This document shows positions 1 through 54,252 of a stretch of DNA of 54,252 nt, one piece after another. The DNA lies in the IMG/VR virus record IMGVR_UViG_3300038549_000013, positions 1-54,252 of that record, one strand, 5' to 3'. The translations under genes and the position numbers were made by a program. Under the pieces are notes generated by a model. It searched no databases, was not told the DNA's origin, and saw nothing but the letters and a program-made list of their open reading frames with translations. Position 1 is the first letter of the stretch, and each line of letters starts with the position of its first letter. Origin of the DNA: a virus (Duplodnaviria > Caudoviricetes).

Positions 1-88
1 TCTTTATTTCCTGACTGACGTTTGCTGCTTCGCTGTAGTTGCCGTAAAGCGCCTGCTTGGCGTCAAGGGTCTGGTTGATGTCGGTCAT
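1..88 (-). CDS. 5' part of a phage hypothetical protein (DUF6378-like), running off the window edge
   Basis: ATG at 88 overlaps the upstream TGA (ATGA). Reads MTDINQTLDAKQALYGNYSEAANVSQEIK, resembling the L..R...YG.F...A...Q.LK phage family. Confidence 0.5.
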   Translation of the reverse strand, partial: MTDINQTLDAKQALYGNYSEAANVSQEIK

Positions 89-828
89 CCTAGTAGGTCC
101 ATGTTTTGTTGAAATCCAGCGCCATCGCTATTCCACCTATGAGCAGCTGTGTGGTCTTCGATGTTCTCGATCATCACCACGGCGCGTGTGCGTTCTCGCC
201 TGGGCGTGTAAGAGCCGGTCCATCGCTGATCTCGGCCGCAGTTTCGGGCGACATTAGTGGAGTCGGCGGAGGCGAGAGGTAGCCTCGAAAATATCCCGGT
301 GTCTAGCATTCGCAGTCCATGAAGTTTGCACTTCGGCATGCCGTCAGCGTCGCACGCCACCGCCATGATCTCGGCCATGCGTGACCACCAGCGAGGCGTG
401 TTGGTGTCTGAGTACTGCCCGCTTGATCCAAGCGCGATGCGCGGGTATTCACTTACCAGTCGTTCGAGCCGCTCGAGGCTCTCGTGCATGTGGTACACGG
501 GCACAGAGACAGCCTTTGGCAGCGGCCAGCGCGCCAGATGCGCGTCGTTGTCTTCCTCGCTGCCATCGATGACGTCCGGGATCACGCACCAGTCGACTGC
601 CGGATGCTTGAGCCAATGCCGGCACCATGCAAGGTAGCCATCGAAGTCGTGCGCCTCTCCTGATTTCCACGCGCTGAAGGCGCCATTGTCCAGCACCACC
701 ATTTGGCAGACCTCGCAGGCTTCCTCAATCTGATCGGGCGCCTGAAAGCTAACCATGGCGTGCTTGCCCTTGTAGACTCGGCACATCACGTCCAGCGGAT
801 ACATCGGCAGGCCGTGGTATCTGATCAT
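85..828 (-). CDS. TGT/DpdA-like (deazaguanine transglycosylase fold) protein
   Basis: Motifs VVLDNGAFSAW (cf. TGT DSGG/DSGAF), IPDVI, VPVYH, IALG, LHGLR and SADST occur in TGT-barrel order. Confidence 0.7.
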   Translation of the reverse strand: MIRYHGLPMYPLDVMCRVYKGKHAMVSFQAPDQIEEACEVCQMVVLDNGAFSAWKSGEAHDFDGYLAWCRHWLKHPAVDWCVIPDVIDGSEEDNDAHLARWPLPKAVSVPVYHMHESLERLERLVSEYPRIALGSSGQYSDTNTPRWWSRMAEIMAVACDADGMPKCKLHGLRMLDTGIFSRLPLASADSTNVARNCGRDQRWTGSYTPRRERTRAVVMIENIEDHTAAHRWNSDGAGFQQNMDLLG

Positions 829-1064
829 GGCCGTATCGTTGTGATGTGGGTGCCGTGGTGGTGGGCTGTGATCGTTTGCCGCCCACCGAATCGCTCGAAC
901 AGCTTGTCGGCGATCTGCTCGTGATAGCCGATGTCAAAGTTCAGTATTTCCGACTGGAGCGACTCGACCATGATCGTGTCGTGTGACTCGATCGTGAGAT
1001 TGTAGGTCACCACGCGGCTGTTGTTCGGGCACTTCGCGGTGAATCGATGCGTATAGATGTTCAC
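825..1064 (-). CDS. small QueF-like (T-fold) protein
   Basis: GTG start overlaps the upstream stop. FTAKCP...IMVES...YHEQI...HGTHITT parallels QueF FTSLCP...VE.KS...FHE...GGI. Coupled to the TGT-like gene. Confidence 0.55.
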   Translation of the reverse strand: MNIYTHRFTAKCPNNSRVVTYNLTIESHDTIMVESLQSEILNFDIGYHEQIADKLFERFGGRQTITAHHHGTHITTIRP

Positions 1065-1258
1065 GGCTGCTCTCCCATCCACTCGTGATTCGGGTCGCGC
1101 TTCGAGGCATCTCCATTCCAGAAATGACCGAAATTTTGGACGGCGTGATTGATATCTGAAAGAGCAGCGTCGCGTTGGCTCCGTCTAAACGAAAAAAGAC
1201 CATTCTTGGATCGATGATAGATCCAACCAAGCAATTGCTCTGGCGTCAGATCGCTCAT
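1061..1258 (-). CDS. hypothetical protein
   Basis: 65-aa ORF with 4-bp overlaps at both ends. Confidence 0.6.
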   Translation of the reverse strand: MSDLTPEQLLGWIYHRSKNGLFSFRRSQRDAALSDINHAVQNFGHFWNGDASKRDPNHEWMGEQP

Positions 1259-1445
1259 GGCACCCCCGCGGGCGCTGCGCCCAATGCCGGGTAGTGGTCA
1301 GCGCTCGTCCCGAGCAGGCGCTCCAGCTGCAGCACCTCGCATTCCTTGAGGTGTGCCTGAGTCCTGAGCATGCTCGTTGCATTCGATCCCGCGAACTGAC
1401 TCAAGTCGAGTCTCCATCGCCGACAAATTCTGCCAGTAAAGGGTT

Positions 1446-2507
1446 TTAGCCATTGCCGTTCTCCTGCTTGCATGCTGGGCAATCTTCGCCTCGACCGTCG
1501 AAGCCATGCGTGCTGTAAATGTGCTCCAGCTTCTGCTCCGCCTGAGGCTGGTCTGCAGAGCTTTCCTTTTCGACCTGATCCCGCAGCAGCAGAGCGTATA
1601 TTGCGACCATCGCTTGCATTGTCTCAGGTCGCAGTCGGATAGGCGTCTTGTGCTCGCTGGTGACGAAACTCCACCAGTAATCGCCCTCGTGGAAAGATCC
1701 GTTAACCTCTGTGCCGTTCTCCAGCGTGATGGTGGTGCACTTCATTTCGATGATCTGATTCGGCTCATCGGCCTGCGGCTGGGCGAGGGCGGCGCGGGCG
1801 TAGTCGAGTGACATACGCCCCACCGATTCCCAGCTCAGCGGCTTTCGCGGGCCAGTAGAGCCGAGAGAATCCCATCCGGCCGACATGTCCAGTATCCACT
1901 GCAGATGCTCGCGCAACTTCCGCTCGCGCTCCTCAGCAGCCTTTGTTTTGAAGATGTACTCGTTGAGCTGGTCTTCTGCCTGACTGTGCATCATCTGGTA
2001 GCGCTCCATCCGCTCCCTCATCCCCCGCATATCCGCCAGCATCGCATCGCGGGCCGAGGCGTCGCTGGCGGCGTTTTGGGCGAGGGTGTCATAAGCGGAG
2101 AGCAGGTCTCGACGGATGTCGTACGTGTATTGCCATGTCGGCATCTCCTGCACAGGGCTGGCGGCGAGGTGCTCCAGTCGGATCTGCTCGACCCGCTCAT
2201 TCCGCTCCACCGCCACCGGCTTGCGCAACTCGGCGAGTTGTGAATGCAGGTCCGCTATCTGCAGAGCCATCGACTGCTCGCGATTGATGTAGGCAGCGAT
2301 GTTGAAGTCCTGGGTGGACAGCTTGCCGCGCAGCTCGGCGATGGTGGCATCGCGCTCACTAATTGCCCGCAGAAGAGTCGACACTGCGTCGCACGCCTCC
2401 AGATAAGCGGCGCGCTCGTGGGTGAACTCGTTAGCATTGCCGGCGAACCTGGATTCGGCTCGGCGCTTGATCGCCTGCAGCTGCTCGTCGGTGACTGGTG
2501 TGGTCAT
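1446..2507 (-). CDS. Ead/Ea22-like coiled-coil early protein
   Basis: 353 aa, with TDEQLQAIKRRAE start, long heptad-rich segments and a modular C-terminus typical of this early-region class. Confidence 0.55.
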   Translation of the reverse strand: MTTPVTDEQLQAIKRRAESRFAGNANEFTHERAAYLEACDAVSTLLRAISERDATIAELRGKLSTQDFNIAAYINREQSMALQIADLHSQLAELRKPVAVERNERVEQIRLEHLAASPVQEMPTWQYTYDIRRDLLSAYDTLAQNAASDASARDAMLADMRGMRERMERYQMMHSQAEDQLNEYIFKTKAAEERERKLREHLQWILDMSAGWDSLGSTGPRKPLSWESVGRMSLDYARAALAQPQADEPNQIIEMKCTTITLENGTEVNGSFHEGDYWWSFVTSEHKTPIRLRPETMQAMVAIYALLLRDQVEKESSADQPQAEQKLEHIYSTHGFDGRGEDCPACKQENGNG

Positions 2508-2508
2508 C

Positions 2509-2775
2509 TCAATCTCCGTTCAATGCCTTGTGAGTTTCTTTGGCGGTCAGCCCGATTGCCATGCAGCCGTGCAGGGTGGCGCTGAAGTAGTCTTTCCTGT
2601 GCTCCACGGCGAACCCACGAGCGACCAGTCTTTGCATAGATGCGTAGTGGTCGCAGCCAGGATTGCTGTTGAAGTGGTTGCGGTAGCACCAATGCTTGCG
2701 TGCCTTATCGCTGCGCACTCCCAGCATGTGGCGCAGGTTTTCGAGATCCTCAATCAAATGCTCGGCCTCGCTCAT
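2509..2775 (-). CDS. hypothetical phage protein (paralog of 10089..10427)
   Basis: HMLG...YRNHF...LVARG...FSAT..G pattern. Confidence 0.7.
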   Translation of the reverse strand: MSEAEHLIEDLENLRHMLGVRSDKARKHWCYRNHFNSNPGCDHYASMQRLVARGFAVEHRKDYFSATLHGCMAIGLTAKETHKALNGD

Positions 2776-2782
2776 CTTTGCC

Positions 2783-3073
2783 TCACTCAGCCGCGGCGCG
2801 CAGCGTTGGGAATTCGTTTTGCACGTGGTCAGCCGCCCTCAGCGAGCACTCGGCATCGTTGCACGCGAGGTGACGGGCGGGCGTGCAGATTTCGCGACAC
2901 CTCGGGCACAGCGGCTGGGCATAGTTACCTTCGCCGAGAAACTCAGTCACACCCTGTCGCGCGTCGAGTGCACGCAAGAAAGGCGCGACGCTGCCGTGAC
3001 CGTCCCAGCCGTAGAACAGTGCGCGCTCAGCGTCGGCGCGGGCCAGCTGGCAGATTCTGCATTCGCATGCCAT
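2783..3073 (-). CDS. Cys-rich hypothetical protein
   Basis: ATG overlaps the upstream TGA. Contains CECRIC and CPRC...C...C. Confidence 0.55.
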   Translation of the reverse strand: MACECRICQLARADAERALFYGWDGHGSVAPFLRALDARQGVTEFLGEGNYAQPLCPRCREICTPARHLACNDAECSLRAADHVQNEFPTLRAAAE

Positions 3074-3411
3074 CAGCCGCCCTCCGCCTTGCGAATCAGA
3101 TCCCAGATAGGCTTGCAGGTGCTGCACGGTACAGAGTGATCCCACGCGGGGTCGCCGTTCCTATCGTTTCCAACGATCTCCGCACTGCCGCCGCACGCCT
3201 CGCACTTACTGCCGTACTCGCGGACCATCTTTAGAAGTTCCGGCACACACTCGACGGCGCGAGCGATGGCGTGGCCTCGATCGTCCGAGCCGTTCTGGAT
3301 CTGAGCAAGGCAGACCTGTCCGTCCATGGCCATGACTTCCCAGTGGCCCGAGTCATCCTCGACCCAGATGTAGCACCATGTGTCGTACAGGTATCTCAGG
3401 GGGTCGCTCAT
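3073..3411 (-). CDS. hypothetical protein with CxxC...CxxC zinc site
   Basis: VPELL...CEACGGS...PCSTC; tandem paralog of the next gene. Confidence 0.65.
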   Translation of the reverse strand: MSDPLRYLYDTWCYIWVEDDSGHWEVMAMDGQVCLAQIQNGSDDRGHAIARAVECVPELLKMVREYGSKCEACGGSAEIVGNDRNGDPAWDHSVPCSTCKPIWDLIRKAEGG

Positions 3412-3743
3412 GCCTCACCCGTTGCCTTTGCGATTGTTTCTCGAACATCGGCGCATGCTTTACAAGGCTTGTCTGTGTCAGGAATGCGGCCCTCTCCATC
3501 CCAGATCCAGCTGAGTCCAGAGCCGCGACACACTTGGCACTCGCTGGCATACCGCCGCAGCAAAGCGAGCATTTCGGGAGCGGCGCAAATCAGCGCGGCG
3601 TTCGCCTCCTTTTCGCCTGCGGCGTCCATCGAGAAGCACTCGGCCAGGGCGTACGGTTTGCTGTCATCGCCGTCTACAACGATGCACGTCCGCCATGCCC
3701 AGCCGTTGTAGACATACCAGTTTCCTTCGGTGTGCTTCGCCAT
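3408..3743 (-). CDS. HTPGPW/ANARLIAAAP-type phage early protein with zinc site
   Basis: KHTEGNW...ANAALICAAPEML...CQVCRGSG...PCKAC...IAKATG. Confidence 0.7.
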   Translation of the reverse strand: MAKHTEGNWYVYNGWAWRTCIVVDGDDSKPYALAECFSMDAAGEKEANAALICAAPEMLALLRRYASECQVCRGSGLSWIWDGEGRIPDTDKPCKACADVRETIAKATGEA

Positions 3744-3965
3744 CTACGCCACATCTCCCATCCGCTCAAAAGCCACATCCGCCTGCACCAACTCGAGCAG
3801 CGCCCAGAAGGCGGTCAGGTCGCGGTAAAGCCTGTTGTCGTGCAGCTCGCCCTGCCAAATGTGCAGCATCGGGTCGCCGTACTCGCGCACCGCTCGCTCG
3901 AACGCCTCCATGTCCTCGGCATCGATGCGCTCGATGTAGGAGGCGGAGAAGGGGAGTGGAGTCAT
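3744..3965 (-). CDS. hypothetical protein
   Basis: 73-aa ORF tightly packed in the operon. Confidence 0.6.
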   Translation of the reverse strand: MTPLPFSASYIERIDAEDMEAFERAVREYGDPMLHIWQGELHDNRLYRDLTAFWALLELVQADVAFERMGDVA

Positions 3966-4786
3966 GCTGCGAACTCGCGCGGGTAGAACGTCCGCCCGAT
4001 GAATTCAGAAAGCTCGATCGGTATCTTGGCAATCATGGCGCTGGCGAATTTGCGCTTGCTGCTGTTGTGACTGCCGAGGCGCATCGGCGATGAAGAGCCC
4101 GCACCGAACCAGTCCCCACCGCACTTCGTGCCTTCGTCGATATTTTCACCTCGGAACCAGCTGCCACCGGCGTTCTTGATAGCCGAATCTCGAAAACATC
4201 CAGACGCGCCACTACTCTTGTAGTCCGGCTGGCCGTACTTGCTCCAGTCGAGTCCGCCGACTTTCACGCCGCGCTTGCGCGGAATCGGCAACAGCGCAGG
4301 CACATCCCCCCAAAGGTAGAAACTGCCGTAGCGCCCGCGAGCACGGCCTACCCAGGGCTGCGCGCCCTTGACGTTCTCGACCACCATCGGGATGTGCCGG
4401 CCAGCCGCGGCACATGCCTCGCGCTGGATGCGGAAGCAAGCATCGAACAGTGCCGTGAGCTCGGCCGTGGTACGCGAGCCATCGTAGCCGTCCGGGAAAT
4501 CACATTGCCCGCGCAGCGCTCCAGCAATCTGCTTCGCACGCTGCCACGGCATCGCCATGTAGCTGAACTCCGTGCACGGCGGACTCGCCACAATCAGATC
4601 CGCCGAGGCGAACTGCTTGCCGTGAAGAGTGAGAACGTTCTGCAGCACCAGCTGCGCGGGATAGCGGTGCTGGCCGTAGACGTGTTGCTCGATGTCAAAG
4701 CCGATGACTTTCCAGCCAGTGGCGAGCAGACCATCGGTCCAACCTCCCAGGCCCGAGAACAAATCTATGGCGAGCGGCTTGCTCAC
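3962..4786 (-). CDS. DNA cytosine-C5 methyltransferase-like protein (divergent)
   Basis: Motif I IDLFSGLGG, motif II GFDI, motif IV ASPPCTEFS, motif VI VENV. Confidence 0.8.
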   Translation of the reverse strand: MSKPLAIDLFSGLGGWTDGLLATGWKVIGFDIEQHVYGQHRYPAQLVLQNVLTLHGKQFASADLIVASPPCTEFSYMAMPWQRAKQIAGALRGQCDFPDGYDGSRTTAELTALFDACFRIQREACAAAGRHIPMVVENVKGAQPWVGRARGRYGSFYLWGDVPALLPIPRKRGVKVGGLDWSKYGQPDYKSSGASGCFRDSAIKNAGGSWFRGENIDEGTKCGGDWFGAGSSSPMRLGSHNSSKRKFASAMIAKIPIELSEFIGRTFYPREFAA

Positions 4787-5160
4787 TTCGCCCCCGCCTG
4801 CGCGCCAGGAGCTGGCTCAAGGGCTTCATATGTGCGGTCGTAGCCGTTGCTCTCTCGCCAAGACAAGATAGCCTGGTCGAGAGTTGGGTGACGATCAACA
4901 CTGGAGCCTTGGCGTGTGCGTCGCTGCCACATAGCAATGCCAACTCGACCAGGACCGCTCCGGATTATCTTGACTCGGACACACAAGTCGTGGGCTAGAA
5001 AGACCAAACGTGTCAGGCATTCAGAGTCGAATGTGGCCAACCCCGTATAGGTAGCCACCTTCCATCCGCCCCCGAATGGCTTGATGTCCGGGCAGTGGTG
5101 CGCGCCGCGAAAGAAGCGGTGAAAGAAGCGCTCGGCTTCCTCTTTTGTCGTCTGTCTCAT
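4783..5160 (-). CDS. hypothetical phage protein
   Basis: 125 aa, with GAHH...LATFD...LTRLVFLAHD.CVRV; coupled overlaps. Confidence 0.7.
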   Translation of the reverse strand: MRQTTKEEAERFFHRFFRGAHHCPDIKPFGGGWKVATYTGLATFDSECLTRLVFLAHDLCVRVKIIRSGPGRVGIAMWQRRTRQGSSVDRHPTLDQAILSWRESNGYDRTYEALEPAPGAQAGAK

Positions 5161-5402
5161 GCCGTTACTCCTCTCCGCTCAACCTTCACACGCACAGCCT
5201 CGATGGCCGTGTTGCACGCCTGCCTGTACAGCCGACTCGCATCCGCCAGCAGGCGCGGGCTCTTGCCATTGAGAGCACGGGCGAGCTGATTGCGGCGCAC
5301 GAGCAGCTGGCGCTGTAGCGGCCATGGGGCTAGCGCGTAATGCTCGAGGCACATCACGGCGTTGGAAGGCATCGCGCGGGCGCAGATGGGGCAGGGGTTC
5401 AC
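5157..5402 (-). CDS. small zinc-finger protein
   Basis: CPIC...MCLEHY; coupled overlaps. Confidence 0.6.
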   Translation of the reverse strand: MNPCPICARAMPSNAVMCLEHYALAPWPLQRQLLVRRNQLARALNGKSPRLLADASRLYRQACNTAIEAVRVKVERRGVTA

Positions 5403-5674
5403 AGCACGCCCCTGTAGAGCCGCCTCTGGTCAATGCCGAGGGCCTTGGCAATCTCGGCCAGCGTATGGATGTGTACACGCTGCCTGCCTCCATGCTCGAC
5501 GTTGGTCAGCCACGTTCGAGTCATCTTCAGTTTCTTGGCGAAGTCCTCTTGCGTAATCCCGGCCTTCTCGCGCTCGGCCTTGATGTTGGCGCCGATCGCT
5601 GCGTAGATAGGCTCGACGTAGATCACACGCCAGACCGTCTTGGTTTGCTTGATCCGCGTTGGCTTTGGTTTCAT
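5399..5674 (-). CDS. XRE-family HTH regulator
   Basis: IGANIKAEREKAGITQEDFAKKLKMTRTWLTNVEHG. Confidence 0.85.
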   Translation of the reverse strand: MKPKPTRIKQTKTVWRVIYVEPIYAAIGANIKAEREKAGITQEDFAKKLKMTRTWLTNVEHGGRQRVHIHTLAEIAKALGIDQRRLYRGVL

Positions 5675-6039
5675 TGCTTGGCCCGCCCGAACTGACGCAT
5701 TGCCATCTCGTGTGCGCGATATGCGTCGTCTTGGTTTTCAAAGCCGACCGTGAGGGTGTAGCCGCTCAGGTGATTTTTGGTGTAGGCGAAAGACGCTACC
5801 GGATTCGGCGCTGGCTTTTGCGGCCTTATCCAGTGCGTACACAGCCCCTTCGCCCACGCCAGCGTGTACAGAAAGCACAGCGCGAAGAAGCCCCACTGCT
5901 CGGCGCTCCATGCCGCGTAATACCAAAATGGCTGTCCAGCCAGACCAAACAGGCACGCGTACCGCTGCAGCTTGGGACCGCTCTGAGAGAGCGCGATAGC
6001 AGTGACGCCGGTCATGGCGATGGCGATTTGGTCGATCAT
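5671..6039 (-). CDS. small 3-TM membrane protein (half-PnuC-like) with soluble tail
   Basis: Three hydrophobic segments around GLAGQPFW..A....QWG; ATGA-coupled start at 6039. Confidence 0.55.
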   Translation of the reverse strand: MIDQIAIAMTGVTAIALSQSGPKLQRYACLFGLAGQPFWYYAAWSAEQWGFFALCFLYTLAWAKGLCTHWIRPQKPAPNPVASFAYTKNHLSGYTLTVGFENQDDAYRAHEMAMRQFGRAKQ

Positions 6040-6374
6040 GGCGCGTGCCTCCCGTGCCCGCTGCAACGCGAGCACTGCGACACTGAGATGCGTCCAATCG
6101 GACCGAAGTGCTGCACGTCTGAACCAGTGCCATTGCAGACACGGCAAGTGACCTTGGACCGCTCTTTTTCCAGTTCCTTTTTCAGCCGCTCAGCTTCTGT
6201 GGGGCCACGATATGGGCCGGCTGCTGCAGGTCCGCCGAAATAGTCGCCAGCGGTCTCAGCGCAGTCGCAGACATCGAGCGCCAGCGCGTCGACTTGTGCC
6301 GCGGTGACCTCAATGCCGTGCTCGGCGCATTGCTCGGCCAGCATCTCCTTCCAGAACTGCAGACGCTCTCTCAT
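6036..6374 (-). CDS. protein with DnaJ-type zinc-finger repeats
   Basis: CRVCNGTG and CSRCSGHG (CxxCxGxG). Confidence 0.7.
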   Translation of the reverse strand: MRERLQFWKEMLAEQCAEHGIEVTAAQVDALALDVCDCAETAGDYFGGPAAAGPYRGPTEAERLKKELEKERSKVTCRVCNGTGSDVQHFGPIGRISVSQCSRCSGHGRHAP

Positions 6375-6595
6375 GCAGCCTCCCGCAGCAGTTCGCTGAC
6401 GTTGCACTGATGCACCAAGAAGCTAATGGCCCACACCCAGGTCCCCGTCCCCGCAGCCTTCGCCGCCTGCGCGCCAGGGGCGGGCTCAGCAGAGGGCAGC
6501 TCCATCGCGTCCAGCGGACTGATGCGCCAAAGTTGCTCGTAGTCGATCCGGTTGGCCAGGGCCAGGATGCATTCGGGTTTGTTCTTGCCGCTCAT
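6371..6595 (-). CDS. hypothetical protein
   Basis: 74-aa ORF coupled on both sides. Confidence 0.5.
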   Translation of the reverse strand: MSGKNKPECILALANRIDYEQLWRISPLDAMELPSAEPAPGAQAAKAAGTGTWVWAISFLVHQCNVSELLREAA

Positions 6596-6765
6596 AGCGC
6601 TCTACCCCATGCCACCCACAGCAGCGCATACTCGATGTGCTTCGGTATCGGCTTGCCTGCTATGTAGTACCGCATCTGCCGAGGGCTGATCTCTATCAGC
6701 CGAGCGGCGCCGCACTGGGTCAGTCCTGCTTCTTCCAGCAGGCGCCGGAGTTGCTTGGGGGTCAT
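6592..6765 (-). CDS. Aca1-like small HTH regulator
   Basis: LRRLLEEAGLTQCGAARLIEISPRQMRYYIAG.PIP..IEYAL resembles Aca1 (LRGLLKKAGISQRRAAELLGLSDRVMRYYLS...APYTVQFAL, recalled from memory). Confidence 0.75.
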   Translation of the reverse strand: MTPKQLRRLLEEAGLTQCGAARLIEISPRQMRYYIAGKPIPKHIEYALLWVAWGRAL

Positions 6766-7109
6766 CCGAAGAGCGCCTTTGAAAGTTGCTGGACGTTCCA
6801 TGAGCTACCCAGGCGCTCTGCTGCTATCTTCGCCAAAGCATCGGCGCCGACTTTGAATGCGGCTTCGATGCCGGCCACGACTTGCAAGATCACCTCGGCC
6901 CTGCGGGCCACGAGCTGTTGGCGCACCTCCGGAAGTACTTCCTTCTCGATCCACTCGCCAACCTCCTTGGCCACGGCTTCCTTCACCTTCCAGCCGATCT
7001 CGCCTTGGATGGAATTCACGGCGCCGGCCACGATATTTTGGACGATCTGTCCACGCTGCTCGGATAGAGCGCGGGCTATCTCTGAATCGAAGTCAACCTG
7101 TTCGGTCAT
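6762..7109 (-). CDS. helical hypothetical protein, candidate anti-defence/anti-CRISPR
   Basis: 115 aa, with its own promoter and AAGGA RBS; coupled to the Aca1-like gene. Confidence 0.6.
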   Translation of the reverse strand: MTEQVDFDSEIARALSEQRGQIVQNIVAGAVNSIQGEIGWKVKEAVAKEVGEWIEKEVLPEVRQQLVARRAEVILQVVAGIEAAFKVGADALAKIAAERLGSSWNVQQLSKALFG

Positions 7110-7145
7110 GGTAATGATCCTTCTGTGATGCCGTTAGGTATGCGC

Positions 7146-7175
7146 ACTGTATGCTCAGTGTGCCTAGGCAGTCAA
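7146..7175 (-). promoter_or_regulatory. sigma70 promoter with operator in the spacer
   Basis: TTGACT-N18-TACAGT, overlapped by the imperfect palindrome TAGGCACACTGAGCATA. Confidence 0.7.
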
Positions 7176-7198
7176 GTCCTAGCAGACGGGCAAGGCTA

Positions 7199-7372
7199 TC
7201 AGCCTTCCTCCAGCATTATCTTGCGCACTGCCAACTCTAGAATCTGCTCATTGGTGAGCGGCTTCTCGCCACTCTTGTGCTTTTCCCATGCATCGCGAAT
7301 CTCGCGAAGCTCATGGGAGCGCAAGTAACGTGACTCGCCTTCGTGCTGCTGACACATTTCAGCTACCCTCAT
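7199..7372 (-). CDS. hypothetical protein
   Basis: Small ORF in operon context. Confidence 0.5.
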   Translation of the reverse strand: MRVAEMCQQHEGESRYLRSHELREIRDAWEKHKSGEKPLTNEQILELAVRKIMLEEG

Positions 7373-7559
7373 GTGCGGTCTCCGCAGCCTTCGCCGCACT
7401 GCGGTGCCGCATCTCGCGTAGCATCTGCTCGCCGACGCACCGAGCTGCATGCTGGTGCATCAGCTCAGCCGCATTGGCGGCATCCGCCTCAGTCGAGAAC
7501 GGCAGCGATTCGTAGCCCTCGATCCGCCATTGGCCGTTGTAGTCGCGGTGGATGTTCAT
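7359..7559 (-). CDS. hypothetical protein
   Basis: 66-aa ORF, ATGA-coupled to the Ref-like gene. Confidence 0.55.
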   Translation of the reverse strand: MNIHRDYNGQWRIEGYESLPFSTEADAANAAELMHQHAARCVGEQMLREMRHRSAAKAAETAHEGS

Positions 7560-7897
7560 GTGAACCTCTTCTCTATTTCGGTTAGGAGATCGTCAACCTC
7601 AGCCAGCAGCTCGCGCTCAGTGCCGAAGCGCTCAATGAATGCCTTCTTGTCCAGTCGCAGCGATGGACCGAACTGCTTGGTGGCCTCAGACGGTCTCATG
7701 CCATTGGGCGGCTCGCCGCGGTGAAACCAAGCGGACAGCGGAATCGTGGCTTTGTTTCCGCCAGAGTGCTTACGGTAGCTACTGCCGACGATGTGGTGCA
7801 TCTCCGGGGCAACCCAGCCCAGGCCGAGCTTCCTGGAGCAGATACAGCCGATACGGCGCAAGCGGTCGAAGCGCTGCTGGTCGGTTTTACTAGTCAC
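7556..7897 (-). CDS. Ref-like RecA-dependent recombination-enhancement nuclease
   Basis: IGCIC...EMHH...TIPL...HRG...FGPSL...F...FG.E.ELL. Confidence 0.75.
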   Translation of the reverse strand: MTSKTDQQRFDRLRRIGCICSRKLGLGWVAPEMHHIVGSSYRKHSGGNKATIPLSAWFHRGEPPNGMRPSEATKQFGPSLRLDKKAFIERFGTERELLAEVDDLLTEIEKRFT

Positions 7898-8298
7898 GCG
7901 GCCACCTCTCCGGGCATCTCCAAGTAAACGCCTTCATTCGCCATATACCGCACGATGAATTCCACGAAGTCAGAGAACTCCTGCTTGTTGAGCTTCGAGC
8001 TGCGCCGCAGGGCAGTGCGCTTCTTTACGCTGCCGAGCGTGAGCACCTTCGAGCCGAAGTGGAGCTGCAAAAATAGCTCGTGCAAGTCGTCTTTGTCCCA
8101 GCCGGCCATCATCTCCCCGCCGCGCTTGATGATCTCGCCGTAGATGGACCATAGGAGTGCATTTTGATCCAGCGTGCGCCGCTTCTTATGCGGCTTCACG
8201 GCGATCTCAGTCGCGCCATCACGTACCATCGCCTGGATGACGGCGAAGGCTCGCGTCATGTCGCCGCCCTTGCTGATGATGATGCGCTGCTCGTTCAC
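7894..8298 (-). CDS. NinB/Orf-family recombination protein
   Basis: RTLDQNALLW...SSKLNKQEFSDFVEFI....A..GV. Confidence 0.8.
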   Translation of the reverse strand: MNEQRIIISKGGDMTRAFAVIQAMVRDGATEIAVKPHKKRRTLDQNALLWSIYGEIIKRGGEMMAGWDKDDLHELFLQLHFGSKVLTLGSVKKRTALRRSSKLNKQEFSDFVEFIVRYMANEGVYLEMPGEVAA

Positions 8299-8301
8299 AG
8301 G

Positions 8302-8808
8302 TCAGACCGTGTAGCCGAGGAAGTTGGAAGCAGCGCACAGCGCGCCGAGCACGCAGGCGATCAGCCAGACGAAGGGGATGTTGTCATCAAACCCGCCATC
8401 ATCCGCTGGCGCTTGCCGCTGCGGCTCATCCTTGCTGCGACTCTCGGTCGCCGGCCGCGACTCGACATCGCGCTTGCCGCCGAGCATCTGCATCTGGCTG
8501 GCGATGATCTCGGTGCTGTACCGATCCTTGCCCTCTTTGTCCTGCCACTTGCGCGTGCGCATGGCGCCCTGGATGAAGACTTGAGAGCCTTTGCGCAGGT
8601 ACTCGGCGCAGATCTCTCCAAGCTTGTCGAAGGCGACGATGTTGACCCACTCGGTCTGTTCCTTGCGGTCGCCGGTCTGCTTGTCCTTCCATGAGGAGCC
8701 GACGGCGATGCTGAAGTTGACCACGGCCTTGCCGCTGGGCATGTGCCGCGTTTCCGGGTCACGGCCCAAGCGGCCGATAAAACTACATTGATTCAAGTCG
8801 TTGCTCAT
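8302..8808 (-). CDS. ssb: single-stranded DNA-binding protein with extra hydrophobic tail
   Basis: LNQCSFIGRLGRDPE...EQTEW...YLRKGSQVFIQG..RTRKW...FDDNIPF. Confidence 0.95.
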   Translation of the reverse strand: MSNDLNQCSFIGRLGRDPETRHMPSGKAVVNFSIAVGSSWKDKQTGDRKEQTEWVNIVAFDKLGEICAEYLRKGSQVFIQGAMRTRKWQDKEGKDRYSTEIIASQMQMLGGKRDVESRPATESRSKDEPQRQAPADDGGFDDNIPFVWLIACVLGALCAASNFLGYTV

Positions 8809-9419
8809 CCAGAAATCCTCTCTACAAGGGCTTTCAACTGCCCGTTGAACTTTTCGACCTCGGCAGCGAGCCGAGCGATGTAATCCTGGTCACGCTCCAC
8901 GCGCTTGCAGAATGGCGGCAGTCCCCTGCTGTACGATACGAAATCGACCCACAGCCGGCCGGTGATCCACATCTGACCTTGGATCTGCGCTGCGTGCTCG
9001 GTCGGGACGCGATTGTTCTCGAGCAACTCAATCTGCAGGTCTCCGGTGCGGGTCTTGATCTCAAGGCAGCCGTCCGAGACCACTAGGGAGTCCGGCGAGG
9101 CCCCCGCGTCTACGTCAGCCCGGTAGCAAAAGCCAACCTGCTGCGGCTCGACATCGCGGCTGAATGCGTACCAGCTGCGCGCCTCGGACTCCATGAGCTT
9201 GCCGCGCTCCATGTAGCCATTGCTGTAGCTCTCGGCTCGCTCACCGGTGATGCGCTCGGCGGCCAGTCGGCGCATGAGCTTCGCGCGGGTGACCGATGGC
9301 GAACCCTTGGTTTTGCCCTCGGCCAGCACCGTCGAAAAGTCGCTCGCAGACACGATACCGAGTCGGCATGCGTACCATTCATCCGAGCCCTGTGGGCAAT
9401 CGAAAATCTTCAGGCTCAT
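8805..9419 (-). CDS. YqaJ/lambda-exonuclease family protein
   Basis: QGSDEWYACRLG..SAS, MERG...E, GASPD.LV....LEIK, QIQGQMW. Confidence 0.9.
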   Translation of the reverse strand: MSLKIFDCPQGSDEWYACRLGIVSASDFSTVLAEGKTKGSPSVTRAKLMRRLAAERITGERAESYSNGYMERGKLMESEARSWYAFSRDVEPQQVGFCYRADVDAGASPDSLVVSDGCLEIKTRTGDLQIELLENNRVPTEHAAQIQGQMWITGRLWVDFVSYSRGLPPFCKRVERDQDYIARLAAEVEKFNGQLKALVERISG

Positions 9420-10039
9420 TTCTTTGCTCGCTTGCTCTCAAGCGCGGCCTTGGCCATTGCGAACTTGGATGCCGGGATATCGGCCAAGCGATCGACCTTC
9501 ATGTATGCCAGGAACTTCGGTCGATCTGCTTTCACCTCCTCTGCCAAATCCATCAGCTCAGTGACCTGATCCTCGCTGATGCCAGCTGCAACCTCATGAG
9601 TCGTTGCGTCGGCATCGTTGTCGCCTTCGGTCGGAATGCAGAAAGCCTCCATGCAGGCATACTTGTACGCCGCTGACATGGCCTTGTTGGATGCCTTGTC
9701 GCCGCTATCCATGGCCTCGCCTACCACTTGCACAGTGTGCTTTGATCCGTCGAGGGCCGACACAAAGTCGAACTCGACGTCTAGCACCACATAGAACAGC
9801 ACGCCGCCGCTTTTGGTCTCGCGCTCCGTAACCACCCGAGACTTCACCCTCGGCAGAATCAGTAGCTTTGATTCCGCCAGAAATGGCGCCAAGGCGTTGT
9901 ACACATCATCGATGCCGCGAAATTTGTAACCCTGCTGAGTGTTCTTGTTGTTCTTGCCGATGCCAACCTTTGCAAGCTTGGCCATGACCTCAGCGATTGC
10001 CGAGTATACCTGCGGTACGTTTTGAATTACTGCACTCAA
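9416..10039 (-). CDS. ERF-family single-strand annealing protein
   Basis: KNTQQGYKFRGIDDV...GEAMDSGDKASNKAMSAAYKY...DNDAD. Likely TTG start after an AGGAGA RBS. Confidence 0.88.
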   Translation of the reverse strand: MSAVIQNVPQVYSAIAEVMAKLAKVGIGKNNKNTQQGYKFRGIDDVYNALAPFLAESKLLILPRVKSRVVTERETKSGGVLFYVVLDVEFDFVSALDGSKHTVQVVGEAMDSGDKASNKAMSAAYKYACMEAFCIPTEGDNDADATTHEVAAGISEDQVTELMDLAEEVKADRPKFLAYMKVDRLADIPASKFAMAKAALESKRAKK

Positions 10040-10088
10040 GTGAAATTCTCCTAGTTCTGCGTGGTCGGTGTGATGTCGGTTACGGTGC

Positions 10089-10427
10089 TCATCGCGCACC
10101 TCGCTTCAGCCACTCGCCAAAAGTCATCCCGCTGTCGGCATCAAGAAACTCGTCGTAGCGCTTCTGTGAGCGCGTACGCTTTGGTGGGGCAGGGCTGTTC
10201 GTGTCGACGTACTCCCGTCCTCGGTCGGTCACCGCGAAGCAGTAATCGCCGCCGTACATTGCGCTGCTGCCAAAGTTGACCATCAGTCCCTCGGTGGTCA
10301 TCTCAGTCAGCAAAGACCACACGTCCGAGTCTCTGCCCGCGACGTAGTGGCTGCGGTACTGCTGTCCACGTCCGTACTGGTCGACGCCAAGCGCGTGCTG
10401 CAGGATTGAGAGGCGTGTTTCGCTCAT
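10089..10427 (-). CDS. hypothetical phage protein (paralog of 2509..2775)
   Basis: HALG...YRSHY...GLM...FAVT..G. Confidence 0.75.
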   Translation of the reverse strand: MSETRLSILQHALGVDQYGRGQQYRSHYVAGRDSDVWSLLTEMTTEGLMVNFGSSAMYGGDYCFAVTDRGREYVDTNSPAPPKRTRSQKRYDEFLDADSGMTFGEWLKRGAR

Positions 10428-10720
10428 TGCTGTGTCACCTCAATTCCCGCCCTCACCACGCCATCCACCGGCAGCTTCTGCACCGCCGTGGCCAGGCACC
10501 GCGTCACCTCGAATTTCCCCCGCTGCATCGTCAGCATCTCCGCTAGCGCAGGCCCGTGGTCGGCGAGCGCAACGGCCCATGCCTGCTTGCAGAGCGCCGT
10601 CTCATCGGTGACGTACACCTCGAGCAGCACGAGGTAGTGCGGAGCGATGTCGCTGGTCGCGGCTGGTGTTGCTTGGAGGGCGAGTACTAGTCCGATGGAT
10701 AGGGTTGCCAAGCGGGTCAT
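10424..10720 (-). CDS. hypothetical protein with possible signal peptide
   Basis: Hydrophobic N-terminus; coupled overlaps. Confidence 0.55.
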   Translation of the reverse strand: MTRLATLSIGLVLALQATPAATSDIAPHYLVLLEVYVTDETALCKQAWAVALADHGPALAEMLTMQRGKFEVTRCLATAVQKLPVDGVVRAGIEVTQQ

Positions 10721-10986
10721 TGCTGAATACCTCGCATTGCAATCTCCAGCCGTGCGCTCGATGCCTGCATGGAAATGACCGCCCGAGCAAGTTCTGCACG
10801 TAGATGCTGATGCTCCTCCTCGTCCTGCTTGCGATCACGGCTCGGTTTAATTGTCGCGCGCCTGAATAGTACGACCTTGCCTGAGCGCTCGCAGTCGATC
10901 TGGGCTGGTGTCTTTCCCTGATGCTGTCGCGGCGTCGTCAGCACCAGCAGTGCCGCGAATGCGGTGATGAGAGTTGCGGCGATCAT
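10717..10986 (-). CDS. hypothetical protein with N-terminal hydrophobic segment
   Basis: Starts MIAATLITAFAALLVL; ATGA coupling. Confidence 0.5.
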   Translation of the reverse strand: MIAATLITAFAALLVLTTPRQHQGKTPAQIDCERSGKVVLFRRATIKPSRDRKQDEEEHQHLRAELARAVISMQASSARLEIAMRGIQQ

Positions 10987-11210
10987 GGCTGCACCAGGCT
11001 GATCACGGCCATCGCCAGCCCCAGCACGCCGCACATCGCCTTGGCGACCAGCAACTCACCTTGAGCCGTGTTGAGCCTCGGCAGACGCGGCCAGCAGCGC
11101 AGTCGCTCGCGGTCCCAGTCGGCGGTGAGCTCGCACTTTTCTGGCGCCGTCAGCCGGATGAGCCGGCGGCGGGCGGTCCGGAAGCGTTGGCTGATGATCA
11201 GGGCGGTCAT
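10983..11210 (-). CDS. hypothetical protein with C-terminal TM segment
   Basis: ATGA coupling; ends in LLVAKAMCGVLGLAMAVISLV. Confidence 0.5.
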   Translation of the reverse strand: MTALIISQRFRTARRRLIRLTAPEKCELTADWDRERLRCWPRLPRLNTAQGELLVAKAMCGVLGLAMAVISLVQP

Positions 11211-11833
11211 TGCGTCATCCAATCGGCAATAGCTGGCAACTCGTGATCCAGCCGCATCGGCATGAGGGCGACGATCATGTCGTAGCCGCGAATCAGCAGC
11301 GCTGCATTAGCATCCTTCTGATACAGCCGCACCGGCTCCCGGACTTTCTTTCCAGACTCCGAAAATAGCGCCAGTGCGCGGCTCAGATACTCGGGGTTGA
11401 ACTCCGCGAGGATTCCCGGCGTTGATTCGTCGGTTGGAATCACCTTCTGCCAATCTGGGTAGGTGTCATCGATAAATGCCGGGCCAGCTTGTATCCAAGC
11501 TGCATCTGGCACGTGACTTGTTATCAGCAGCTCAGCATGAGATTCCTTCGAGCGGATTCTCAGATACCCAGCATCGAACCGCTCATGGCGGATCGCCTCG
11601 CACAGGTAGTCATTGACCTGCAGAATGAACGGCTCTTTGACGTCTGAGTCAATGCTGCGGGTCACAGCGATCATGTGGCCGTTGGTTGCGATGAGCCTGC
11701 ACCCATCTTCAGTCGGCTCGACTTTGATGCCTGACAGGTAATAGCGCGCATCGTTGATTGCGCGGAAGGGGATAATCCGCCGCAGATCCTGACATGAAAT
11801 CAGGGCGTAGTTCTTCTCTGTTACTTGGTTCAC
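11207..11833 (-). CDS. truncated DNA polymerase III beta-clamp-like protein
   Basis: DARYYLSGI, IATNGH, IDDTYPDWQKVIP, FNPEYL and LMPMRL match DnaN domains 2-3. Confidence 0.8.
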   Translation of the reverse strand: MNQVTEKNYALISCQDLRRIIPFRAINDARYYLSGIKVEPTEDGCRLIATNGHMIAVTRSIDSDVKEPFILQVNDYLCEAIRHERFDAGYLRIRSKESHAELLITSHVPDAAWIQAGPAFIDDTYPDWQKVIPTDESTPGILAEFNPEYLSRALALFSESGKKVREPVRLYQKDANAALLIRGYDMIVALMPMRLDHELPAIADWMTQ

Positions 11834-12018
11834 TGTTGGACTCCAAACAACGGCCAGCGCCTCGCGTTGGCCAAAATGCACGCGGGCTCGCCGCGTAGGA
11901 TGTATTGCCGGCCGCGCACGATGCGCACTTCCACGGGCAGCGAGTCGCGCTCACGGGCGGCGGCATACGGTGTGCGCGGGGCGTCGATCAGGGCGCGTAG
12001 ATACCTTGGTCGTTTCAT
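11830..12018 (-). CDS. hypothetical protein
   Basis: 62 aa, coupled on both sides. Confidence 0.5.
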   Translation of the reverse strand: MKRPRYLRALIDAPRTPYAAARERDSLPVEVRIVRGRQYILRGEPACILANARRWPLFGVQQ

Positions 12019-12431
12019 GGCTGCACCGGGGCGTCGCAGGCGGGTATGTGTTCCTCGATGAAGTCGGCGATTTCTGTGAAATTCAATTCAAGGTGATCGT
12101 TTAGATAGGCAAGGGCTCGTTGGATGCTGTTGATATGCTCTGGGCAATCATTCGCGTCCTCACCTTCATTCCATGGTCCCAGGAACGACTCGAACTCCCC
12201 TGAAAGAACCGATATAGCGGCGCAATCCATATCTTCCCTGTCCCGGCCAAGGACCGCATGGCACGCCACGCCCAGGCAACAGAACTCGTACTCGTCAAAT
12301 CGCTCGATGCAGAGACAGCCGGTTCCCTGCTCGTACTCGCCACTCCTTAGCGCAGCCAGCCACTTGTCCTTCTGCGCCTGCGTCATGGTGATGCCGGCGA
12401 GCCATTCGGGTTTGATTGTTGGGATGTTCAC
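12015..12431 (-). CDS. conserved phage hypothetical protein
   Basis: KWLAALRSGEYEQG...FCCLGV...LND...F.EIADFIE. Confidence 0.75.
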   Translation of the reverse strand: MNIPTIKPEWLAGITMTQAQKDKWLAALRSGEYEQGTGCLCIERFDEYEFCCLGVACHAVLGRDREDMDCAAISVLSGEFESFLGPWNEGEDANDCPEHINSIQRALAYLNDHLELNFTEIADFIEEHIPACDAPVQP

Positions 12432-12537
12432 AGTGTTGCTCCAAAGTACTGCCGCACCGAGTGCTGCAGAGACCATCCGAGGTAGGTGATACAGATGCCG
12501 GCCAGCACGAAGTACCAGCCGATGTTGCGGAGCGTGG

Positions 12538-12762
12538 TCATGCCCGCGCCCTCGCAACGATGCGAGCAAACTCAGCATCCCGTCTGCGCTCCTCGGTCAG
12601 CGGCAGAGGCCGGCCATCGGCCCACCGCAGCGCCAGCTCGGCGTCAATCGCGCGCAGCTGGTCCGACTGGTTATGCTCGTAGCTGCTGTCGTTCCCGCGG
12701 CTCACCAGCGTGTCGTGCATCAGGCGCAGGGTGGCGAGAGTGATGTGTTCGAGGGCGCTCAT
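12538..12762 (-). CDS. hypothetical protein
   Basis: 74 aa, coupled overlaps. Confidence 0.55.
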   Translation of the reverse strand: MSALEHITLATLRLMHDTLVSRGNDSSYEHNQSDQLRAIDAELALRWADGRPLPLTEERRRDAEFARIVARARA

Positions 12763-13577
12763 GGCTTAGGCGCCTCAACCCTCACAGCGATCATCCGGCG
12801 CACCAGATCCAGAGCGCTCGCCTGCAGCTGATCAACTGTTGGCTTTAGCGCGTCCCCACAGGCGTGCCCACAGGCGGCCCGAGCGGCGGCCCCAGCGGCG
12901 GCCCAAGCGGCGGCCCCAGCGGCGGCCCCAGCGGCGGCCCAAGCGGCGTCCCCAGCGGCGGCCCAAGCGGCGGCCCCATAGGCGTGCCCACAGGCGGCCC
13001 GAGCGGCGTCACCAGCGGCGGCCCGAGCGGCCTCCCCAGAGGCGGCCCCAGCGGCGGCCCAAGCGGCGGCCCCAGCGGCGGCCCGAGCGGCGGCCCCAGC
13101 GGCGGCCCGAGCGGCGGCCCCAGCGGCGGCACAAGCGGCGCGAACCTTCTGCCCTGCAGCGGTTGCGCCAGCAAGGTCTGCAATCTCCTCCATCGAGCGC
13201 AACTCGAGCGCGTGCGGCTTGAGCGACTCGACTCGATCGAGAAATGCAGGCGTGTGCACGCGGATTAACCAGTCGAGCGCCATGTACGAGCGGCGATCCT
13301 CAACTGCATGGGTTGATTTCGTGCCGATCAGTTCGGGGATCAGCGGCTTCAAGAGGCGGTCACGCTCCGCATCACTCGGCAGCCCGTCGTTCCAGGAGCG
13401 CAGGAATGCGGCGATCACTGGGCAGGAGCACTCCGGCTGATCAGAGAGCGGCAGGCCGGCGACGTACGCGACAGCCTCCATCACACATGCCTCGCCAGCG
13501 GTTATTTTTTCGGGCTCGTGGCTTCCGCTGCGCAGAGACCAAGCGGTTATCTCAGCCAGTCTTGTTTGAATTGCCAT
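12759..13577 (-). CDS. phage protein with Ala-rich AAW/AAR/AAG repeat tract
   Basis: ACVMEAVAYVAG...SDQPEC.CPVI......WND domain followed by about 95 aa of AAAG/AAAW/AAAR repeats; GGAG RBS. Confidence 0.8.
   Translation of the reverse strand: MAIQTRLAEITAWSLRSGSHEPEKITAGEACVMEAVAYVAGLPLSDQPECSCPVIAAFLRSWNDGLPSDAERDRLLKPLIPELIGTKSTHAVEDRRSYMALDWLIRVHTPAFLDRVESLKPHALELRSMEEIADLAGATAAGQKVRAACAAAGAAARAAAGAAARAAAGAAAWAAAGAASGEAARAAAGDAARAACGHAYGAAAWAAAGDAAWAAAGAAAGAAAWAAAGAAARAACGHACGDALKPTVDQLQASALDLVRRMIAVRVEAPKP
12856..13140. repeat. coding 12-bp degenerate tandem repeat
   Basis: Units gcggcggcccca / gcggcggcccaa / gcggcggcccga repeated about 20 times. Confidence 0.9.
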
Positions 13578-13593
13578 GTTCACTCCGTTAGTT

Positions 13594-14004
13594 TTAGCGA
13601 TATCCCATCGAGTCAGCCCGTGCGACCTCGGGGGAGTCCTCGACACAGCCCCAGTCGCTGAGCATCTCTTCCAGCTCGCTCCGCGCCTCCCAGGCATCGG
13701 CACCCAGGCCAACACGATTGGGCTGCTCACCATCGGCGCGCCAGCAGGCGATCTCTTGGCTGCACCATTGGTATTTGATTGTGATGACCTGCCCGCGCAC
13801 GGTGATGTGCGTCAGGCGCCATTCGAGTTCGGCCTGGATCTCGGACAGCTCGTCCTCGGTGGCGACCGCTGCAGACCCCGTGAGCGCCTCCAGGGCGGTC
13901 TCACGGGTGCGCAGCCATTCGGTGTCGGCAGAGCGGATGGCGTCGGCGCGGACTGCGGCGATGGGCGATAGGTCGGCGGCGCGTTGTTGGATGACGGCGC
14001 TCAC
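13594..14004 (-). CDS. hypothetical protein
   Basis: 136 aa, GTGA coupling. Confidence 0.65.
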   Translation of the reverse strand: MSAVIQQRAADLSPIAAVRADAIRSADTEWLRTRETALEALTGSAAVATEDELSEIQAELEWRLTHITVRGQVITIKYQWCSQEIACWRADGEQPNRVGLGADAWEARSELEEMLSDWGCVEDSPEVARADSMGYR

Positions 14005-14339
14005 GCGGCACCGCTGACGGCAGTCGCCGCGTCGATTGCAGCCAGCACGGCCCCGAGGGCAACGCTCGCTTGGGGCTCAGACTGCGCGGCGCGGCGAAGC
14101 TCTCGCTCGGCAGTTCGAAGAGCATCGATCATCTGAGGGGCTGCGGCGATGAGCGTGAAAATCTGAGGGTGATCCCAGCCGCCGACTATCGTGTCGAACT
14201 TTCCGGGCCCCCTCACGCGGCAGTAGCGAACCCCCGGCTCTAAGGCCGGCTCGATGTCCGGGTCGATCTCAAGGCGCCAAGGGAATCGATGACTGAGGTC
14301 GGGCTTATTGGTCGGCTGGCCTTCGTTGCTCTGGTCCAT
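14001..14339 (-). CDS. hypothetical early protein (LIAAAP family)
   Basis: FPW...TLIAAAPQMIDAL...AAIDAAT; first gene after the leftward promoter; GGAG RBS. Confidence 0.65.
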   Translation of the reverse strand: MDQSNEGQPTNKPDLSHRFPWRLEIDPDIEPALEPGVRYCRVRGPGKFDTIVGGWDHPQIFTLIAAAPQMIDALRTAERELRRAAQSEPQASVALGAVLAAIDAATAVSGAA

Positions 14340-14375
14340 CTTGCGCTCCACTGGTGCTGTCGGGTCGATGGGCAC

Positions 14376-14440
14376 ATCATGCAGCAACGCGGATCAGCCG
14401 TCAACGCCTAATTGCGTACCCACGTCACATGTGCAATGAT
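14376..14440. promoter_or_regulatory. back-to-back early promoters
   Basis: Minus strand TTGACG-N17-CATGAT (14404-14376) and plus strand TTGCGT-N17-AATGAT (14412-14440), at the strand switch. Confidence 0.65.
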
Positions 14441-14447
14441 CGGCAAC

Positions 14448-14642
14448 ATGGAGAACCCAATACAGATTCTACGCGCACTCGTTGACCTCTGCGGCAGCAA
14501 TGTCAACGCAGCTCGGCACCTCGGCGTTTCCCCTGCATATGTGAGCGACGTGCTCACCGGTCGACGCGAGCCCGGAAAGGGCATCCTAGAGCCTATGGGA
14601 CTAGAGCGCGTCGTGACCTACCGCAAGAAGCGGGCGCGATGA
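14448..14642 (+). CDS. Cro-like HTH protein
   Basis: GSNVNAARHLGVSPAYVSDVLTGRREPG. Confidence 0.8.
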   Translation: MENPIQILRALVDLCGSNVNAARHLGVSPAYVSDVLTGRREPGKGILEPMGLERVVTYRKKRAR

Positions 14643-14878
14643 GCGCTCACGGCGTAGTCTGGCAGTGCTCCTGCGGCGCCTACACCCCGATGGGCAGGCT
14701 GCTGTGTGAGAGCTGCGGCAAGGTTTTCGCTGGGCCGCTGCCGGACTACCACCGGCCGCCGGCGCCGCTCCACTCATCCAAGTTTCACTCCTGCCGTGTC
14801 TGTGGCCGCGACTACTGGTCGGCCAAGGACGCGCAGTTCTGCTGCTTCCTGTCGCGGCATCGCGAGGCGCGGCAGTGA
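14639..14878 (+). CDS. small zinc-finger protein
   Basis: WQCSCG...CESCG...CRVCG...CC. Confidence 0.6.
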   Translation: MSAHGVVWQCSCGAYTPMGRLLCESCGKVFAGPLPDYHRPPAPLHSSKFHSCRVCGRDYWSAKDAQFCCFLSRHREARQ

Positions 14879-15144
14879 GCGTCCGTCGGCGTCGCATCAG
14901 AGAGCGGTTGCATCGTGATGCGCGTCTGCAACGAGGCATGGCGGACTTCCTGTCAGCGCTGAGCATCCTGGAGCGCATCGAGGAATGCAGCGCTTGCGGT
15001 GGGGCCGGTGTCTTTGATGAGCCAGCGTCGGCCAGTCCGCGCACATTCACCTGCCTTAGCTGCAATGGATCTGGCGAGCATCTCGTAACAGACCAGCCCG
15101 CGGGACCAGAACACATCGTTGAGATGCTGGAGTCATCCAGATGA
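14875..15144 (+). CDS. DnaJ-type zinc-finger protein
   Basis: CSACGGAG and CLSCNGSG. Confidence 0.65.
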   Translation: MSVRRRRIRERLHRDARLQRGMADFLSALSILERIEECSACGGAGVFDEPASASPRTFTCLSCNGSGEHLVTDQPAGPEHIVEMLESSR

Positions 15145-15422
15145 CCTCCATCGGCCAACACCTGCGTGCCTCTCGCGAACGAGCCGGGCTTTCCTTGCGC
15201 GACCTTGCCCGCATCAGTGGCGTATCAGCGGCGTCCATCTCTCGCCTGGAAACGGGATGGGAAAACGTGACGCTCGACGTGATGCGCGCGCTGACGGACG
15301 CGCTACGCCTAGACATCGAACTCTGGTTTCGCAGCGACGTCGGCACCGCAGGCGCTGTCAACGTGATCATCTGGCACGACACCAGCGAGGACTTCGTAGT
15401 GTCGGGGAGGCGAGCAGCGTGA
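15141..15422 (+). CDS. XRE-family HTH regulator
   Basis: IGQHLRASRERAGLSLRDLARISGVSAASISRLETG. Confidence 0.88.
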   Translation: MTSIGQHLRASRERAGLSLRDLARISGVSAASISRLETGWENVTLDVMRALTDALRLDIELWFRSDVGTAGAVNVIIWHDTSEDFVVSGRRAA

Positions 15423-15646
15423 TCCTCTCCACCCACCTGCGCAGCCTCGCCGCCACCGCCGTGATTTTCTCGGCGCTCCCGCTATGCCTACCGCACCTCG
15501 GCTGGATGATCCTGTGGCTGCTGGCGTGCTGCCCGTATCTCGTGCTCGTGATGATCGGCTGCATTGACATCGAGCACGCGCAGAAGACGCAGTTGTCGCA
15601 CGAGGAATCCCCGGCGCACGAGTGGCCCGCAGAGGACTTCCAGTGA
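15419..15646 (+). CDS. small membrane protein
   Basis: Two hydrophobic stretches; GTGA coupling. Confidence 0.5.
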   Translation: MILSTHLRSLAATAVIFSALPLCLPHLGWMILWLLACCPYLVLVMIGCIDIEHAQKTQLSHEESPAHEWPAEDFQ

Positions 15647-15751
15647 TCCTCGCCATCCAGCTTTTCATCATCATCGCCGCACCGCTGATTGTGGTGGGCG
15701 TCTACCTCGCGCGCGTCAGGACGGCGCCGCCTCACCAGGAGTAGAGACTCA

Positions 15752-16264
15752 ATGCGAACAGCAACACACCAGAAATGTTCCGGTTCCGATCTCGATCGAC
15801 TGATCGCCAAGCTGGGCAGCCATCGTCCCTTCCTGGTCGCCTTCGCCAAGCGTCTCGGGGCATCGCACGCCGATGCCCAGGACTGTGCCCAGGTGGCGCT
15901 GACGAAAGGGTGGCTGCACCTCGATCAGTTCGAGGGAAATGACTACGACGTCGCGCTGCGTAAGTGGCTCGGCACCATCCTGAAGAATCAATTCTTCAGC
16001 GCCATCCGGCGCGACCGGGTGGCCGCGAAGTATCTCAAATCCATGTTGGCGGAACCCACGTGCGAGTGCCGCGGCGAGGCCTCCTATGAATTCGATCGGG
16101 TGATGCGCGCCGCATCGTCGCTGCCACCGTGCCAGCGTGATGTCGTGTCGGACCTGCTCGATGGCCTCGACTACCAGCAGAGCGCTGAGCATCGAGGCAT
16201 ACCGATCGGCACGGTCAAGTCGCGATTGTTTCGCGCGCGCGAGGCATTGCAGGTGGTCGCATGA
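15752..16264 (+). CDS. ECF-type (sigma-70 regions 2 and 4) RNA polymerase sigma factor
   Basis: DAQDCAQVAL...F.G.....L.KWL.TI.KN, then LPPCQRDV....GLDY......GIPIGTVKSRLFRAR. Confidence 0.88.
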   Translation: MRTATHQKCSGSDLDRLIAKLGSHRPFLVAFAKRLGASHADAQDCAQVALTKGWLHLDQFEGNDYDVALRKWLGTILKNQFFSAIRRDRVAAKYLKSMLAEPTCECRGEASYEFDRVMRAASSLPPCQRDVVSDLLDGLDYQQSAEHRGIPIGTVKSRLFRAREALQVVA

Positions 16265-17649
16265 GCTACGAGCAATTCATCGCTGAAAAACTCCAGCGGG
16301 CGGTAGCGGCTGGACTACGCGATATCCCGCCACTTCCCGGCTCGCTACTCCCACTGCAGTCGGCGTTGGTGCCCTGGGCGCTCAAGCGCGGACGGTGTGC
16401 GATCTTCGCAGACACCGGGCTTGGAAAGTCGCGGATGGAGATCGCATGGGCGGATGCGCTGCATTCAGCACTCGGCATCGACATCTTGATGCTGACCCCG
16501 CTGGCCGTTGCCCGGCAGATGGTTGCAGAGGCGGCTCAGATCGGAGTGCAGATCACTCACTGCCGGACCGATTTTGATGTGCGCCCAGGACTCAATGTCA
16601 CCAACTACGAGCGCATGCACTTGTTCGACCCGGCGATGTTCGGCGGGGTCATCCTGGACGAATCGAGCTGCATCAAGCACCACGATAGCAAGACACTGCA
16701 GCGACTGCTCGAGGCATTCGCCAGCACTCCTTACAAGCTCTGCGCGAGCGCCACTCCGGCGCCGAATGACTGGACCGAGCTCGGTACACACGCGGAGTTC
16801 CTGGGCGTCTGCAAGCGCTCCGAGATGCTTTCCGAGTTCTTCGTGCACGACGGCGGCGAGACGCAGGTATGGCGGCTCAAGGGCCATGCTCGGCAAGCAT
16901 TCTGGCGCTGGGTTGCGTCATGGGCCGCAATGGTTCGGAAGCCTTCCGACCTGGGCCTGGATGACGCCGCCTACCAGCTGCCGCCACTGCGGATGCATGA
17001 GCACATCGTGGACTCTGGCAGCGAGACGGCTGGGATGCTCTTCAAGATGGATGCGCAGACGCTCATGGAGCGTCGCAACGCACGCAGAGCAACCATCGAG
17101 CAGCGAGTCGCAAAGTGCATCGAAATTGTGGAGTCGGAGCCCGACGAGCCTTGGGTGATTTGGGGAGACCTGAATGCCGAGACCGACGCGCTGGCCAGTA
17201 GAATCAGCAATACAATCCAGGTTGCCGGCGCTGATGACATCGACACCAAAGAAGACAGGTTGCTCGGCTTCTCGTCGGGCAAGTATCGCAGACTGGTCTC
17301 AAAGAGCTCGATAGCAGGATGGGGCTGCAACTGGCAGCACTGTGCCCGCATGGCATTCGTCGGCGTCACGGATAGCTACGAGTCGGTCTACCAGTCGATC
17401 CGGCGTTGCTACCGCTTTGGCCAGAAGCGCCCGGTCGACGTGCATGTCATCGCGAGCGATATCGAGGGCGCAGTGCTCGCAAACTTGCGACGCAAAGAAG
17501 CAGACGCTAACGAGATGGCGGCGTCACTCGCAGCCGAGACCCGCAGCGCAGTGATGGCCGAAGTTTTCGGATCTGTATCAACCACCAACGATTACAACGC
17601 CACTATGCCGATGCGGCAGCCGTCGTGGCTAAGGACAAAAGCACAATGA
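16261..17649 (+). CDS. SNF2-like helicase/ATPase
   Basis: ADTGLGKS, TNYE, ILDESS, ASATPAPND, GWGCNWQ, QSIRRCYRFGQ. Confidence 0.9.
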   Translation: MSYEQFIAEKLQRAVAAGLRDIPPLPGSLLPLQSALVPWALKRGRCAIFADTGLGKSRMEIAWADALHSALGIDILMLTPLAVARQMVAEAAQIGVQITHCRTDFDVRPGLNVTNYERMHLFDPAMFGGVILDESSCIKHHDSKTLQRLLEAFASTPYKLCASATPAPNDWTELGTHAEFLGVCKRSEMLSEFFVHDGGETQVWRLKGHARQAFWRWVASWAAMVRKPSDLGLDDAAYQLPPLRMHEHIVDSGSETAGMLFKMDAQTLMERRNARRATIEQRVAKCIEIVESEPDEPWVIWGDLNAETDALASRISNTIQVAGADDIDTKEDRLLGFSSGKYRRLVSKSSIAGWGCNWQHCARMAFVGVTDSYESVYQSIRRCYRFGQKRPVDVHVIASDIEGAVLANLRRKEADANEMAASLAAETRSAVMAEVFGSVSTTNDYNATMPMRQPSWLRTKAQ

Positions 17650-18515
17650 ACTGCATCGACCAGGACATCGGACCGAGCTGGGCCCTATACAACGGTGATT
17701 GCGTGGAAGTGCTGCGAGGCGTGCCAGACAGCAGTGTCGACTACAGCATATTTTCACCGCCCTTTGAGTCGCTTTACACTTACAGCAACTCACCGCGTGA
17801 CATGGGAAACTGCTCATCTAGCGAACAGTTTTTCGAGCACTTCGGTTTCCTGCTCACACAACTGCTACGAGTCATGCGCCCGTGTCGAGACATCAGCGTG
17901 CACTGCATGCTGCTGCCAACCAGCAAGGCAAGGGATGGCGTCATCGGACTGCGGGACTTTCGAGGCGAGATCATCCGTGCATTTGAAGCGCATGGATTCA
18001 TTCACCATTCCGAAGTCGTGATCTGGAAAGACCCCGTGACCGCTATGCAGCGGACAAAGGCGCTCGGGTTGCTCCACAAGACCGTGCGCGAGAACGCTAG
18101 CATGGCGCGGCAGGGCATCCCTGATTATTTGGTGACATTCCGATCACCGGGTGAGATCGGGCGCCGCGTGACTCACACTGCAGAGGACTATCCAGTGAGT
18201 TACTGGCAGAAGATCGCCAGTCCAGTTTGGATGGACATCGATCCGAACGACACGCTGCAGTACCGCTCGGCGCGAGAGCACGATGATGAGCGCCATATAT
18301 GCCCACTCCAGCTAGAAGTGATTCGACGTGGCATCCATCTTTGGACTAATCCCGAGGACGTAGTGCTCTCGCCTTACGCCGGGATCGGCAGCGAAGGCCA
18401 CGTCGCTAATCAACTCGGCCGCAAGTTCGTCGGGGTAGAACTCAAGCAGAGCTACTACGAGCAGGCCAAGCGTAACCTTCGTGCCAGCGTCGATCAGCAG
18501 GATATGTTCGCATGA
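17646..18515 (+). CDS. N4-cytosine/N6-adenine DNA methyltransferase (beta class)
   Basis: GDCVEVL, FSPPF, HICPLQL, VLSPYAGIGSEG, GVELK. Confidence 0.9.
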   Translation: MNCIDQDIGPSWALYNGDCVEVLRGVPDSSVDYSIFSPPFESLYTYSNSPRDMGNCSSSEQFFEHFGFLLTQLLRVMRPCRDISVHCMLLPTSKARDGVIGLRDFRGEIIRAFEAHGFIHHSEVVIWKDPVTAMQRTKALGLLHKTVRENASMARQGIPDYLVTFRSPGEIGRRVTHTAEDYPVSYWQKIASPVWMDIDPNDTLQYRSAREHDDERHICPLQLEVIRRGIHLWTNPEDVVLSPYAGIGSEGHVANQLGRKFVGVELKQSYYEQAKRNLRASVDQQDMFA

Positions 18516-18558
18516 GCGCGCAGCAATCCCCGATGGAATCGCTCGAACGGGGTGGGGC

Positions 18559-18930
18559 ATGAGCAATCGCCACGGCTACAACATCAAAGCACTGCGCCTC
18601 CAATGCTGGAAGCGCCAACGCGGGCATTGCTATTTCTGCGACGCCGTGACGTGGCTTCCAGTCGATGGTAAGCCCTCGGACGCTCTCATGGCTACGCTGG
18701 AGCACCTGATCGACCTGGACCTTGGCGGCAGCTGGCACGGCTCAAACCTCGCGTGCAGCTGTTACGGATGCAACAACAAGAGGGCCGCTGAGAAGCATGC
18801 GGCTCGAAACGGGCAGCGCGACCTCATTGCGCGCTACTCAAAGCCGCGCCGCAGAGTTCGCGCGGATGATTCCTGCAACTGCGGCGACACTGGCTGCGAC
18901 GGCATGCAGTGCCAGCGGGTGCTAGCATGA
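18559..18930 (+). CDS. HNH endonuclease
   Basis: CYFC...ATLEHL....GG....NL..SCYGCNNKR. Confidence 0.8.
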   Translation: MSNRHGYNIKALRLQCWKRQRGHCYFCDAVTWLPVDGKPSDALMATLEHLIDLDLGGSWHGSNLACSCYGCNNKRAAEKHAARNGQRDLIARYSKPRRRVRADDSCNCGDTGCDGMQCQRVLA

Positions 18931-19229
18931 AGAAAGTCTACATCTCCGGCCCCATCAGCGGCATTCCAAACGGCAACGTGGGTGCTTTCATTGATGCCTA
19001 CAACGCGCTCAAGGTAGCTGGTTACGATCCGGTCAACCCCTACAACAACGGCTTGCCAGGTCACGCCACATGGCACGAGCACATGCGTGCCGACATCCGC
19101 ATGCTGCTCGACTGCGACGGCGTGGCGCTGCTTCCCGGCTGGTACAACAGCAAGGGCGCGCAGATCGAGCGCCAGCTTGCGTATAGCCTCGACATGGACG
19201 TGCGGGACCTGCAGGAGTGGCTCTCATGA
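18927..19229 (+). CDS. DUF4406 / nucleoside 2-deoxyribosyltransferase-like protein
   Basis: KVYISGPISG, NP, MRADI..LL.CD...LLPGW..SKGA..E. Confidence 0.85.
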   Translation: MKKVYISGPISGIPNGNVGAFIDAYNALKVAGYDPVNPYNNGLPGHATWHEHMRADIRMLLDCDGVALLPGWYNSKGAQIERQLAYSLDMDVRDLQEWLS

Positions 19230-19534
19230 GTTCATTCCCCATTGGTGAAACTCCGAAAGGCTGGCAGCGCGGCAGCAAGATTCGCATCGCCATCCAGCCG
19301 TCCGGAACGGGCCAATACTGGGCCCTCGCAGAGGACATGAACTCGGCCGAGGGCTTTCGGCGGATGATGTCCATGCCTACCTCGTCTGACGATATCGCCT
19401 ACATCACATTCGACTGCCAGCAGCAGATGGCCGACTGGATTCACTGGTGGACTTTCGGCAAGCAGCGCACGTCCACCGGCCCGAGCAAAGCAATCATCGG
19501 TTTCAGCGACTTTGAACTGGACGGCAGCACATGA
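19226..19534 (+). CDS. hypothetical protein
   Basis: Coupled overlaps. Confidence 0.55.
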   Translation: MSSFPIGETPKGWQRGSKIRIAIQPSGTGQYWALAEDMNSAEGFRRMMSMPTSSDDIAYITFDCQQQMADWIHWWTFGKQRTSTGPSKAIIGFSDFELDGST

Positions 19535-19803
19535 CCCCCACCCAATTCGAAACCCTGCGCTGGCTACGAGACGTGGGCGGCGTGGCCGTGGCCTTCGGGG
19601 AAAAGATCGTCTCGCCGAAATACCTGGAGCGCGAGACGCGGCGCAGGAAGTCCAAGGACTACACGGCCGGCGCACATCTTGGCGACCACGAATACACCAA
19701 GCCCGCTGTCTCAGCCCTCCACCTCGTCCAGCGCGGCTGTATCGAGGCCAGAGGCGGGCAGCTGCACATCACAGAGCGCGGGCGCGCGGAGCTGAAGCCG
19801 TGA
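19531..19803 (+). CDS. hypothetical winged-helix-like protein
   Basis: MTPTQ..TL...LVQRG.I......ITERGR. Confidence 0.6.
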   Translation: MTPTQFETLRWLRDVGGVAVAFGEKIVSPKYLERETRRRKSKDYTAGAHLGDHEYTKPAVSALHLVQRGCIEARGGQLHITERGRAELKP

Positions 19804-19991
19804 ACATTCCGACGAGCAAAGCCGACAGAGACTGCCTGCGCAAGCGCGGCTATTGGACCGAATCAGCCGCTAAGCAGGTCATCGATCAGGCCAAGTTCAC
19901 AGACAGCCCTTTGAAGCCCGTGCGAGCCTACAAGTGCACCCACTGCCCGCGCTGGCACCTGTCTAGCCGGCCTGATAGGTACGCGAAATGA
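19800..19991 (+). CDS. small zinc-ribbon protein
   Basis: C..KR.Y...RAYKCTHCPRWHLSS. Confidence 0.65.
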   Translation: MNIPTSKADRDCLRKRGYWTESAAKQVIDQAKFTDSPLKPVRAYKCTHCPRWHLSSRPDRYAK

Positions 19992-20060
19992 GCGAACTAC
20001 AGGACGCTGAAAAAAGCATCACCCGCTGTTGCCATACCTTGAAAACTCTGTAGGATATAT

Positions 20061-20137
20061 TGCCGGCTAGGAATTGGCTGATCCCCAGTCCCGAAAAGCT
20101 GTTCTTGTCTGCCTCATCGTCTTTACGGCAGCCGGCA
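20061..20137 (+). ncRNA. c4-like phage antisense RNA
   Basis: 8-bp closing stem tgccggct/agccggca and GGCTAGG...CCCGAAAAGC core. Segment cctcatcgtc (20112-20121) is complementary to gacgatgagg (20157-20166), which covers the next gene's RBS. Confidence 0.65.
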
Positions 20138-20171
20138 TCCTCCCTAAGACCGAGGCGACGATGAGGATCAT

Positions 20172-20384
20172 TTGAACAACACCCAAGTCTCGCCCGAAGT
20201 TCCCGCCACGGTCTCATTCGTAGACCCGGAACTTCAGACCGCAATCACCTACACCACCGTCGAGCTCGCCTACGTCCGGCAGCTGCTCGCCCACCGCGGC
20301 GGCAAGTGCCCGAGTCTCGTCACTGACGAGCTCGAAGTGCTCGCGCGGCTGGCGGATCTCAAGATGCAGGCGGGGCGCCCTTGA
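20172..20384 (+). CDS. hypothetical protein
   Basis: TTG start after GAGG; coupled to the next gene. Confidence 0.55.
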   Translation: MNNTQVSPEVPATVSFVDPELQTAITYTTVELAYVRQLLAHRGGKCPSLVTDELEVLARLADLKMQAGRP

Positions 20385-20863
20385 GCAAACAGCCTTACAT
20401 GCCGTTCTTCTTCGGTGACTTCCTTGCCGCGACTGCTACATGGGATGGCGAGCAACAATCGCTATACATTTTGCTGCTCGCATACCAATGGTCAAGTGGC
20501 CCTCTGCCTTCAGATCCAGCGCGCATCGCCAAGATGTGCCGCTACGAGCGCAAGCGCTTCGACACGCTCTGGCAGACCGTATCAGAGAAGTTCGCCTTGA
20601 CCGCCAAAGGCTGGGTAAACGATCGGCTTGAGCAGCATCGCGAGCGCGCCAAAGAGATATCAAAAAAGCGTGCGACCGCCGGAGCAAAAGGCGGCTCTGC
20701 ATCCAAACAAAAGCAGGTATCTGCTTCAGCAAAGGTGGTCAGTTTGCCCAAGCAAAACGGAAGCAATTGCTTAGCAAGTGCTTCGGGTTTGTATAGCCAT
20801 CCAATCCAAACCAATCCAGAAGAAGAGGAAGAGGTAAGAGGGTTACCAAGGAGGGAGGTATGA
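20381..20863 (+). CDS. YdaU/DUF1376-family replication-region protein
   Basis: PYMPFFFGDFLA.T.......Y.LLL..QW..G.LP.D...N.RL...AGAKGG. Confidence 0.85.
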   Translation: MSKQPYMPFFFGDFLAATATWDGEQQSLYILLLAYQWSSGPLPSDPARIAKMCRYERKRFDTLWQTVSEKFALTAKGWVNDRLEQHRERAKEISKKRATAGAKGGSASKQKQVSASAKVVSLPKQNGSNCLASASGLYSHPIQTNPEEEEEVRGLPRREV

Positions 20864-22536
20864 AGGAACCACAGACGGTAGGTAGTACCACCGAGGTGGG
20901 TATGTACCCCCTTCTTGGTAACCCTCCGGAAGGCTCGCGGCCGGCCGAAAATTTTCTCGACGAATTGCCAGACATCGCCAGCATCCTGCGCGACTACCAG
21001 CGGCAGCTTGTTGCCGAAGGATCGAGGGCCATGCGTCGGCACCGCAGGCTGTGCTGGCAGGCCCCGACCGGTTCCGGCAAGACCGTGATCATCGGCGCCG
21101 TTGTCGCTGCGGCGATTCTGGCTGACCTTCGAGTACTCATCCTGGCTACCCGTACCCGCCTGGTCCGGCAGCTCCACGAGCGCTTGGACGCCTACCGCAT
21201 CGAGCACGGCATCCTGGCTGCATCAATGCCCGGCTACGTGAACTGGTCCAAGCCAGCCCAGATTGCGAGCGTAGACACGCTGTATCGGCGTGGCATTGCC
21301 GACCGCAAGATGCCCATGCCGATCGCTGATCTGGTGATCTTCGACGAGGCACACCTGGCACTCGGCATGAGCCGGCAGAAGATACTCAACGCCTACCCGC
21401 ATGCATGGATCTTTGGTTTCACCGCGACGCCGGCCAAGACCAGCGGCGCCTCGCTGCGCGATCAGTTCGACGAGCTGATCCTTGGTCCCTCGGTCAGCGA
21501 CCTGATTGCCTCTGGCAACCTCGTGCGGCCGCGCGTGTTCAACCGCCCGGTCGTCACCGCCAAGGAGCTCAAGGCGGTTCGCAAGGATTCGAAGTCGGGC
21601 GACTACGCGAACGGCGAGCTCTCTGCGGTGATGTCTCGCCCGAAGCTGGTCGGCGATGTGGTCCAGAACTGGCTGCGCATCGCCAACGGAAAGCGGACCC
21701 TCGTGTTCGCTTGCGACAAGAGCCACGGTAAGGGACTGGTGGACGAGTTCTTGCGCGCAGGGGTGCCATGCGAGCAGCTGACCGACAACGACGACGAGGA
21801 GACGCGAGAGGAGGTCATAGCGCGGCTTCAGCACGGCGTCACGCAGGTGGTCGTGAACTGTTTCTTGCTGAGCTACGGCATCGACATCCCGGCGGTCGAG
21901 TGCGTTGTGTTGGCGCGCCCCACGAGGAGCGTGGTGCTGTATCTGCAGGCGATCGGCCGCGGCATGCGGCCAAGCCCTGGCAAGGACGTGTGCTTGCTGA
22001 TCGACCATGGCCGGGTGGTGGAGAGCTTGGGCCCGCCGGCGTACGACCGAGAGTGGTCGCTCGACGACCAGAACGCCAACAAGAAACAGGCCGACCAGTT
22101 CCAGCGTGAACGCAAGTCGGTGACAGAGAAGAACCGCGACTGCCAGGACTGCGGCTGTTCCTGGCTGGTCAGCGAGGAGGGGAACAACTGCCCACATTGC
22201 GGATGGCAGCACAAGCCCAAGGCGAAGGTCATCGAGGTCCAGCAGGCCGAACTCATTGCCGGCGTAGAGGACACGGCAGATTTCGGTGCCATCGATCGAT
22301 TTCACGCGGAGGCGTGTTGGTGGTACCGCGAGCGATGGCCAGACCGTTGGCAGGCCAAGCAGAACTCAGGCCGTTTCTGGGCATGGGTGCAATGCCGCAC
22401 CAAGTTCAAGCGTCCGGATGACGAACGGATTCCTTCGCGGTACTGGCGGCATGACCCGAGAGAAACCACGCCAGAGGTTCGAGGCTGGCTCTTGGCCCAG
22501 CAGATTCGCTGGAGCAAGCGGAGGCAGGCAGCATGA
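20860..22536 (+). CDS. SF2 DEAH helicase (RadD/YejH-like) with zinc finger
   Basis: LRDYQ, APTGSGKT, DEAH, TATP, GIDIP, QAIGRGMR, CQDC..CPHC. Confidence 0.92.
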   Translation: MKEPQTVGSTTEVGMYPLLGNPPEGSRPAENFLDELPDIASILRDYQRQLVAEGSRAMRRHRRLCWQAPTGSGKTVIIGAVVAAAILADLRVLILATRTRLVRQLHERLDAYRIEHGILAASMPGYVNWSKPAQIASVDTLYRRGIADRKMPMPIADLVIFDEAHLALGMSRQKILNAYPHAWIFGFTATPAKTSGASLRDQFDELILGPSVSDLIASGNLVRPRVFNRPVVTAKELKAVRKDSKSGDYANGELSAVMSRPKLVGDVVQNWLRIANGKRTLVFACDKSHGKGLVDEFLRAGVPCEQLTDNDDEETREEVIARLQHGVTQVVVNCFLLSYGIDIPAVECVVLARPTRSVVLYLQAIGRGMRPSPGKDVCLLIDHGRVVESLGPPAYDREWSLDDQNANKKQADQFQRERKSVTEKNRDCQDCGCSWLVSEEGNNCPHCGWQHKPKAKVIEVQQAELIAGVEDTADFGAIDRFHAEACWWYRERWPDRWQAKQNSGRFWAWVQCRTKFKRPDDERIPSRYWRHDPRETTPEVRGWLLAQQIRWSKRRQAA

Positions 22537-23495
22537 TGCCGCGCATCGATGTCGAGATGATTCATCAGCGCCTCGGCGCGACCGGATGGGTGAATGCGCT
22601 AGAGCGCGCCGGCATCGACTCCGCGTTCCTGCGTAAGAAGCACGGCCCATGCCCTGTATGCGGCGGCAAGGATCGGTTCAAGTTTGACAATCGAAAGGGT
22701 CGCGGAGATTGGTTCTGCAACCAGTGCCGGCAGGGTGACGGAATCACGCTGCTCATGAAGGCCAAGGGCATGGATTTTCTTGCAGCCTGCAAGCTGGTGA
22801 TGGAGATCACCGGCATTGAGCAACAGGATGCGCCGACAGTTCCGGTCGGTCGCGTGTCGCACGCTGGAGCTCCAGTGGCGTATCCGACATCGAGAGTCAA
22901 GACGCTGCTCGAGCAGAGCTGCGCGATTCAGGATTGCGAGCCGGCACGCAGATACCTGCAATCTCGGGGACTGTGGCCGCTGCCTCCAATGCACAAACTG
23001 CGAGCGCATCCGTCGGTGGATTACTGGGAGGAAGGCGAGCGCGTTGGACAGCACCCGGCTCTTTTGGCCGCAGTCCGAGACATAGGCGGCCAAGTCGTGA
23101 CTGCTCACGTGACGTATTTGCAGCAGCATGGCGCAAAGCTCGCTTCCTACGAGCCACGAAAGATTCTCTCTGGCATGCAAGGAAGGGCCGGATGCGCGGT
23201 GCGCCTGATGCGCATTGGTGGCGAGACACTCGGTATTGCGGAAGGCATCGAGACCGCATTCTCTGCCGCCATCATCCACGGCACGCCGGTATGGGCTGCG
23301 CTGAATACCTCGCTGTTGCAGAAGTTCGAGCCGCCAGCTGGCGTCAAGCGCGTGGTGATATTCGCAGACCGAGACATACCTGGAATGGACGCAGCCGCGA
23401 AGCTGATGCAGAGGCTGCAGGGTCGTGTGCAGTTCGAAATGCAGATGCCATCCTGCAAAGACTGGAACGATGCGCTGATGGAACGGATGGAGTGA
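22533..23495 (+). CDS. primase (P4 alpha-type zinc-binding domain plus Toprim)
   Basis: HGPCPVCGGKDRF...WFCNQC; IAEGIETA; FADRD..G; DWND. Confidence 0.9.
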   Translation: MMPRIDVEMIHQRLGATGWVNALERAGIDSAFLRKKHGPCPVCGGKDRFKFDNRKGRGDWFCNQCRQGDGITLLMKAKGMDFLAACKLVMEITGIEQQDAPTVPVGRVSHAGAPVAYPTSRVKTLLEQSCAIQDCEPARRYLQSRGLWPLPPMHKLRAHPSVDYWEEGERVGQHPALLAAVRDIGGQVVTAHVTYLQQHGAKLASYEPRKILSGMQGRAGCAVRLMRIGGETLGIAEGIETAFSAAIIHGTPVWAALNTSLLQKFEPPAGVKRVVIFADRDIPGMDAAAKLMQRLQGRVQFEMQMPSCKDWNDALMERME

Positions 23496-23743
23496 GCAGC
23501 GCACCTCCAAAAAACTGGCGCGAGATTCGCTCAGCCGACGGCGAACTGCTGTATCTAGATCGGCTCTGCGGCCGGTTTTGGATTCGCTTTGAACTCGGCG
23601 AGTGGTGGGCGTACTACGACGCTGAGGCTCGTGGATTTGGATTTGGTGTCGACATCGGCAAGTGCCCATCGATGTCGCAAGCGCTGCACCTCTGCCGCGA
23701 GCACATGATCGAGACGGGCATGGATTTTTTCGTACCAACGTAG
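23492..23743 (+). CDS. hypothetical protein
   Basis: GTGA overlap with the primase stop. Confidence 0.55.
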   Translation: MSSAPPKNWREIRSADGELLYLDRLCGRFWIRFELGEWWAYYDAEARGFGFGVDIGKCPSMSQALHLCREHMIETGMDFFVPT

Positions 23744-23746
23744 GAG

Positions 23747-24076
23747 ATGACGATGACAAGTTACAACGCACAGATTCGAACCAGCCAGTATGTCAGCCAG
23801 CCGCAGGATGTGCCTGCAGCGCCGCATGGCGGCCTGGTTTCCATCACCGCCGAGATCGTTTCCGGCCGCGCCGGCCGAGTGCACGCAATCGCCGACCGCG
23901 TGAGCGCACTCGCGAACCGCATCTACGGTCATCGTCCGCAACCGGTAAGCGCTGACGGCGGGACCAAAGACGTTGGCAGGCAAGCCGATGCCGACCGTCT
24001 GCATCAGTCCATCGAGTTCCTCGACGCCGGTCTGGCGCGCCTCGAAGACGAACTGCAGCGCGTCGAGCAGCTCTGA
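23747..24076 (+). CDS. hypothetical coiled-coil protein
   Basis: 109 aa, AGGAG RBS. Confidence 0.65.
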   Translation: MTMTSYNAQIRTSQYVSQPQDVPAAPHGGLVSITAEIVSGRAGRVHAIADRVSALANRIYGHRPQPVSADGGTKDVGRQADADRLHQSIEFLDAGLARLEDELQRVEQL

Positions 24077-24174
24077 GAATCATTCGCTGAGAGTCAGTCG
24101 CGCCAGCCAGAATTTTCTGCGCTGGCGCTGTTTGACGCATAAGTCGATGGTAATATCTATCACGAGGTGATTTG

Positions 24175-25131
24175 ATGCAAAGACCGCTCTGTGTGTTCCA
24201 TGGCTCATGTGCTGACGGATTCGGCGCCGCATGGGTCGTGCGCAAGTTCTTCAACGGCGAGTGCGACTTCCATCCCGGCGTCTATCAAGACCCGCCGCCC
24301 GATGTGAACGGGCGCATCGTCATCCTGGTGGACTTCAGCTACAAGCGCGACGTGCTGCTGGAGTTGGCCAAGAACGCATGGGGCGTGCTGCTCATCGACC
24401 ACCACAAGAGCGCTGCGGAAGACCTGAAAGCGGACGACAACTACATCGTCGACTTCGGCGGCTACTCTGGCCGGAAGGACTGGCGCCGGTTCCTCGAATG
24501 CTCACAGATGGACCGCTGGGAGAATGCGCAGTACGCGCGCGTCTACTCGGTGTTCGACATGCAGCGGAGTGGTGCTGGCATGGCCTGGGATTTCTTTTTC
24601 CCTGACGACCATCGCCCGGCGCTCATCGATCGCATCGAAGACCGCGACCTGTGGCGTTTCTCGATGCCTGACACGCGCGCCGTTCAGGCTGCCGTGTTCT
24701 CGTACCCGTACGACTTCGGGGTATGGGATGCGCTCGCCAATGCCGACATGGCTAAGCTGCGCACAGAGGGCGAGGCCATCGAACGCAAGCACCACAAGGA
24801 CATTGCCGAGCTGGTCAAGTCCCTCCGCCGCGAGATGATCATCGGTGGCCACTGGGTGCCGGTCGCGAACCTGCCGTACACCTTGACGAGCGATGCCGGC
24901 CATCTGATGTGCCAACCCTATCAGTCGCTGAACCTTCAGGGCGAGATCGTCACGCCGCCTTTCGCGGGGTGTTACTGGGATACTCCAAGCGGCCGCGTGT
25001 TCTCTCTGCGCTCGGTCGATGGTGGCGCCGACGTATCTGAGATCGCCAAGCAATACGGCGGTGGCGGTCACAAGAATGCGTCAGGGTTCCGTGTCCCGCT
25101 CGCTGAGCTCGCCGAGAGGGGTCTGCTGTGA
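24175..25131 (+). CDS. DHH/DHHA1 phosphoesterase
   Basis: HG.C.DG, VDFS, IDHH, EDRDLW, FSLRS, YGGGGH..ASGF. Confidence 0.9.
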   Translation: MQRPLCVFHGSCADGFGAAWVVRKFFNGECDFHPGVYQDPPPDVNGRIVILVDFSYKRDVLLELAKNAWGVLLIDHHKSAAEDLKADDNYIVDFGGYSGRKDWRRFLECSQMDRWENAQYARVYSVFDMQRSGAGMAWDFFFPDDHRPALIDRIEDRDLWRFSMPDTRAVQAAVFSYPYDFGVWDALANADMAKLRTEGEAIERKHHKDIAELVKSLRREMIIGGHWVPVANLPYTLTSDAGHLMCQPYQSLNLQGEIVTPPFAGCYWDTPSGRVFSLRSVDGGADVSEIAKQYGGGGHKNASGFRVPLAELAERGLL

Positions 25132-25667
25132 CCAAGCTCCAAACCTCCCACGGCTCCGAGACCGCCAACGAGCGCCGTGCCAGCGGAGGTGCGGAAGTGA
25201 TGCGTGCTTGGATCGACTGCGAATGGACCGATTACAAGGGGCGGCTGATTTCGATGGCCTTGGTCGCCGAGAATGGCGCCGAGTGGTATCAGGAGATGGC
25301 GTTCGAGATCGCGTCGTGCGACCCATGGGTGTTGGCCAATGTGGTGCCGCATCTGTCGCGCTCACGCCCGTTGCGGGCTACCGACTTTGGCAATGAGCTC
25401 GGCTCATTTCTTCGGAGTCTGGGCGGCCGGGTGGAGATCATCGCCGACTGGCCAGAGGATATAGCACGGTTCTGTGATGCGCTCATCATTGGTCCGGGAG
25501 TTCGCGTAGCCACATACGACCTACGCTTTTCTCTCATCGATGCGAATGGCGCTCAGTCGGCAGTCCCGCACCATGCCCTGCATGACGCGCGAGCGATTCG
25601 TGATTGGCATTTGCTAGCGGAGGTGGGCCGCGGGCGTGGGGACTGCTTTCCGGAGAGTCGCAAGTGA
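25128..25667 (+). CDS. DEDDh 3'-5' exoribonuclease-like protein (Rv2179c-like)
   Basis: IDCE, LISMALV, WV..NVVP, HHALHDARA. The start may be 25200. Confidence 0.75.
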   Translation: MTKLQTSHGSETANERRASGGAEVMRAWIDCEWTDYKGRLISMALVAENGAEWYQEMAFEIASCDPWVLANVVPHLSRSRPLRATDFGNELGSFLRSLGGRVEIIADWPEDIARFCDALIIGPGVRVATYDLRFSLIDANGAQSAVPHHALHDARAIRDWHLLAEVGRGRGDCFPESRK

Positions 25668-25828
25668 AGGGCGTCACGAATCGAAAGGCCAAGCCCGACT
25701 CCCCAGCCCTGGCACTACTGCGCGCCCTGCTAGCCGACTACGATGCAGCCAGGAACAGCGTGGACCGACTCTGGTCGCTCGAGCGCCGGATTGAGCAGAT
25801 TCGCAGGACGGTGGAGGCTGTGCAGTGA
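25664..25828 (+). CDS. hypothetical protein
   Basis: Coupled overlaps on both sides. Confidence 0.45.
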   Translation: MKGVTNRKAKPDSPALALLRALLADYDAARNSVDRLWSLERRIEQIRRTVEAVQ

Positions 25829-26112
25829 GCATCCCACGCTACGCCGCTCGGGTCGACGCCACGCAGGCCGAGATCGTGGAGGCCATCCGAAAGGCTGGGT
25901 GGAACGTGGTCCAGCTCAAGCATCCCGTTGACTTGCTCTGCGACAAGAACGGCGTCATCAAATTGCTCGAGTGCAAGACACCGAAGGGCAAGCGCTCGCC
26001 AAAGCTCAAGCTGCGCAAGGACCAGCAGGCCCAGGCCGAGTTCTGCCGTCGGACCATGACACCCTACGTAACGACGGCAGAAGAGGCGCTGAGAGCCTTG
26101 GGCGAGATCTAG
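25825..26112 (+). CDS. VRR-NUC/PD-(D/E)XK nuclease (resolvase-like)
   Basis: AARVDA.QAEIV.A.R..G..V...PVDLL.......LLECK. Confidence 0.8.
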   Translation: MSIPRYAARVDATQAEIVEAIRKAGWNVVQLKHPVDLLCDKNGVIKLLECKTPKGKRSPKLKLRKDQQAQAEFCRRTMTPYVTTAEEALRALGEI

Positions 26113-26279
26113 GGCGAGTACCAGTTCGCCGACTGCGCCCGGCGAGCCTCGCGGCGAATCCGCAGCTCCGAGAGCCGCAGCCGCACCTCGGCCCAGATGA
26201 GCAGGCCGAGGGCTGAGACGCCCCCGGCCACGAACAGCAGAACGACGAACCCGGCCAGCATCGTGAGGTTCTCGATCAT
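26109..26279 (-). CDS. small membrane protein
   Basis: MIENLTMLAGFVVLLFVAGGVSALGLLIW...; ATGA-coupled. Confidence 0.5.
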   Translation of the reverse strand: MIENLTMLAGFVVLLFVAGGVSALGLLIWAEVRLRLSELRIRREARRAQSANWYSP

Positions 26280-26614
26280 GGCACTTCCTCGACCCCGAAG
26301 TGCGCGAACATCTCGCGCGGCGGGATGAAGCGGTACGTCTTGCCGTCCTTGGTGAATGGCTCGGGCGGCGCGCGATTGAGCATCTCGACCGCCTGCTCAT
26401 GGGAGCGCTGCAGCGAGACGAGAGCATGGTAGGCCAGCAGCACGAAGGTGTCAGAGTCGTTCAGCCCTCGCACTTGCGCGGCTTCCATGACGGCGTGGAT
26501 CGTGGTGCAGTCGTATCGCGCATCCTTGATTGCCCTGCGCATCTCGGCGATTGTGGTTGGCCGAGATCCGTCGGCCCGAAGTCCAACGGATGGCATTGCG
26601 TCGATAAGTCTCAT
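26276..26614 (-). CDS. hypothetical protein
   Basis: AAGGAG RBS, ATGA coupling. Confidence 0.65.
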   Translation of the reverse strand: MRLIDAMPSVGLRADGSRPTTIAEMRRAIKDARYDCTTIHAVMEAAQVRGLNDSDTFVLLAYHALVSLQRSHEQAVEMLNRAPPEPFTKDGKTYRFIPPREMFAHFGVEEVP

Positions 26615-26832
26615 GGCTGTCTCCTTGCGCGGCCCGCGGGCCGCTGTTGGTGAACTACCCACCGCATGGCCAGCACAGCCACGTGGGGCACCGGGTGGCG
26701 CTCATCGCCACTGAGCCAGTACTCGACTGTCCGCTGCGACACGCGCAGAGCTGCGGCCGCCTGGGACTGGCTCATGCCGGCCTGCCCGATGAGGGTCCGC
26801 AGGTCCTGACGGAGTTGGGGTTGGTCGCTCAT
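26611..26832 (-). CDS. Aca1-like small HTH regulator
   Basis: LRTLIGQAGMSQSQAAAALRVSQRTVEYWLSG...PVP; similar to 6592..6765. Confidence 0.75.
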   Translation of the reverse strand: MSDQPQLRQDLRTLIGQAGMSQSQAAAALRVSQRTVEYWLSGDERHPVPHVAVLAMRWVVHQQRPAGRARRQP

Positions 26833-27053
26833 GCCTGCACCTGCTCATTCAGTACGCCGAACTTTCGCTCGCTGGCGTTGAAAAATGCGGGCAGACCAGC
26901 AGCCTTGCAGCGGCTCACCCAGCTAGCCATGACGCCAGCGCTTTGATACTGGTCGCAGACCAGCCACTTGCCTTCGGTCGTGAACTCGCGCACGTCGGCA
27001 AGATTTGCCTTGCCGACGATCTGTCCGATCTGTGCAAGGGTGAAAGTGGCCAT
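26829..27053 (-). CDS. small hypothetical protein, candidate anti-defence
   Basis: 74 aa, own promoter, GGAG RBS, coupled to the HTH gene. Confidence 0.65.
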   Translation of the reverse strand: MATFTLAQIGQIVGKANLADVREFTTEGKWLVCDQYQSAGVMASWVSRCKAAGLPAFFNASERKFGVLNEQVQA

Positions 27054-27100
27054 GCTGCTCTCCAGGTTTCTGGCCGCAGGACATCTGCGGCATGGGTGGT

Positions 27101-27138
27101 ACAGTACCGCAATCCGTTCGGGACCGCAATAGTTTCGG
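27101..27138 (-). promoter_or_regulatory. sigma70 promoter with two operator-like sites
   Basis: TTGCGG-N17-TACTGT; sites ccgcaatccgttcgg (27107-27121) and ccgcaatagtttcgg (27124-27138). Confidence 0.65.
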
Positions 27139-27251
27139 CGTGAGTATTTACCGAGGCGCGTCATCCTCGGCCACCACCTGCGCGTAACTCATGGCCCTGT
27201 GGCGCTCTGAGAGCCTCCTGCAGTGCATCGACAGCGAGTGGATGGCTCGGG

Positions 27252-27632
27252 TCAGGCGCAGCTGGTCTCGCGCCGTGGAGCCCTACGAATCACGCCATCC
27301 CACGGGTCCGGCCACTGAGCGCGAGCCAGGTGAGCCGGCAGGTGACTGGCAATCTCGCCGTAAGGGTCATGGGCACAGACTGGGCCCTGCAACGGGCCAG
27401 CCAGATACCAGCAGCCGTCCTCGCCCCAACCGCATCGCACGCCGCGGATCTGCGCGGCTGCGACGAATGCGGCGACTTTCGGCGCGTAGTCGTCTGTAAT
27501 CTTGGCCGCTGCATTCGCGGCCTCAGCGATTAGGACGGCGCCGTCAGGGCACCAAGGCGAGACCGGCAGCTCAACCCCAGTCGCAGCCTCGATCTGAAGC
27601 TGCACCAACCGTAGTGTCTCCTCGGGGCCCAT
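27252..27632 (-). CDS. hypothetical protein
   Basis: 126 aa, GGAG RBS. Confidence 0.6.
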   Translation of the reverse strand: MGPEETLRLVQLQIEAATGVELPVSPWCPDGAVLIAEAANAAAKITDDYAPKVAAFVAAAQIRGVRCGWGEDGCWYLAGPLQGPVCAHDPYGEIASHLPAHLARAQWPDPWDGVIRRAPRRETSCA

Positions 27633-27880
27633 TATCGACTCCTCCGATGTGGTCGTGCGTTATCTGCGCGGGTTCCGCCCCGTGCCTCATTGGCAGCACG
27701 TGCTCGTGCTGGAGCGATCTGCTCCAACTTGATTCTGGACCGAAACTGCTTTGCTCTGGCGTCAACCTCGTTGCCAAACTGGGCTGCCTTTTTGGCAACG
27801 CATGGCTCGCATCGACAGCTCAGCCGATGCTGCAGTCTTTCACAGGCTGGGCAGTGGCAATTTTCTTTGTGCCTCATCAT
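27632..27880 (-). CDS. Cys-rich basic hypothetical protein
   Basis: CHCPAC...CRCEPC; coupled. Confidence 0.55.
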   Translation of the reverse strand: MMRHKENCHCPACERLQHRLSCRCEPCVAKKAAQFGNEVDARAKQFRSRIKLEQIAPARARAANEARGGTRADNARPHRRSR

Positions 27881-28545
27881 GCCGGTACCAGTTCGCCATG
27901 TGCGGCGGTATGCGCGACCATGGCATCGTCATAGGCGATGCCATCGATCACAATCATGCCCGCCTCATCGGCGAGTTGCTCCAGGCTCAGGGGGCCCTGC
28001 CTGAGCTCGTGACGGCATTTGCCGCCAATGTCGGCAAGGTTTCCGCCACTGACCTCGTAAGTCGTGCCGTCGAGCGCCACAGCCATGGTGCGCGCGTCCA
28101 TGCAATGACGCCCCTCGGTGAGCTTCTCGGTGACGATCCATCCCTGAGCGGCCGCGTAGGTCGCTTGCGAGTCCAGGAGGGCAGCGGTGTGCTGCTGCTC
28201 CATGCTGACCTTGGCGGCGCCGGCAGCCGCCACCATCTTAGAGACCAGCTTGCGCTGCTCCTCGAGGCACGAGCCTACAATCTCCCAGAACGAGAATTTA
28301 CCGGCTGACCCGATCTTTCGGGTCACAACAGCGCGGCCTTCGCGGGCCGCTGCCTCAATCTCAGCCAGCGCCCAGGCTGGCTGGGCCTTGGCCGGCACGT
28401 GGTGGCGATGGCCATCCACAGTAAGGATGTTAGGCCGATGATCGCCGACGAAAAGATCCGTCGGCTGACCGAGCGTAGGCTCGCCGTCGGCCGGAATGAA
28501 TCGTGCGGGCTGCTCGCGCCGCTCGTTGTTGTCCCAGTGTGCCAT
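27877..28545 (-). CDS. hypothetical protein
   Basis: 222 aa, GGAGGAG RBS, first gene after a promoter. Confidence 0.7.
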   Translation of the reverse strand: MAHWDNNERREQPARFIPADGEPTLGQPTDLFVGDHRPNILTVDGHRHHVPAKAQPAWALAEIEAAAREGRAVVTRKIGSAGKFSFWEIVGSCLEEQRKLVSKMVAAAGAAKVSMEQQHTAALLDSQATYAAAQGWIVTEKLTEGRHCMDARTMAVALDGTTYEVSGGNLADIGGKCRHELRQGPLSLEQLADEAGMIVIDGIAYDDAMVAHTAAHGELVPA

Positions 28546-28587
28546 CGAGGTTGCTCCTCCGGCTGCGTGGTTGCTGCCGATGGGTGC

Positions 28588-28616
28588 AATCTACCGCAAT
28601 CATTGCGGCTAGGCAA
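28588..28616 (-). promoter_or_regulatory. sigma70 promoter with palindromic operator
   Basis: TTGCCT-N17-TAGATT; the spacer holds CCGCAAT-c-ATTGCGG (28594-28608). Confidence 0.72.
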
Positions 28617-28649
28617 GCGGTGCCGTGTACGTAGTTTCCGAGGGATGAG

Positions 28650-29137
28650 TTTTTTCAGGCAAAAGCATTCACTGATCCTTAGGGAACCCCCACTGTCCGG
28701 GGTCCGGCTGCCGCTGTGGATCAGGGCATGGTGCTTGGTTCAGGTGGACTTGGCAGCGCAATTCGCAGATCCGTTCGCCTCCATGGCACTCGGACGGTCC
28801 CCACCGGCGGGAAGCTCCCGCGGGCTTTGTTCCACTAACCTGCTTTCAGCCTGTAGGCTCCTGCGCCCTCAAGCTCGGTCGGATCAGGCCCGACGCTGCC
28901 AATACACTCGGTTTGTATCGCTCGCGTATGCGTTTGGAGCGCCCGACTGACGGGAACAGCAGATCAGAGTGGAACTTGGGCAGGGGCTGGGGCATCATAT
29001 GCACCGGGACCATGTCGCGGTCTCACCGTGGCTCGGACTGCTGTTACAGACGGCCACTGCCGCAGGAGCTTTCGTCGGCTCACTGCGGTGTTGAAATCAT
29101 ACCCGCTAGTTGCGCAAGTGGCTAGCGGGTATTTTTT
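28650..29137. ncRNA. candidate large structured non-coding element
   Basis: No credible ORF; three perfect 8-9 bp long-range helices in crossing order plus many hairpins. Confidence 0.5.
29099..29137 (+). terminator. intrinsic terminator
   Basis: atacccgctagttgc-GCAA-gtggctagcgggtat, with G-U pairs and a GNRA loop on the plus strand, followed by a T-tract. Confidence 0.7.
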
Positions 29138-29199
29138 CGCCCACGTCAAGGGCAATCTGCTACTATTTGCAGCATGAATCGAAGTGCTGAGAATCCCTG

Positions 29200-29565
29200 A
29201 TGGCTGGCCGCAACTACACGTCGCATCGTCCAAAAGCGCATGCCATCCACGACGAATTCCAAGACCGCTGGATATTCATCGAGCCGGTTGTGATGGGCAG
29301 TCGCGAGCAGGAGTTCATGCGCCGTTTCGCCGCCGGCCGCAGCATGCAACAGATAGCCCATGAGATGGGCGTGTCGGAGCGCACTGCCAGCAGCTTTTCG
29401 ACAGACCTGCAGTTCAAATTTCAGGTGACAGGGGTGCGCAAGCTGTTCCTGATCGCCATTCAGCTCTACCCAAGAGCTGCCACTATCGGAGGGCGCGCCA
29501 GATACAGCACCCGGGAGCCGTCTACAGTAAATGCGCCCGGAACTGCCCCGAGGCGCGCTCTCTGA
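29200..29565 (+). CDS. LuxR/GerE-type HTH protein
   Basis: SREQEFMRRFAAGRSMQQIAHEMGVSERTA. Confidence 0.7.
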   Translation: MAGRNYTSHRPKAHAIHDEFQDRWIFIEPVVMGSREQEFMRRFAAGRSMQQIAHEMGVSERTASSFSTDLQFKFQVTGVRKLFLIAIQLYPRAATIGGRARYSTREPSTVNAPGTAPRRAL

Positions 29566-29587
29566 CCCTTCCACCAGAGATCCGAGC

Positions 29588-30016
29588 ATGAAGAAAATCG
29601 CAGGCGAATCGGAAATCAATCTCTATGGCTGGATTCTATTGGCCATTGTGTTTTTGCTGGGCATTGGAATTGGCGTAGCTGCTTCGGCTCAAGATGCGCA
29701 GTCGTTGGCTCCTGTGGATCCTGCCTTGAGCCCCCGCCAAACCTCACGGCTCACCATCGAGTGGGCCGAGGTGTCGGACATCAAGAAGCTCGAGGACAAG
29801 GCCATTGAGATCCTGCGCCGCACTGGCGCCGTCACTGGCGAGCGCATGACGCTCCAAGAGGCGCGTGCGTACGTGAGGCTAGGCGAGGATGGCCAGCCAA
29901 ATGCGAACGGCTGGACGAACATCGCAGTTTGCCTGGAGTTGGTTGCGACTGACCGCTTGCGAGGGATCGTGCAGGCCAAGGTCGAGCGGGTGCAAATCGA
30001 GCGGGTGACGCCATGA
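29588..30016 (+). CDS. hypothetical protein with N-terminal TM/signal segment
   Basis: LYGWILLAIVFLLGIGIGVAA. Confidence 0.65.
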   Translation: MKKIAGESEINLYGWILLAIVFLLGIGIGVAASAQDAQSLAPVDPALSPRQTSRLTIEWAEVSDIKKLEDKAIEILRRTGAVTGERMTLQEARAYVRLGEDGQPNANGWTNIAVCLELVATDRLRGIVQAKVERVQIERVTP

Positions 30017-30537
30017 GCTCGCCCGTGCTCGTACGGACGGATATCCAGCGCCGGGCGCTGGAGGATCTTGTCTCAGGGCAGACCGTGGCCCAGATCGCAT
30101 TTAGGCGCGGCTGCACCTCGGAGGTCGTCTACGCGCAGCTGACCAGAGTGAAGCGAGCCAACAAGCTCGGCACCATTGACGACCTGCAGGCTGCCGCTCG
30201 CGCCCGTGGAGTTGCGTTTGCCGAGGGCAAGTACAGAGGCGGCAACACCAGCAAGCGTCCTCCTGCGGATGTCCTGGAGCGCTACGCCGGCATGCTCGAG
30301 CGCCGTGAGATCAGCCGCGCGCAGGTGGCCAGGGAGTTTGGCGTCTCGCTGTCGACGCTGAGGCGCTGGCTTCCGACGGCGGGCAATGATGAGCCTGCAG
30401 TCATCAAAAAGCCCGATATCCGCGAGTCGTTGGCCAAGCCTCTACCGCTCATCGACCGGGAGGCGCGCAGCCGGGAAAGGCGACATCGCGAGCTAGCCAA
30501 GCGCGCGGCGCTCCGGGCAGAGATGGCGGGCAACTGA
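30013..30537 (+). CDS. double-HTH protein
   Basis: LuxR-like GQTVAQIA...V HTH, then SRAQVAREFGVSLSTLRRW. Confidence 0.75.
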   Translation: MSSPVLVRTDIQRRALEDLVSGQTVAQIAFRRGCTSEVVYAQLTRVKRANKLGTIDDLQAAARARGVAFAEGKYRGGNTSKRPPADVLERYAGMLERREISRAQVAREFGVSLSTLRRWLPTAGNDEPAVIKKPDIRESLAKPLPLIDREARSRERRHRELAKRAALRAEMAGN

Positions 30538-30540
30538 TCC

Positions 30541-30822
30541 ATGGCCAGACCTAGAGTCATCAGCGACGACATGCGCGCTCGGATACTGGCGGTGATCGAG
30601 CTGCGCAGCAAGCTACCGAGTGACCAAGAGCTAGCGGCGGAGGCCGGCGTGACGCGATCGGCAATCCGCCAGTTTGTGCTGTGGCATCGCGGACAGACGA
30701 CGGTCCAGAAAAGGCGGGCAAAAAGATCAGAGTTAATAGCATCTTGTGCAGTTTCAGGCGCTGAAAGTGCATGTATGATCGGGTGTCATGACCGATCTGA
30801 CGAGACAATTGCAGGGCCGTGA
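30541..30822 (+). CDS. small HTH protein
   Basis: LPSDQELAAEAGVTRSAIRQ. Confidence 0.65.
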   Translation: MARPRVISDDMRARILAVIELRSKLPSDQELAAEAGVTRSAIRQFVLWHRGQTTVQKRRAKRSELIASCAVSGAESACMIGCHDRSDETIAGP

Positions 30823-31021
30823 GATTGCAGATTTATCCTGCAACGGGACCACGCTGCTGATTCGGACCAAGTGCGGAACTGACATCACCGTACGCTGGGT
30901 CGATCACAACGGCGTCGCCATCAAGGGCAAGCCGATCATAGCCAGCAAGGGCTTTCGGCTGAATTGCCGGGACTTCAGCGGTCTGGTCTACGGTCCAGTG
31001 ACCAGCGGTATCAGGAGATGA
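30788..31021 (+). CDS. hypothetical protein
   Basis: 77 aa, ends just before the next gene. Confidence 0.55.
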   Translation: MTDLTRQLQGREIADLSCNGTTLLIRTKCGTDITVRWVDHNGVAIKGKPIIASKGFRLNCRDFSGLVYGPVTSGIRR

Positions 31022-31022
31022 C

Positions 31023-31448
31023 GTGGCGAGCTATCAGAAGCACCAGGACTTCGTAGAGCAGGTACTCAAGGGCGTTCACAATTTCAGCAGTCACACGCTG
31101 AAGATGTCCTTGCATAACACCGCTCCGACCGTAACCAACACGGTCTTCGCCAACCTGACTGAGATCAGTGCTGGCAATGGCTATTCAGCGGGCGGCGCCA
31201 CGCTGGACAGCGTGACCCTGAGCGAAACATCAGGCACTGCGAAGGTCGTGATTGCCGACGAGGTAATCACGGCATCAGGCGGCAGCATCGGCCCCTTCAG
31301 ATACCCTGATTTCTACAACGACACTCCAACTTCGCCAGCTGACCCGCTGATCTGTTTCTTCGACTACGGGTCGTCGATCACTCTTGCGGACACCGAAACT
31401 TTCACGGCCGACCTGTCAGATTCAAATGGCCTTTTCCAGCTTGTTTGA
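31023..31448 (+). CDS. probable virion structural protein (fibre/spike-base type)
   Basis: Beta-rich; EIS.GNGY..GG.TL, IGPFRY...YNDT...DPLI..FDYG.SITL; AGGAG RBS. Confidence 0.6.
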   Translation: MASYQKHQDFVEQVLKGVHNFSSHTLKMSLHNTAPTVTNTVFANLTEISAGNGYSAGGATLDSVTLSETSGTAKVVIADEVITASGGSIGPFRYPDFYNDTPTSPADPLICFFDYGSSITLADTETFTADLSDSNGLFQLV

Positions 31449-31500
31449 AAATTTGTGAGCAACCGGAACAGTCAAGGCATCTAGTGAGCAGGTTTCAGAA

Positions 31501-31785
31501 ATGAGCGATCCGACAGCATTGATCCGAAAGACCGCCGGGGACACCTCGGCCCTCGACGCCGTGCGCAATCGCTACGCCGACCTCTGCAAGCTGCGAGACG
31601 CGGCGAATGCCAAGGCCGGCGACCTGCAGGCAAAGCTCGATGCGGCCAACCTGCGGGCTGAGACGGCGCGACGCGAGGCCAACGAGTACGCAGCGCAGAT
31701 CCAGAACATCCGCGGCGGCGGTGAGAACTGGCTCGCGCTCAAGAAGGAGATCGGCCAGCTCGCGCGAATGCTGGGCGGTCTGTGA
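31501..31785 (+). CDS. coiled-coil hypothetical protein
   Basis: 94 aa, heptad pattern. Confidence 0.7.
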   Translation: MSDPTALIRKTAGDTSALDAVRNRYADLCKLRDAANAKAGDLQAKLDAANLRAETARREANEYAAQIQNIRGGGENWLALKKEIGQLARMLGGL

Positions 31786-31789
31786 TCGC

Positions 31790-32440
31790 ATGCCGCGAGC
31801 CCTTCGCATTGGCCATGCCCTGACGAGCTACGACACGTCGTTTCCGGCGACAGAGAATCCCCTGTCTCAGTCGAGTCGGTGGCGCGTAGGCGGCGTGACT
31901 GGCTTCTACCGCAATCCTCGCACCACATCGGGCCGGTGCTTTGCCGCATCGTTCGTGACGCCCGACGAGTACGACGACTGCCTTGCGCATTTGCAGGGGC
32001 ATGCAATCTCCGCCAACCACTACGTCGAGGGCACCATCTACCGCGAGAGCGGATACGACACGCCGGGTGCCACGCATGAGGTGGGGCTATACCTGCGCAT
32101 GACGATCGGCGAGGAGTTCGTATCCGGCTACGAGTTCCTGTTCGAGGCTCAGGGATCGTTTCAGGTCGTACGGTGGGAGGGTACGCACCACACCATCGAC
32201 AACTTTTTCACCGGCATCGATGTCAGCGGGAGCAGCCCCGGCGCGCTCTCGCATGGCGATGTGGTTCGGGTGGAGGTGGTTGACGACGAATTCGCGGCAC
32301 TGCTCAACGGCGTGGAGTTCGCGAGCTTCACGGACGACACCTTCTCCACTGGCAGCCCTGGGCTTGGCTTCTTTGTTCGCGAGGGCAGCACGACGCCCGC
32401 GAATTACTGCTTCTCGCGTTGGCGAGCAGGAGCTGCATAG
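31790..32440 (+). CDS. lectin/ConA-like beta-sandwich protein
   Basis: GD..R.E......ALLNG......TDDTFSTGSPG pattern, shared with the N-domain of 33570..34682. Confidence 0.55.
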   Translation: MPRALRIGHALTSYDTSFPATENPLSQSSRWRVGGVTGFYRNPRTTSGRCFAASFVTPDEYDDCLAHLQGHAISANHYVEGTIYRESGYDTPGATHEVGLYLRMTIGEEFVSGYEFLFEAQGSFQVVRWEGTHHTIDNFFTGIDVSGSSPGALSHGDVVRVEVVDDEFAALLNGVEFASFTDDTFSTGSPGLGFFVREGSTTPANYCFSRWRAGAA

Positions 32441-33004
32441 ATGCGCGTCTACGTCATGCCGATGATTGGCACGGGCGGCTACCAGAATCCCAAGCGGCCG
32501 AAGTACTCGACCGCCATGGGCGCGTACAGCTTTTCGCAGTACACGCCCGACATGGTGTGCACGGTCGCATGCGACCCGAGCGTAGGGCAGCAGACTGCGA
32601 TCGCGCTGGATGCCCAAGTGATCAACTACCCATCCAACCTGGACAGCCTTGTGGTGCTCGGCGCTCTGCTGGGATTCTCGAACGCGCACGAGTCCTACAA
32701 CATCCCCTGTAACTGGCTGGTGATCGGGATGAGCTATCGCGTGGTGGCGCGGCGCGTGTTCACGACCATGGCCCTTGCTCACCGGATGTTTGCCAATGGT
32801 GAGCAGTTGAGGTCCATCGACCTCGAGGACCCAATCAGCGACTACCAAACGGATGCCCTTGCGGCCTTCTACCAATCCATCGATGACCTTGGATTGAGCG
32901 CCGCGGGGATCTCAAACGATGACACCCTGCGCGTGGCTATCGGTAAGGTCGTAGAGCAGGCCGACGAGACCGAGTTCGACTTTGGGGCCATCGGCACCGT
33001 ATGA
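32441..33004 (+). CDS. hypothetical protein (tandem paralog 1)
   Basis: RVYVMP...KRPKY...NIPCNW...MSYR...GISNDDTLR. Confidence 0.7.
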   Translation: MRVYVMPMIGTGGYQNPKRPKYSTAMGAYSFSQYTPDMVCTVACDPSVGQQTAIALDAQVINYPSNLDSLVVLGALLGFSNAHESYNIPCNWLVIGMSYRVVARRVFTTMALAHRMFANGEQLRSIDLEDPISDYQTDALAAFYQSIDDLGLSAAGISNDDTLRVAIGKVVEQADETEFDFGAIGTV

Positions 33005-33570
33005 CCGTGCGCGCGTACCTCATGCCCACGATCACGCAGGCCGAGGGCCGGTACACAGCCAAGCGCGGCAAATACGTGCGGCTGCTGTCCAACAGCGCTG
33101 TCATCCACTACGGCCCCGAGCCGTACTGCATCGTCATCTCGGACGTGGATGCCACACAGCATACCAACGTGATGGCAAACGCTGATGTCCGGGCACTCCC
33201 GGCAAACCTGGACGGGACCATAACCAATGGCACGCGCACAACGATCGTGAACGCGCTGGAGGCGGCGAACATCCCTGCGCAATGGGTCTCCAACGGGATG
33301 ACGTTCCGCGTGTTCCTGCGCTGCCTCGTTGGAGTATTTCGCATCCTGCAGGGAGTGCACGGGCGCAAGTTTCGACTGCTGCAAGCTGCGCTGAATGACC
33401 CGCTGAGCTCGCTACCGGCCAACGTCCGCCAAGCGCTGCAAGAGATCGCGCAGTCGATGAGCCTTGACACGACAGGGATCACGGCCAGCACCACATTGCG
33501 CGCAGCGCTGACGGCGCTAGGTAATCAGTTTGCTGACCGTCCAGTGCATTACTCTGGGGTGTCGCTGTAG
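33001..33570 (+). CDS. hypothetical protein (tandem paralog 2)
   Basis: RAYLMP...KRGKY...NIPAQW...MTFR...GITASTTLR. Confidence 0.7.
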   Translation: MTVRAYLMPTITQAEGRYTAKRGKYVRLLSNSAVIHYGPEPYCIVISDVDATQHTNVMANADVRALPANLDGTITNGTRTTIVNALEAANIPAQWVSNGMTFRVFLRCLVGVFRILQGVHGRKFRLLQAALNDPLSSLPANVRQALQEIAQSMSLDTTGITASTTLRAALTALGNQFADRPVHYSGVSL

Positions 33571-34682
33571 TGGCCAGCGACAACTTCAACCGAGCCAACG
33601 AGAGCCCCATTGCCTCGCCATGGGGAGCGTGGGGCAGCTTTGGGACTTGCAGGCTGGTATCCAACGCATTGCGCAACTCTGCCGGCTCAGACTCTGAGAG
33701 CGGCACGCTGTACGGCTCGAGCAGCGCCCAGTCCTCGCAGCTCGACTATGTGAGCGGCACCACTGACGGCGGGCCGGCGCTCCACTGCGGCACTGGGCCA
33801 GATGGCTATCTTGTCACCGCATACAACGCCGTCGAGGTGTTCATTTTCCGCGTGGACGACGGCGGCTACACCGAACTCGGCCATGCCACCGGCGTGTACA
33901 CGGCCGGACAGGCCAATCGCATTCGCCGAAGCGGCGGCGACCTGATCTACAGCAAGAACGGCTCGGACCTTTTCTCGGTCAGCGACAGCACCTACACGGG
34001 CGGGAGTCCCGGCGCCTTTTCTTATGCTGGCGATCTCATTCAGGACAACTGGACAGATGGTGCATCCAGCGCCGCGTACACGCTGACAGCTGAGCAAGGA
34101 TCGTACGCACTCACGGGGCAGGCTACTGGGCTGCGTGCAGCTCGTCGCATCACCGCCACACAGGGCAGCTATGCCCTCAATGGCCAAGCTGTGGCACTGC
34201 GCATGGGGCGCGCCTCACTCACCGCTGCACAGGGCTCGTATGCCCTCAACGGCCAGTCTGTGACGCTCACCGGCCCCGAGGTCAGCTACTCGCTCACCAT
34301 GGAGCAAGGCAGCTACGCCTACACCGGATCGGATGCGGCAGTGGACAGCGAGATCAACATTGAGTCCGGCAGCTACGCGCTCAATGGCAACGACGTTGCA
34401 CTGCGCGTCGGTCGAAAGACATCGATGGCTCAGGGCAGCTACAGCCTCAACGGCCAGGCGCTCGCCATTCGAGTCGCGCGCACCATGACCATGGGGCAGG
34501 GCAGCTATGCGCTGAGCGGCCAGAGCGTCCAGTTGACGCAGCATGACCCCACGCCCGTGATCACCATGGAGACTGGCTCCTACACGCTGGATGGCCGCCA
34601 GGTGGCGCTATTCGGTCCTGGCGGCAGCAATGCCTATATCACCTACAGACCTAACGATCCCTTTGGCTGGTGGAGACCATGA
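33570..34682 (+). CDS. probable fibre protein: lectin-like domain plus eight GSY repeats
   Basis: SDNFNRAN N-domain; eight ~22-aa (Q/S/T)GSY.L.G repeats. Confidence 0.65.
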   Translation: MASDNFNRANESPIASPWGAWGSFGTCRLVSNALRNSAGSDSESGTLYGSSSAQSSQLDYVSGTTDGGPALHCGTGPDGYLVTAYNAVEVFIFRVDDGGYTELGHATGVYTAGQANRIRRSGGDLIYSKNGSDLFSVSDSTYTGGSPGAFSYAGDLIQDNWTDGASSAAYTLTAEQGSYALTGQATGLRAARRITATQGSYALNGQAVALRMGRASLTAAQGSYALNGQSVTLTGPEVSYSLTMEQGSYAYTGSDAAVDSEINIESGSYALNGNDVALRVGRKTSMAQGSYSLNGQALAIRVARTMTMGQGSYALSGQSVQLTQHDPTPVITMETGSYTLDGRQVALFGPGGSNAYITYRPNDPFGWWRP

Positions 34683-35011
34683 GCGAAACATATTGCGCAA
34701 CCGGCTCGGCTGCTGCTGACAACGCCGTTGTGTTCACGGTGCCATTGGGCGCATGTGAGACTTTCGACACCTTCCAGATCGGCAGTACCGCTGGAGCAAT
34801 GGATGTGTTTGGGTCTGGAGACGGCACCACTTTCCTGAGTGACGCCATCGCGATGATCGACCTGAATTCGACAACGCCAGCAACTGCTGTAGTTGAAACC
34901 ACGGCAGGCAAGCATTTCGGTTTCCGTGGCAAGTACCGTGCGATTCGGGTGCTGCAGAAGGGCGTGACAGCAGTCGTTGGCGCTTACCTCAACGCCTATC
35001 AGGCGCCTTGA
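34679..35011 (+). CDS. small beta-rich protein, probably structural
   Basis: 110 aa, with GS.DG..F and YRAIRV. Confidence 0.6.
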   Translation: MSETYCATGSAAADNAVVFTVPLGACETFDTFQIGSTAGAMDVFGSGDGTTFLSDAIAMIDLNSTTPATAVVETTAGKHFGFRGKYRAIRVLQKGVTAVVGAYLNAYQAP

Positions 35012-35014
35012 TTC

Positions 35015-35461
35015 ATGCCAGCTGGACGACCAAGCGGCTTCGACCCGGCCATGTGCGCTGTGGCGAAACTACTCACAAAGAACGGCGCCACCGATCGCGA
35101 GGTGGCTGAGAGCCTTGGAGTTTCAGAGAGCACCGTCCACATCTGGAAGCGCGAGCATCCAGAATTCCTACAGTCCCTAAGGCTGGGTAAGGACGAGGCT
35201 GACGATCGTGTCGTCCAGAGCCTTTACCGTCGAGCTACAGGCTACAGCTTCGACAGCGAGAAGATCTTCCCGCCCAAGACCGGCAAGAAGCCAATCCGAG
35301 TCCCCTACGTCGAGCACATCCCTCCCGACGTGACAGCATGCATTTTCTGGCTCAAGAACCGCCGCCGCGAGGAGTGGCGCGATCGGCATGAACTGACATC
35401 GCCGGATGCGGTGTCTTTGCTGGACGTGCTCAAAGCGTTGGCAGAGAGGCTGCCGGTATGA
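35015..35461 (+). CDS. terS: terminase small subunit
   Basis: AGRPS.F, GATD.E.A..LGVS.ST...WK..HPEF, SLY.RA.G, PPD.TA.IFWLKNR; upstream of terL. Confidence 0.85.
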   Translation: MPAGRPSGFDPAMCAVAKLLTKNGATDREVAESLGVSESTVHIWKREHPEFLQSLRLGKDEADDRVVQSLYRRATGYSFDSEKIFPPKTGKKPIRVPYVEHIPPDVTACIFWLKNRRREEWRDRHELTSPDAVSLLDVLKALAERLPV

Positions 35462-35582
35462 GCATCGCTGCTTGGCCAACATCCGCCGTACAGAGCGCAG
35501 TGCAAGGCAGGCATAACTCTTTCATGAGCGGATCGATGTATGGCCGGCCCGTGTATCTCGCAATCGTCCAGGGGAGTCAGCG

Positions 35583-35933
35583 ATGCCCGCCAAGCGCAAA
35601 GTAACCGATGGCCACGCCCAGCTGTTCGCGTTGGTGTTCTTTGCTCGCCAGCAGATCCCAACGGACAAGGAGCTCGCGAAGCTCTCGGGCTGTGCTCCTG
35701 AGACCGTGCGCAACTACATGCGCATGATGAGACAAATGTCTGTCGGTTCGCGTGCGGCGCCGGCAGGTACGATGTCGATCGATGGCTGCCTTGCCGAACT
35801 CAGTAATCACACCCGAGGTCCAGAAATGCCTGGACCGCTGGTACCCATTGGCCGCAGCAGGGCAGACGCTCGAGAGCGGGCTGCGCGGGCATCCGAGACA
35901 GGATGCGCTGGTCAGGGAGCAGCGGCGGTTTAA
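35583..35933 (+). CDS. small HTH protein overlapping the terL 5' end
   Basis: IPTDKELAKLSGCAPETVRNY, similar to 30541..30822; GGAG RBS. Confidence 0.5.
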   Translation: MPAKRKVTDGHAQLFALVFFARQQIPTDKELAKLSGCAPETVRNYMRMMRQMSVGSRAAPAGTMSIDGCLAELSNHTRGPEMPGPLVPIGRSRADARERAARASETGCAGQGAAAV

Positions 35934-37584
35934 GGTCGTCCCTGCTGGGCGGCGTTGCCTAGAGGCGGGCACGCTGGTTGCGACTCCAAGCGGACCACTA
36001 CCTATCGAGCTGCTGCGCGTTGGTGATGCCGTCATCGGCTACCAGGACGGACGCAAGCAAACGACGGTGGTCACGGCAGTGTGGGACAACGGCCGGCAGA
36101 CTGTCTTCCCTATCTACGATGGTGAGTCAAAGGTCCTGGCGGCCACCGAGACGCACAAGCTATGGGCTTGCCACGAAGACGGCTCGTACTTCGAGCGCGT
36201 CCCAGTCAATCGCCTCGCGAATCATCTTGTGCTCAACGTCGATGGGTTTGCGACTCGCCTTACCGTTGGCGCAGTCCCCCATGTTGCGCAGACCTACGAC
36301 ATCACTGTAGGCAACGACAGCAACCTGTACTGCCTCGCCAACGGCATCGTCACAAGTAACAGCGGCAAGACTGAGCGAGCCAAGCGCTACATCGCGCGCG
36401 AAGCCTTGCGCACGCCAGGAATGTATTTCATCGGCGCCCCGACCCACGACCAGGTGAGGCGCATTTACTGGGCCGATATGAAGCTGCTGTGCTTCGCCGC
36501 GCTTCTTGGCCCGCGATCCATCAGCGAGGTAGATCTCACGATCAAGCTGCCCAACGGCTCGCTGATCTGCCTGATTGGATTCGACAAGCCCGAGCGATTC
36601 GAGGGCGTCCCATGGGATGGCGGCATCATTGACGAGGTGGCGGACCTCAAGACACGCGCGTGGCCTGAGAACATCGCGCCGGCCCTGGATACGGTGGATC
36701 CAAGCAAGCCGAATCGTCGCGCATGGGCGTGGCTGATTGGCGTGCCGGACGGTCTGAATCACTACTACGACCTTGCCGAGTACGCGCGTACCAGCGGTGA
36801 TGCGGACTGGGGCATCTATCACTGGAAGTCGAGCGAGATTCTGCCGGCCGATGTGATCGATGCCGCCAAGCGCCGCATGAGCGCGCGCCAGTTCCGTCAG
36901 GAATACGAGGCGGCATTTGAAGGCGCGAGCGGTCGTATTTACGAGGATTACGGCGACGGCAACCTGACCACCGAGGAATTACAGCGGCACGAGCCGATCG
37001 CATGGATGCACGACTTCAACTACACCCCGCTGTCGAGCGCCATCGGCGCGGTTCGCGGTGGCTCCCTGTATCTGATGGATGAGATCGTGCTGGAGTCTGC
37101 GGTAGCCCGGCAAGCGGCTGAGGAGTTCGCCGAGCGCTACAAGGACCACGAGAACAAGACCGTGACCGTGTATGGAGATCCGGCGGGCAAGGCTGGCGAG
37201 AAGCACGGGCAGGTCTCCAACTACACCGCCATCGAGGCGTATCTGCGAGAGCGCGGTTGGAGCGTGAGCCGCAAGGTCAAAGCTGCGGCGCCAGCCATTC
37301 GCGACCGGCAGAACGCGGTGCGCGCCAAGATCTGCAACGCCGTCGGCCATCGCAATCTCTTCTGCAATCCCAACCGCGCGAAATGGGCGCACAAGGGATT
37401 GAGCACGGTACAGGTCAAAGAGGGCTCGACGTTCCTGGAGGACGACAAGAGTCAGTACCAGCACATCACGACGGCGATCGGCTACTGCGTGGACTACGAG
37501 TGGCCGGTGTTGATCGACGCCAATATCAAGCCGCAGATCGTGGTGCCAGTGCCGAGCGTGAGCCACTTCGGGAGAAATCGATGA
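35782..37584 (+). CDS. terL: terminase large subunit with mini-intein
   Basis: Split Walker A AGRR|SGKT, APT, IIDE, FRQEYEAAF, HDFN, YGDPAG, HITTAIGY. Confidence 0.92.
   Translation: MAALPNSVITPEVQKCLDRWYPLAAAGQTLESGLRGHPRQDALVREQRRFKVVPAGRRCLEAGTLVATPSGPLPIELLRVGDAVIGYQDGRKQTTVVTAVWDNGRQTVFPIYDGESKVLAATETHKLWACHEDGSYFERVPVNRLANHLVLNVDGFATRLTVGAVPHVAQTYDITVGNDSNLYCLANGIVTSNSGKTERAKRYIAREALRTPGMYFIGAPTHDQVRRIYWADMKLLCFAALLGPRSISEVDLTIKLPNGSLICLIGFDKPERFEGVPWDGGIIDEVADLKTRAWPENIAPALDTVDPSKPNRRAWAWLIGVPDGLNHYYDLAEYARTSGDADWGIYHWKSSEILPADVIDAAKRRMSARQFRQEYEAAFEGASGRIYEDYGDGNLTTEELQRHEPIAWMHDFNYTPLSSAIGAVRGGSLYLMDEIVLESAVARQAAEEFAERYKDHENKTVTVYGDPAGKAGEKHGQVSNYTAIEAYLRERGWSVSRKVKAAAPAIRDRQNAVRAKICNAVGHRNLFCNPNRAKWAHKGLSTVQVKEGSTFLEDDKSQYQHITTAIGYCVDYEWPVLIDANIKPQIVVPVPSVSHFGRNR
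35956..36360 (+). mobile_element. 135-aa mini-intein (no homing endonuclease)
   Basis: Begins CLEAGTLV; block B T.TH; block F TYDITV; ends VTSN followed by Ser+1. Confidence 0.9.
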
Positions 37585-37751
37585 CCGCGAAAGAGAAGGC
37601 TGCAGCTGTCCTGACCCTCAAGGACGCTGACAAGATGACCGCGAAGGGGCGCCGGCAGATCGCCGCTTGGCTGCGTAAGCAAGCCGATGCGCTCCAGGCC
37701 GAGGGCAATAACTATGCGAGCCGGTTCCGAGCTCGCTACCTGTACCGGTGA
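37581..37751 (+). CDS. hypothetical protein
   Basis: ATGA-coupled to terL; 56 aa. Confidence 0.6.
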   Translation: MTAKEKAAAVLTLKDADKMTAKGRRQIAAWLRKQADALQAEGNNYASRFRARYLYR

Positions 37752-37755
37752 GTCC

Positions 37756-38013
37756 ATGCCACGAATGCTTCGCGTGAAAGAGCGCGCCGACGGCTGGTCC
37801 GACTGGATGATGCCGGTCATGGCCAAGTACCACATGGCCTGCTGTGACTGCGGGCTGGTGCACACCATGCAGTTTCGCGTGATGCGCGTAGCCAAGAAGT
37901 CCGGCAAGTTCAGCGAGGGCCCGGACGTGAGCAAGAATCACCGCGTGCTGTTCCGCGCCCAGCGCAACAATCGATCCACCGCGGCCGTGCGTCGCAAGAA
38001 GAAGGCAAAGTGA
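37756..38013 (+). CDS. hypothetical protein with CCDCGLVH motif
   Basis: W..W..P......ACCDCGLVH...FR. Confidence 0.65.
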   Translation: MPRMLRVKERADGWSDWMMPVMAKYHMACCDCGLVHTMQFRVMRVAKKSGKFSEGPDVSKNHRVLFRAQRNNRSTAAVRRKKKAK

Positions 38014-38297
38014 GCGACCGACGCAAACTAGGGAAGCCAGACATGCCGCTGTCGACCGACAAGCCCGAGAATGCGCCGGCGCCACGGCCGGTGGTAACAC
38101 AGACGCCAGTCGAGCGAGCGCATACGGCGCAATACCGCGTTGTCTCCGCCGTGGTTGCGCACATGCTGACCGCCCAGGTTGAGGCGCTACTCGCCGAAGG
38201 CTGGCAGCTCCAGGGTGGCGTGTGCACTGGGGAGTTCCATGATCCTGCTCGCGGCCAGCGTGTGCCAGGGCTGCACCAGGCATTGGTGAAGCTATGA
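38010..38297 (+). CDS. DUF1737-like protein
   Basis: YRVV........V...L.EGWQLQGG.....QALVK. Confidence 0.65.
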   Translation: MSDRRKLGKPDMPLSTDKPENAPAPRPVVTQTPVERAHTAQYRVVSAVVAHMLTAQVEALLAEGWQLQGGVCTGEFHDPARGQRVPGLHQALVKL

Positions 38298-38797
38298 GTC
38301 CGAGGCAGTTTCTCGAACGAAACGTGATTGGCATGGGCGGGGTAGTCCCTGCAGGCTGGCAGTATGCTGGCATGTCATGTCGGTATGACATTACGATGCA
38401 TCGACACGTCATCGAGCTTGATGGAGACGTGATTTGCGAAGCACCAGGACACACCGGCATTTGGCAGTGGTGTTCCCATGGTCTAACGGATCATCAAAGC
38501 AAGGCGCTCGACTCTAACGAGCACCTGATTCCAGGACCTGTACAGAAGCCCGAAGGCTTCGACCTGCGCGAGAAGCGCGCATCGAAGAATGGCAGGGCGA
38601 GCGATTGGACGCCGGCCGATGCGGTCTACGAGGCAAGTCGCGCTATCAAAGACAAGGAAGTGAGCGAGCTGGTGGTGTACTGGTGGGAGAAGGATCCCGA
38701 GACCGGCGATCGATTCCTCAAGTTCTGCAACGCCACTAGCAGCCGGCCTGAGCACTCATACCTGCTGCAAAAAGCGCTGGCACAGGTCATCGGATGA
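38294..38797 (+). CDS. hypothetical protein
   Basis: 167 aa, coupled to the portal gene. Confidence 0.6.
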   Translation: MSPRQFLERNVIGMGGVVPAGWQYAGMSCRYDITMHRHVIELDGDVICEAPGHTGIWQWCSHGLTDHQSKALDSNEHLIPGPVQKPEGFDLREKRASKNGRASDWTPADAVYEASRAIKDKEVSELVVYWWEKDPETGDRFLKFCNATSSRPEHSYLLQKALAQVIG

Positions 38798-40983
38798 GCA
38801 TCTACGACCGCATTACCGGCGCCGCGAAGGCTCTCTTCGGCAAAGAGAAGGAGAAGCCAGCGCCCGGCACGAAGGCCGCCAAATGGGCCGAGGTTCATGC
38901 TCGTGCGCTCCATGGATTTCGGTCCTCATGGAATGCCACGTGGGAACAGCGACGCCAGTCCTTGGAGGACCGCAAGTTCGGCACGATTGCGGGCGCACAG
39001 TGGTCGGGCCATGCGTTCGAGTTGCAGTTCGAGAACAAACCGCGGCTCGAAGTGAACAAGGTGCATCTCGCCGTGGTGCGCGTCATCAATGAGTACCGAA
39101 ACAACCGCATAGACGTGCTGTTCGCCCCGAAGACCGGCGAGAAGGCGGACAAGATCTCGGATACCTGCGCATCGCTCTACAGAGCCGATATGGAGGACTC
39201 GCTGGCCGAGGAGTCATTCGATACGGGCTTCGAGGAAGCGGCGCTCGGCGGGCTTGGTGCGTGGCGCCTGCGTGCCGTTTACGAGGACGACGAGGACGCA
39301 GACAACGACTGCCAGCGGATGACGCTGGAGCCGATCCAGGACGCCGACCAGCTGGTGTTTTGGGATGCCGACTGCCGCACGCAGGACAAGTCACGCTGCA
39401 AGCGCTGGTGGGTGCTGAATCCGATGACTCGCGATGCCTACCGCGAGGAGCATGACGACGATCCAGCGACATGGCCCAAGGAAAGCTGGAACACCGACGG
39501 CTTCGAGTGGACCACGCCCGATATCGTCTATGTCGCCGAGTACTACGAGCTCGAAGAGACTAAGGATACGGTCGAGATCTGGGAGCAACCGGCGACCGGT
39601 GAGCAGGTTCGCAAGATCAAGAGCAAGCTCGATAGTCAGGTGCTGGAAGAGGGCGAGATGAGCGCCCGCGAACAGCTGGAGGCCAGTGGCTATGTGCTGA
39701 TCGACGAGAAGCGCACGAAGCGACGTCGTATCCACAAATGGCTGATGTCTGGCAATGGTGTGCTGGAGGACTGCAAGTATCTCCCCGGCAAGATCCCGCC
39801 CGTCATCACGGTGTTCGGCAAGCACTGGGTGGTCGACAACCGCGAGCACTGGCAAGGCCATGTGCGACTCGCTAAGGATGCGCAGCGGCTCAAGAATGTG
39901 ATGCTTTCGAAGCTCGCGGAGATCGCCGGCAAGTCGAGCGTGCCGAAGCCGATCCTGCACCCCGAGGAAATCGCCGGCCACCAGAAGATGTGGTCCGAGG
40001 ACAACATCAAGGACTATCCGTATGCGCTGATCAATCCCCTGCGCGATGTTTCCGGTAATCCGCTGTTCGGCCGGCAGATCACGAACACACAGCCGCCCTC
40101 GATCCCGGAGGCGCTCGCGGCCCTCCTGCAGATCACTGAACAGGACCTCAAGGATATCCTGGGCAACCAGCAGGAAGGCGAGCAGCTGCAGCCCAACGTC
40201 AGCGGCAAGCTGATGGAGATGATCCAGGACAAGCTGGACATGCAGGCGTTCGTCTACATCGACAACATGAAGAAGTCGGTGCGCTGGACTGGGCAGGCGT
40301 GGCTGTCGGCCGCGAAAGAGATCTACGTTGAGGAAGGCCGCAAGATGAAGGGCGTCGACCGCAAGGGCGAGCCGATGCCGATCACGATCGGCCAAGAAAC
40401 GGTGACTAAAGATGGTGCACGTGTCGCTGAGAACGACATCACCGGCGCAGAGCTCGAAGCCCGAGTCGAAGTCGGTCCGACCACGGCAAGTCGTCGCAAG
40501 GCGATCGTGAATCGACTGATGACCATGATTCAGTTCGTGGACGATCCTGAGGACCGAAAGGTCATTCTCGCGATGGCGTTCGCGAACATGGAAGGCGAAG
40601 GGCTACAGGATGTGCGCCAGTACTTCCGCAAGCGCATGGTTCGGATGGGCATTGTCGAGCCGACCAAGGAAGAGGCTGCGGATCTTGCGAAAGAGCAGCA
40701 GTCACAGAAGCCTGATCCGAATGAAGTCTACCTGCTCGGCGAGGCTGAGCGGGCGCAGGCCGAAGCGATGGAGAAGCGCGCCAATGTCGTGCTCAAGGTT
40801 GAGCAGGCCAACAAGGCAAAGGCCGAGACCGCCGAGATTGTCAGCAACATCGACCAGCAGCAGCAGGACCAGGCGTTTGAGATCATCGACCGCGTGGCGC
40901 CGAAGTTGACCGCGGCAGCGGAGCAGCCGCCAGCTGTGAATGCTCCAGAGACTGCACCAGCAACAACGCTGAGAGACCAATAA
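38794..40983 (+). CDS. P22-like portal protein
   Basis: 729 aa; GAQW, KPRLEVNKV, EYRNNRI, GG.GAWRL, GHVRLAKDAQRL.N, NVSGK, EVGP, helical barrel tail. Confidence 0.93.
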   Translation: MSIYDRITGAAKALFGKEKEKPAPGTKAAKWAEVHARALHGFRSSWNATWEQRRQSLEDRKFGTIAGAQWSGHAFELQFENKPRLEVNKVHLAVVRVINEYRNNRIDVLFAPKTGEKADKISDTCASLYRADMEDSLAEESFDTGFEEAALGGLGAWRLRAVYEDDEDADNDCQRMTLEPIQDADQLVFWDADCRTQDKSRCKRWWVLNPMTRDAYREEHDDDPATWPKESWNTDGFEWTTPDIVYVAEYYELEETKDTVEIWEQPATGEQVRKIKSKLDSQVLEEGEMSAREQLEASGYVLIDEKRTKRRRIHKWLMSGNGVLEDCKYLPGKIPPVITVFGKHWVVDNREHWQGHVRLAKDAQRLKNVMLSKLAEIAGKSSVPKPILHPEEIAGHQKMWSEDNIKDYPYALINPLRDVSGNPLFGRQITNTQPPSIPEALAALLQITEQDLKDILGNQQEGEQLQPNVSGKLMEMIQDKLDMQAFVYIDNMKKSVRWTGQAWLSAAKEIYVEEGRKMKGVDRKGEPMPITIGQETVTKDGARVAENDITGAELEARVEVGPTTASRRKAIVNRLMTMIQFVDDPEDRKVILAMAFANMEGEGLQDVRQYFRKRMVRMGIVEPTKEEAADLAKEQQSQKPDPNEVYLLGEAERAQAEAMEKRANVVLKVEQANKAKAETAEIVSNIDQQQQDQAFEIIDRVAPKLTAAAEQPPAVNAPETAPATTLRDQ

Positions 40984-41847
40984 ATGCCCACTGAGACCGA
41001 GACCCCTGAGACGGAAACCACGGAAGTAGTACCGGCCGAAGTTCAGGCCGAAGCCGAGCCTGCCACTCAACAGGAGGGAGAACCGGCAGACGCCGAAGCT
41101 TCAGAGCTTGTTGTGTCGTTGGGCGATGAGCCGAGCGAGCCTCCGCCCAAGGAGGAAAGCAGCGTCATTCGTACGCTGCGGCAGATCACCAAGAGTCAGG
41201 CCAAGGAACTGAAGGAATTGCGCCAGCGCGCGGCGCCGGCCGAGGATTCGCCCACGGCGAAGTTGCGAGCCGAGCCGACGATGGAAGCTCACGACTTCGA
41301 CGCTGATGCTTTCAAGGAGGACTGGCGCAAGTGGAACTCCGAGAAGGCTGCATTGGAACGCGCAGCTGAGGACAAGAAGCGATCGAAGCAGCAGGCGGAA
41401 GAGAGCGAGCGCGCGGCATGGAATGCCAAGCTCGAGGTTCACGCCAAGCGCAGGGCAGAGCTTCCCGTGAAGGACTACGATGCTGCCGAAGAGACAGTCT
41501 TTGACCTGTTGGACGAAACACAGCGCGGGATCGTCATCAACTATAGCGACAACTCAGCGTTGCTGGTATACGCTCTCGGTCGTAACCCTGCGAAGCTGTC
41601 CGATCTCGCGGCGTGCAAAGACCCAGGTGCGTTCATCAAAGCGATGACCAAACTGGAGAGCAATTTGAAGACGTCCAAACGCCGTCCTGAGACCAAGCCC
41701 GAGACGCGCATCGAAAGAGGTGCGGCCGGGGTTTCCACCAGCAGTGCATCGGAGCTCGAGAAGCTTCGTGCTGAGGCCGAAAAGACCGGGAATTACACCA
41801 AGGTCATGGCCTACAAAGCTCGGTTGAAGACTCAGGCGGCGAAGTAA
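40984..41847 (+). CDS. scaffolding protein
   Basis: Acidic N-terminus, LVYALG.NP, LEKLR.EAEKTG.Y.KV.AYK; lies between portal and coat. Confidence 0.88.
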   Translation: MPTETETPETETTEVVPAEVQAEAEPATQQEGEPADAEASELVVSLGDEPSEPPPKEESSVIRTLRQITKSQAKELKELRQRAAPAEDSPTAKLRAEPTMEAHDFDADAFKEDWRKWNSEKAALERAAEDKKRSKQQAEESERAAWNAKLEVHAKRRAELPVKDYDAAEETVFDLLDETQRGIVINYSDNSALLVYALGRNPAKLSDLAACKDPGAFIKAMTKLESNLKTSKRRPETKPETRIERGAAGVSTSSASELEKLRAEAEKTGNYTKVMAYKARLKTQAAK

Positions 41848-41848
41848 C

Positions 41849-41880
41849 GCTTCGCTCTCAGGCATCTCCCTGAGCGAAGC
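41849..41880 (+). promoter_or_regulatory. hairpin in the scaffold-coat spacer
   Basis: gcttcg/cgaagc and ctcagg/cctgag stems; no T-tract. Confidence 0.45.
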
Positions 41881-41908
41881 CCGAACAACTTCGCGCAGGG
41901 TCAAATAG

Positions 41909-43183
41909 ATGTCGAATGATTTCAGCAAAGAGGAACGCGTAGCCTTCGAGTCGATCCTCGAAGGGTTCCAAGATGCGCTCATCCTGAGTCGCATGGTCAC
42001 CAAGTACAACGTCGATCCTCAGATGAGTGAGCGATCCTCGGATGTGATCTGGCGCCCGATGCCTTACATCGCGCGGTCTTTCGCCGGCCGCGATCAGACG
42101 GCGAACTTCCAGAAGAACACCCAGCTGTCCGTGCCGAGCACAATCGGATTCGAGCGCAGTTCGCCGTGGACCATGAGCGCCACCGAGCTGCGTGATGCTA
42201 TCCAAGAGGGCAGCATTGGCAAGGCCGCATTCCAGAAACTGGCCTCCGACATCAACACGGCTGTGATGGATGTGGCGAGTGCCCAAGGCACGTGCGTCGT
42301 CACCAGCACGACCTCGGCTGTCGGGTTCAACGACATCGCACTTGCCGAGGCGGTCTTCAACGAGATCGGCGTGCAGACTCAGGATCGGCACATTGCCCTG
42401 TCCACGCGAGATTACAACGGCATGGCGAGCAATCTCGCGAACCGCGCGGACATCTCGGCCCAACTGTCTCAGGAGGCATGGCGCCGGTCCTACGTCGGCC
42501 AGGTGTGCTCCTTCGAGACATGGAAGCTCGACTACGCCAACCGCATCGCCGCCGCAGCCGGCGGTGGCTCGATCACGATCAGCACTCTGACTGCGAGCGC
42601 CAACAACTACGTTCCGCGCAGCACCCGTACGGCTGTCACCGGCGAGTCGACCAACGTCGACAACCGATTCCAGCAGGTCACGGTCTCGAGCACCACGAGC
42701 GTTGCCGCTGGTGACTGCTTCACCATCGCCACTTGCGAAGCCGTGCACCTGATCACCAAGCGCGCCACGGGTGTCCTCAAGACCTTCCGAGTGATCTCGG
42801 TCGACAGCTCCACTACGATGACCATCAGTCCGCCGATCATCAGCGGAGCCGGTGGCACCGATGCGGAACTGCAGTACCAGAACGTTTCCATCGGCACTCG
42901 CGCATCGAACTCGGCCATCGTCTTCATCAACTACGATGCGGCGGCCATCAACCCGTTCTGGCACAAGGATGCGATCGAGCTCCGGCCGAGCAGCTACGTG
43001 GTGCCAGAAAACAGCGGCGTCAGCGTGATGCGCTCGACCACCGACAACGGCATTGAGGTGGTGTGGACGAAGGCCTTCGACCAGAAGACTTTCGAGACCA
43101 ACTTCCGCGCTGACGTGCGGTTCGGCGTCACCAACAAGCAGCCGGAAATGACCGGCATCATGCTGTTCAGCCAGACCCCGTAA
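41909..43183 (+). CDS. P22-like major capsid protein
   Basis: N.FSKEERVAFE..LEGF.D, WRPMPY, QLSVP, ELRD, KLASDIN, KQPEMTGI.LF.Q. Confidence 0.93.
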   Translation: MSNDFSKEERVAFESILEGFQDALILSRMVTKYNVDPQMSERSSDVIWRPMPYIARSFAGRDQTANFQKNTQLSVPSTIGFERSSPWTMSATELRDAIQEGSIGKAAFQKLASDINTAVMDVASAQGTCVVTSTTSAVGFNDIALAEAVFNEIGVQTQDRHIALSTRDYNGMASNLANRADISAQLSQEAWRRSYVGQVCSFETWKLDYANRIAAAAGGGSITISTLTASANNYVPRSTRTAVTGESTNVDNRFQQVTVSSTTSVAAGDCFTIATCEAVHLITKRATGVLKTFRVISVDSSTTMTISPPIISGAGGTDAELQYQNVSIGTRASNSAIVFINYDAAAINPFWHKDAIELRPSSYVVPENSGVSVMRSTTDNGIEVVWTKAFDQKTFETNFRADVRFGVTNKQPEMTGIMLFSQTP

Positions 43184-43211
43184 TCCGGGCTTTCATTCAG
43201 AGGTTCAACAC

Positions 43212-43856
43212 ATGGCATCCGGATACGTATACCCGCTGGCTACCAAGACCATCTCGGTTGCGGCGTCGGCGAAGATCGGACTCAAATCACAGGGCAAGTT
43301 CCGCGTGTTCCAGCGCGCGGGCTACCCGAACGTGCCGCCCTCGCGCGTCTTGCTCGGAGAGTACAGCAACACCACTGTCATTCTTGGGACGTTCTCTACC
43401 TCGGTCGCGACCGACATCGACGTGGAGGCAGTCGAGGCCCAGGTTTTCTACGACACGGGCACGGCGCCGGACGTGAGGCAGCTTGATATCGAATACCAGC
43501 CGACTCCAAGCGCCAAGACCGTTGCTGTCACTCTCACCGCGGCAGAGTTGCTGACCAAGATCGTTACCGGTACCCACACCACCGGCTCCACGGCGGCCTA
43601 CACGCTGCCGACTGGTACGCTCATGGATGCGGCGGTCGACTTCGACGTGAACGATAGCTTCGACTGGACCCTGATCAATCTGTCGGCGGCGGCGGCCGAT
43701 ACGATCACCGTCACTGCCGGTACCGACCATACCGTGGTTGGCACGATGGTGTGTCAGTCGGCTCACTCCACGACAGGACTCATCCACGGCAATGCGCTGC
43801 AGTTGCGCACCCGTAAGACCGCGGCGAATACCTTCGTCACCTATCGGCTGGGCTGA
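43212..43856 (+). CDS. probable capsid decoration/structural protein
   Basis: Follows the coat gene; Thr-rich, TLTAAELL, YTLPTGT, RKTAANTF..YRL. Confidence 0.65.
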   Translation: MASGYVYPLATKTISVAASAKIGLKSQGKFRVFQRAGYPNVPPSRVLLGEYSNTTVILGTFSTSVATDIDVEAVEAQVFYDTGTAPDVRQLDIEYQPTPSAKTVAVTLTAAELLTKIVTGTHTTGSTAAYTLPTGTLMDAAVDFDVNDSFDWTLINLSAAAADTITVTAGTDHTVVGTMVCQSAHSTTGLIHGNALQLRTRKTAANTFVTYRLG

Positions 43857-43861
43857 TCCTT

Positions 43862-43879
43862 GGGGCGCTTCGGCGCCCC
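43862..43879 (+). terminator. GC hairpin with cUUCGg loop (weak terminator or processing site)
   Basis: ggggcgc-ttcg-gcgcccc; poor T-tract. Confidence 0.45.
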
Positions 43880-43886
43880 GCCTCTT

Positions 43887-44372
43887 ATGGGCTGGACCAA
43901 GCGCCAATTTCTGGAAGCGGCCTACGAAGAGATAGGCCTCGCCGGGTACATCTTCGACCTGTCTCCAGAGCAGCTACAGACCGCGGTCCGGAAGATGGAT
44001 TCAATGGTCGCGTCATGGAATGCGCTCGGCATCAGAATTGGCTACCCGGTCGCCAGTAATCCCGCCTCGATCGACATCGATCAGGAGACAGGCGTACCTG
44101 ACTCTGCAAACGAAGCCATCTACTGCGGCCTCGCAATGCGCCTGGCGGGTGGCCTTGGTAAGCAAGTGACCGCACAGACCGCGGCGACGGCTCACAATGG
44201 CTATACGGCAATGCTCACGCGCGCTGTGCAGGCCATCCCGGTGCAGATGCCGCGCACGATGCCATCGGGCCAGGGCAATAACCGCTACCTTCAGGGGCGG
44301 GTTTTCGTGAATCCGCCATCTGAGTCGATCGATACCGGGCTCGATGGCCAAATCGATGACATCGAGGTTTGA
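43887..44372 (+). CDS. P22 gp4-like head-tail adaptor
   Basis: WTKRQF...A.EEIG, LSPEQ, GIRIGY, LAMRLA...GK, MPSGQGN. Confidence 0.85.
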   Translation: MGWTKRQFLEAAYEEIGLAGYIFDLSPEQLQTAVRKMDSMVASWNALGIRIGYPVASNPASIDIDQETGVPDSANEAIYCGLAMRLAGGLGKQVTAQTAATAHNGYTAMLTRAVQAIPVQMPRTMPSGQGNNRYLQGRVFVNPPSESIDTGLDGQIDDIEV

Positions 44373-44852
44373 ATGGGCACGCCGATCAATCTACTCACGG
44401 CACTCGATGAGCTCGCCGCAGCCGATGCGCTGGTGGTCTACTCATCTTCCAATGGTGACGCACGCCGAGCCTCGCTGACGACGTTGCTGTCGTTCCTGGA
44501 GGATAACCAGAACTTGGCAGCGCGACCGTTTTACACCCAGTACAGCGCGCCAGCAGCTGGCAACACGGTGCAGGTTGCAGCATCCTTCAGCGATGCCGAC
44601 GGATCGGAAAACGTGCACCTTATTTTGACTCCGGCCGGCACTCTCGCGACGCTGACCATCAAGCTCCCGCTGTCGAGCGCCTGCGTGGACGCGCAGGAAA
44701 TCATCGTCAACTGCACGCAGATCGTGACCACGCTTTCGTGGGATGCGAATGGAGCCTCGGATATCGTTGGAGAGCCGGCCACGTTGGCGGCGAATGCGTT
44801 TCTGCGGTTGAAGTATGACGAACTGACTACGAACTGGTATCGCATCGGGTGA
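44373..44852 (+). CDS. virion structural protein
   Basis: NGDARR.S, LILTPAGTLA.LTI.LP, WYRIG; lies between gp4 and gp10. Confidence 0.7.
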   Translation: MGTPINLLTALDELAAADALVVYSSSNGDARRASLTTLLSFLEDNQNLAARPFYTQYSAPAAGNTVQVAASFSDADGSENVHLILTPAGTLATLTIKLPLSSACVDAQEIIVNCTQIVTTLSWDANGASDIVGEPATLAANAFLRLKYDELTTNWYRIG

Positions 44853-44855
44853 CGC

Positions 44856-46271
44856 ATGCAAATCCCGGTGTTGAGCGGGATCGCGAGCGACTCTAACGCA
44901 GAGTTTCGCACTTCCTACCCTGTCAATCTGATTCCTGTTCCAAAGCAAAGCGGAATTTCTCAGGGGTATCTGCGTCCAGCTGACGGCATTGTTCACCACG
45001 GCACAGGTCCAGGAATCGATCGCGGCGGGATCAACTGGAACGGCATTTGCTACCGCGTGATGGGCAGTAAATTTGTCTCTGTTGCAGAGAATGGCACGGT
45101 GACCACCATTGGTAGCGTGGCCGGTGGCTCAGATAGGGCCAAGTTCGATTATTCGCCGGATCGTCTCGCAATAGTCTGCGGCGGCAGCGCCTATTACTAC
45201 AACGGCACGCTTACTCAGATTACAGATTCTGATCTTGGCGCAGTCCATGATGTGATATTCGTCGACGGCTATTTCATGTTCCCAAATAGCCAGTTCCTGA
45301 TTGTCACAGAGCTTGCGGACCCGACATCCATTGATCCGCTGAAGTATGGGTCTGCGGAAACCGATCCCGACGAGATTCAAGGGCTACTCAAGGTGCGCAA
45401 TGAGCCGTGGGCGATTGGCCGCTACACATGCGAGGTTTTCCAAAACATTGGCGGAGACAGCGAGTTTCCGTTTGCGAGAATCGAAGGCGCCATGATTTCG
45501 CGCGGTTCGATTGGTCGAAACTCTCACTGTAAGTTTGGCCCGACATCGATTGCGTTCCTTGGCTCCGGGCGCGGCGAGTCTCCATCTGTGTATCTCGCAG
45601 AGAACTCAATCTCGCAGCGCATTGCCACGCGCGAGATAGATACCATACTCCAGGGCTACACCGAGGCGCAGCTGACTCAGTCGATTCTAGAACAGCGTTT
45701 CGACAAGGGCCATCAGCATCTGTATGTGCACCTGCCGGATCGCACGCTGGTCTATGACGCTGCCGGTTCTGCTGCAGCCCAGGAGCCAGTATGGTTCGTG
45801 CTTGTTTCGACCCTTGGCGGATTCTCGCAGTACCGTGCCCGCAATCTGGTGTGGTGCTACGACCGCTGGTTGTGCGGCGATCCTTTGGAACTGAGGGTTG
45901 GATATCTCAGCAATGAACTATCGAGTCATTACGGGGACCACGTGCGATGGGAGTTCGCGACCATCATCATCTACAACGACGGCGCATCCGGGATCATGCA
46001 CGAGATTGAGCTCGTTGCGTTGACCGGCCGTGTTGCCTTCGGCCTCGATCCTTACATTCGGACCAGCTACAGCAAGGACGGGCTTACTTGGAGCCAGAAT
46101 AGAGCCATAAAAGTTGGCGCTCGAGGGGAGCGCGACAAGAGGTTGGTCTGGCGCCAGCAGGGCACGATTGGGCATTTTCGCTCGCAGCGATTCCAAGGTG
46201 ACAGCCAGTCATTTGCCAGCTTTGCAAGGCTTGAGGTGCAAGTCGAGCCGCTTGCCTACGCAACCTCCTAA
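44856..46271 (+). CDS. P22 gp10-like tail hub protein
   Basis: MQIP, YPVNL, GYLR, DRGG..WN...YRV.G, DGYF, AE.DPD, HLPD.TLVYD. Confidence 0.9.
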   Translation: MQIPVLSGIASDSNAEFRTSYPVNLIPVPKQSGISQGYLRPADGIVHHGTGPGIDRGGINWNGICYRVMGSKFVSVAENGTVTTIGSVAGGSDRAKFDYSPDRLAIVCGGSAYYYNGTLTQITDSDLGAVHDVIFVDGYFMFPNSQFLIVTELADPTSIDPLKYGSAETDPDEIQGLLKVRNEPWAIGRYTCEVFQNIGGDSEFPFARIEGAMISRGSIGRNSHCKFGPTSIAFLGSGRGESPSVYLAENSISQRIATREIDTILQGYTEAQLTQSILEQRFDKGHQHLYVHLPDRTLVYDAAGSAAAQEPVWFVLVSTLGGFSQYRARNLVWCYDRWLCGDPLELRVGYLSNELSSHYGDHVRWEFATIIIYNDGASGIMHEIELVALTGRVAFGLDPYIRTSYSKDGLTWSQNRAIKVGARGERDKRLVWRQQGTIGHFRSQRFQGDSQSFASFARLEVQVEPLAYATS

Positions 46272-47266
46272 TGGTTGACGGACTGACACCAGATCCGAAG
46301 CCGCTCAGTCGTGAGCAGCTTTCCGTATTCCTCAAGAATCCTTTGGCGGTGCGCACATTCGAGAGAATGATGGCGCGCGTAGGCGTCGAAATGCCAGCAG
46401 AAATGCTGGCGTTTTTGCGGAAGGACACACTGACCGCGCGCGGCGACATGTTTGTTCGTGATGCGACTGATGTGACGCGCCTGCCGCTCGGATCGAATCT
46501 CAGGCTGCTGCGATCGAATGGTCTCGATGCAATATGGGAATCGATATCTCCGACAATCACTCTTGGCACAGATCTGAGTGGGAGCCTGACTCTCACTGAC
46601 TTGTCAGGCGGTGATCTGAACTCCACCATTGTTGCCAATGCAGTCAGCAACGAGAAGCTCGCCGACATGGCTGAGGGCACCATCAAGGGCAGGGCCGAAG
46701 GCACTGGAACTGGTGACCCGACTGACCTCACGCCATCCCAAGTTGTAGCGATTATTGACGGCGAGGCTATTACGGGCCTGAGATTTCTGCCTACTAGTTC
46801 CAGCGCAGGGACAAATTCACTGTATCTCTCGGCCGCGAATACTCCGGCTATCTCGAGCAATTCAACGCTAGCGATGTCCTGGGACAGTTCGCAGAACGCA
46901 CTCGGGAAGGCCGCCATACTCTCCGACAGCGCCACAGCAGGCGTGGGCTATGCGACTGGTGCCGGTGGGACGGTCACCCAGATCACGAGCCGTACGACTG
47001 GGGTGACTATCAATAAGGTGTCCGGAGCGATTACGCTAGTGTCCGCTGCAGGCACTGCGACATGGCAGTCCTTCACGGTCACGAATTCGGCGGTAGCGGC
47101 TACCGACGTTATCGTGGTCAACCAGAAGTCGGGCACCGACAAGAACATGATTCATGTGACCGCAGTTGGCGCCGGCAGCTTTGAAGTCACCTTCGCAACC
47201 ACCGGCGGGACCACTGTGGAGCAGCCGGTTTTCAGCTTCGCGGTCATTAAGGCTGTGGCGGCATGA
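46271..47266 (+). CDS. tail needle/fibre-like protein (gp26 position)
   Basis: Position after gp10; Thr/Gly-rich C-domain GYATGAGGTVTQ.TSRTTGVT.N. Confidence 0.65.
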   Translation: MVDGLTPDPKPLSREQLSVFLKNPLAVRTFERMMARVGVEMPAEMLAFLRKDTLTARGDMFVRDATDVTRLPLGSNLRLLRSNGLDAIWESISPTITLGTDLSGSLTLTDLSGGDLNSTIVANAVSNEKLADMAEGTIKGRAEGTGTGDPTDLTPSQVVAIIDGEAITGLRFLPTSSSAGTNSLYLSAANTPAISSNSTLAMSWDSSQNALGKAAILSDSATAGVGYATGAGGTVTQITSRTTGVTINKVSGAITLVSAAGTATWQSFTVTNSAVAATDVIVVNQKSGTDKNMIHVTAVGAGSFEVTFATTGGTTVEQPVFSFAVIKAVAA

Positions 47267-47354
47267 TTTCGTTGGTGATAGTATGTGGGATAGCTGAGCG
47301 CCATACCATGGCACCCCTCGCATCCAGCGGCGATTCCAACCGGAGTCCGTCCGC

Positions 47355-47789
47355 TTGAGCGAAATCCTCCAAGGTCGATCGCTATCACTGTCGCAAGACG
47401 GCAATGGCGTCGTGCTGTCTCCTCCGCCAAGCTTCCCGGGAATCGATTACAGCGCGATTGAGCTCGCCATGAGGGCCCATGAGCAGGCCGAGTGGGAGTC
47501 CACCCACGAGCTATCCGATGGCCTGTATCTGCGCCGCACGCGCATCCCGGCGGGCGTCATTGTGCTCGGCCGGAAACATCGTAAGCCCTGCGTGAACCTG
47601 CTCCTGGAGGGCAGTGTGATCCTGTTCGCCCCGAATGGCGCGTCCACCGTGCTGAATGCGCCGCGTTGCTTCACCGGCCCGGTCGGGTCTCAGAAACTGG
47701 CATTCACGCTCACCGATATCGTGTGCGCCAATGTGTTTTCGGTCGATGGCCAGACCATCGAAGAGATAGAAACCGAGGTATTCCATTGA
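47355..47789 (+). CDS. cupin-like phage protein (start uncertain)
   Basis: H....GLY.R...IPAG....G.KH......LL.G....AP..F. Confidence 0.65.
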   Translation: MSEILQGRSLSLSQDGNGVVLSPPPSFPGIDYSAIELAMRAHEQAEWESTHELSDGLYLRRTRIPAGVIVLGRKHRKPCVNLLLEGSVILFAPNGASTVLNAPRCFTGPVGSQKLAFTLTDIVCANVFSVDGQTIEEIETEVFH

Positions 47790-48424
47790 GCGGTGTAGCC
47801 ACAGCAGTCACCGCCGGTGTAGTGGGCGTTGCCGGAGCCGTTGCCCAGGATAGAGCGGCCTCGAAAGCAGCCAAGGCTCAGAAGAACGCGAGCAACGCCG
47901 CGATTGCCAACGAGCAGGATCAGTTCGCGGCGATCCGTGAGTTGCTAGCTCCGTACGTCCAGGCGGGAGACAAGGCTACGGAGTCACAGCTAGCCCTGCT
48001 GGGATTGCTCGGTGATGATCAGCAGCGCAAGGCGATCATGAATGTCCAACAGGGCTCGGAGTATTCGACGCTGATCAAGCAGGGTGAGGAAGCGATCCTG
48101 CAGAACGCCTCTGCAACTGGCGGGCTCCGCGGAGGTAACACACAGGCCGCGCTGAGCGAATTCCGCCCGCAATTGCTGAATCAACTGCTGAACGAGCGAT
48201 TTTCAAAGCTCGGTGATCTCGCGGGCCGCGGACAAGCGTCGGCAGCCGGGCAGGCATCACTCCAGCAGCAGTCAGCGGCTAACGTGAGCAACCTTATCGG
48301 ATCCATCGGACAGGCCGGCGCGGGGCGTGCGATAGCCCAGGGGAACGCCATTGCTGGCGGACTTGGTGCTGTCGGCGATTCGGTGGGAACTCTTGCGACT
48401 CTCAGGCTGCTGAAGAGTTTCTGA
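47786..48424 (+). CDS. DNA ejection protein (gp7-like)
   Basis: A/G/Q-rich; L.PYVQAG, E.AILQNASATGGLRGGN.Q.AL; TTG start after GAGG. Confidence 0.8.
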   Translation: MSGVATAVTAGVVGVAGAVAQDRAASKAAKAQKNASNAAIANEQDQFAAIRELLAPYVQAGDKATESQLALLGLLGDDQQRKAIMNVQQGSEYSTLIKQGEEAILQNASATGGLRGGNTQAALSEFRPQLLNQLLNERFSKLGDLAGRGQASAAGQASLQQQSAANVSNLIGSIGQAGAGRAIAQGNAIAGGLGAVGDSVGTLATLRLLKSF

Positions 48425-48425
48425 G

Positions 48426-49739
48426 ATGCCACAGCCATTCGACTACAGCCTCACCGTCCAAAACCCCGCAGCAAGCGTGACGCAGGGCATCCAGAAGGGT
48501 ATAGGACTAGCCCAGGGGCTAACGCAGGTCAAGCAGGCGCGCACGGAAGCAACGGCCGCCGCGCAGGCGAATGAGCGGAAGACGGCTTTCAATGCGGACC
48601 TCGCGAAGATCTCTGCGGCCCCGACTGCCGCCGGATACGCGTCCCTGGCGGCGAGATATCCCGAATTCGGCAAGGTCCTGAAGGAGGGCTATGACGTACT
48701 CGGCGCTGAGGAGCAAAAGCAAAACCTCGCAGACGCGTCCTCAGTGTATTCGGCGCTGGCTGCCGATGAGCCTGAATACGCCGAGGAGCTTCTGACGAAG
48801 CAGGCAGAGGCACTGCGCAATGGTGGTCGTGAGCAGGAAGCGAAAGCGCGGGAGGACTTGGCTAGGCTCGTCAAGCTGAGCCCCGATACAGCGAGAACCT
48901 CTGCTGGACTCTATCTATCAACCGTGATGGGTCCTGAGAAATTCGTCGAGGGCTTCAGCAAGCTCGAGAGCGATCGACGTTCGCGCGACCTGGAAGGCGC
49001 TACATTGACCGAGGCCGAAGCAAAGGCGGATAAGGCGGCGGTGGCCGCGAAGTTCGCTGAGTCGGAGGCGGCTTTAGAGCTGCAAAAGAAAGGATACGAC
49101 ATCGAGAAGATTAAGAATGACATTCAGGTGTCGCGCGCCAATGTTCGGATTGCAGCGATGAATGCTGAACTGGCCAAGGAGTTGAACGCGCAGCGTGCAG
49201 AACTTCTGCGCTCACGCATTGCCGACGCGCAAATCAAGCGCGACGCAGACGTGCGCGATCGCGTGGCCAATGCTGAGTCGGCACGTGGACAGATTGATAA
49301 CTTTCTGAACACTGCCGATAGAGCACTGGCTACCCCATTCAACGTCATCGAGAATGCAACCGGCTCTGTTGATTCGCGGCTTATCACCTTGCGCCAGTCC
49401 ACCGCTGACTTTGAGGAATTGATTGACACGCTGGGCTCTCAGGCATTTCTTGCTCAGGCGCCGAACCTCAAGGGCATGGGGGCACTCTCCAATGCTGAGG
49501 GCGAGAAGCTGCAAACGGCACTGCAAAACCTCAAGCTGCGTCAAAGCCCGGAGCGATTGGTCAACAACCTTCGGGAGGCGCAGCGTTTGTTGCTGAAAGC
49601 TAGGGACAACATCTCGACCCGTTATGGCGTCCCGGAGACTGTCCCAGACACTCCCGCAGCAGCGCCGAGCGACCAGGAGACGAATGCACTGCTCGATCAA
49701 TACCTGTTCGGCGGCGAGCCGATCGCGGGCGACGGGTGA
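48426..49739 (+). CDS. DNA ejection protein (gp20-like)
   Basis: Helical; LKGMGALSNAEG.KL; position in the tail operon. Confidence 0.75.
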   Translation: MPQPFDYSLTVQNPAASVTQGIQKGIGLAQGLTQVKQARTEATAAAQANERKTAFNADLAKISAAPTAAGYASLAARYPEFGKVLKEGYDVLGAEEQKQNLADASSVYSALAADEPEYAEELLTKQAEALRNGGREQEAKAREDLARLVKLSPDTARTSAGLYLSTVMGPEKFVEGFSKLESDRRSRDLEGATLTEAEAKADKAAVAAKFAESEAALELQKKGYDIEKIKNDIQVSRANVRIAAMNAELAKELNAQRAELLRSRIADAQIKRDADVRDRVANAESARGQIDNFLNTADRALATPFNVIENATGSVDSRLITLRQSTADFEELIDTLGSQAFLAQAPNLKGMGALSNAEGEKLQTALQNLKLRQSPERLVNNLREAQRLLLKARDNISTRYGVPETVPDTPAAAPSDQETNALLDQYLFGGEPIAGDG

Positions 49740-49742
49740 TCT

Positions 49743-51647
49743 GTGCCGAGCCGTCGCGAGCAAATCGCCATCGCATTAAAGCGCGCGCACCAAGCTGGTG
49801 ATTCAAACGCCGCACGCAAGCTGGCTGCGGCCTACAACCAGACCGATGGGGCGGCTCCAGAGTACTTGGGCGCCCTGCCCGGAGAAGCGACCGACCCGGG
49901 ATTGTTCGAAAAGTCGCTGCCGGAGCCAACACGGGCAATCGACGATCCGCTTGGCGCTGCAGTAGGCACGGTCGAGGCCGCAGGAACTCTCACGACGGGG
50001 GCCACCACTGGAGCGGCCGGCATGGTCGGGGGATTCCTCAAGGGGGTTGCTGAATCCATTCTGCGCGGCGACTTCGGAACGCAGCAGGCCGGCGAACTCA
50101 TTGCCAAAAGCGCTGAGAGCGGAGCACAGGCGCTGACCTATGAGCCGCGGACAGAGGCAGGCCAGCGACAGGTCGCGGCCGTGGGTGAGGCGCTGGAGCC
50201 GCTGACGCCACTGCTGGCCGTAACGCCAGTGGAAGGCGCAGCGGCTGCCGCTGGTATCGCAGCTGCAGCCAGTCCGGTGTCAGCAGGTGCGCGGGCAACG
50301 GCGAGCAAGGCGGCCCAGGGAGTGCGGCAAGCAATCGGCAAGACGGAGCCGAGTCCTGGCGCCGCAGGACCCAGAAGCGCTGGCGCAGCGGATGTTGGCG
50401 CTGCCACCGTGCGCGATCAGCTGGCTCGCGAACTGCCAGTTCCGATCAAGCTCACTCAGGGACAAAAAACACGTGAATTCGGACAGCTGCAATTCGAGCG
50501 TGAGACAGCCAAGAACGCCAAGGTCGGCGGGGCAATGCGCGAGAGGCTCGATGAGCAAAACGCGCAGCTCGTGCAGAACATCGACGCTTTCATCGAGGGA
50601 ACAGGCGGTGTTGCGCCGGATCTACGAAGCGTTGGCCTGAGCGTCGAAAAGGGTATTCGGGTCAAGGCGCTGCGGGACAAGCGTCGAATTCGGACGCTCT
50701 ACAAGGAGGCCGAAAAGGCAGGCGAGCTGGAAACCACGGTCCAGCTGGATGCGCTCGCGAAGTATCTCGATGACTCCCGTTCGCTCGACGGCACTGCGAA
50801 AAACCTTCCAGCAGTCCGCGCGGAAGCAAAGCGTCTTGGAATTCTCGCAGAAGGGCCAGACGGCAAGCTTACCGCGCAGCCTACTACGCTCGCTAATGGT
50901 GAATTGCTGCGAAAATTCATCAACAAGGCGACCGGCAACGACAAGACGGAGCAGCTACAGGCGGTGGAACTGAAGAAGGTCTATGACGCGGCCACCAAGG
51001 ACGCAGGCGGTGCCCTCTACAAGCGCGCACGGGATGCTTACTCGAAGTATCAGGACGATTTCGTAAATCAAGTCGCAGTCAAAAACATCCTAGGGACCAA
51101 GCGCGGGAGTTCGGATCGCGCCATCGCCTATGAGGACGTGCTCAATCGCACGGTCGTGTCTCCTTCCACCTCTCTAGATCAGCTGGAGGGTGTTTTCCGA
51201 CTCCTGAACAAGAGCGCGCCCGGAAAACAGGCGATCGCTGACTTGAAGGCAGGAACTTTGGAGTGGTTGAAGGGCGAGGCTACGAAGAATGTCGGCACCA
51301 CCAGCGCTGGCGACAAGGTATTCAGCGCAGCCGGCTTCAACAAGGCTATCACCCAGCTCGACAAGTCCGGGAAGCTTGATTTTGTCTTCGGCAAGAAGGG
51401 CGCCGAGCAGCTGCGCACCCTAAATGAGATCGCGCAGGATGTGCTGACCGTACCGGCTGGAGCCGTGAACACCAGCAACACGGCGAGCGCCTTAGCGTCC
51501 ATGGCAGATTTGGTTTTTGCCTCCGGGACTGGTATTCCGGCCCCGCTCGCCAGCGCCATTAAGCTGCTCCGAGGTCAGATCAAGGATGCCAAATTGAAAA
51601 AGCGACTGGATGAGTCACTGGGTAATAGCTCTGGTACCGATCAATGA
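49743..51647 (+). CDS. DNA ejection protein (gp16-like)
   Basis: 634 aa, Ala/Gly-rich and helical; LTQGQ.TR and VNTSNTA; position. Confidence 0.7.
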   Translation: MPSRREQIAIALKRAHQAGDSNAARKLAAAYNQTDGAAPEYLGALPGEATDPGLFEKSLPEPTRAIDDPLGAAVGTVEAAGTLTTGATTGAAGMVGGFLKGVAESILRGDFGTQQAGELIAKSAESGAQALTYEPRTEAGQRQVAAVGEALEPLTPLLAVTPVEGAAAAAGIAAAASPVSAGARATASKAAQGVRQAIGKTEPSPGAAGPRSAGAADVGAATVRDQLARELPVPIKLTQGQKTREFGQLQFERETAKNAKVGGAMRERLDEQNAQLVQNIDAFIEGTGGVAPDLRSVGLSVEKGIRVKALRDKRRIRTLYKEAEKAGELETTVQLDALAKYLDDSRSLDGTAKNLPAVRAEAKRLGILAEGPDGKLTAQPTTLANGELLRKFINKATGNDKTEQLQAVELKKVYDAATKDAGGALYKRARDAYSKYQDDFVNQVAVKNILGTKRGSSDRAIAYEDVLNRTVVSPSTSLDQLEGVFRLLNKSAPGKQAIADLKAGTLEWLKGEATKNVGTTSAGDKVFSAAGFNKAITQLDKSGKLDFVFGKKGAEQLRTLNEIAQDVLTVPAGAVNTSNTASALASMADLVFASGTGIPAPLASAIKLLRGQIKDAKLKKRLDESLGNSSGTDQ

Positions 51648-53545
51648 CCAAGGTCACCGACCCGTACATCTTCCTGTCCGATCGGCGTGGCAATGCGCTC
51701 GAGTCAGGCCACGTCTACATTGGAGCGGCCGGTCAGAACCCGCAGTCCAATCCCATCCAGGCATATGCGGATGAGGATTTTCTCATACCCCTTGCGCAGC
51801 CGATTCGCACTCTGGCTGGATACCCAGTCAACGGCAACTCTCCGACGCAGGTCTTCGTCAACGCCGATGACTATTCCATGGTCGTGCGTGATAAGCGCGA
51901 CACGCTGGTCCTTTCGTCGCTGACCTCCGCTCCCGATGTGCTGACACGCAGCGAGCTCAGTGCAATCCTGTTTGAGCAGAGCCCGGCCGAAGCAGCCGTG
52001 GGCGCGGTGCCGACAAGCTTCGAGTACTACTACGGCGATTGTCGGCGGTTCGGCGTGTCCACTGCCGCCAGCGCCGCTGCCAACGCCGCCGCATTCAATG
52101 TTGCGCTCTCTGTTGGCGGTCGCGTCTATATCGACGCGCCGGGCACCTACGTCGTCAATGACAACATCTACGTGCCGAGCAACACGCATTTGTACATTGG
52201 TCCGGGCGTGACCATTCAGGGCGCTGCCAGTAAAGCCTGGATCTCGACCGGGATCATACTGATTGATGGCAGTGGCAATGTTAAAGTTGAGATAGCCGGC
52301 ATCATCGATGGAAATAAGGACAACAATCCTACGGGTCGTGCGTTTGGCGTCGAAGTCAGGTCGTCAACTGACGTAACAGTATGCGGCAGCGGCAGCATCA
52401 TTAACTGCCCGGCGCAAGACGCTACCGGCATCAACGGAGGCGATGGCGTCTACGTCGGCGGAGCGGGGAGCGCTCGCGTCACAGTCCGTGATCTGCTTCT
52501 AGACTCCAATGTGCGTCAAGGCATTTCTATAACACGATGCCTGGACTTCTCGCTGATCAATTTGCGTTGTCATAACCAGACTGGTAGCGATCCCGGCGCG
52601 GGAATCGACCTTGAGCCAGACTCTCCTGGCGTCATTAAGCGCGGACGAGTTATCGGCTGCTACTGCGAAGGCAATTATCGCGGAATGGATATTGTTGACT
52701 GCGAAGAAATCACAGTGCAAGGTCTTCAGATCGTGAACAGCCGATGGAATGGCATGCAGATCATACGCGGCACGGATATCCGCGTTGAAGCCAAGATCGT
52801 CGTTGGTAATCCAACTGTATCGCAGCTCGGGACGGTGCTTATCGAGGATTCAGAGGACTGCGTGCTGGACTTTGAGGTTGTTGGCTCTTTCGACGCGCAA
52901 GAGGCCAACTCTTGTATTCGATTTTCGCAAGGATGCCGGCGTATTCGCCTCAAGGCAAAGGTGAGGAATTGCAAGGGCAACGCTATTGGGATCGGCGGCT
53001 CAGGGATGGGCGAAGACAATACCGATATCTTCATCGAGGGGTGCCACCTCTACAATTGCGCCGACCCCGCGCAGAACGCACCGGTGATTTTCATCGACTC
53101 CAACAGTGGCGGCACCTTTTTCAGCAGACGGGTGACGATCCGCAACAACTACATTTATGACGACCGCACCGGCGGCAACGAGGCAACCGTCGGGATCCAG
53201 GTCTCGGGCAACGTGACCTCTGCTGTGTTGGCGGATTACCGCTTTGGCAGCAAGAGCAACACCATCATCGGCCCGACAGAAAAGTCCACTCGCGCGCACT
53301 GGGCTATCGTCAACTACGACCCGCCCAGTCTCGCGGATGGTGCAGGCGTCACCACCACGCTGACAGTTGACGGCGCGGTGATTGGCGATGGCGTCAATGG
53401 TTCCTTCGCGCGCGACCTGCAGGGCATCAGCACGACCTTTTACGTGAGCGCCACCGATACGGTGTCGATGCGCATGCAGAACGAATCGGGCGGCGTGCTG
53501 GACTTGGCCTCCAGCGCTTTCCAGGCTGAGTTGTTGAAGACCTGA
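51644..53545 (+). CDS. tailspike (P22-type head-binding domain plus right-handed beta-helix)
   Basis: N-terminal D..G..L..G.VYIG...P...I....AQPIRT..GYP; pectate-lyase-like repeats (IDGNK, GDGVYV, N.RQGISI, GIDLEP). Confidence 0.85.
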   Translation: MTKVTDPYIFLSDRRGNALESGHVYIGAAGQNPQSNPIQAYADEDFLIPLAQPIRTLAGYPVNGNSPTQVFVNADDYSMVVRDKRDTLVLSSLTSAPDVLTRSELSAILFEQSPAEAAVGAVPTSFEYYYGDCRRFGVSTAASAAANAAAFNVALSVGGRVYIDAPGTYVVNDNIYVPSNTHLYIGPGVTIQGAASKAWISTGIILIDGSGNVKVEIAGIIDGNKDNNPTGRAFGVEVRSSTDVTVCGSGSIINCPAQDATGINGGDGVYVGGAGSARVTVRDLLLDSNVRQGISITRCLDFSLINLRCHNQTGSDPGAGIDLEPDSPGVIKRGRVIGCYCEGNYRGMDIVDCEEITVQGLQIVNSRWNGMQIIRGTDIRVEAKIVVGNPTVSQLGTVLIEDSEDCVLDFEVVGSFDAQEANSCIRFSQGCRRIRLKAKVRNCKGNAIGIGGSGMGEDNTDIFIEGCHLYNCADPAQNAPVIFIDSNSGGTFFSRRVTIRNNYIYDDRTGGNEATVGIQVSGNVTSAVLADYRFGSKSNTIIGPTEKSTRAHWAIVNYDPPSLADGAGVTTTLTVDGAVIGDGVNGSFARDLQGISTTFYVSATDTVSMRMQNESGGVLDLASSAFQAELLKT

Positions 53546-53548
53546 GCC

Positions 53549-53968
53549 ATGAAAATATTTCGACTTGCAATCGTCGAGTGCACTCGCGCTACGGGCTGCC
53601 TAGAATTGCAGAAATTTGTCACCAACGAGGCTGGCAATCCTGAGTGGGTCCACTACTGCATCGTCGTCGATGCGGCGCAGGCCCTGGAGGTAGTGCGTGA
53701 GGTTGAGCCGAGCGCGGCGGCCCAGGCCGAGGCGGATCTCATTGGCAGTGAGGTGATTGGCTCGAAAGCCGAGCCGCTCGCGGATGCGCGCAGGGACCCA
53801 GCGGCCAAGGCATTGCGAGGCTGGCCGATGACGGAGGAAATTGCGATCCAGTCCTCGAAAGTTCGCGGGCTTGGTCGAGTGCCGCTCGGCTCTATATCTT
53901 CCGGGGAAAATCCCGCCGCCACGCCTCAGCGCACGCCACGCTTGGATGGCCGGCCAGCGTCCCAGTGA
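53549..53968 (+). CDS. hypothetical protein
   Basis: 139-aa ORF directly after the tailspike. Confidence 0.55.
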   Translation: MKIFRLAIVECTRATGCLELQKFVTNEAGNPEWVHYCIVVDAAQALEVVREVEPSAAAQAEADLIGSEVIGSKAEPLADARRDPAAKALRGWPMTEEIAIQSSKVRGLGRVPLGSISSGENPAATPQRTPRLDGRPASQ

Positions 53969-54010
53969 GATCCCTCGCGCCTGAAGGAACAGCGAAGTGA
54001 GTCACAGATC

Positions 54011-54252
54011 ATGAGTAGTCCAGACAGTCGGCCCAGCGCCATCACCGAGGAGCAGCTCCAACGTATCATTGCTGCCATGCAGCGCCATGGCGCGAGCGTG
54101 AACGTGAGCGATCCTCGCGTGTCAGCCGTGCAAGCATGGATATTGGGGCTTGTGGGCACCGGACTGGTCGCTGCGGCAGCGTGGGGCGCCAAAAGCATCT
54201 CGGACCTGAGCACCACGATGACCATCGCCATTGCGCGCCAGGATCGACAGGA
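54011..54252 (+). CDS. membrane protein, 3' end beyond the window (possible holin)
   Basis: One TM segment (AWILGLVGTGLVAAAAW); position after the tail genes. Confidence 0.4.
   Translation, partial: MSSPDSRPSAITEEQLQRIIAAMQRHGASVNVSDPRVSAVQAWILGLVGTGLVAAAAWGAKSISDLSTTMTIAIARQDRQ

Follow-up and report, generated by a model that had tools for sequence, protein, structure and literature searches.

A candidate acr-aca1-type cassette with a trimmed Aca1-like regulator and uncharacterised cargo in the leftward early operon of a P22-like phage

New anti-CRISPR and anti-defence genes are mostly tracked down by way of Aca regulators, and Aca1 is best known from Mu-like Pseudomonas phages. The closest described system is the acrIF1-aca1 operon of Pseudomonas phage JBD30 (PDB 7C0G, 7VJM, 7VJN; phrog_3865), in which a promoter with an operator in its spacer precedes a small cargo gene, whose end is overlapped by the HTH gene. 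Promoter spacers are the usual place of Aca operators (PMC12658196), and a 5'-UTR RNA hairpin bound by Aca1 has been reported in 207 acr-aca1 operons, according to a survey of IMG/VR and RefSeq for Aca-regulated operons whose cargo lacks annotation (Feussner et al., NAR 2026, PMC13551039). That survey places Aca1 and Aca2 motifs ahead of about 450 genes, of which less than half have been given a function, and proposes them as anti-defence candidates. Distant Aca1 homologs could not be confirmed in acr operons (PMC8633003).

In the window, i.e., the whole 54,252-nt stretch of metagenomic phage DNA that was analysed, we found a locus with the acr-aca architecture: a predicted promoter of its own with an operator-like site, then a small cargo gene and, in the same operon, an HTH gene, which overlaps the cargo's end as in JBD30 (Table 1). 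The window phage is P22-like, and the cassette occupies the accessory, distal part of its leftward early operon, whereas JBD30 is Mu-like and carries its operon in the late region. The initial annotation had described a 115-aa gene coupled to a 57-aa HTH gene, and this structure was borne out: the two genes lie on the minus strand with an ATGA overlap, and a second ATGA overlap joins the HTH gene to the 74-aa gene that follows. Among the six frames, the 115-aa ORF scored highest for coding (0.43 per codon), and an antisense ORF of 163 aa scored -0.04. We put the chances at about even that the locus is a divergent acr-aca1-type cassette with uncharacterised cargo, set in the early operon of this phage.

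Table 1. Positions of the cassette and its flanking features in the window, in the order of leftward transcription.
Feature	Position	Strand	Description
Sigma70-like promoter	7146..7175	minus	-35 TTGACT 7175..7170, 18-nt spacer, -10 TACAGT 7151..7146 (predicted)
Aca1-operator-like site TAGGCACACTGAGCATA	7150..7166	minus	left half-site GGCAC perfect, right half-site degenerate (3/5)
Tandem 11-nt direct repeat	7138..7159	minus	82% identity; spans right half of operator-like site and -10 hexamer
Ribosome-binding site AAGGA	7118..7122	minus	8 nt ahead of the ATG of the 115-aa gene
115-aa cargo gene	6762..7109	minus	all-helical (model), mildly acidic; uncharacterised phage family
57-aa Aca1-like HTH gene	6592..6765	minus	ATG overlaps stop of 115-aa gene (ATGA); alternative 69-aa start at 6801
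74-aa gene	6371..6595	minus	ATGA overlap with HTH gene; no family match; operon runs on past the HTH gene
Next gene, 112-123 aa	6036..6407	minus	DnaJ-type CxxCxGxG zinc-finger-like C-terminus; phrog_27975

Comparison of the HTH with JBD30 Aca1 showed 39% identity across all 57 residues (pairwise E 8e-11), and in a search of 177,635 PDB sequences the best three matches were Aca1 chains (E 3.6e-5), with the next match at E 0.15. These results upheld the Aca1-like call of the initial annotation, which had also given the Aca1 peptide correctly. A search of the PHROGs returned phrog_3865 as the best PHROG (E 2.8e-8), the same one to which JBD30 Aca1 belongs, with a match covering only positions 13-46 of 74; JBD30 Aca1 itself matches this PHROG over its full length (E 1e-45). 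The HTH had no match in the phage collection, and a word-based protein search returned the query itself only. The AF2 model (pLDDT 95.4) is a four-helix XRE-type HTH, as in Aca1, and its best six Foldseek matches in the PDB were Aca1 chains (TMq 0.80-0.83, rmsd 1.0-1.6 A, E only about 5e-3), although this match is not fully independent because the alignment behind the model consisted of Aca1 relatives.

The residues by which Aca1 reads bases are R44, V45, R47, Y48 and R59, as seen in the Aca1-DNA structure (PMC8633003). Three of these, the two arginines and the tyrosine of the recognition helix, are identical in the HTH (R29, R32 and Y33), and two are replaced (V45 by Q30 and R59 by K38). The backbone contacts of Aca1, R22, Q32, S42 and Y49, are all kept. 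The HTH differs from JBD30 Aca1 in lacking 15 N-terminal residues, including the conserved PDASxHNPD arm, and six residues of loop 3-4, and the C-terminal helix, which in Aca1 lies in the dimer interface, is divergent. In the alternative 69-aa form, the 12 extra residues fall outside the alignment with Aca1 relatives. Judged from its sequence and predicted model, the HTH is a genuine but trimmed and divergent relative of Aca1.

The operator-like site equals IR2 of JBD30, as taken from the JBD30 record and PMC8633003, at 14/17 positions, in agreement with the initial annotation, and it is the sole place in the window with three or fewer mismatches to IR2 (0.04 expected). By a weight matrix derived from 17 canonical Aca1 operators, TAGGCACACTGAGCATA likewise came first in the window, with 10.3 bits compared to 6.8 at the next position; canonical operators score 19-30 bits by the same matrix. 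Random 54-kb sequences hold about one site this good each, with at least one in 63/100, and therefore the significance of the site rests on its location. The window's top site falls in the one gap, of 89 bp, that immediately precedes the operon of the Aca1-like protein, for which the chance is 89/54,252, or about 0.002. Within this gap it lies inside the spacer of the predicted promoter, with its last two bases within the -10 hexamer; the JBD30 operator also ends with two bases inside a -10-like hexamer by our own reading of that region, in which a promoter scan gave no promoter-like site.

The left half-site, GGCAC, is identical to that of JBD30, but by the standard of a palindromic operator with GGCAC or GGAAC half-sites only this half is perfect, and the two mismatches of the right half are the G and A that Aca1 reads specifically in the JBD30 Aca1-IR2 crystal structure. 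Furthermore, JBD30 has paired perfect repeats (IR1 and IR2), whereas here there is a single site overlapped by an 11-nt tandem repeat. The 5'-UTR RNA hairpin of acr-aca1 operons is absent here: the predicted folding of the leader does not exceed that of shuffled sequence (z about 0), Rfam gave no match, and a profile including the GCCAGCC...GGCGAGGCG hairpin does not match the regulatory region of the cassette. Homology of the whole regulatory region to canonical Aca1 regions was considered as well, since a MAFFT alignment hinted at common CTAACGNCAT and AAGGAT..ACCATGA strings. However, an nhmmer profile of 15 canonical Aca1 regulatory regions found no match in 7100-7200 at E <=10, and these strings are unproven. 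The Aca1-type operator proposed in the initial annotation is supported as one site in a predicted promoter spacer, and is weakened by the degenerate half-site and the missing RNA motif.

The internal sigma70 promoter of the initial annotation, TTGACT-N18-TACAGT, is present where Table 1 places it and matches the consensus at 9/12 positions; its activity is predicted from sequence. It is the sole promoter-like match in 5000-9000, where shuffles expect 0.7. Between positions 1 and 16000 there were two promoter-like matches, both on the coding strand, compared to 3.5 expected, so the count is not above chance. The second of these (14404..14376) heads the leftward operon. The 89-bp gap in which the internal promoter sits (7110-7198) belongs to an operon that is otherwise tightly packed; it is this place, and not the count, that supports the promoter. 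No terminator-like site was reported in 7110-7200, just upstream of the promoter, and read-through into the cassette is therefore likely. None was found on the minus strand in 6000-6600 either. One DNA run contains the stretch and may be where it came from, and no RNA dataset is listed as containing it.

Alternatively, promoter and operator might both be chance matches, with transcription coming from the head promoter near 14404 and the HTH acting elsewhere or not at all on this DNA. Such an origin would fit the partial consensus match, the promoter count, the frequency of 10.3-bit sites in random sequence, the canonical regulatory-region profile without a match here, and the likely read-through. 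It would leave the position of the window's top site, in the single gap upstream of an Aca1-like operon and inside a promoter spacer up to the -10 hexamer, to coincidence, and we consider it quite unlikely. Autoregulation of the predicted promoter by the HTH is somewhat more probable than not.

We then turned to the cargo. A search of 1.84 billion representative proteins returned 91 matches to the 115-aa protein, including the query, nearly all of them 108-131 aa long and aligned at near full length; the exceptions were one protein of 939 aa and one of 86 aa. Conserved motifs of the family (alignment A1) are W, LPEV and SWN, without conserved residues of catalytic type, and a search with the A1 profile found six other proteins at E <=1e-5, while a word-based search with the single protein returned only the query. 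The nearest ESM Atlas clusters were 74-88% viral. Family members are soluble and mildly acidic (median pI 5.2), and the AF2 model of the 115-aa protein (pLDDT 90.5) is all-helical with long helices. Most of the homologs come from Logan or ENA assemblies. The family is thus real, and it was previously unannotated in the libraries searched.

As the initial annotation had stated, the 115-aa protein is no recognisable Acr. Queries with the protein alone and with 40 family members gave nothing consistent in Pfam, PHROGs, NCBIfam or PADLOC, and a PDB profile search gave only a 29-residue coiled-coil match. Tblastn of three family members against 50,697 phage records, and of the 115-aa protein against 72,556 plasmid records, found no match, and the gene upstream of the HTH is accordingly no known acr by either route. 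The cargo is also unrelated to AcrIF1 of JBD30. Foldseek with the 115-aa model gave no match in the PDB or BFVD, and a wide VIA-align search gave generic coiled coils only (Z <=6.7, rmsd mostly 12-21 A). Homology to RecBCD inhibitors had been prompted by the recombination neighbours of the gene and an ESM lead of 0.77 to T7 Gp5.9, and it was rejected because the hhalign probabilities for lambda Gam and T7 gp5.9 stayed under 1%. Inhibition of RecBCD as a function, as distinct from homology, is still conceivable for this protein.

Restriction-modification C proteins and XRE antitoxins (C.EcoT38IS, C.Kpn2I, HipB, HigA, MqsA) autoregulate at operators that overlap their promoters. Their fold is the small dimeric HTH of XRE type, and they were lower structural matches of our HTH (TMq 0.64-0.86). 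They differ from it in having no significant sequence similarity, as the E value of the first PDB match after Aca1 shows, and no restriction gene or toxin is recognisable beside this HTH. The fold of Aca1 itself has been found to resemble those of HigA2 and MqsA (PMC8633003). This resemblance, the presence of HipB antitoxins among the structural matches, and a gene order with a toxin-like gene first and a translationally coupled HTH gene second would suit a toxin-antitoxin pair in the reversed HigBA/MqsRA order, with the 115-aa protein as toxin and the HTH as DNA-binding antitoxin. However, the all-helical model of the 115-aa protein suggests no RelE/MqsR-type fold, the family has no conserved catalytic-type residues, and no toxin family of PADLOC or Pfam was matched. 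The pairing is not conserved either, as the homolog and loci described below show, and we regard a toxin-antitoxin pair as very improbable.

The neighbours of a family member elsewhere bear on the preferred reading of an acr-aca1-type cassette as well. The initial annotation had proposed to check the neighbours of homologs, and two results count against its reading: none of 22 other Aca1-like loci in IMG/VR had a member of the 115-aa family within 2.5 kb (0/22), and the sole homolog that could be retrieved from IMG/VR, at locus L002, has no Aca in its locus and no HTH downstream. There it heads a phage early operon and adjoins the CI/Cro region, which holds an HTH_3 gene and a CI-like S24 repressor; YopX and AAA_24 (Sak4-type) genes lie downstream of it. 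A match that seemed to place a family member at another locus, L003, was spurious, and further IMG/VR, metagenome and genome scans for homolog loci found none.

In the window, the 115-aa gene comes after a block of recombination genes (Erf/exonuclease/SSB/NinB/Ref-like). The neighbourhood of the cassette also has anti-restriction-type content, namely two DNA methyltransferases, a DpdA-like transglycosylase and a control-protein-like HTH. The HTH gene is in mid-operon with further coupled genes downstream, and does not close a short self-contained operon, whereas aca1 is the last gene in JBD30. The two genes downstream of the HTH gene, like the DNA of the region, had no match in the phage collection.

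These observations raise the alternative that the HTH is an ordinary early-operon regulator of the XRE/Aca1 fold, acting like Cro or a C protein, and that the 115-aa protein has no part in anti-defence but is a conserved housekeeping early protein, for example one accessory to replication, recombination or regulation. The place of its gene behind the recombination block, the mid-operon HTH gene without a terminal aca, the early operon headed by the homolog at L002 beside a CI-like repressor and an HTH_3 gene, and the 22 Aca1-like loci that all lack the family point in this direction. Moreover, the family keeps a constant length across many divergent phages, which is no less expected of a conserved phage function than of a typical narrow-range Acr. 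On the other side, the HTH is closest to Aca1 and not to Cro or C proteins in both sequence and fold, and the cassette has a predicted promoter of its own with an Aca1-type half-site in the spacer. The absence of the family from the phage records probed with three tblastn queries would be odd for a core function, and hhalign relates the protein to neither lambda Gam nor T7 gp5.9. We judge a housekeeping role to be rather unlikely.

Like the operons in the survey of Feussner et al. (PMC13551039), the cassette pairs an Aca1-type motif with an uncharacterised gene downstream. The survey used covariance models of DNA and RNA motifs, whereas here the DNA site is weak and there is no RNA motif; it may have missed this locus for that reason.

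If the locus is an acr-aca1-type cassette, the internal sigma70 promoter would drive a burst of the 115-aa protein together with the translationally coupled HTH. The HTH, probably as a dimer, would then bind the GGCAC-containing site in the spacer and shut the promoter, as Aca1 does at acr promoters. The cargo would be a soluble, probably oligomeric, long-helix protein, which most likely would bind a host factor early in infection and block or redirect it. Its role might be anti-defence or host takeover, with anti-CRISPR activity as one sub-case. The association with the regulator is the one line of evidence that points to an anti-defence protein of any kind, to which we give somewhat less than an even chance; an anti-CRISPR protein specifically seems quite unlikely. 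On a broader view, which we offer tentatively and well short of even odds, the 115-aa protein would found a new and widely spread family of phage anti-defence proteins, whose long-helix oligomers would bind an immune effector of the host, for example a nuclease or a CRISPR-Cas complex, and so block it. The early regulator in control would differ between phages, i.e., an Aca1-like autorepressor here and an immunity-region promoter at L002.

Altogether, our results show that a trimmed, divergent relative of Aca1, as judged by sequence and model, is not limited to the Mu-like Pseudomonas phages. Here it accompanies, and may control, a phage protein whose family is unannotated in all libraries searched. 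The combination of a degenerate half-site, a missing RNA motif and an Aca1 without its arm would offer a test of how much of the Aca1 system repression needs. If the cargo is not an inhibitor, the locus would caution that ordinary phage regulation can make use of Aca1-like HTHs as well, and the association would have to be weighted accordingly. Should it prove to inhibit host immunity, the family would add a new, widespread class, and, should the anti-defence reading of the family be true, its roughly 90 sequence clusters would form a ready-made panel of inhibitors.

The sequence of Aca1 given in the initial annotation agreed with gp36 of Pseudomonas phage JBD30 (JX434032), which is Aca1. The 57-aa HTH protein of the cassette was 39% identical to JBD30 Aca1 over the full HTH length (pairwise E 8e-11), and an unbiased PDB-wide sequence search placed Aca1 chains in the top three positions (E 3.6e-5), the next match having an E value of 0.15. 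A profile check against families, as the annotation had proposed, gave phrog_3865 as the best PHROG (E 2.8e-8); JBD30 Aca1 matches this family over its whole length (1e-45), and the HTH covers only positions 13-46 of the 74-position profile. The six best Foldseek matches to the AF2 model of the HTH (pLDDT 95.4) were Aca1 chains (TMq 0.80-0.83), a support that is not fully independent because the AF2 input alignment consisted of Aca1 relatives. According to excerpted text of PMC8633003, Aca1 residues R44, V45, R47, Y48 and R59 read the half-site 5'-GGCAC-3', and R22, Q32, S42 and Y49 contact the backbone. The HTH carries R, Q, R, Y and K at the base-reading positions and R, Q, S and Y at the backbone positions. 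In a comparison with 13 IMG/VR Aca1-like proteins, it lacked the conserved N-terminal PDASxHNPD arm, and the loop that bears R59 was six residues shorter. In view of these absences and the partial coverage of phrog_3865, the HTH is, as read from its sequence, an atypical relative of Aca1, both trimmed and divergent.

The proposed promoter, TTGACT-N18-TACAGT, was found on the minus strand, with TAGGCACACTGAGCATA lying within its spacer. An AAGGA stands 8 nt upstream of the cargo ATG, and the annotated coupling of the 115-aa and 57-aa genes held, since the cargo TGA (6764..6762) overlaps the HTH ATG as ATGA; a 74-aa ORF likewise starts within the HTH gene, its ATG overlapping the HTH TGA. With a codon-usage score derived from 17 long genes of this phage, we obtained 0.43 per codon for the cargo frame, the highest of the six, versus -0.04 for an antisense 163-aa ORF. 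Promoter-like matches numbered one in 5000-9000 and two in 1-16000, counts that were not above those of shuffles. What supports the promoter is thus not statistics but where it lies, in an 89-bp gap of an operon otherwise made up of abutting or overlapping genes.

Coordinates of features in the window, and of one Aca1-like gene in another IMG/VR locus
Feature	Position	Strand	Basis or remark
DpdA-like gene	85-828	-	phrog_887 queuine tRNA-ribosyltransferase, E 3e-65; last of leftward operon
C5 cytosine methyltransferase	3962-4786	-	second HTH lies ~600 bp upstream
Second HTH, 91 aa	5399-5674	-	PADLOC R-M 'Control_protein' models, E 6e-11; Pfam HTH_31/HTH_3
57-aa HTH	6592-6765	-	
115-aa cargo	6762-7109	-	ATG at 7109
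11-nt tandem repeat	7138-7159		spans right half-site and -10 hexamer
Cassette promoter-like site	7175..7146	-	
Operator-like site	7166..7150	-	
Ref-like RecA-dependent nuclease	7556-7897	-	PF16786, E 2e-16
Promoter-like site, operon head	14404..14376		promoter scan
Second DNA methyltransferase	17625-18515	+	rightward early region
HNH endonuclease	18481-18930	+	rightward early region
Nucleoside 2-deoxyribosyltransferase-like gene	18909-19229	+	rightward early region
222-aa gene	27877-28545	-	no PHROG or Pfam match
Palindrome arrangement	~28572-28640	-	upstream of 222-aa gene
L026 Aca1-like protein	2468-2692 (of L026)	+	

The operator-like site was confirmed to match the JBD30 inverted repeat IR2, TAGGCACAATGTGCCTA, at 14 of 17 positions, and it was the one site in the window with three or fewer mismatches to IR2 (0.04 expected). 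Its last two bases fall inside the -10-like hexamer, as they do in JBD30, where the hexamer was read by eye, the promoter scan having returned no promoter-like site in that region. Of its half-sites, the left one is perfect and the right one matches at 3/5 positions, the mismatches being the G and A that Aca1 reads. On a weight matrix of 17 canonical Aca1 operators (JBD30 and 16 IMG/VR loci), the majority of which have GGAAC half-sites, the site ranked first of all window positions at 10.3 bits (runner-up, 6.8), whereas canonical operators scored 19-30 bits. Random 54-kb sequences contained about one site as good, and 63 of 100 had at least one, so the argument for the operator is positional: the best site falls within the one 89-bp gap, some 0.002 of the window, that would be expected to hold an Aca1-type operator. 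Weighing the counts against this placement, we consider it improbable that promoter and operator are both chance matches.

The canonical Aca1 regulatory regions, in JBD30 and the IMG/VR loci L006-L025, were strikingly conserved: a TTGC or TTGAC -35, a palindrome with half-sites GGAAC in most and GGCAC in JBD30, an AT-rich -10, the hairpin GCCAGCCACAACGGCGAGGCG, and AAGGAG..ACACCATGA. This hairpin was near-invariant in an alignment of 15 distinct canonical regions, and excerpted text of PMC13551039 describes an RNA hairpin just past the transcription start, conserved in 207 acr-aca1 operons and bound by Aca1. The window differs from such operons in that its leader lacks the hairpin, folding no better than shuffles, and in that its HTH gene is not the last of its operon. 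With an nhmmer profile built from those 15 regions, 7100-7200 gave no match at E <=10. In locus L026, an Aca1-like protein has the recognition helix ISPRQMRY in common with the window HTH; its gene ends a long coupled operon and adjoins a lysis module, and the 1.5 kb upstream of it holds no Aca1-type operator. L026 is a second locus in which an Aca1 relative is encoded elsewhere than in a self-contained acr operon. Elsewhere in the window, a perfect palindrome, CCGCAAT-G-ATTGCGG, between TTGCCT and TAGATT hexamers forms a second promoter-plus-operator-like arrangement, which matched the profile of Aca1 regulatory regions weakly (E 0.37).

A word-based protein search with the cargo returned only itself, and an exhaustive phmmer search of 1.84 billion representatives gave 91 proteins at E <=1e-3, the query included, seven of them at E <=1e-10. 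Nearly all are 108-131 aa long and align over near-full length, the exceptions being one of 939 aa and one of 86 aa. An alignment of 40 members showed a conserved W, an (E)EVxPEV motif and a C-terminal KNLxxSWNxxKxxxALF, and no conserved catalytic-type residue. As the annotation had supposed, the cargo lies outside known families: it and the 40 members had no consistent Pfam, PHROG, NCBIfam or PADLOC family, and a PDB profile search gave a short coiled-coil match only. In the AF2 model (pLDDT 90.5, pTM 0.41) the chain folds into three helices (3-68, 70-100, 103-114); Foldseek gave no matches to it, and VIA-align only generic coiled coils. Judging from this model, the cargo appears to be helical and elongated and probably requires partners. 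With a median pI of 5.2 the family is mildly acidic, and hydrophobic stretches of transmembrane grade are absent from it. In the ESM Atlas, the closest clusters were unnamed and 74-88% viral; the three members searched, of the 91, had no match in 50,697 deposited phage genomes, nor did the window cargo in a plasmid collection. That the coupled genes are a toxin-antitoxin pair seems to us very unlikely.

The sole home locus of a cargo homolog examined, a 41-kb IMG/VR contig (L002), has the homolog as first gene of an early operon, with a divergent HTH_3 gene 435 bp away and a CI-like S24 repressor close by. It is followed by genes of no assigned function, YopX and an AAA_24 ATPase, and by no HTH gene. 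Around 22 Aca1-like genes of IMG/VR, a family HMM found no cargo-family member out to a distance of 2.5 kb. The pairing of cargo and Aca1-like gene therefore appears unique to the window in this small sample, most cargo homologs being from assemblies outside the comparison. An ordinary phage regulator beside a housekeeping early protein is the main competing explanation, and we regard it as somewhat unlikely.

The window comprises an entire IMG/VR virus record of 54,252 bases (G+C 60.7%), complete by CheckV. The phage encodes a P22-like portal protein, which among cultured phages comes closest to that of a Pseudomonas phage (40% identity) and those of Ralstonia phages (38%). Its long leftward operon runs from ~14,400 to the window's left end: RusA-like, Erf, exonuclease, SSB, NinB and Ref-like (PF16786) genes and two small ORFs precede the cassette, and a zinc-finger-like gene, a membrane protein, the second HTH and the C5 DNA methyltransferase follow it, with the DpdA-like transglycosylase at the far end. 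This order places the cassette in the accessory, distal part of the early operon. No RecBCD inhibitor was recognisable in the recombination block.

The C5 methyltransferase may be under C-protein-type control; no restriction gene was recognised near it or the second HTH. The DpdA-like gene, which has no Pfam match, suggests by its sequence that 7-deazaguanine modification of phage DNA may serve as an anti-restriction device; the window ORFs that were scanned included no recognisable preQ0 synthesis genes. Three genes of the rightward early region are further content related to DNA modification. The neighbourhood has an anti-restriction flavour, with two methyltransferases, the DpdA-like gene and the control-protein-like HTH, and its agreement with the clustering of anti-defence genes to which the title of PMC7648647 refers is weak evidence.

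Altogether, the locus is best read as a divergent acr-aca1-type cassette, in which an internal early promoter would express a non-enzymatic helical cargo that would act on a host factor, and the Aca1-like product would shut off its own internal promoter. We consider autoregulation by the HTH rather probable, an anti-defence role of any kind for the cargo possible though tentative, and anti-CRISPR activity in particular unlikely. According to excerpted text of PMC13551039, hundreds of unannotated genes lie downstream of Aca1 and Aca2 motifs and have been proposed as anti-defence candidates; since the Aca-motif concept is thus already in print, the locus would be an atypical member of a known cassette type, and what is new here is the cargo family, together with the stripped-down regulator and site.

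Follow-up and report, generated by a model that had tools for sequence, protein, structure and literature searches.

An inverted gene island of a P22-like phage encodes a diverged Aca1-like HTH protein and carries operator-like sites in an acr-aca-type layout

The complete 54-kb genome of a P22-like phage carries, within a plus-strand arm, an island of seven tightly coupled minus-strand genes that includes a small Aca1-like HTH gene and two promoter-like regions sharing an operator-like sequence. The island is a variant of the acr-aca-type layout already known, in which both the regulator and the motif have diverged. On balance, the whole is best explained as an accessory cassette of the acr-aca type that is self-contained and represses itself. 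The regulatory side of this reading is supported by the evidence below, and an anti-defence role of the cargo is plausible by analogy.

Results

Seven coupled genes in inverted orientation

Coordinates refer to the window, that is, the whole stretch of 54,252 nt that was analysed. All other called genes from 14.4 kb to its end lie on the plus strand, and the seven minus-strand ORFs reported in the first-pass annotation are present at 26109-28545 (Table 1). They are numbered g1 to g7 from 28545 to 26109 along the minus strand, and g1-g4, g6 and g7 are referred to as cargo. Stop and start codons overlap as ATGA at g1/g2, g4/g5, g5/g6 and g6/g7, and as TAATG at g2/g3. A codon-usage test for which 21 family-assigned genes from the same phage served as training set ranked the annotated frame best of six for 7/7 genes, with a small margin for g2 and g5. 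The island adjoins the replication genes of the phage. The stop of g7 overlaps the stop of a converging plus-strand gene (25825-26112).

Table 1. Features of the island and of related loci in the window
Feature	Coordinates	Strand	Description
g7	26109-26279	-	ORF, 56 aa; one hydrophobic helix, then basic tail
g6	26276-26614	-	ORF, 112 aa; unnamed small phage protein family
g5	26611-26832	-	ORF, 73-aa XRE-type HTH, Aca1-like; candidate repressor of P1 and P2
g4	26829-27053	-	ORF, 74 aa; directly upstream of HTH g5, the acr-gene position
P2 leader	27058-27098	-	CACCCAT 27092-27098; hairpin 27073-27091; RBS GGAGAG 27058-27063
P2 promoter-like region	27101-27129	-	-35 TTGCGG 27124-27129, 17-nt spacer, -10 TACTGT 27101-27106
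O3	27107-27121	.	CCGAACG-G-ATTGCGG, 3 mismatches; P2 spacer
O2	27124-27138	.	CCGAAAC-T-ATTGCGG, 2 mismatches; right half is the -35 TTGCGG of P2
Hairpin after g3	27151-27171	-	7 bp, without U-tract; from fold of 27140-27255
g3	27252-27632	-	ORF, 126 aa, best of six frames
g2	27632-27880	-	ORF, 82 aa; CxCxxC-N8-CxCxxC, then basic tail
g1	27877-28545	-	ORF, 222 aa, orphan; first gene behind P1
P1 leader	28554-28586	-	CACCCAT 28580-28586; hairpin 28560-28579; RBS GGAGGAG 28554-28560; ATG 28545
P1 promoter-like region	28588-28616	-	-35 TTGCCT 28611-28616, 17-nt spacer, -10 TAGATT 28588-28593
O1	28594-28608	.	perfect palindrome CCGCAAT-G-ATTGCGG, 0 mismatches; fills P1 spacer
Aca1-consensus-like site	28612-28624	.	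GGCAC-CGC-TTGCC, 1 mismatch to GGCAC-N3-GTGCC; over P1 -35
GerE/LuxR-type gene	29200-29565		adjoining island, 580 bp from P1
ECF sigma factor gene	15689-16264		

Two promoter-like regions share one register

The regions ahead of g1 (P1) and g4 (P2) present the same elements in the same order, namely ATTGCGG, a -10 box, CACCCAT, a hairpin and an RBS, and the combination GCGGTA-N5-7-CACCC occurs at P1 and P2 and nowhere else in the 54 kb. Both had been annotated as sigma70 promoters with a site beside the -10. The sites do abut both -10 boxes, but the promoter assignment was overstated for P2, which matches the consensus at 6/12 positions (8/12 for P1); neither region was called by a promoter scan with a 9/12 bar.

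CACCCAT, leader hairpin and RBS, likewise annotated at both promoters, are all present, but the 20-nt P1 hairpin, which ends 14 nt ahead of the ATG, is weak (3+2 bp). The P2 hairpin, GCCGCAG-ATGTC-CTGCGGC, is 19 nt long and has a 7-bp stem without mismatches; it ends 19 nt ahead of the ATG. Predicted folding energies were -16.1 kcal/mol for the P1 leader (z about -2.5; equalled by 3/200 shuffles) and -19.1 kcal/mol for the P2 leader (z -1.8; equalled by 10/200). Within the window, CCGCA-N3-9-TGCGG is found only at O1 and in the P2 leader hairpin.

The three operator copies of the first-pass annotation were recovered in full, no site in the window other than O1 matching without a mismatch, and a repeat finder ranked O1, O2 and O3 as the top direct-repeat family. 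O3 abuts the -10 of P2 just as O1 abuts that of P1. Genome-wide, 6 sites with up to three mismatches were observed against 3.63 expected; since 15/100 shuffles reach 6, this count by itself is not above chance. Three of the 6 fall in the two intergenic regions of the island, and from the genome-wide rate we put the probability that the 198-bp spacer between g3 and g4 would contain at least two sites at about 1e-4. Perfect palindromes with 7-nt arms are common as such (19 in the window versus 21.2 in simulations).

g5 resembles Aca1 and differs at base-reading residues

The product of g5 matched HTH_31 (E 4.2e-6) and HTH_3 (E 1.1e-5) in Pfam and phrog_2328, 'transcriptional repressor', in PHROGs (E 3.2e-6). 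Its best PDB matches are the Aca1 entries 7c0g, 7fa3 and 7vjn (E 8.4e-4 to 1.2e-3, over g5 residues 10-59), the next match having an E of 0.015, and YdaS_toxin and Xre-like-HTH were matched below the cut-off (E 0.002-0.008). This agrees with its annotation as a second Aca1-like HTH of the phage, the first being encoded at 6592-6801 with the recognition helix SPRQMRYY (SQRTVEYW in g5). Single-sequence structure prediction gave a poor model of g5, with a pLDDT of 70.7 and helices 2 and 3 run together; a fold search with this model gave no HTH match.

Eleven DNA-contact residues of Aca1 are named in the Aca1-DNA paper (PMC8633003). Six are identical in g5 (R22, S31, Q32, S42, R44 and Y48, in Aca1 numbering) and the others are altered (Y49 to W, R47 to E, V45 to T, R33 to S and R59 to H). 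Among these contacts, Arg44, Val45, Arg47, Tyr48 and Arg59 read bases and are described as strictly conserved in phage Aca1 (PMC8633003); g5 keeps 2/5, with Arg34 equivalent to Arg44 and Tyr38 to Tyr48, and has Thr for Val45, Glu37 for Arg47 and His for Arg59. Measured against the Aca1 family, g5 shows sequence similarity that is weak and top-ranked, and it lacks both the strict set of base readers and the GGCAC-N3-GTGCC operator.

The GCA-N5-TGC core that had been described as common to O1 and the Aca1 site is real: it is seen when O1 is aligned by its centre with the published IR2, GGCAC-AAT-GTGCC (PMC8633003). The two sites differ at the base read by Arg47, so that an altered reader residue (Arg47 to Glu) coincides with an altered outer operator base (G to C). 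Regulation of the island separately from the first Aca1-like HTH, as originally proposed, is uncertain, as a site one mismatch away from the Aca1 consensus overlaps the -35 of P1. Sites of this type with at most one mismatch number 6 in the window versus 3.71 expected, 3/6 being inside the island; the one at P1 is a post hoc lead, and a possible candidate input from the first Aca1-like HTH.

The same palindrome precedes a similar recognition helix in an unrelated element

The 17-nt pattern occurs in 19 IMG/VR loci. At one of these, L010, the palindrome CCGCAAT-A-ATTGCGG lies in the 18-nt spacer of a TTGACG/TATAAG promoter, directly ahead of the -10, and 13 nt upstream of a gene for an 82-aa HTH protein whose helix, SKRIVEYY, has Glu at the same position as g5. 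Across the ~520 kb of fetched loci, the peptide motif S.R.[VIM].Y[WY] has a single occurrence, at L010. No more than 62 stretches in IMG/VR fit either the helix or a second peptide pattern, from which we estimate that adjacency by chance in L010 is of the order of 1e-5.

L010 thus resembles the island in having the same palindrome in a promoter spacer, a helix of the type S-x-R-x-V-E-Y-aromatic, and CCCAT 4-5 nt past the -10. In contrast, its HTH is 28% identical overall to g5, there is a single site, and the HTH gene, which has no leader, opens its operon, a Prim-Pol operon whose cargo consists of replication genes; the element also encodes ParA and a serine recombinase and is plasmid-like. 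Against Aca2 and Aca1, the L010 HTH reached an E of 0.07-0.3 only. Among the matches listed, such an HTH accompanied the palindrome at 0/120 genome loci and 0/118 further IMG/VR loci. As no relative of g5 was found in a set of 5.8 bn proteins, in phage records or in IMG/VR, conservation of the HTH/operator pairing rests on this one locus. The diverged operator flank fits the diverged recognition helix, as suggested earlier. In L010, an independent element, this palindrome and a helix of this type occur together.

Cargo genes

None of the six non-HTH proteins had a match at a meaningful level in Pfam, PHROGs, NCBIfam or PADLOC, and in these collections none resembles a known Acr or anti-defence protein. 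For g1 (codon score 0.34, best of 6 frames), the sole match among 5.8 bn proteins was g1 itself, nothing matched in phage records or IMG/VR, and Atlas scores were < 0.8. The composition of g2 is atypical (GC3 0.53), and its coding score was best by a slight margin only. One relative of g3 was found, with 51% identity across residues 22-118, at IMG/VR locus L146, where small genes without assigned function lie upstream of an integrase; neither a g5-like HTH nor the palindrome is present there. The hairpin that follows g3 is absent from the list of a terminator scan and lacks a U-tract; it is probably leaky, and transcription from P1 may continue into g4-g7.

The ATG of g4 at 27053 is preceded by GGAGAG (codon score 0.44), and the 74-aa start is backed by a relative of 74 aa, P0073 (84% identity, 99% coverage). 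g6 belongs to a family of 67 representatives at E<=1e-3 with the motif EMR-AI...GLSGED-YV-LAY-AL; Pfam matched 0/44 members and PHROGs 1/44 (E 0.007), and a fold search with the predicted structure (AF2 pLDDT 85.6) gave no match. Relatives of g6 adjoin AAA_24 and DUF669 in L021, follow SSB in L022 and lie in an SSB-containing arm in L023, each oriented the same way as its neighbours. g7 (GC3 0.93, best frame; weak LapA_dom match, E 0.02) is, as predicted from its sequence, a small membrane protein.

Relatives are thus available for g3, g4 and g6, with a phyletic pattern that differs gene by gene. Gene neighbourhood, offered in the first-pass annotation as a check on an anti-defence regulon, turned out unfavourably: the relatives of g3 and g6 lie among replication, recombination or integrase-side genes, and the regulator is missing at those loci that could be read.

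Comparison with known systems

Aca1 of Pseudomonas phage JBD30 (PDB 7C0G, 7FA3, 7VJM, 7VJN; PMC8633003) is likewise a small HTH protein of <85 aa, and its phosphate-contact residues and the equivalents of Arg44/Tyr48 are retained in g5. The acrIF1-aca1 promoter, like those of the island, contains an inverted repeat built on the GCA-N5-TGC core, with half-sites equally close together, and its IR1 and IR2 have a parallel in the second, upstream site at P2. The island differs in its half-site (CCGCAAT, not GGCAC) and has no known acr gene upstream of the HTH. The similarity of g5 to Aca1 is low (E 8e-4); two genes follow g5 in its operon, whereas the regulator gene comes last in the classical acr-aca layout; and its phage is P22-like with no integrase found, whereas JBD30 is Mu-like.

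According to Feussner et al. 2026 (PMC13551039), acr-aca1 operons have a DNA motif in the promoter, ~10 nt ahead of the TSS, and an inverted repeat of ~20 nt just past the TSS that ends ~20 nt before the start codon; 86/211 aca1 operons have another motif farther upstream, Aca control extends to neighbouring operons, and the cargo is mostly unannotated. In the island, O1 and O3 both run up to the first base of the -10 (the TSS being predicted), at P2 a distance of 17 bp separates O3 from O2 upstream of it, and the leader repeat of P2, with its length and distance to the ATG of 19 nt each, has a weak version at P1. As in those multi-operon regulons, candidate regulator sites stand at the regulator's own and a neighbouring operon, with a leader repeat and unannotated cargo. 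The regulons described there belong to the canonical Aca1-Aca14 families with known motifs, whereas regulator and motif of the island are diverged and RNA binding is putative.

Aca2 of Pectobacterium phage ZF40 is a DNA- and RNA-binding autorepressor with an inverted repeat over its promoter and leader hairpins, as proposed for the island, and on alignment it has the Y-W-x-S-G end of the recognition helix in common with g5. Aca2 differs in its half-site (GTTC), in recognition helices ~34 A apart on unbent DNA and in a distinct dimerisation domain; g5 has the short, Aca1-type spacing and no extra domain.

Two other systems were rejected as models. The island does not correspond to a lambdoid CI/Cro immunity region: g5 consists of a 73-aa HTH only, no divergent gene is seen at P1, and no integrase or S24 match was found among the ORFs compared with PHROGs and Pfam. 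Nor does it correspond to a HigBA/Xre-type II toxin-antitoxin locus, as g4, g6 and g7 show no toxin family in Pfam, NCBIfam or PADLOC and g6 relatives occur without an HTH.

Discussion

The data suggest a cassette of two tandem operons, in which P1 would drive g1-g2-g3 and P2 would drive g4-g5-g6-g7. g5, probably as a dimer because the proposed site is palindromic, would bind CCGCAAT-N-ATTGCGG; with O1 and O3 filling the promoter spacers and O2 covering the -35 of P2, RNA polymerase would therefore be shut out of both promoters. DNA entering a g5-free cell would give a burst of expression, followed by shut-down as g5 builds up. The specificity of g5 may differ from that of Aca1 by retention of the core contacts together with Glu37 in place of Arg47, the reader of the outer G, which is replaced by C in the operator. 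The leader hairpins, chiefly the operator-like one at P2, could provide a second, RNA-level input, as for Aca1 and Aca2. Of the classes to which the cargo might belong, counter-defence or host take-over ranks first, a tentative assignment made by position and regulation only.

Alternatively, g5 could be a generic Cro-like early regulator of accessory or replication-linked genes, its likeness to Aca1 reflecting a common small-HTH scaffold. The replication genes abutting the island, the Prim-Pol gene behind the sole other helix/operator pair (L010) and the g6 relatives oriented with their neighbours in replication/recombination modules would all be expected on this account. It is nevertheless rather unlikely, given that the island has its own promoters, opposite orientation and orphan cargo of differing phyletic patterns, that no cargo gene has a replication-type domain in Pfam or PHROGs, and that the layout of operator, second site and leader hairpin is the one reported for acr-aca1 operons (PMC13551039).

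A toxin-antitoxin, superinfection-exclusion or immunity cassette, with g5 as the antitoxin or immunity HTH and g4, g6 or g7 as effector, seems improbable. The HTH antitoxins HigA2 and MqsA are named as structural neighbours of Aca1 in PMC8633003, g4 precedes g5 as the toxin gene precedes the HTH gene in HigBA, g7 looks like a small membrane protein, and g5 has its weak YdaS_toxin and Xre-like-HTH matches; Pfam, NCBIfam and PADLOC, however, revealed no toxin family in g4, g6 or g7, and the g6 relatives do without an HTH partner. A prophage-expressed role is without support, because neither an integrase nor a CI-type repressor turned up among 81 ORFs compared with PHROGs or 58 compared with Pfam.

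It is very improbable that the motif is something other than a g5 operator, either bound by the GerE/LuxR-type protein, the first Aca1-like HTH or a host protein, or serving as an ECF-sigma promoter element. The invariant ATTGCGG+TA abuts the -10 and so might belong to the promoter, and the phage encodes an ECF sigma factor and several other HTH proteins, with the GerE-type gene close to P1; but elsewhere in the genome the motif does not occur at promoter-like positions, symmetry of the kind shown by the O1 palindrome does not belong to promoters, and in L010 the palindrome goes together with a g5-like helix, with no GerE-type or sigma-factor match to Pfam seen among the six L010-record proteins scanned. 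That the two intergenic regions resemble each other by chance, without shared regulation, agrees with the genome-wide counts of degenerate sites and palindromes, which lie within shuffled expectation, but is hardly credible given the register that these two regions alone share over ~25 nt, two sites inside one 198-bp spacer, and the recurrence of the pairing in L010.

Returning to the self-repressed cassette, a more specific version would have the phage carry two paralogous Aca1-type repressors, made orthogonal in specificity by one change in the recognition helix, Arg to Glu at Aca1 position 47, matched by outer G to C, with orphan cargo that includes defence inhibitors and an operator-like leader hairpin as the RNA target of g5; as a joint proposition this is doubtful. 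If it is true, the phage would possess two anti-defence regulons that could be timed separately, perhaps still wired together at P1, where the Aca1-type site on the -35 adjoins the g5-type palindrome, and g1-g4, g6 and g7 would include defence inhibitors without known relatives.

Island architecture and genome context

The first-pass annotation had described seven minus-strand genes within a plus-strand arm, and all are present as ORFs (g1–g7, numbered from the upstream end). Codon usage was scored after training on 21 genes of the same phage with a family assignment, and the annotated frame was the best of six for 7/7, by a small margin for g2 and g5. Five of the six gene junctions are ATGA or TAATG overlaps, and the sixth, between g3 and g4, is a 198-bp spacer containing P2, one of two promoter-like regions. 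For g4 and g6, relatives of matching length back the short start. A leaderless 56-aa ORF with its ATG inside CCCATG at P2 was set aside, as its frame is non-coding by codon score.

The island is flanked on one side by the last replication-side gene and on the other by a 580-bp ORF-poor stretch. The stop codon of g7 overlaps by 4 nt that of a convergent Hjc-like 95-aa gene with no terminator between them. Early transcripts from the rightward genes would be antisense to the island, and those of the island antisense to the rightward genes. The ORF-poor stretch is closed by a strong plus-strand terminator, directly past which lie a GerE/LuxR-type gene and then the late genes. The stretch may represent the leader of a late promoter, with the terminator acting in the manner of tR'.

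The record (54,252 bp, GC 60.7%) is complete by CheckV, and its map is based on a PHROG scan of 81 called ORFs and a Pfam scan of 58, neither of which yielded an integrase or a CI-type repressor. The whole window was without Rfam or tRNA matches. Portal identity is at most 49% to every phage record, and a near-identity search of the island region against phage records returned no match. Among the sequencing runs listed as containing the sequence, one is DNA, possibly the source sample, and none is RNA. One contig of the DNA run spans 25864–29300 with zero differences, which is not independent confirmation. A depth-2 contig of 151 nt from the same run, with 28 differences, very weakly suggests a diverged relative of g1. 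Elsewhere the genome encodes a DpdA-like queuine tRNA-ribosyltransferase homologue, a C5 methylase, a second methyltransferase and a nucleoside 2-deoxyribosyltransferase; with these DNA-modification genes, the phage likely has anti-restriction functions outside the island already.

Features of the phage genome and of the island
Feature	Position	Strand	Description
Leftward arm	0–14.4 kb	minus	Erf, exonuclease, SSB, NinB, RusA-like resolvase, DNA methylase, DpdA-like transglycosylase
DNA-modification genes	85–828, 3962–4786, 17625–18515, 18909–19229
First Aca1-like HTH	6592–6801		recognition helix SPRQMRYY
First-HTH region	6592–7200		promoter-like TTGACT-17-ATACAG
12-nt unit GGCGGCCCCAGC	12873–13140		22 tandem copies, 84% matches; ORFs open in three frames
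Rightward arm	14.4–25.7 kb		ECF-type sigma factor, helicases, primase, DHH phosphoesterase, RNase H
89-aa protein	14875–15144		weak Q-antiterminator-like PHROG match, E 8e-4
Sigma factor, ECF-type	15689–16264		Sigma70_r2 + r4_2, in a P22-like genome
Last replication-side gene	25825–26112	plus	island flank
Island genes g1–g7	26109–28545	minus
Stop-codon overlap	26109–26112		g7 (minus) and Hjc-like gene (plus)
g5	26611–26832	minus	73-aa HTH
Aca1-like site	26687–26699
P2	27101–27129		promoter-like region before g4–g7
O3	27107–27121		operator copy
O2	27124–27138		operator copy
CCCAT at P2, P1	27092–27098, 28580–28586
Divergent contig	28301–28446		151 nt
Aca1-like site	28394–28406
P1	28588–28616		promoter-like region before g1–g3
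O1	28594–28608		CCGCAAT-G-ATTGCGG
Aca1-like site	28612–28624	minus	GGCAC-CGC-TTGCC, over the P1 -35
ORF-poor stretch	28617–29199		island flank
Terminator	29099–29132	plus	15-bp stem, then T6
GerE/LuxR-type gene	29200–29565
Virion block	35–54 kb		P22-type terminase, portal, scaffold, capsid, ejection genes

Putative operators, promoters and leaders

Three copies of one operator had been proposed. A motif scan found all three (O1–O3), and a repeat finder returned them as the top direct-repeat family of the region. O1 lies in the P1 spacer and O3 in the P2 spacer, with O2 17 bp upstream of O3. P1 and P2 have a register in common, in which ATTGCGG is followed immediately by a -10-like hexamer, 3–4 nt, CACCCAT, a hairpin and a good RBS; GCGGTA-N5-7-CACCC occurs at P1 and P2 and nowhere else in the genome. 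The count of degenerate sites genome-wide is within chance (6 versus 3.63 expected), and 7+7 palindromes are common in the window (19 versus 21 simulated). The chance of two sites falling in the 198-bp spacer is ~1e-4 by our own arithmetic from the genome-wide site rate. Clustering and the shared register are the non-random part of the site evidence.

The claim of two sigma70 promoters held in part: both regions are promoter-like, but only 8/12 consensus positions agree at P1 and 6/12 at P2, and a promoter scan called neither. A hairpin and a good RBS follow at both, as described, but the P1 hairpin is weak, and z for the leader folds is only -2.5 (P1) and -1.8 (P2). The P2 hairpin, CCGCAG-ATGTC-CTGCGG, spans 19 nt, and another 19 nt separate it from the ATG. 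It is the only CCGCA-N3-9-TGCGG in the genome besides O1, and its stem thus copies an operator half-site. In predicted folds of both leaders, CCCAT pairs with the start-codon region. In the full-text literature, the half-sites of the operator gave nothing relevant among the matches listed.

This layout resembles that of acr-aca1 operons, as described by Feussner et al. 2026 (PMC13551039). There, a DNA motif lies in the promoter, a second motif is found upstream in 86/211 operons, and an inverted repeat of ~20 nt, bound by Aca1 as RNA, directly follows the transcription start site and ends ~20 nt before the start codon. The island likewise has spacer sites (O1 and O3) and an upstream second site (O2), and its P2 hairpin is comparable to the leader repeat in length and distance to the ATG. 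According to the same paper, Aca proteins are predicted to control neighbouring operons of mostly unannotated genes (PMC13551039); the island similarly consists of two operons and one putative regulator.

Proposed specificity of the putative g5 regulator

That g5 encodes an Aca1-like HTH protein is borne out by matches to HTH_31, HTH_3 and a PHROG of transcriptional repressors, and by its best solved relatives, which are three Aca1 sequences (E 8e-4). A poor single-sequence structure model (pLDDT 70.7) gave no HTH match, a result that carries no weight either way, and no relatives were found in IMG/VR, phage records or a 5.8-billion protein set. Six of the 11 DNA contacts named for Aca1 in PMC8633003 are kept in g5 (R22, S31, Q32, S42, R44 and Y48); at the others, g5 has Glu for R47, Thr for V45, His for R59, Ser for R33 and Trp for Y49. 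According to the same paper, the core bases of the Aca1 site are read by Arg44 and Tyr48, both kept in g5, together with Val45. The GCA-N5-TGC core that the first-pass annotation gave for Aca1 is present in its IR2 site (GGCAC-AAT-GTGCC; PMC8633003) and in O1 alike when the two are aligned on their centres. The base outward of this core is G in Aca1, where it is read by Arg47, and C in O1, opposite Glu37 of g5, so the DNA change and the protein change fall at the same contact. The diverged flank fits the diverged helix, as proposed, and we infer that Glu37 would read the outer C.

The other Aca1-like HTH of this phage was also located, with Aca1 as its best PDB match (E 5e-5); it keeps Arg44, Arg47 and Tyr48. 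A 115-aa orphan gene precedes it behind the same promoter-like sequence, whose spacer contains GGCACACTGAGCA, with 2 mismatches to the Aca1 site, and whose -10 is crossed by an inverted repeat with 8-nt arms. The fold of the leader was not significant. Six window matches to the published Aca1 site GGCAC-N3-GTGCC have at most 1 mismatch, and 3/6 are inside the island, among them the one over the P1 -35 (1 mismatch). These may reflect cross-regulation by the first HTH.

An independent helix/operator pair

In IMG/VR, the palindrome plus TA was found at 19 loci. In one, L010, TTGACG and TATAAG are separated by an 18-nt spacer that contains the palindrome, and 13 nt beyond the palindrome is the ATG of an 82-aa HTH protein whose recognition helix, SKRIVEYY, has Glu at the Aca1-47 position, as in g5. 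Overall identity between the two proteins is only 28%. Across all the pattern loci fetched (~520 kb), the helix motif occurs once, in L010, and at most 62 IMG/VR stretches fit either the helix or a second peptide pattern from the g5–L010 alignment (0 confirmed by tblastn), from which we estimate a chance adjacency of ~1e-5. Counting against the pairing, no g5-like HTH was found near the palindrome in the 120 genome loci or the 118 further IMG/VR loci among the matches listed. Two candidates were rejected: a double palindrome (L210) inside a ParB-like ORF, and a tblastn match (L041) in a 485-aa ORF, which is no small HTH gene.

The L010 protein matches Aca2 and Aca1 at only E 0.07–0.3 and had no match in plasmids. 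It heads a Prim-Pol operon on an element that also encodes ParA and a serine recombinase, which indicates that the helix/operator module is not tied to anti-defence cargo. As at P1 and P2, CCCAT lies 4–5 nt past the -10 of the L010 promoter (~13 nt after the palindrome), where it contains the ATG of the leaderless HTH gene.

Cargo genes

No relatives or families were found for g1, g2 and g7 in Pfam, PHROGs, NCBIfam, PADLOC or protein, phage and IMG/VR searches; for g1 these covered IMG/VR, phage records and the 5.8-billion protein set, and atlas look-ups for g1 and g3 gave no usable match. One relative of g3 (51% identity) lies upstream of an integrase, with small unknown genes around it. One relative of g4 (84%), P0073, is encoded on an 18-kb Logan contig, and a search of IMG/VR with it gave no match. 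g6 belongs to an unnamed family of 67 representative clusters, absent from Pfam and PHROGs. Its model is helical and confident (pLDDT 85.6), with no match in fold searches, the best values being E 0.7 in Foldseek and Z 5.0, on generic helices, in VIA. The full family alignment was too divergent for a locus scan, which was run from a 12-sequence subset. Relatives of g6 in L021, L022 and L023 lie within replication/recombination modules; they point the same way as the adjacent genes and have no HTH gene beside them. The closest (66%, blastp) is at 10001–10372 of L023 (Ga0196964_10000213), a 42.7-kb metagenome contig that has SSB (73%), an 88-aa protein (75%) and NinB in common with the phage and lacks the other island genes.

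The island is thus a mosaic of accessory genes that travel independently of one another and here share a single putative local regulator. This arrangement is typical of counter-defence or host-takeover hotspots, and is no proof of such a role.

Discussion

Taken together, the anatomy, the residue/base match and one independent co-occurrence make a well-supported case for g5 as a putative Aca1-like autorepressor with a re-targeted operator at two adjacent promoters. The combined statement, regulatory and anti-defence, we consider slightly favoured; the anti-defence part alone, judged from analogy, would be a tentative proposal that we lean against. What makes the island of interest is its apparent switch in specificity, along with the orphan cargo and the fact that one phage has two Aca1-like paralogues.

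Should g5 bind these sites, Aca1 with GGCAC and g5 with CCGCAAT would constitute a simple recognition rule: the core is shared except at one position, where G is read by Arg and C by Glu. Aca-type repressors are already in use as anti-anti-CRISPR tools, so such a rule could help the design of orthogonal ones. Binding would also bring HTH proteins barely found with Aca1 queries within the range of guilt-by-association searches for anti-defence genes, and would make the six uncharacterised island proteins, including the widespread unnamed g6 family, candidates for screening. Alternatively, if the cargo is not anti-defence, a possibility to which the Prim-Pol context of L010 alerts, the island would be a useful warning that an Aca-like cassette need not be counter-defence.
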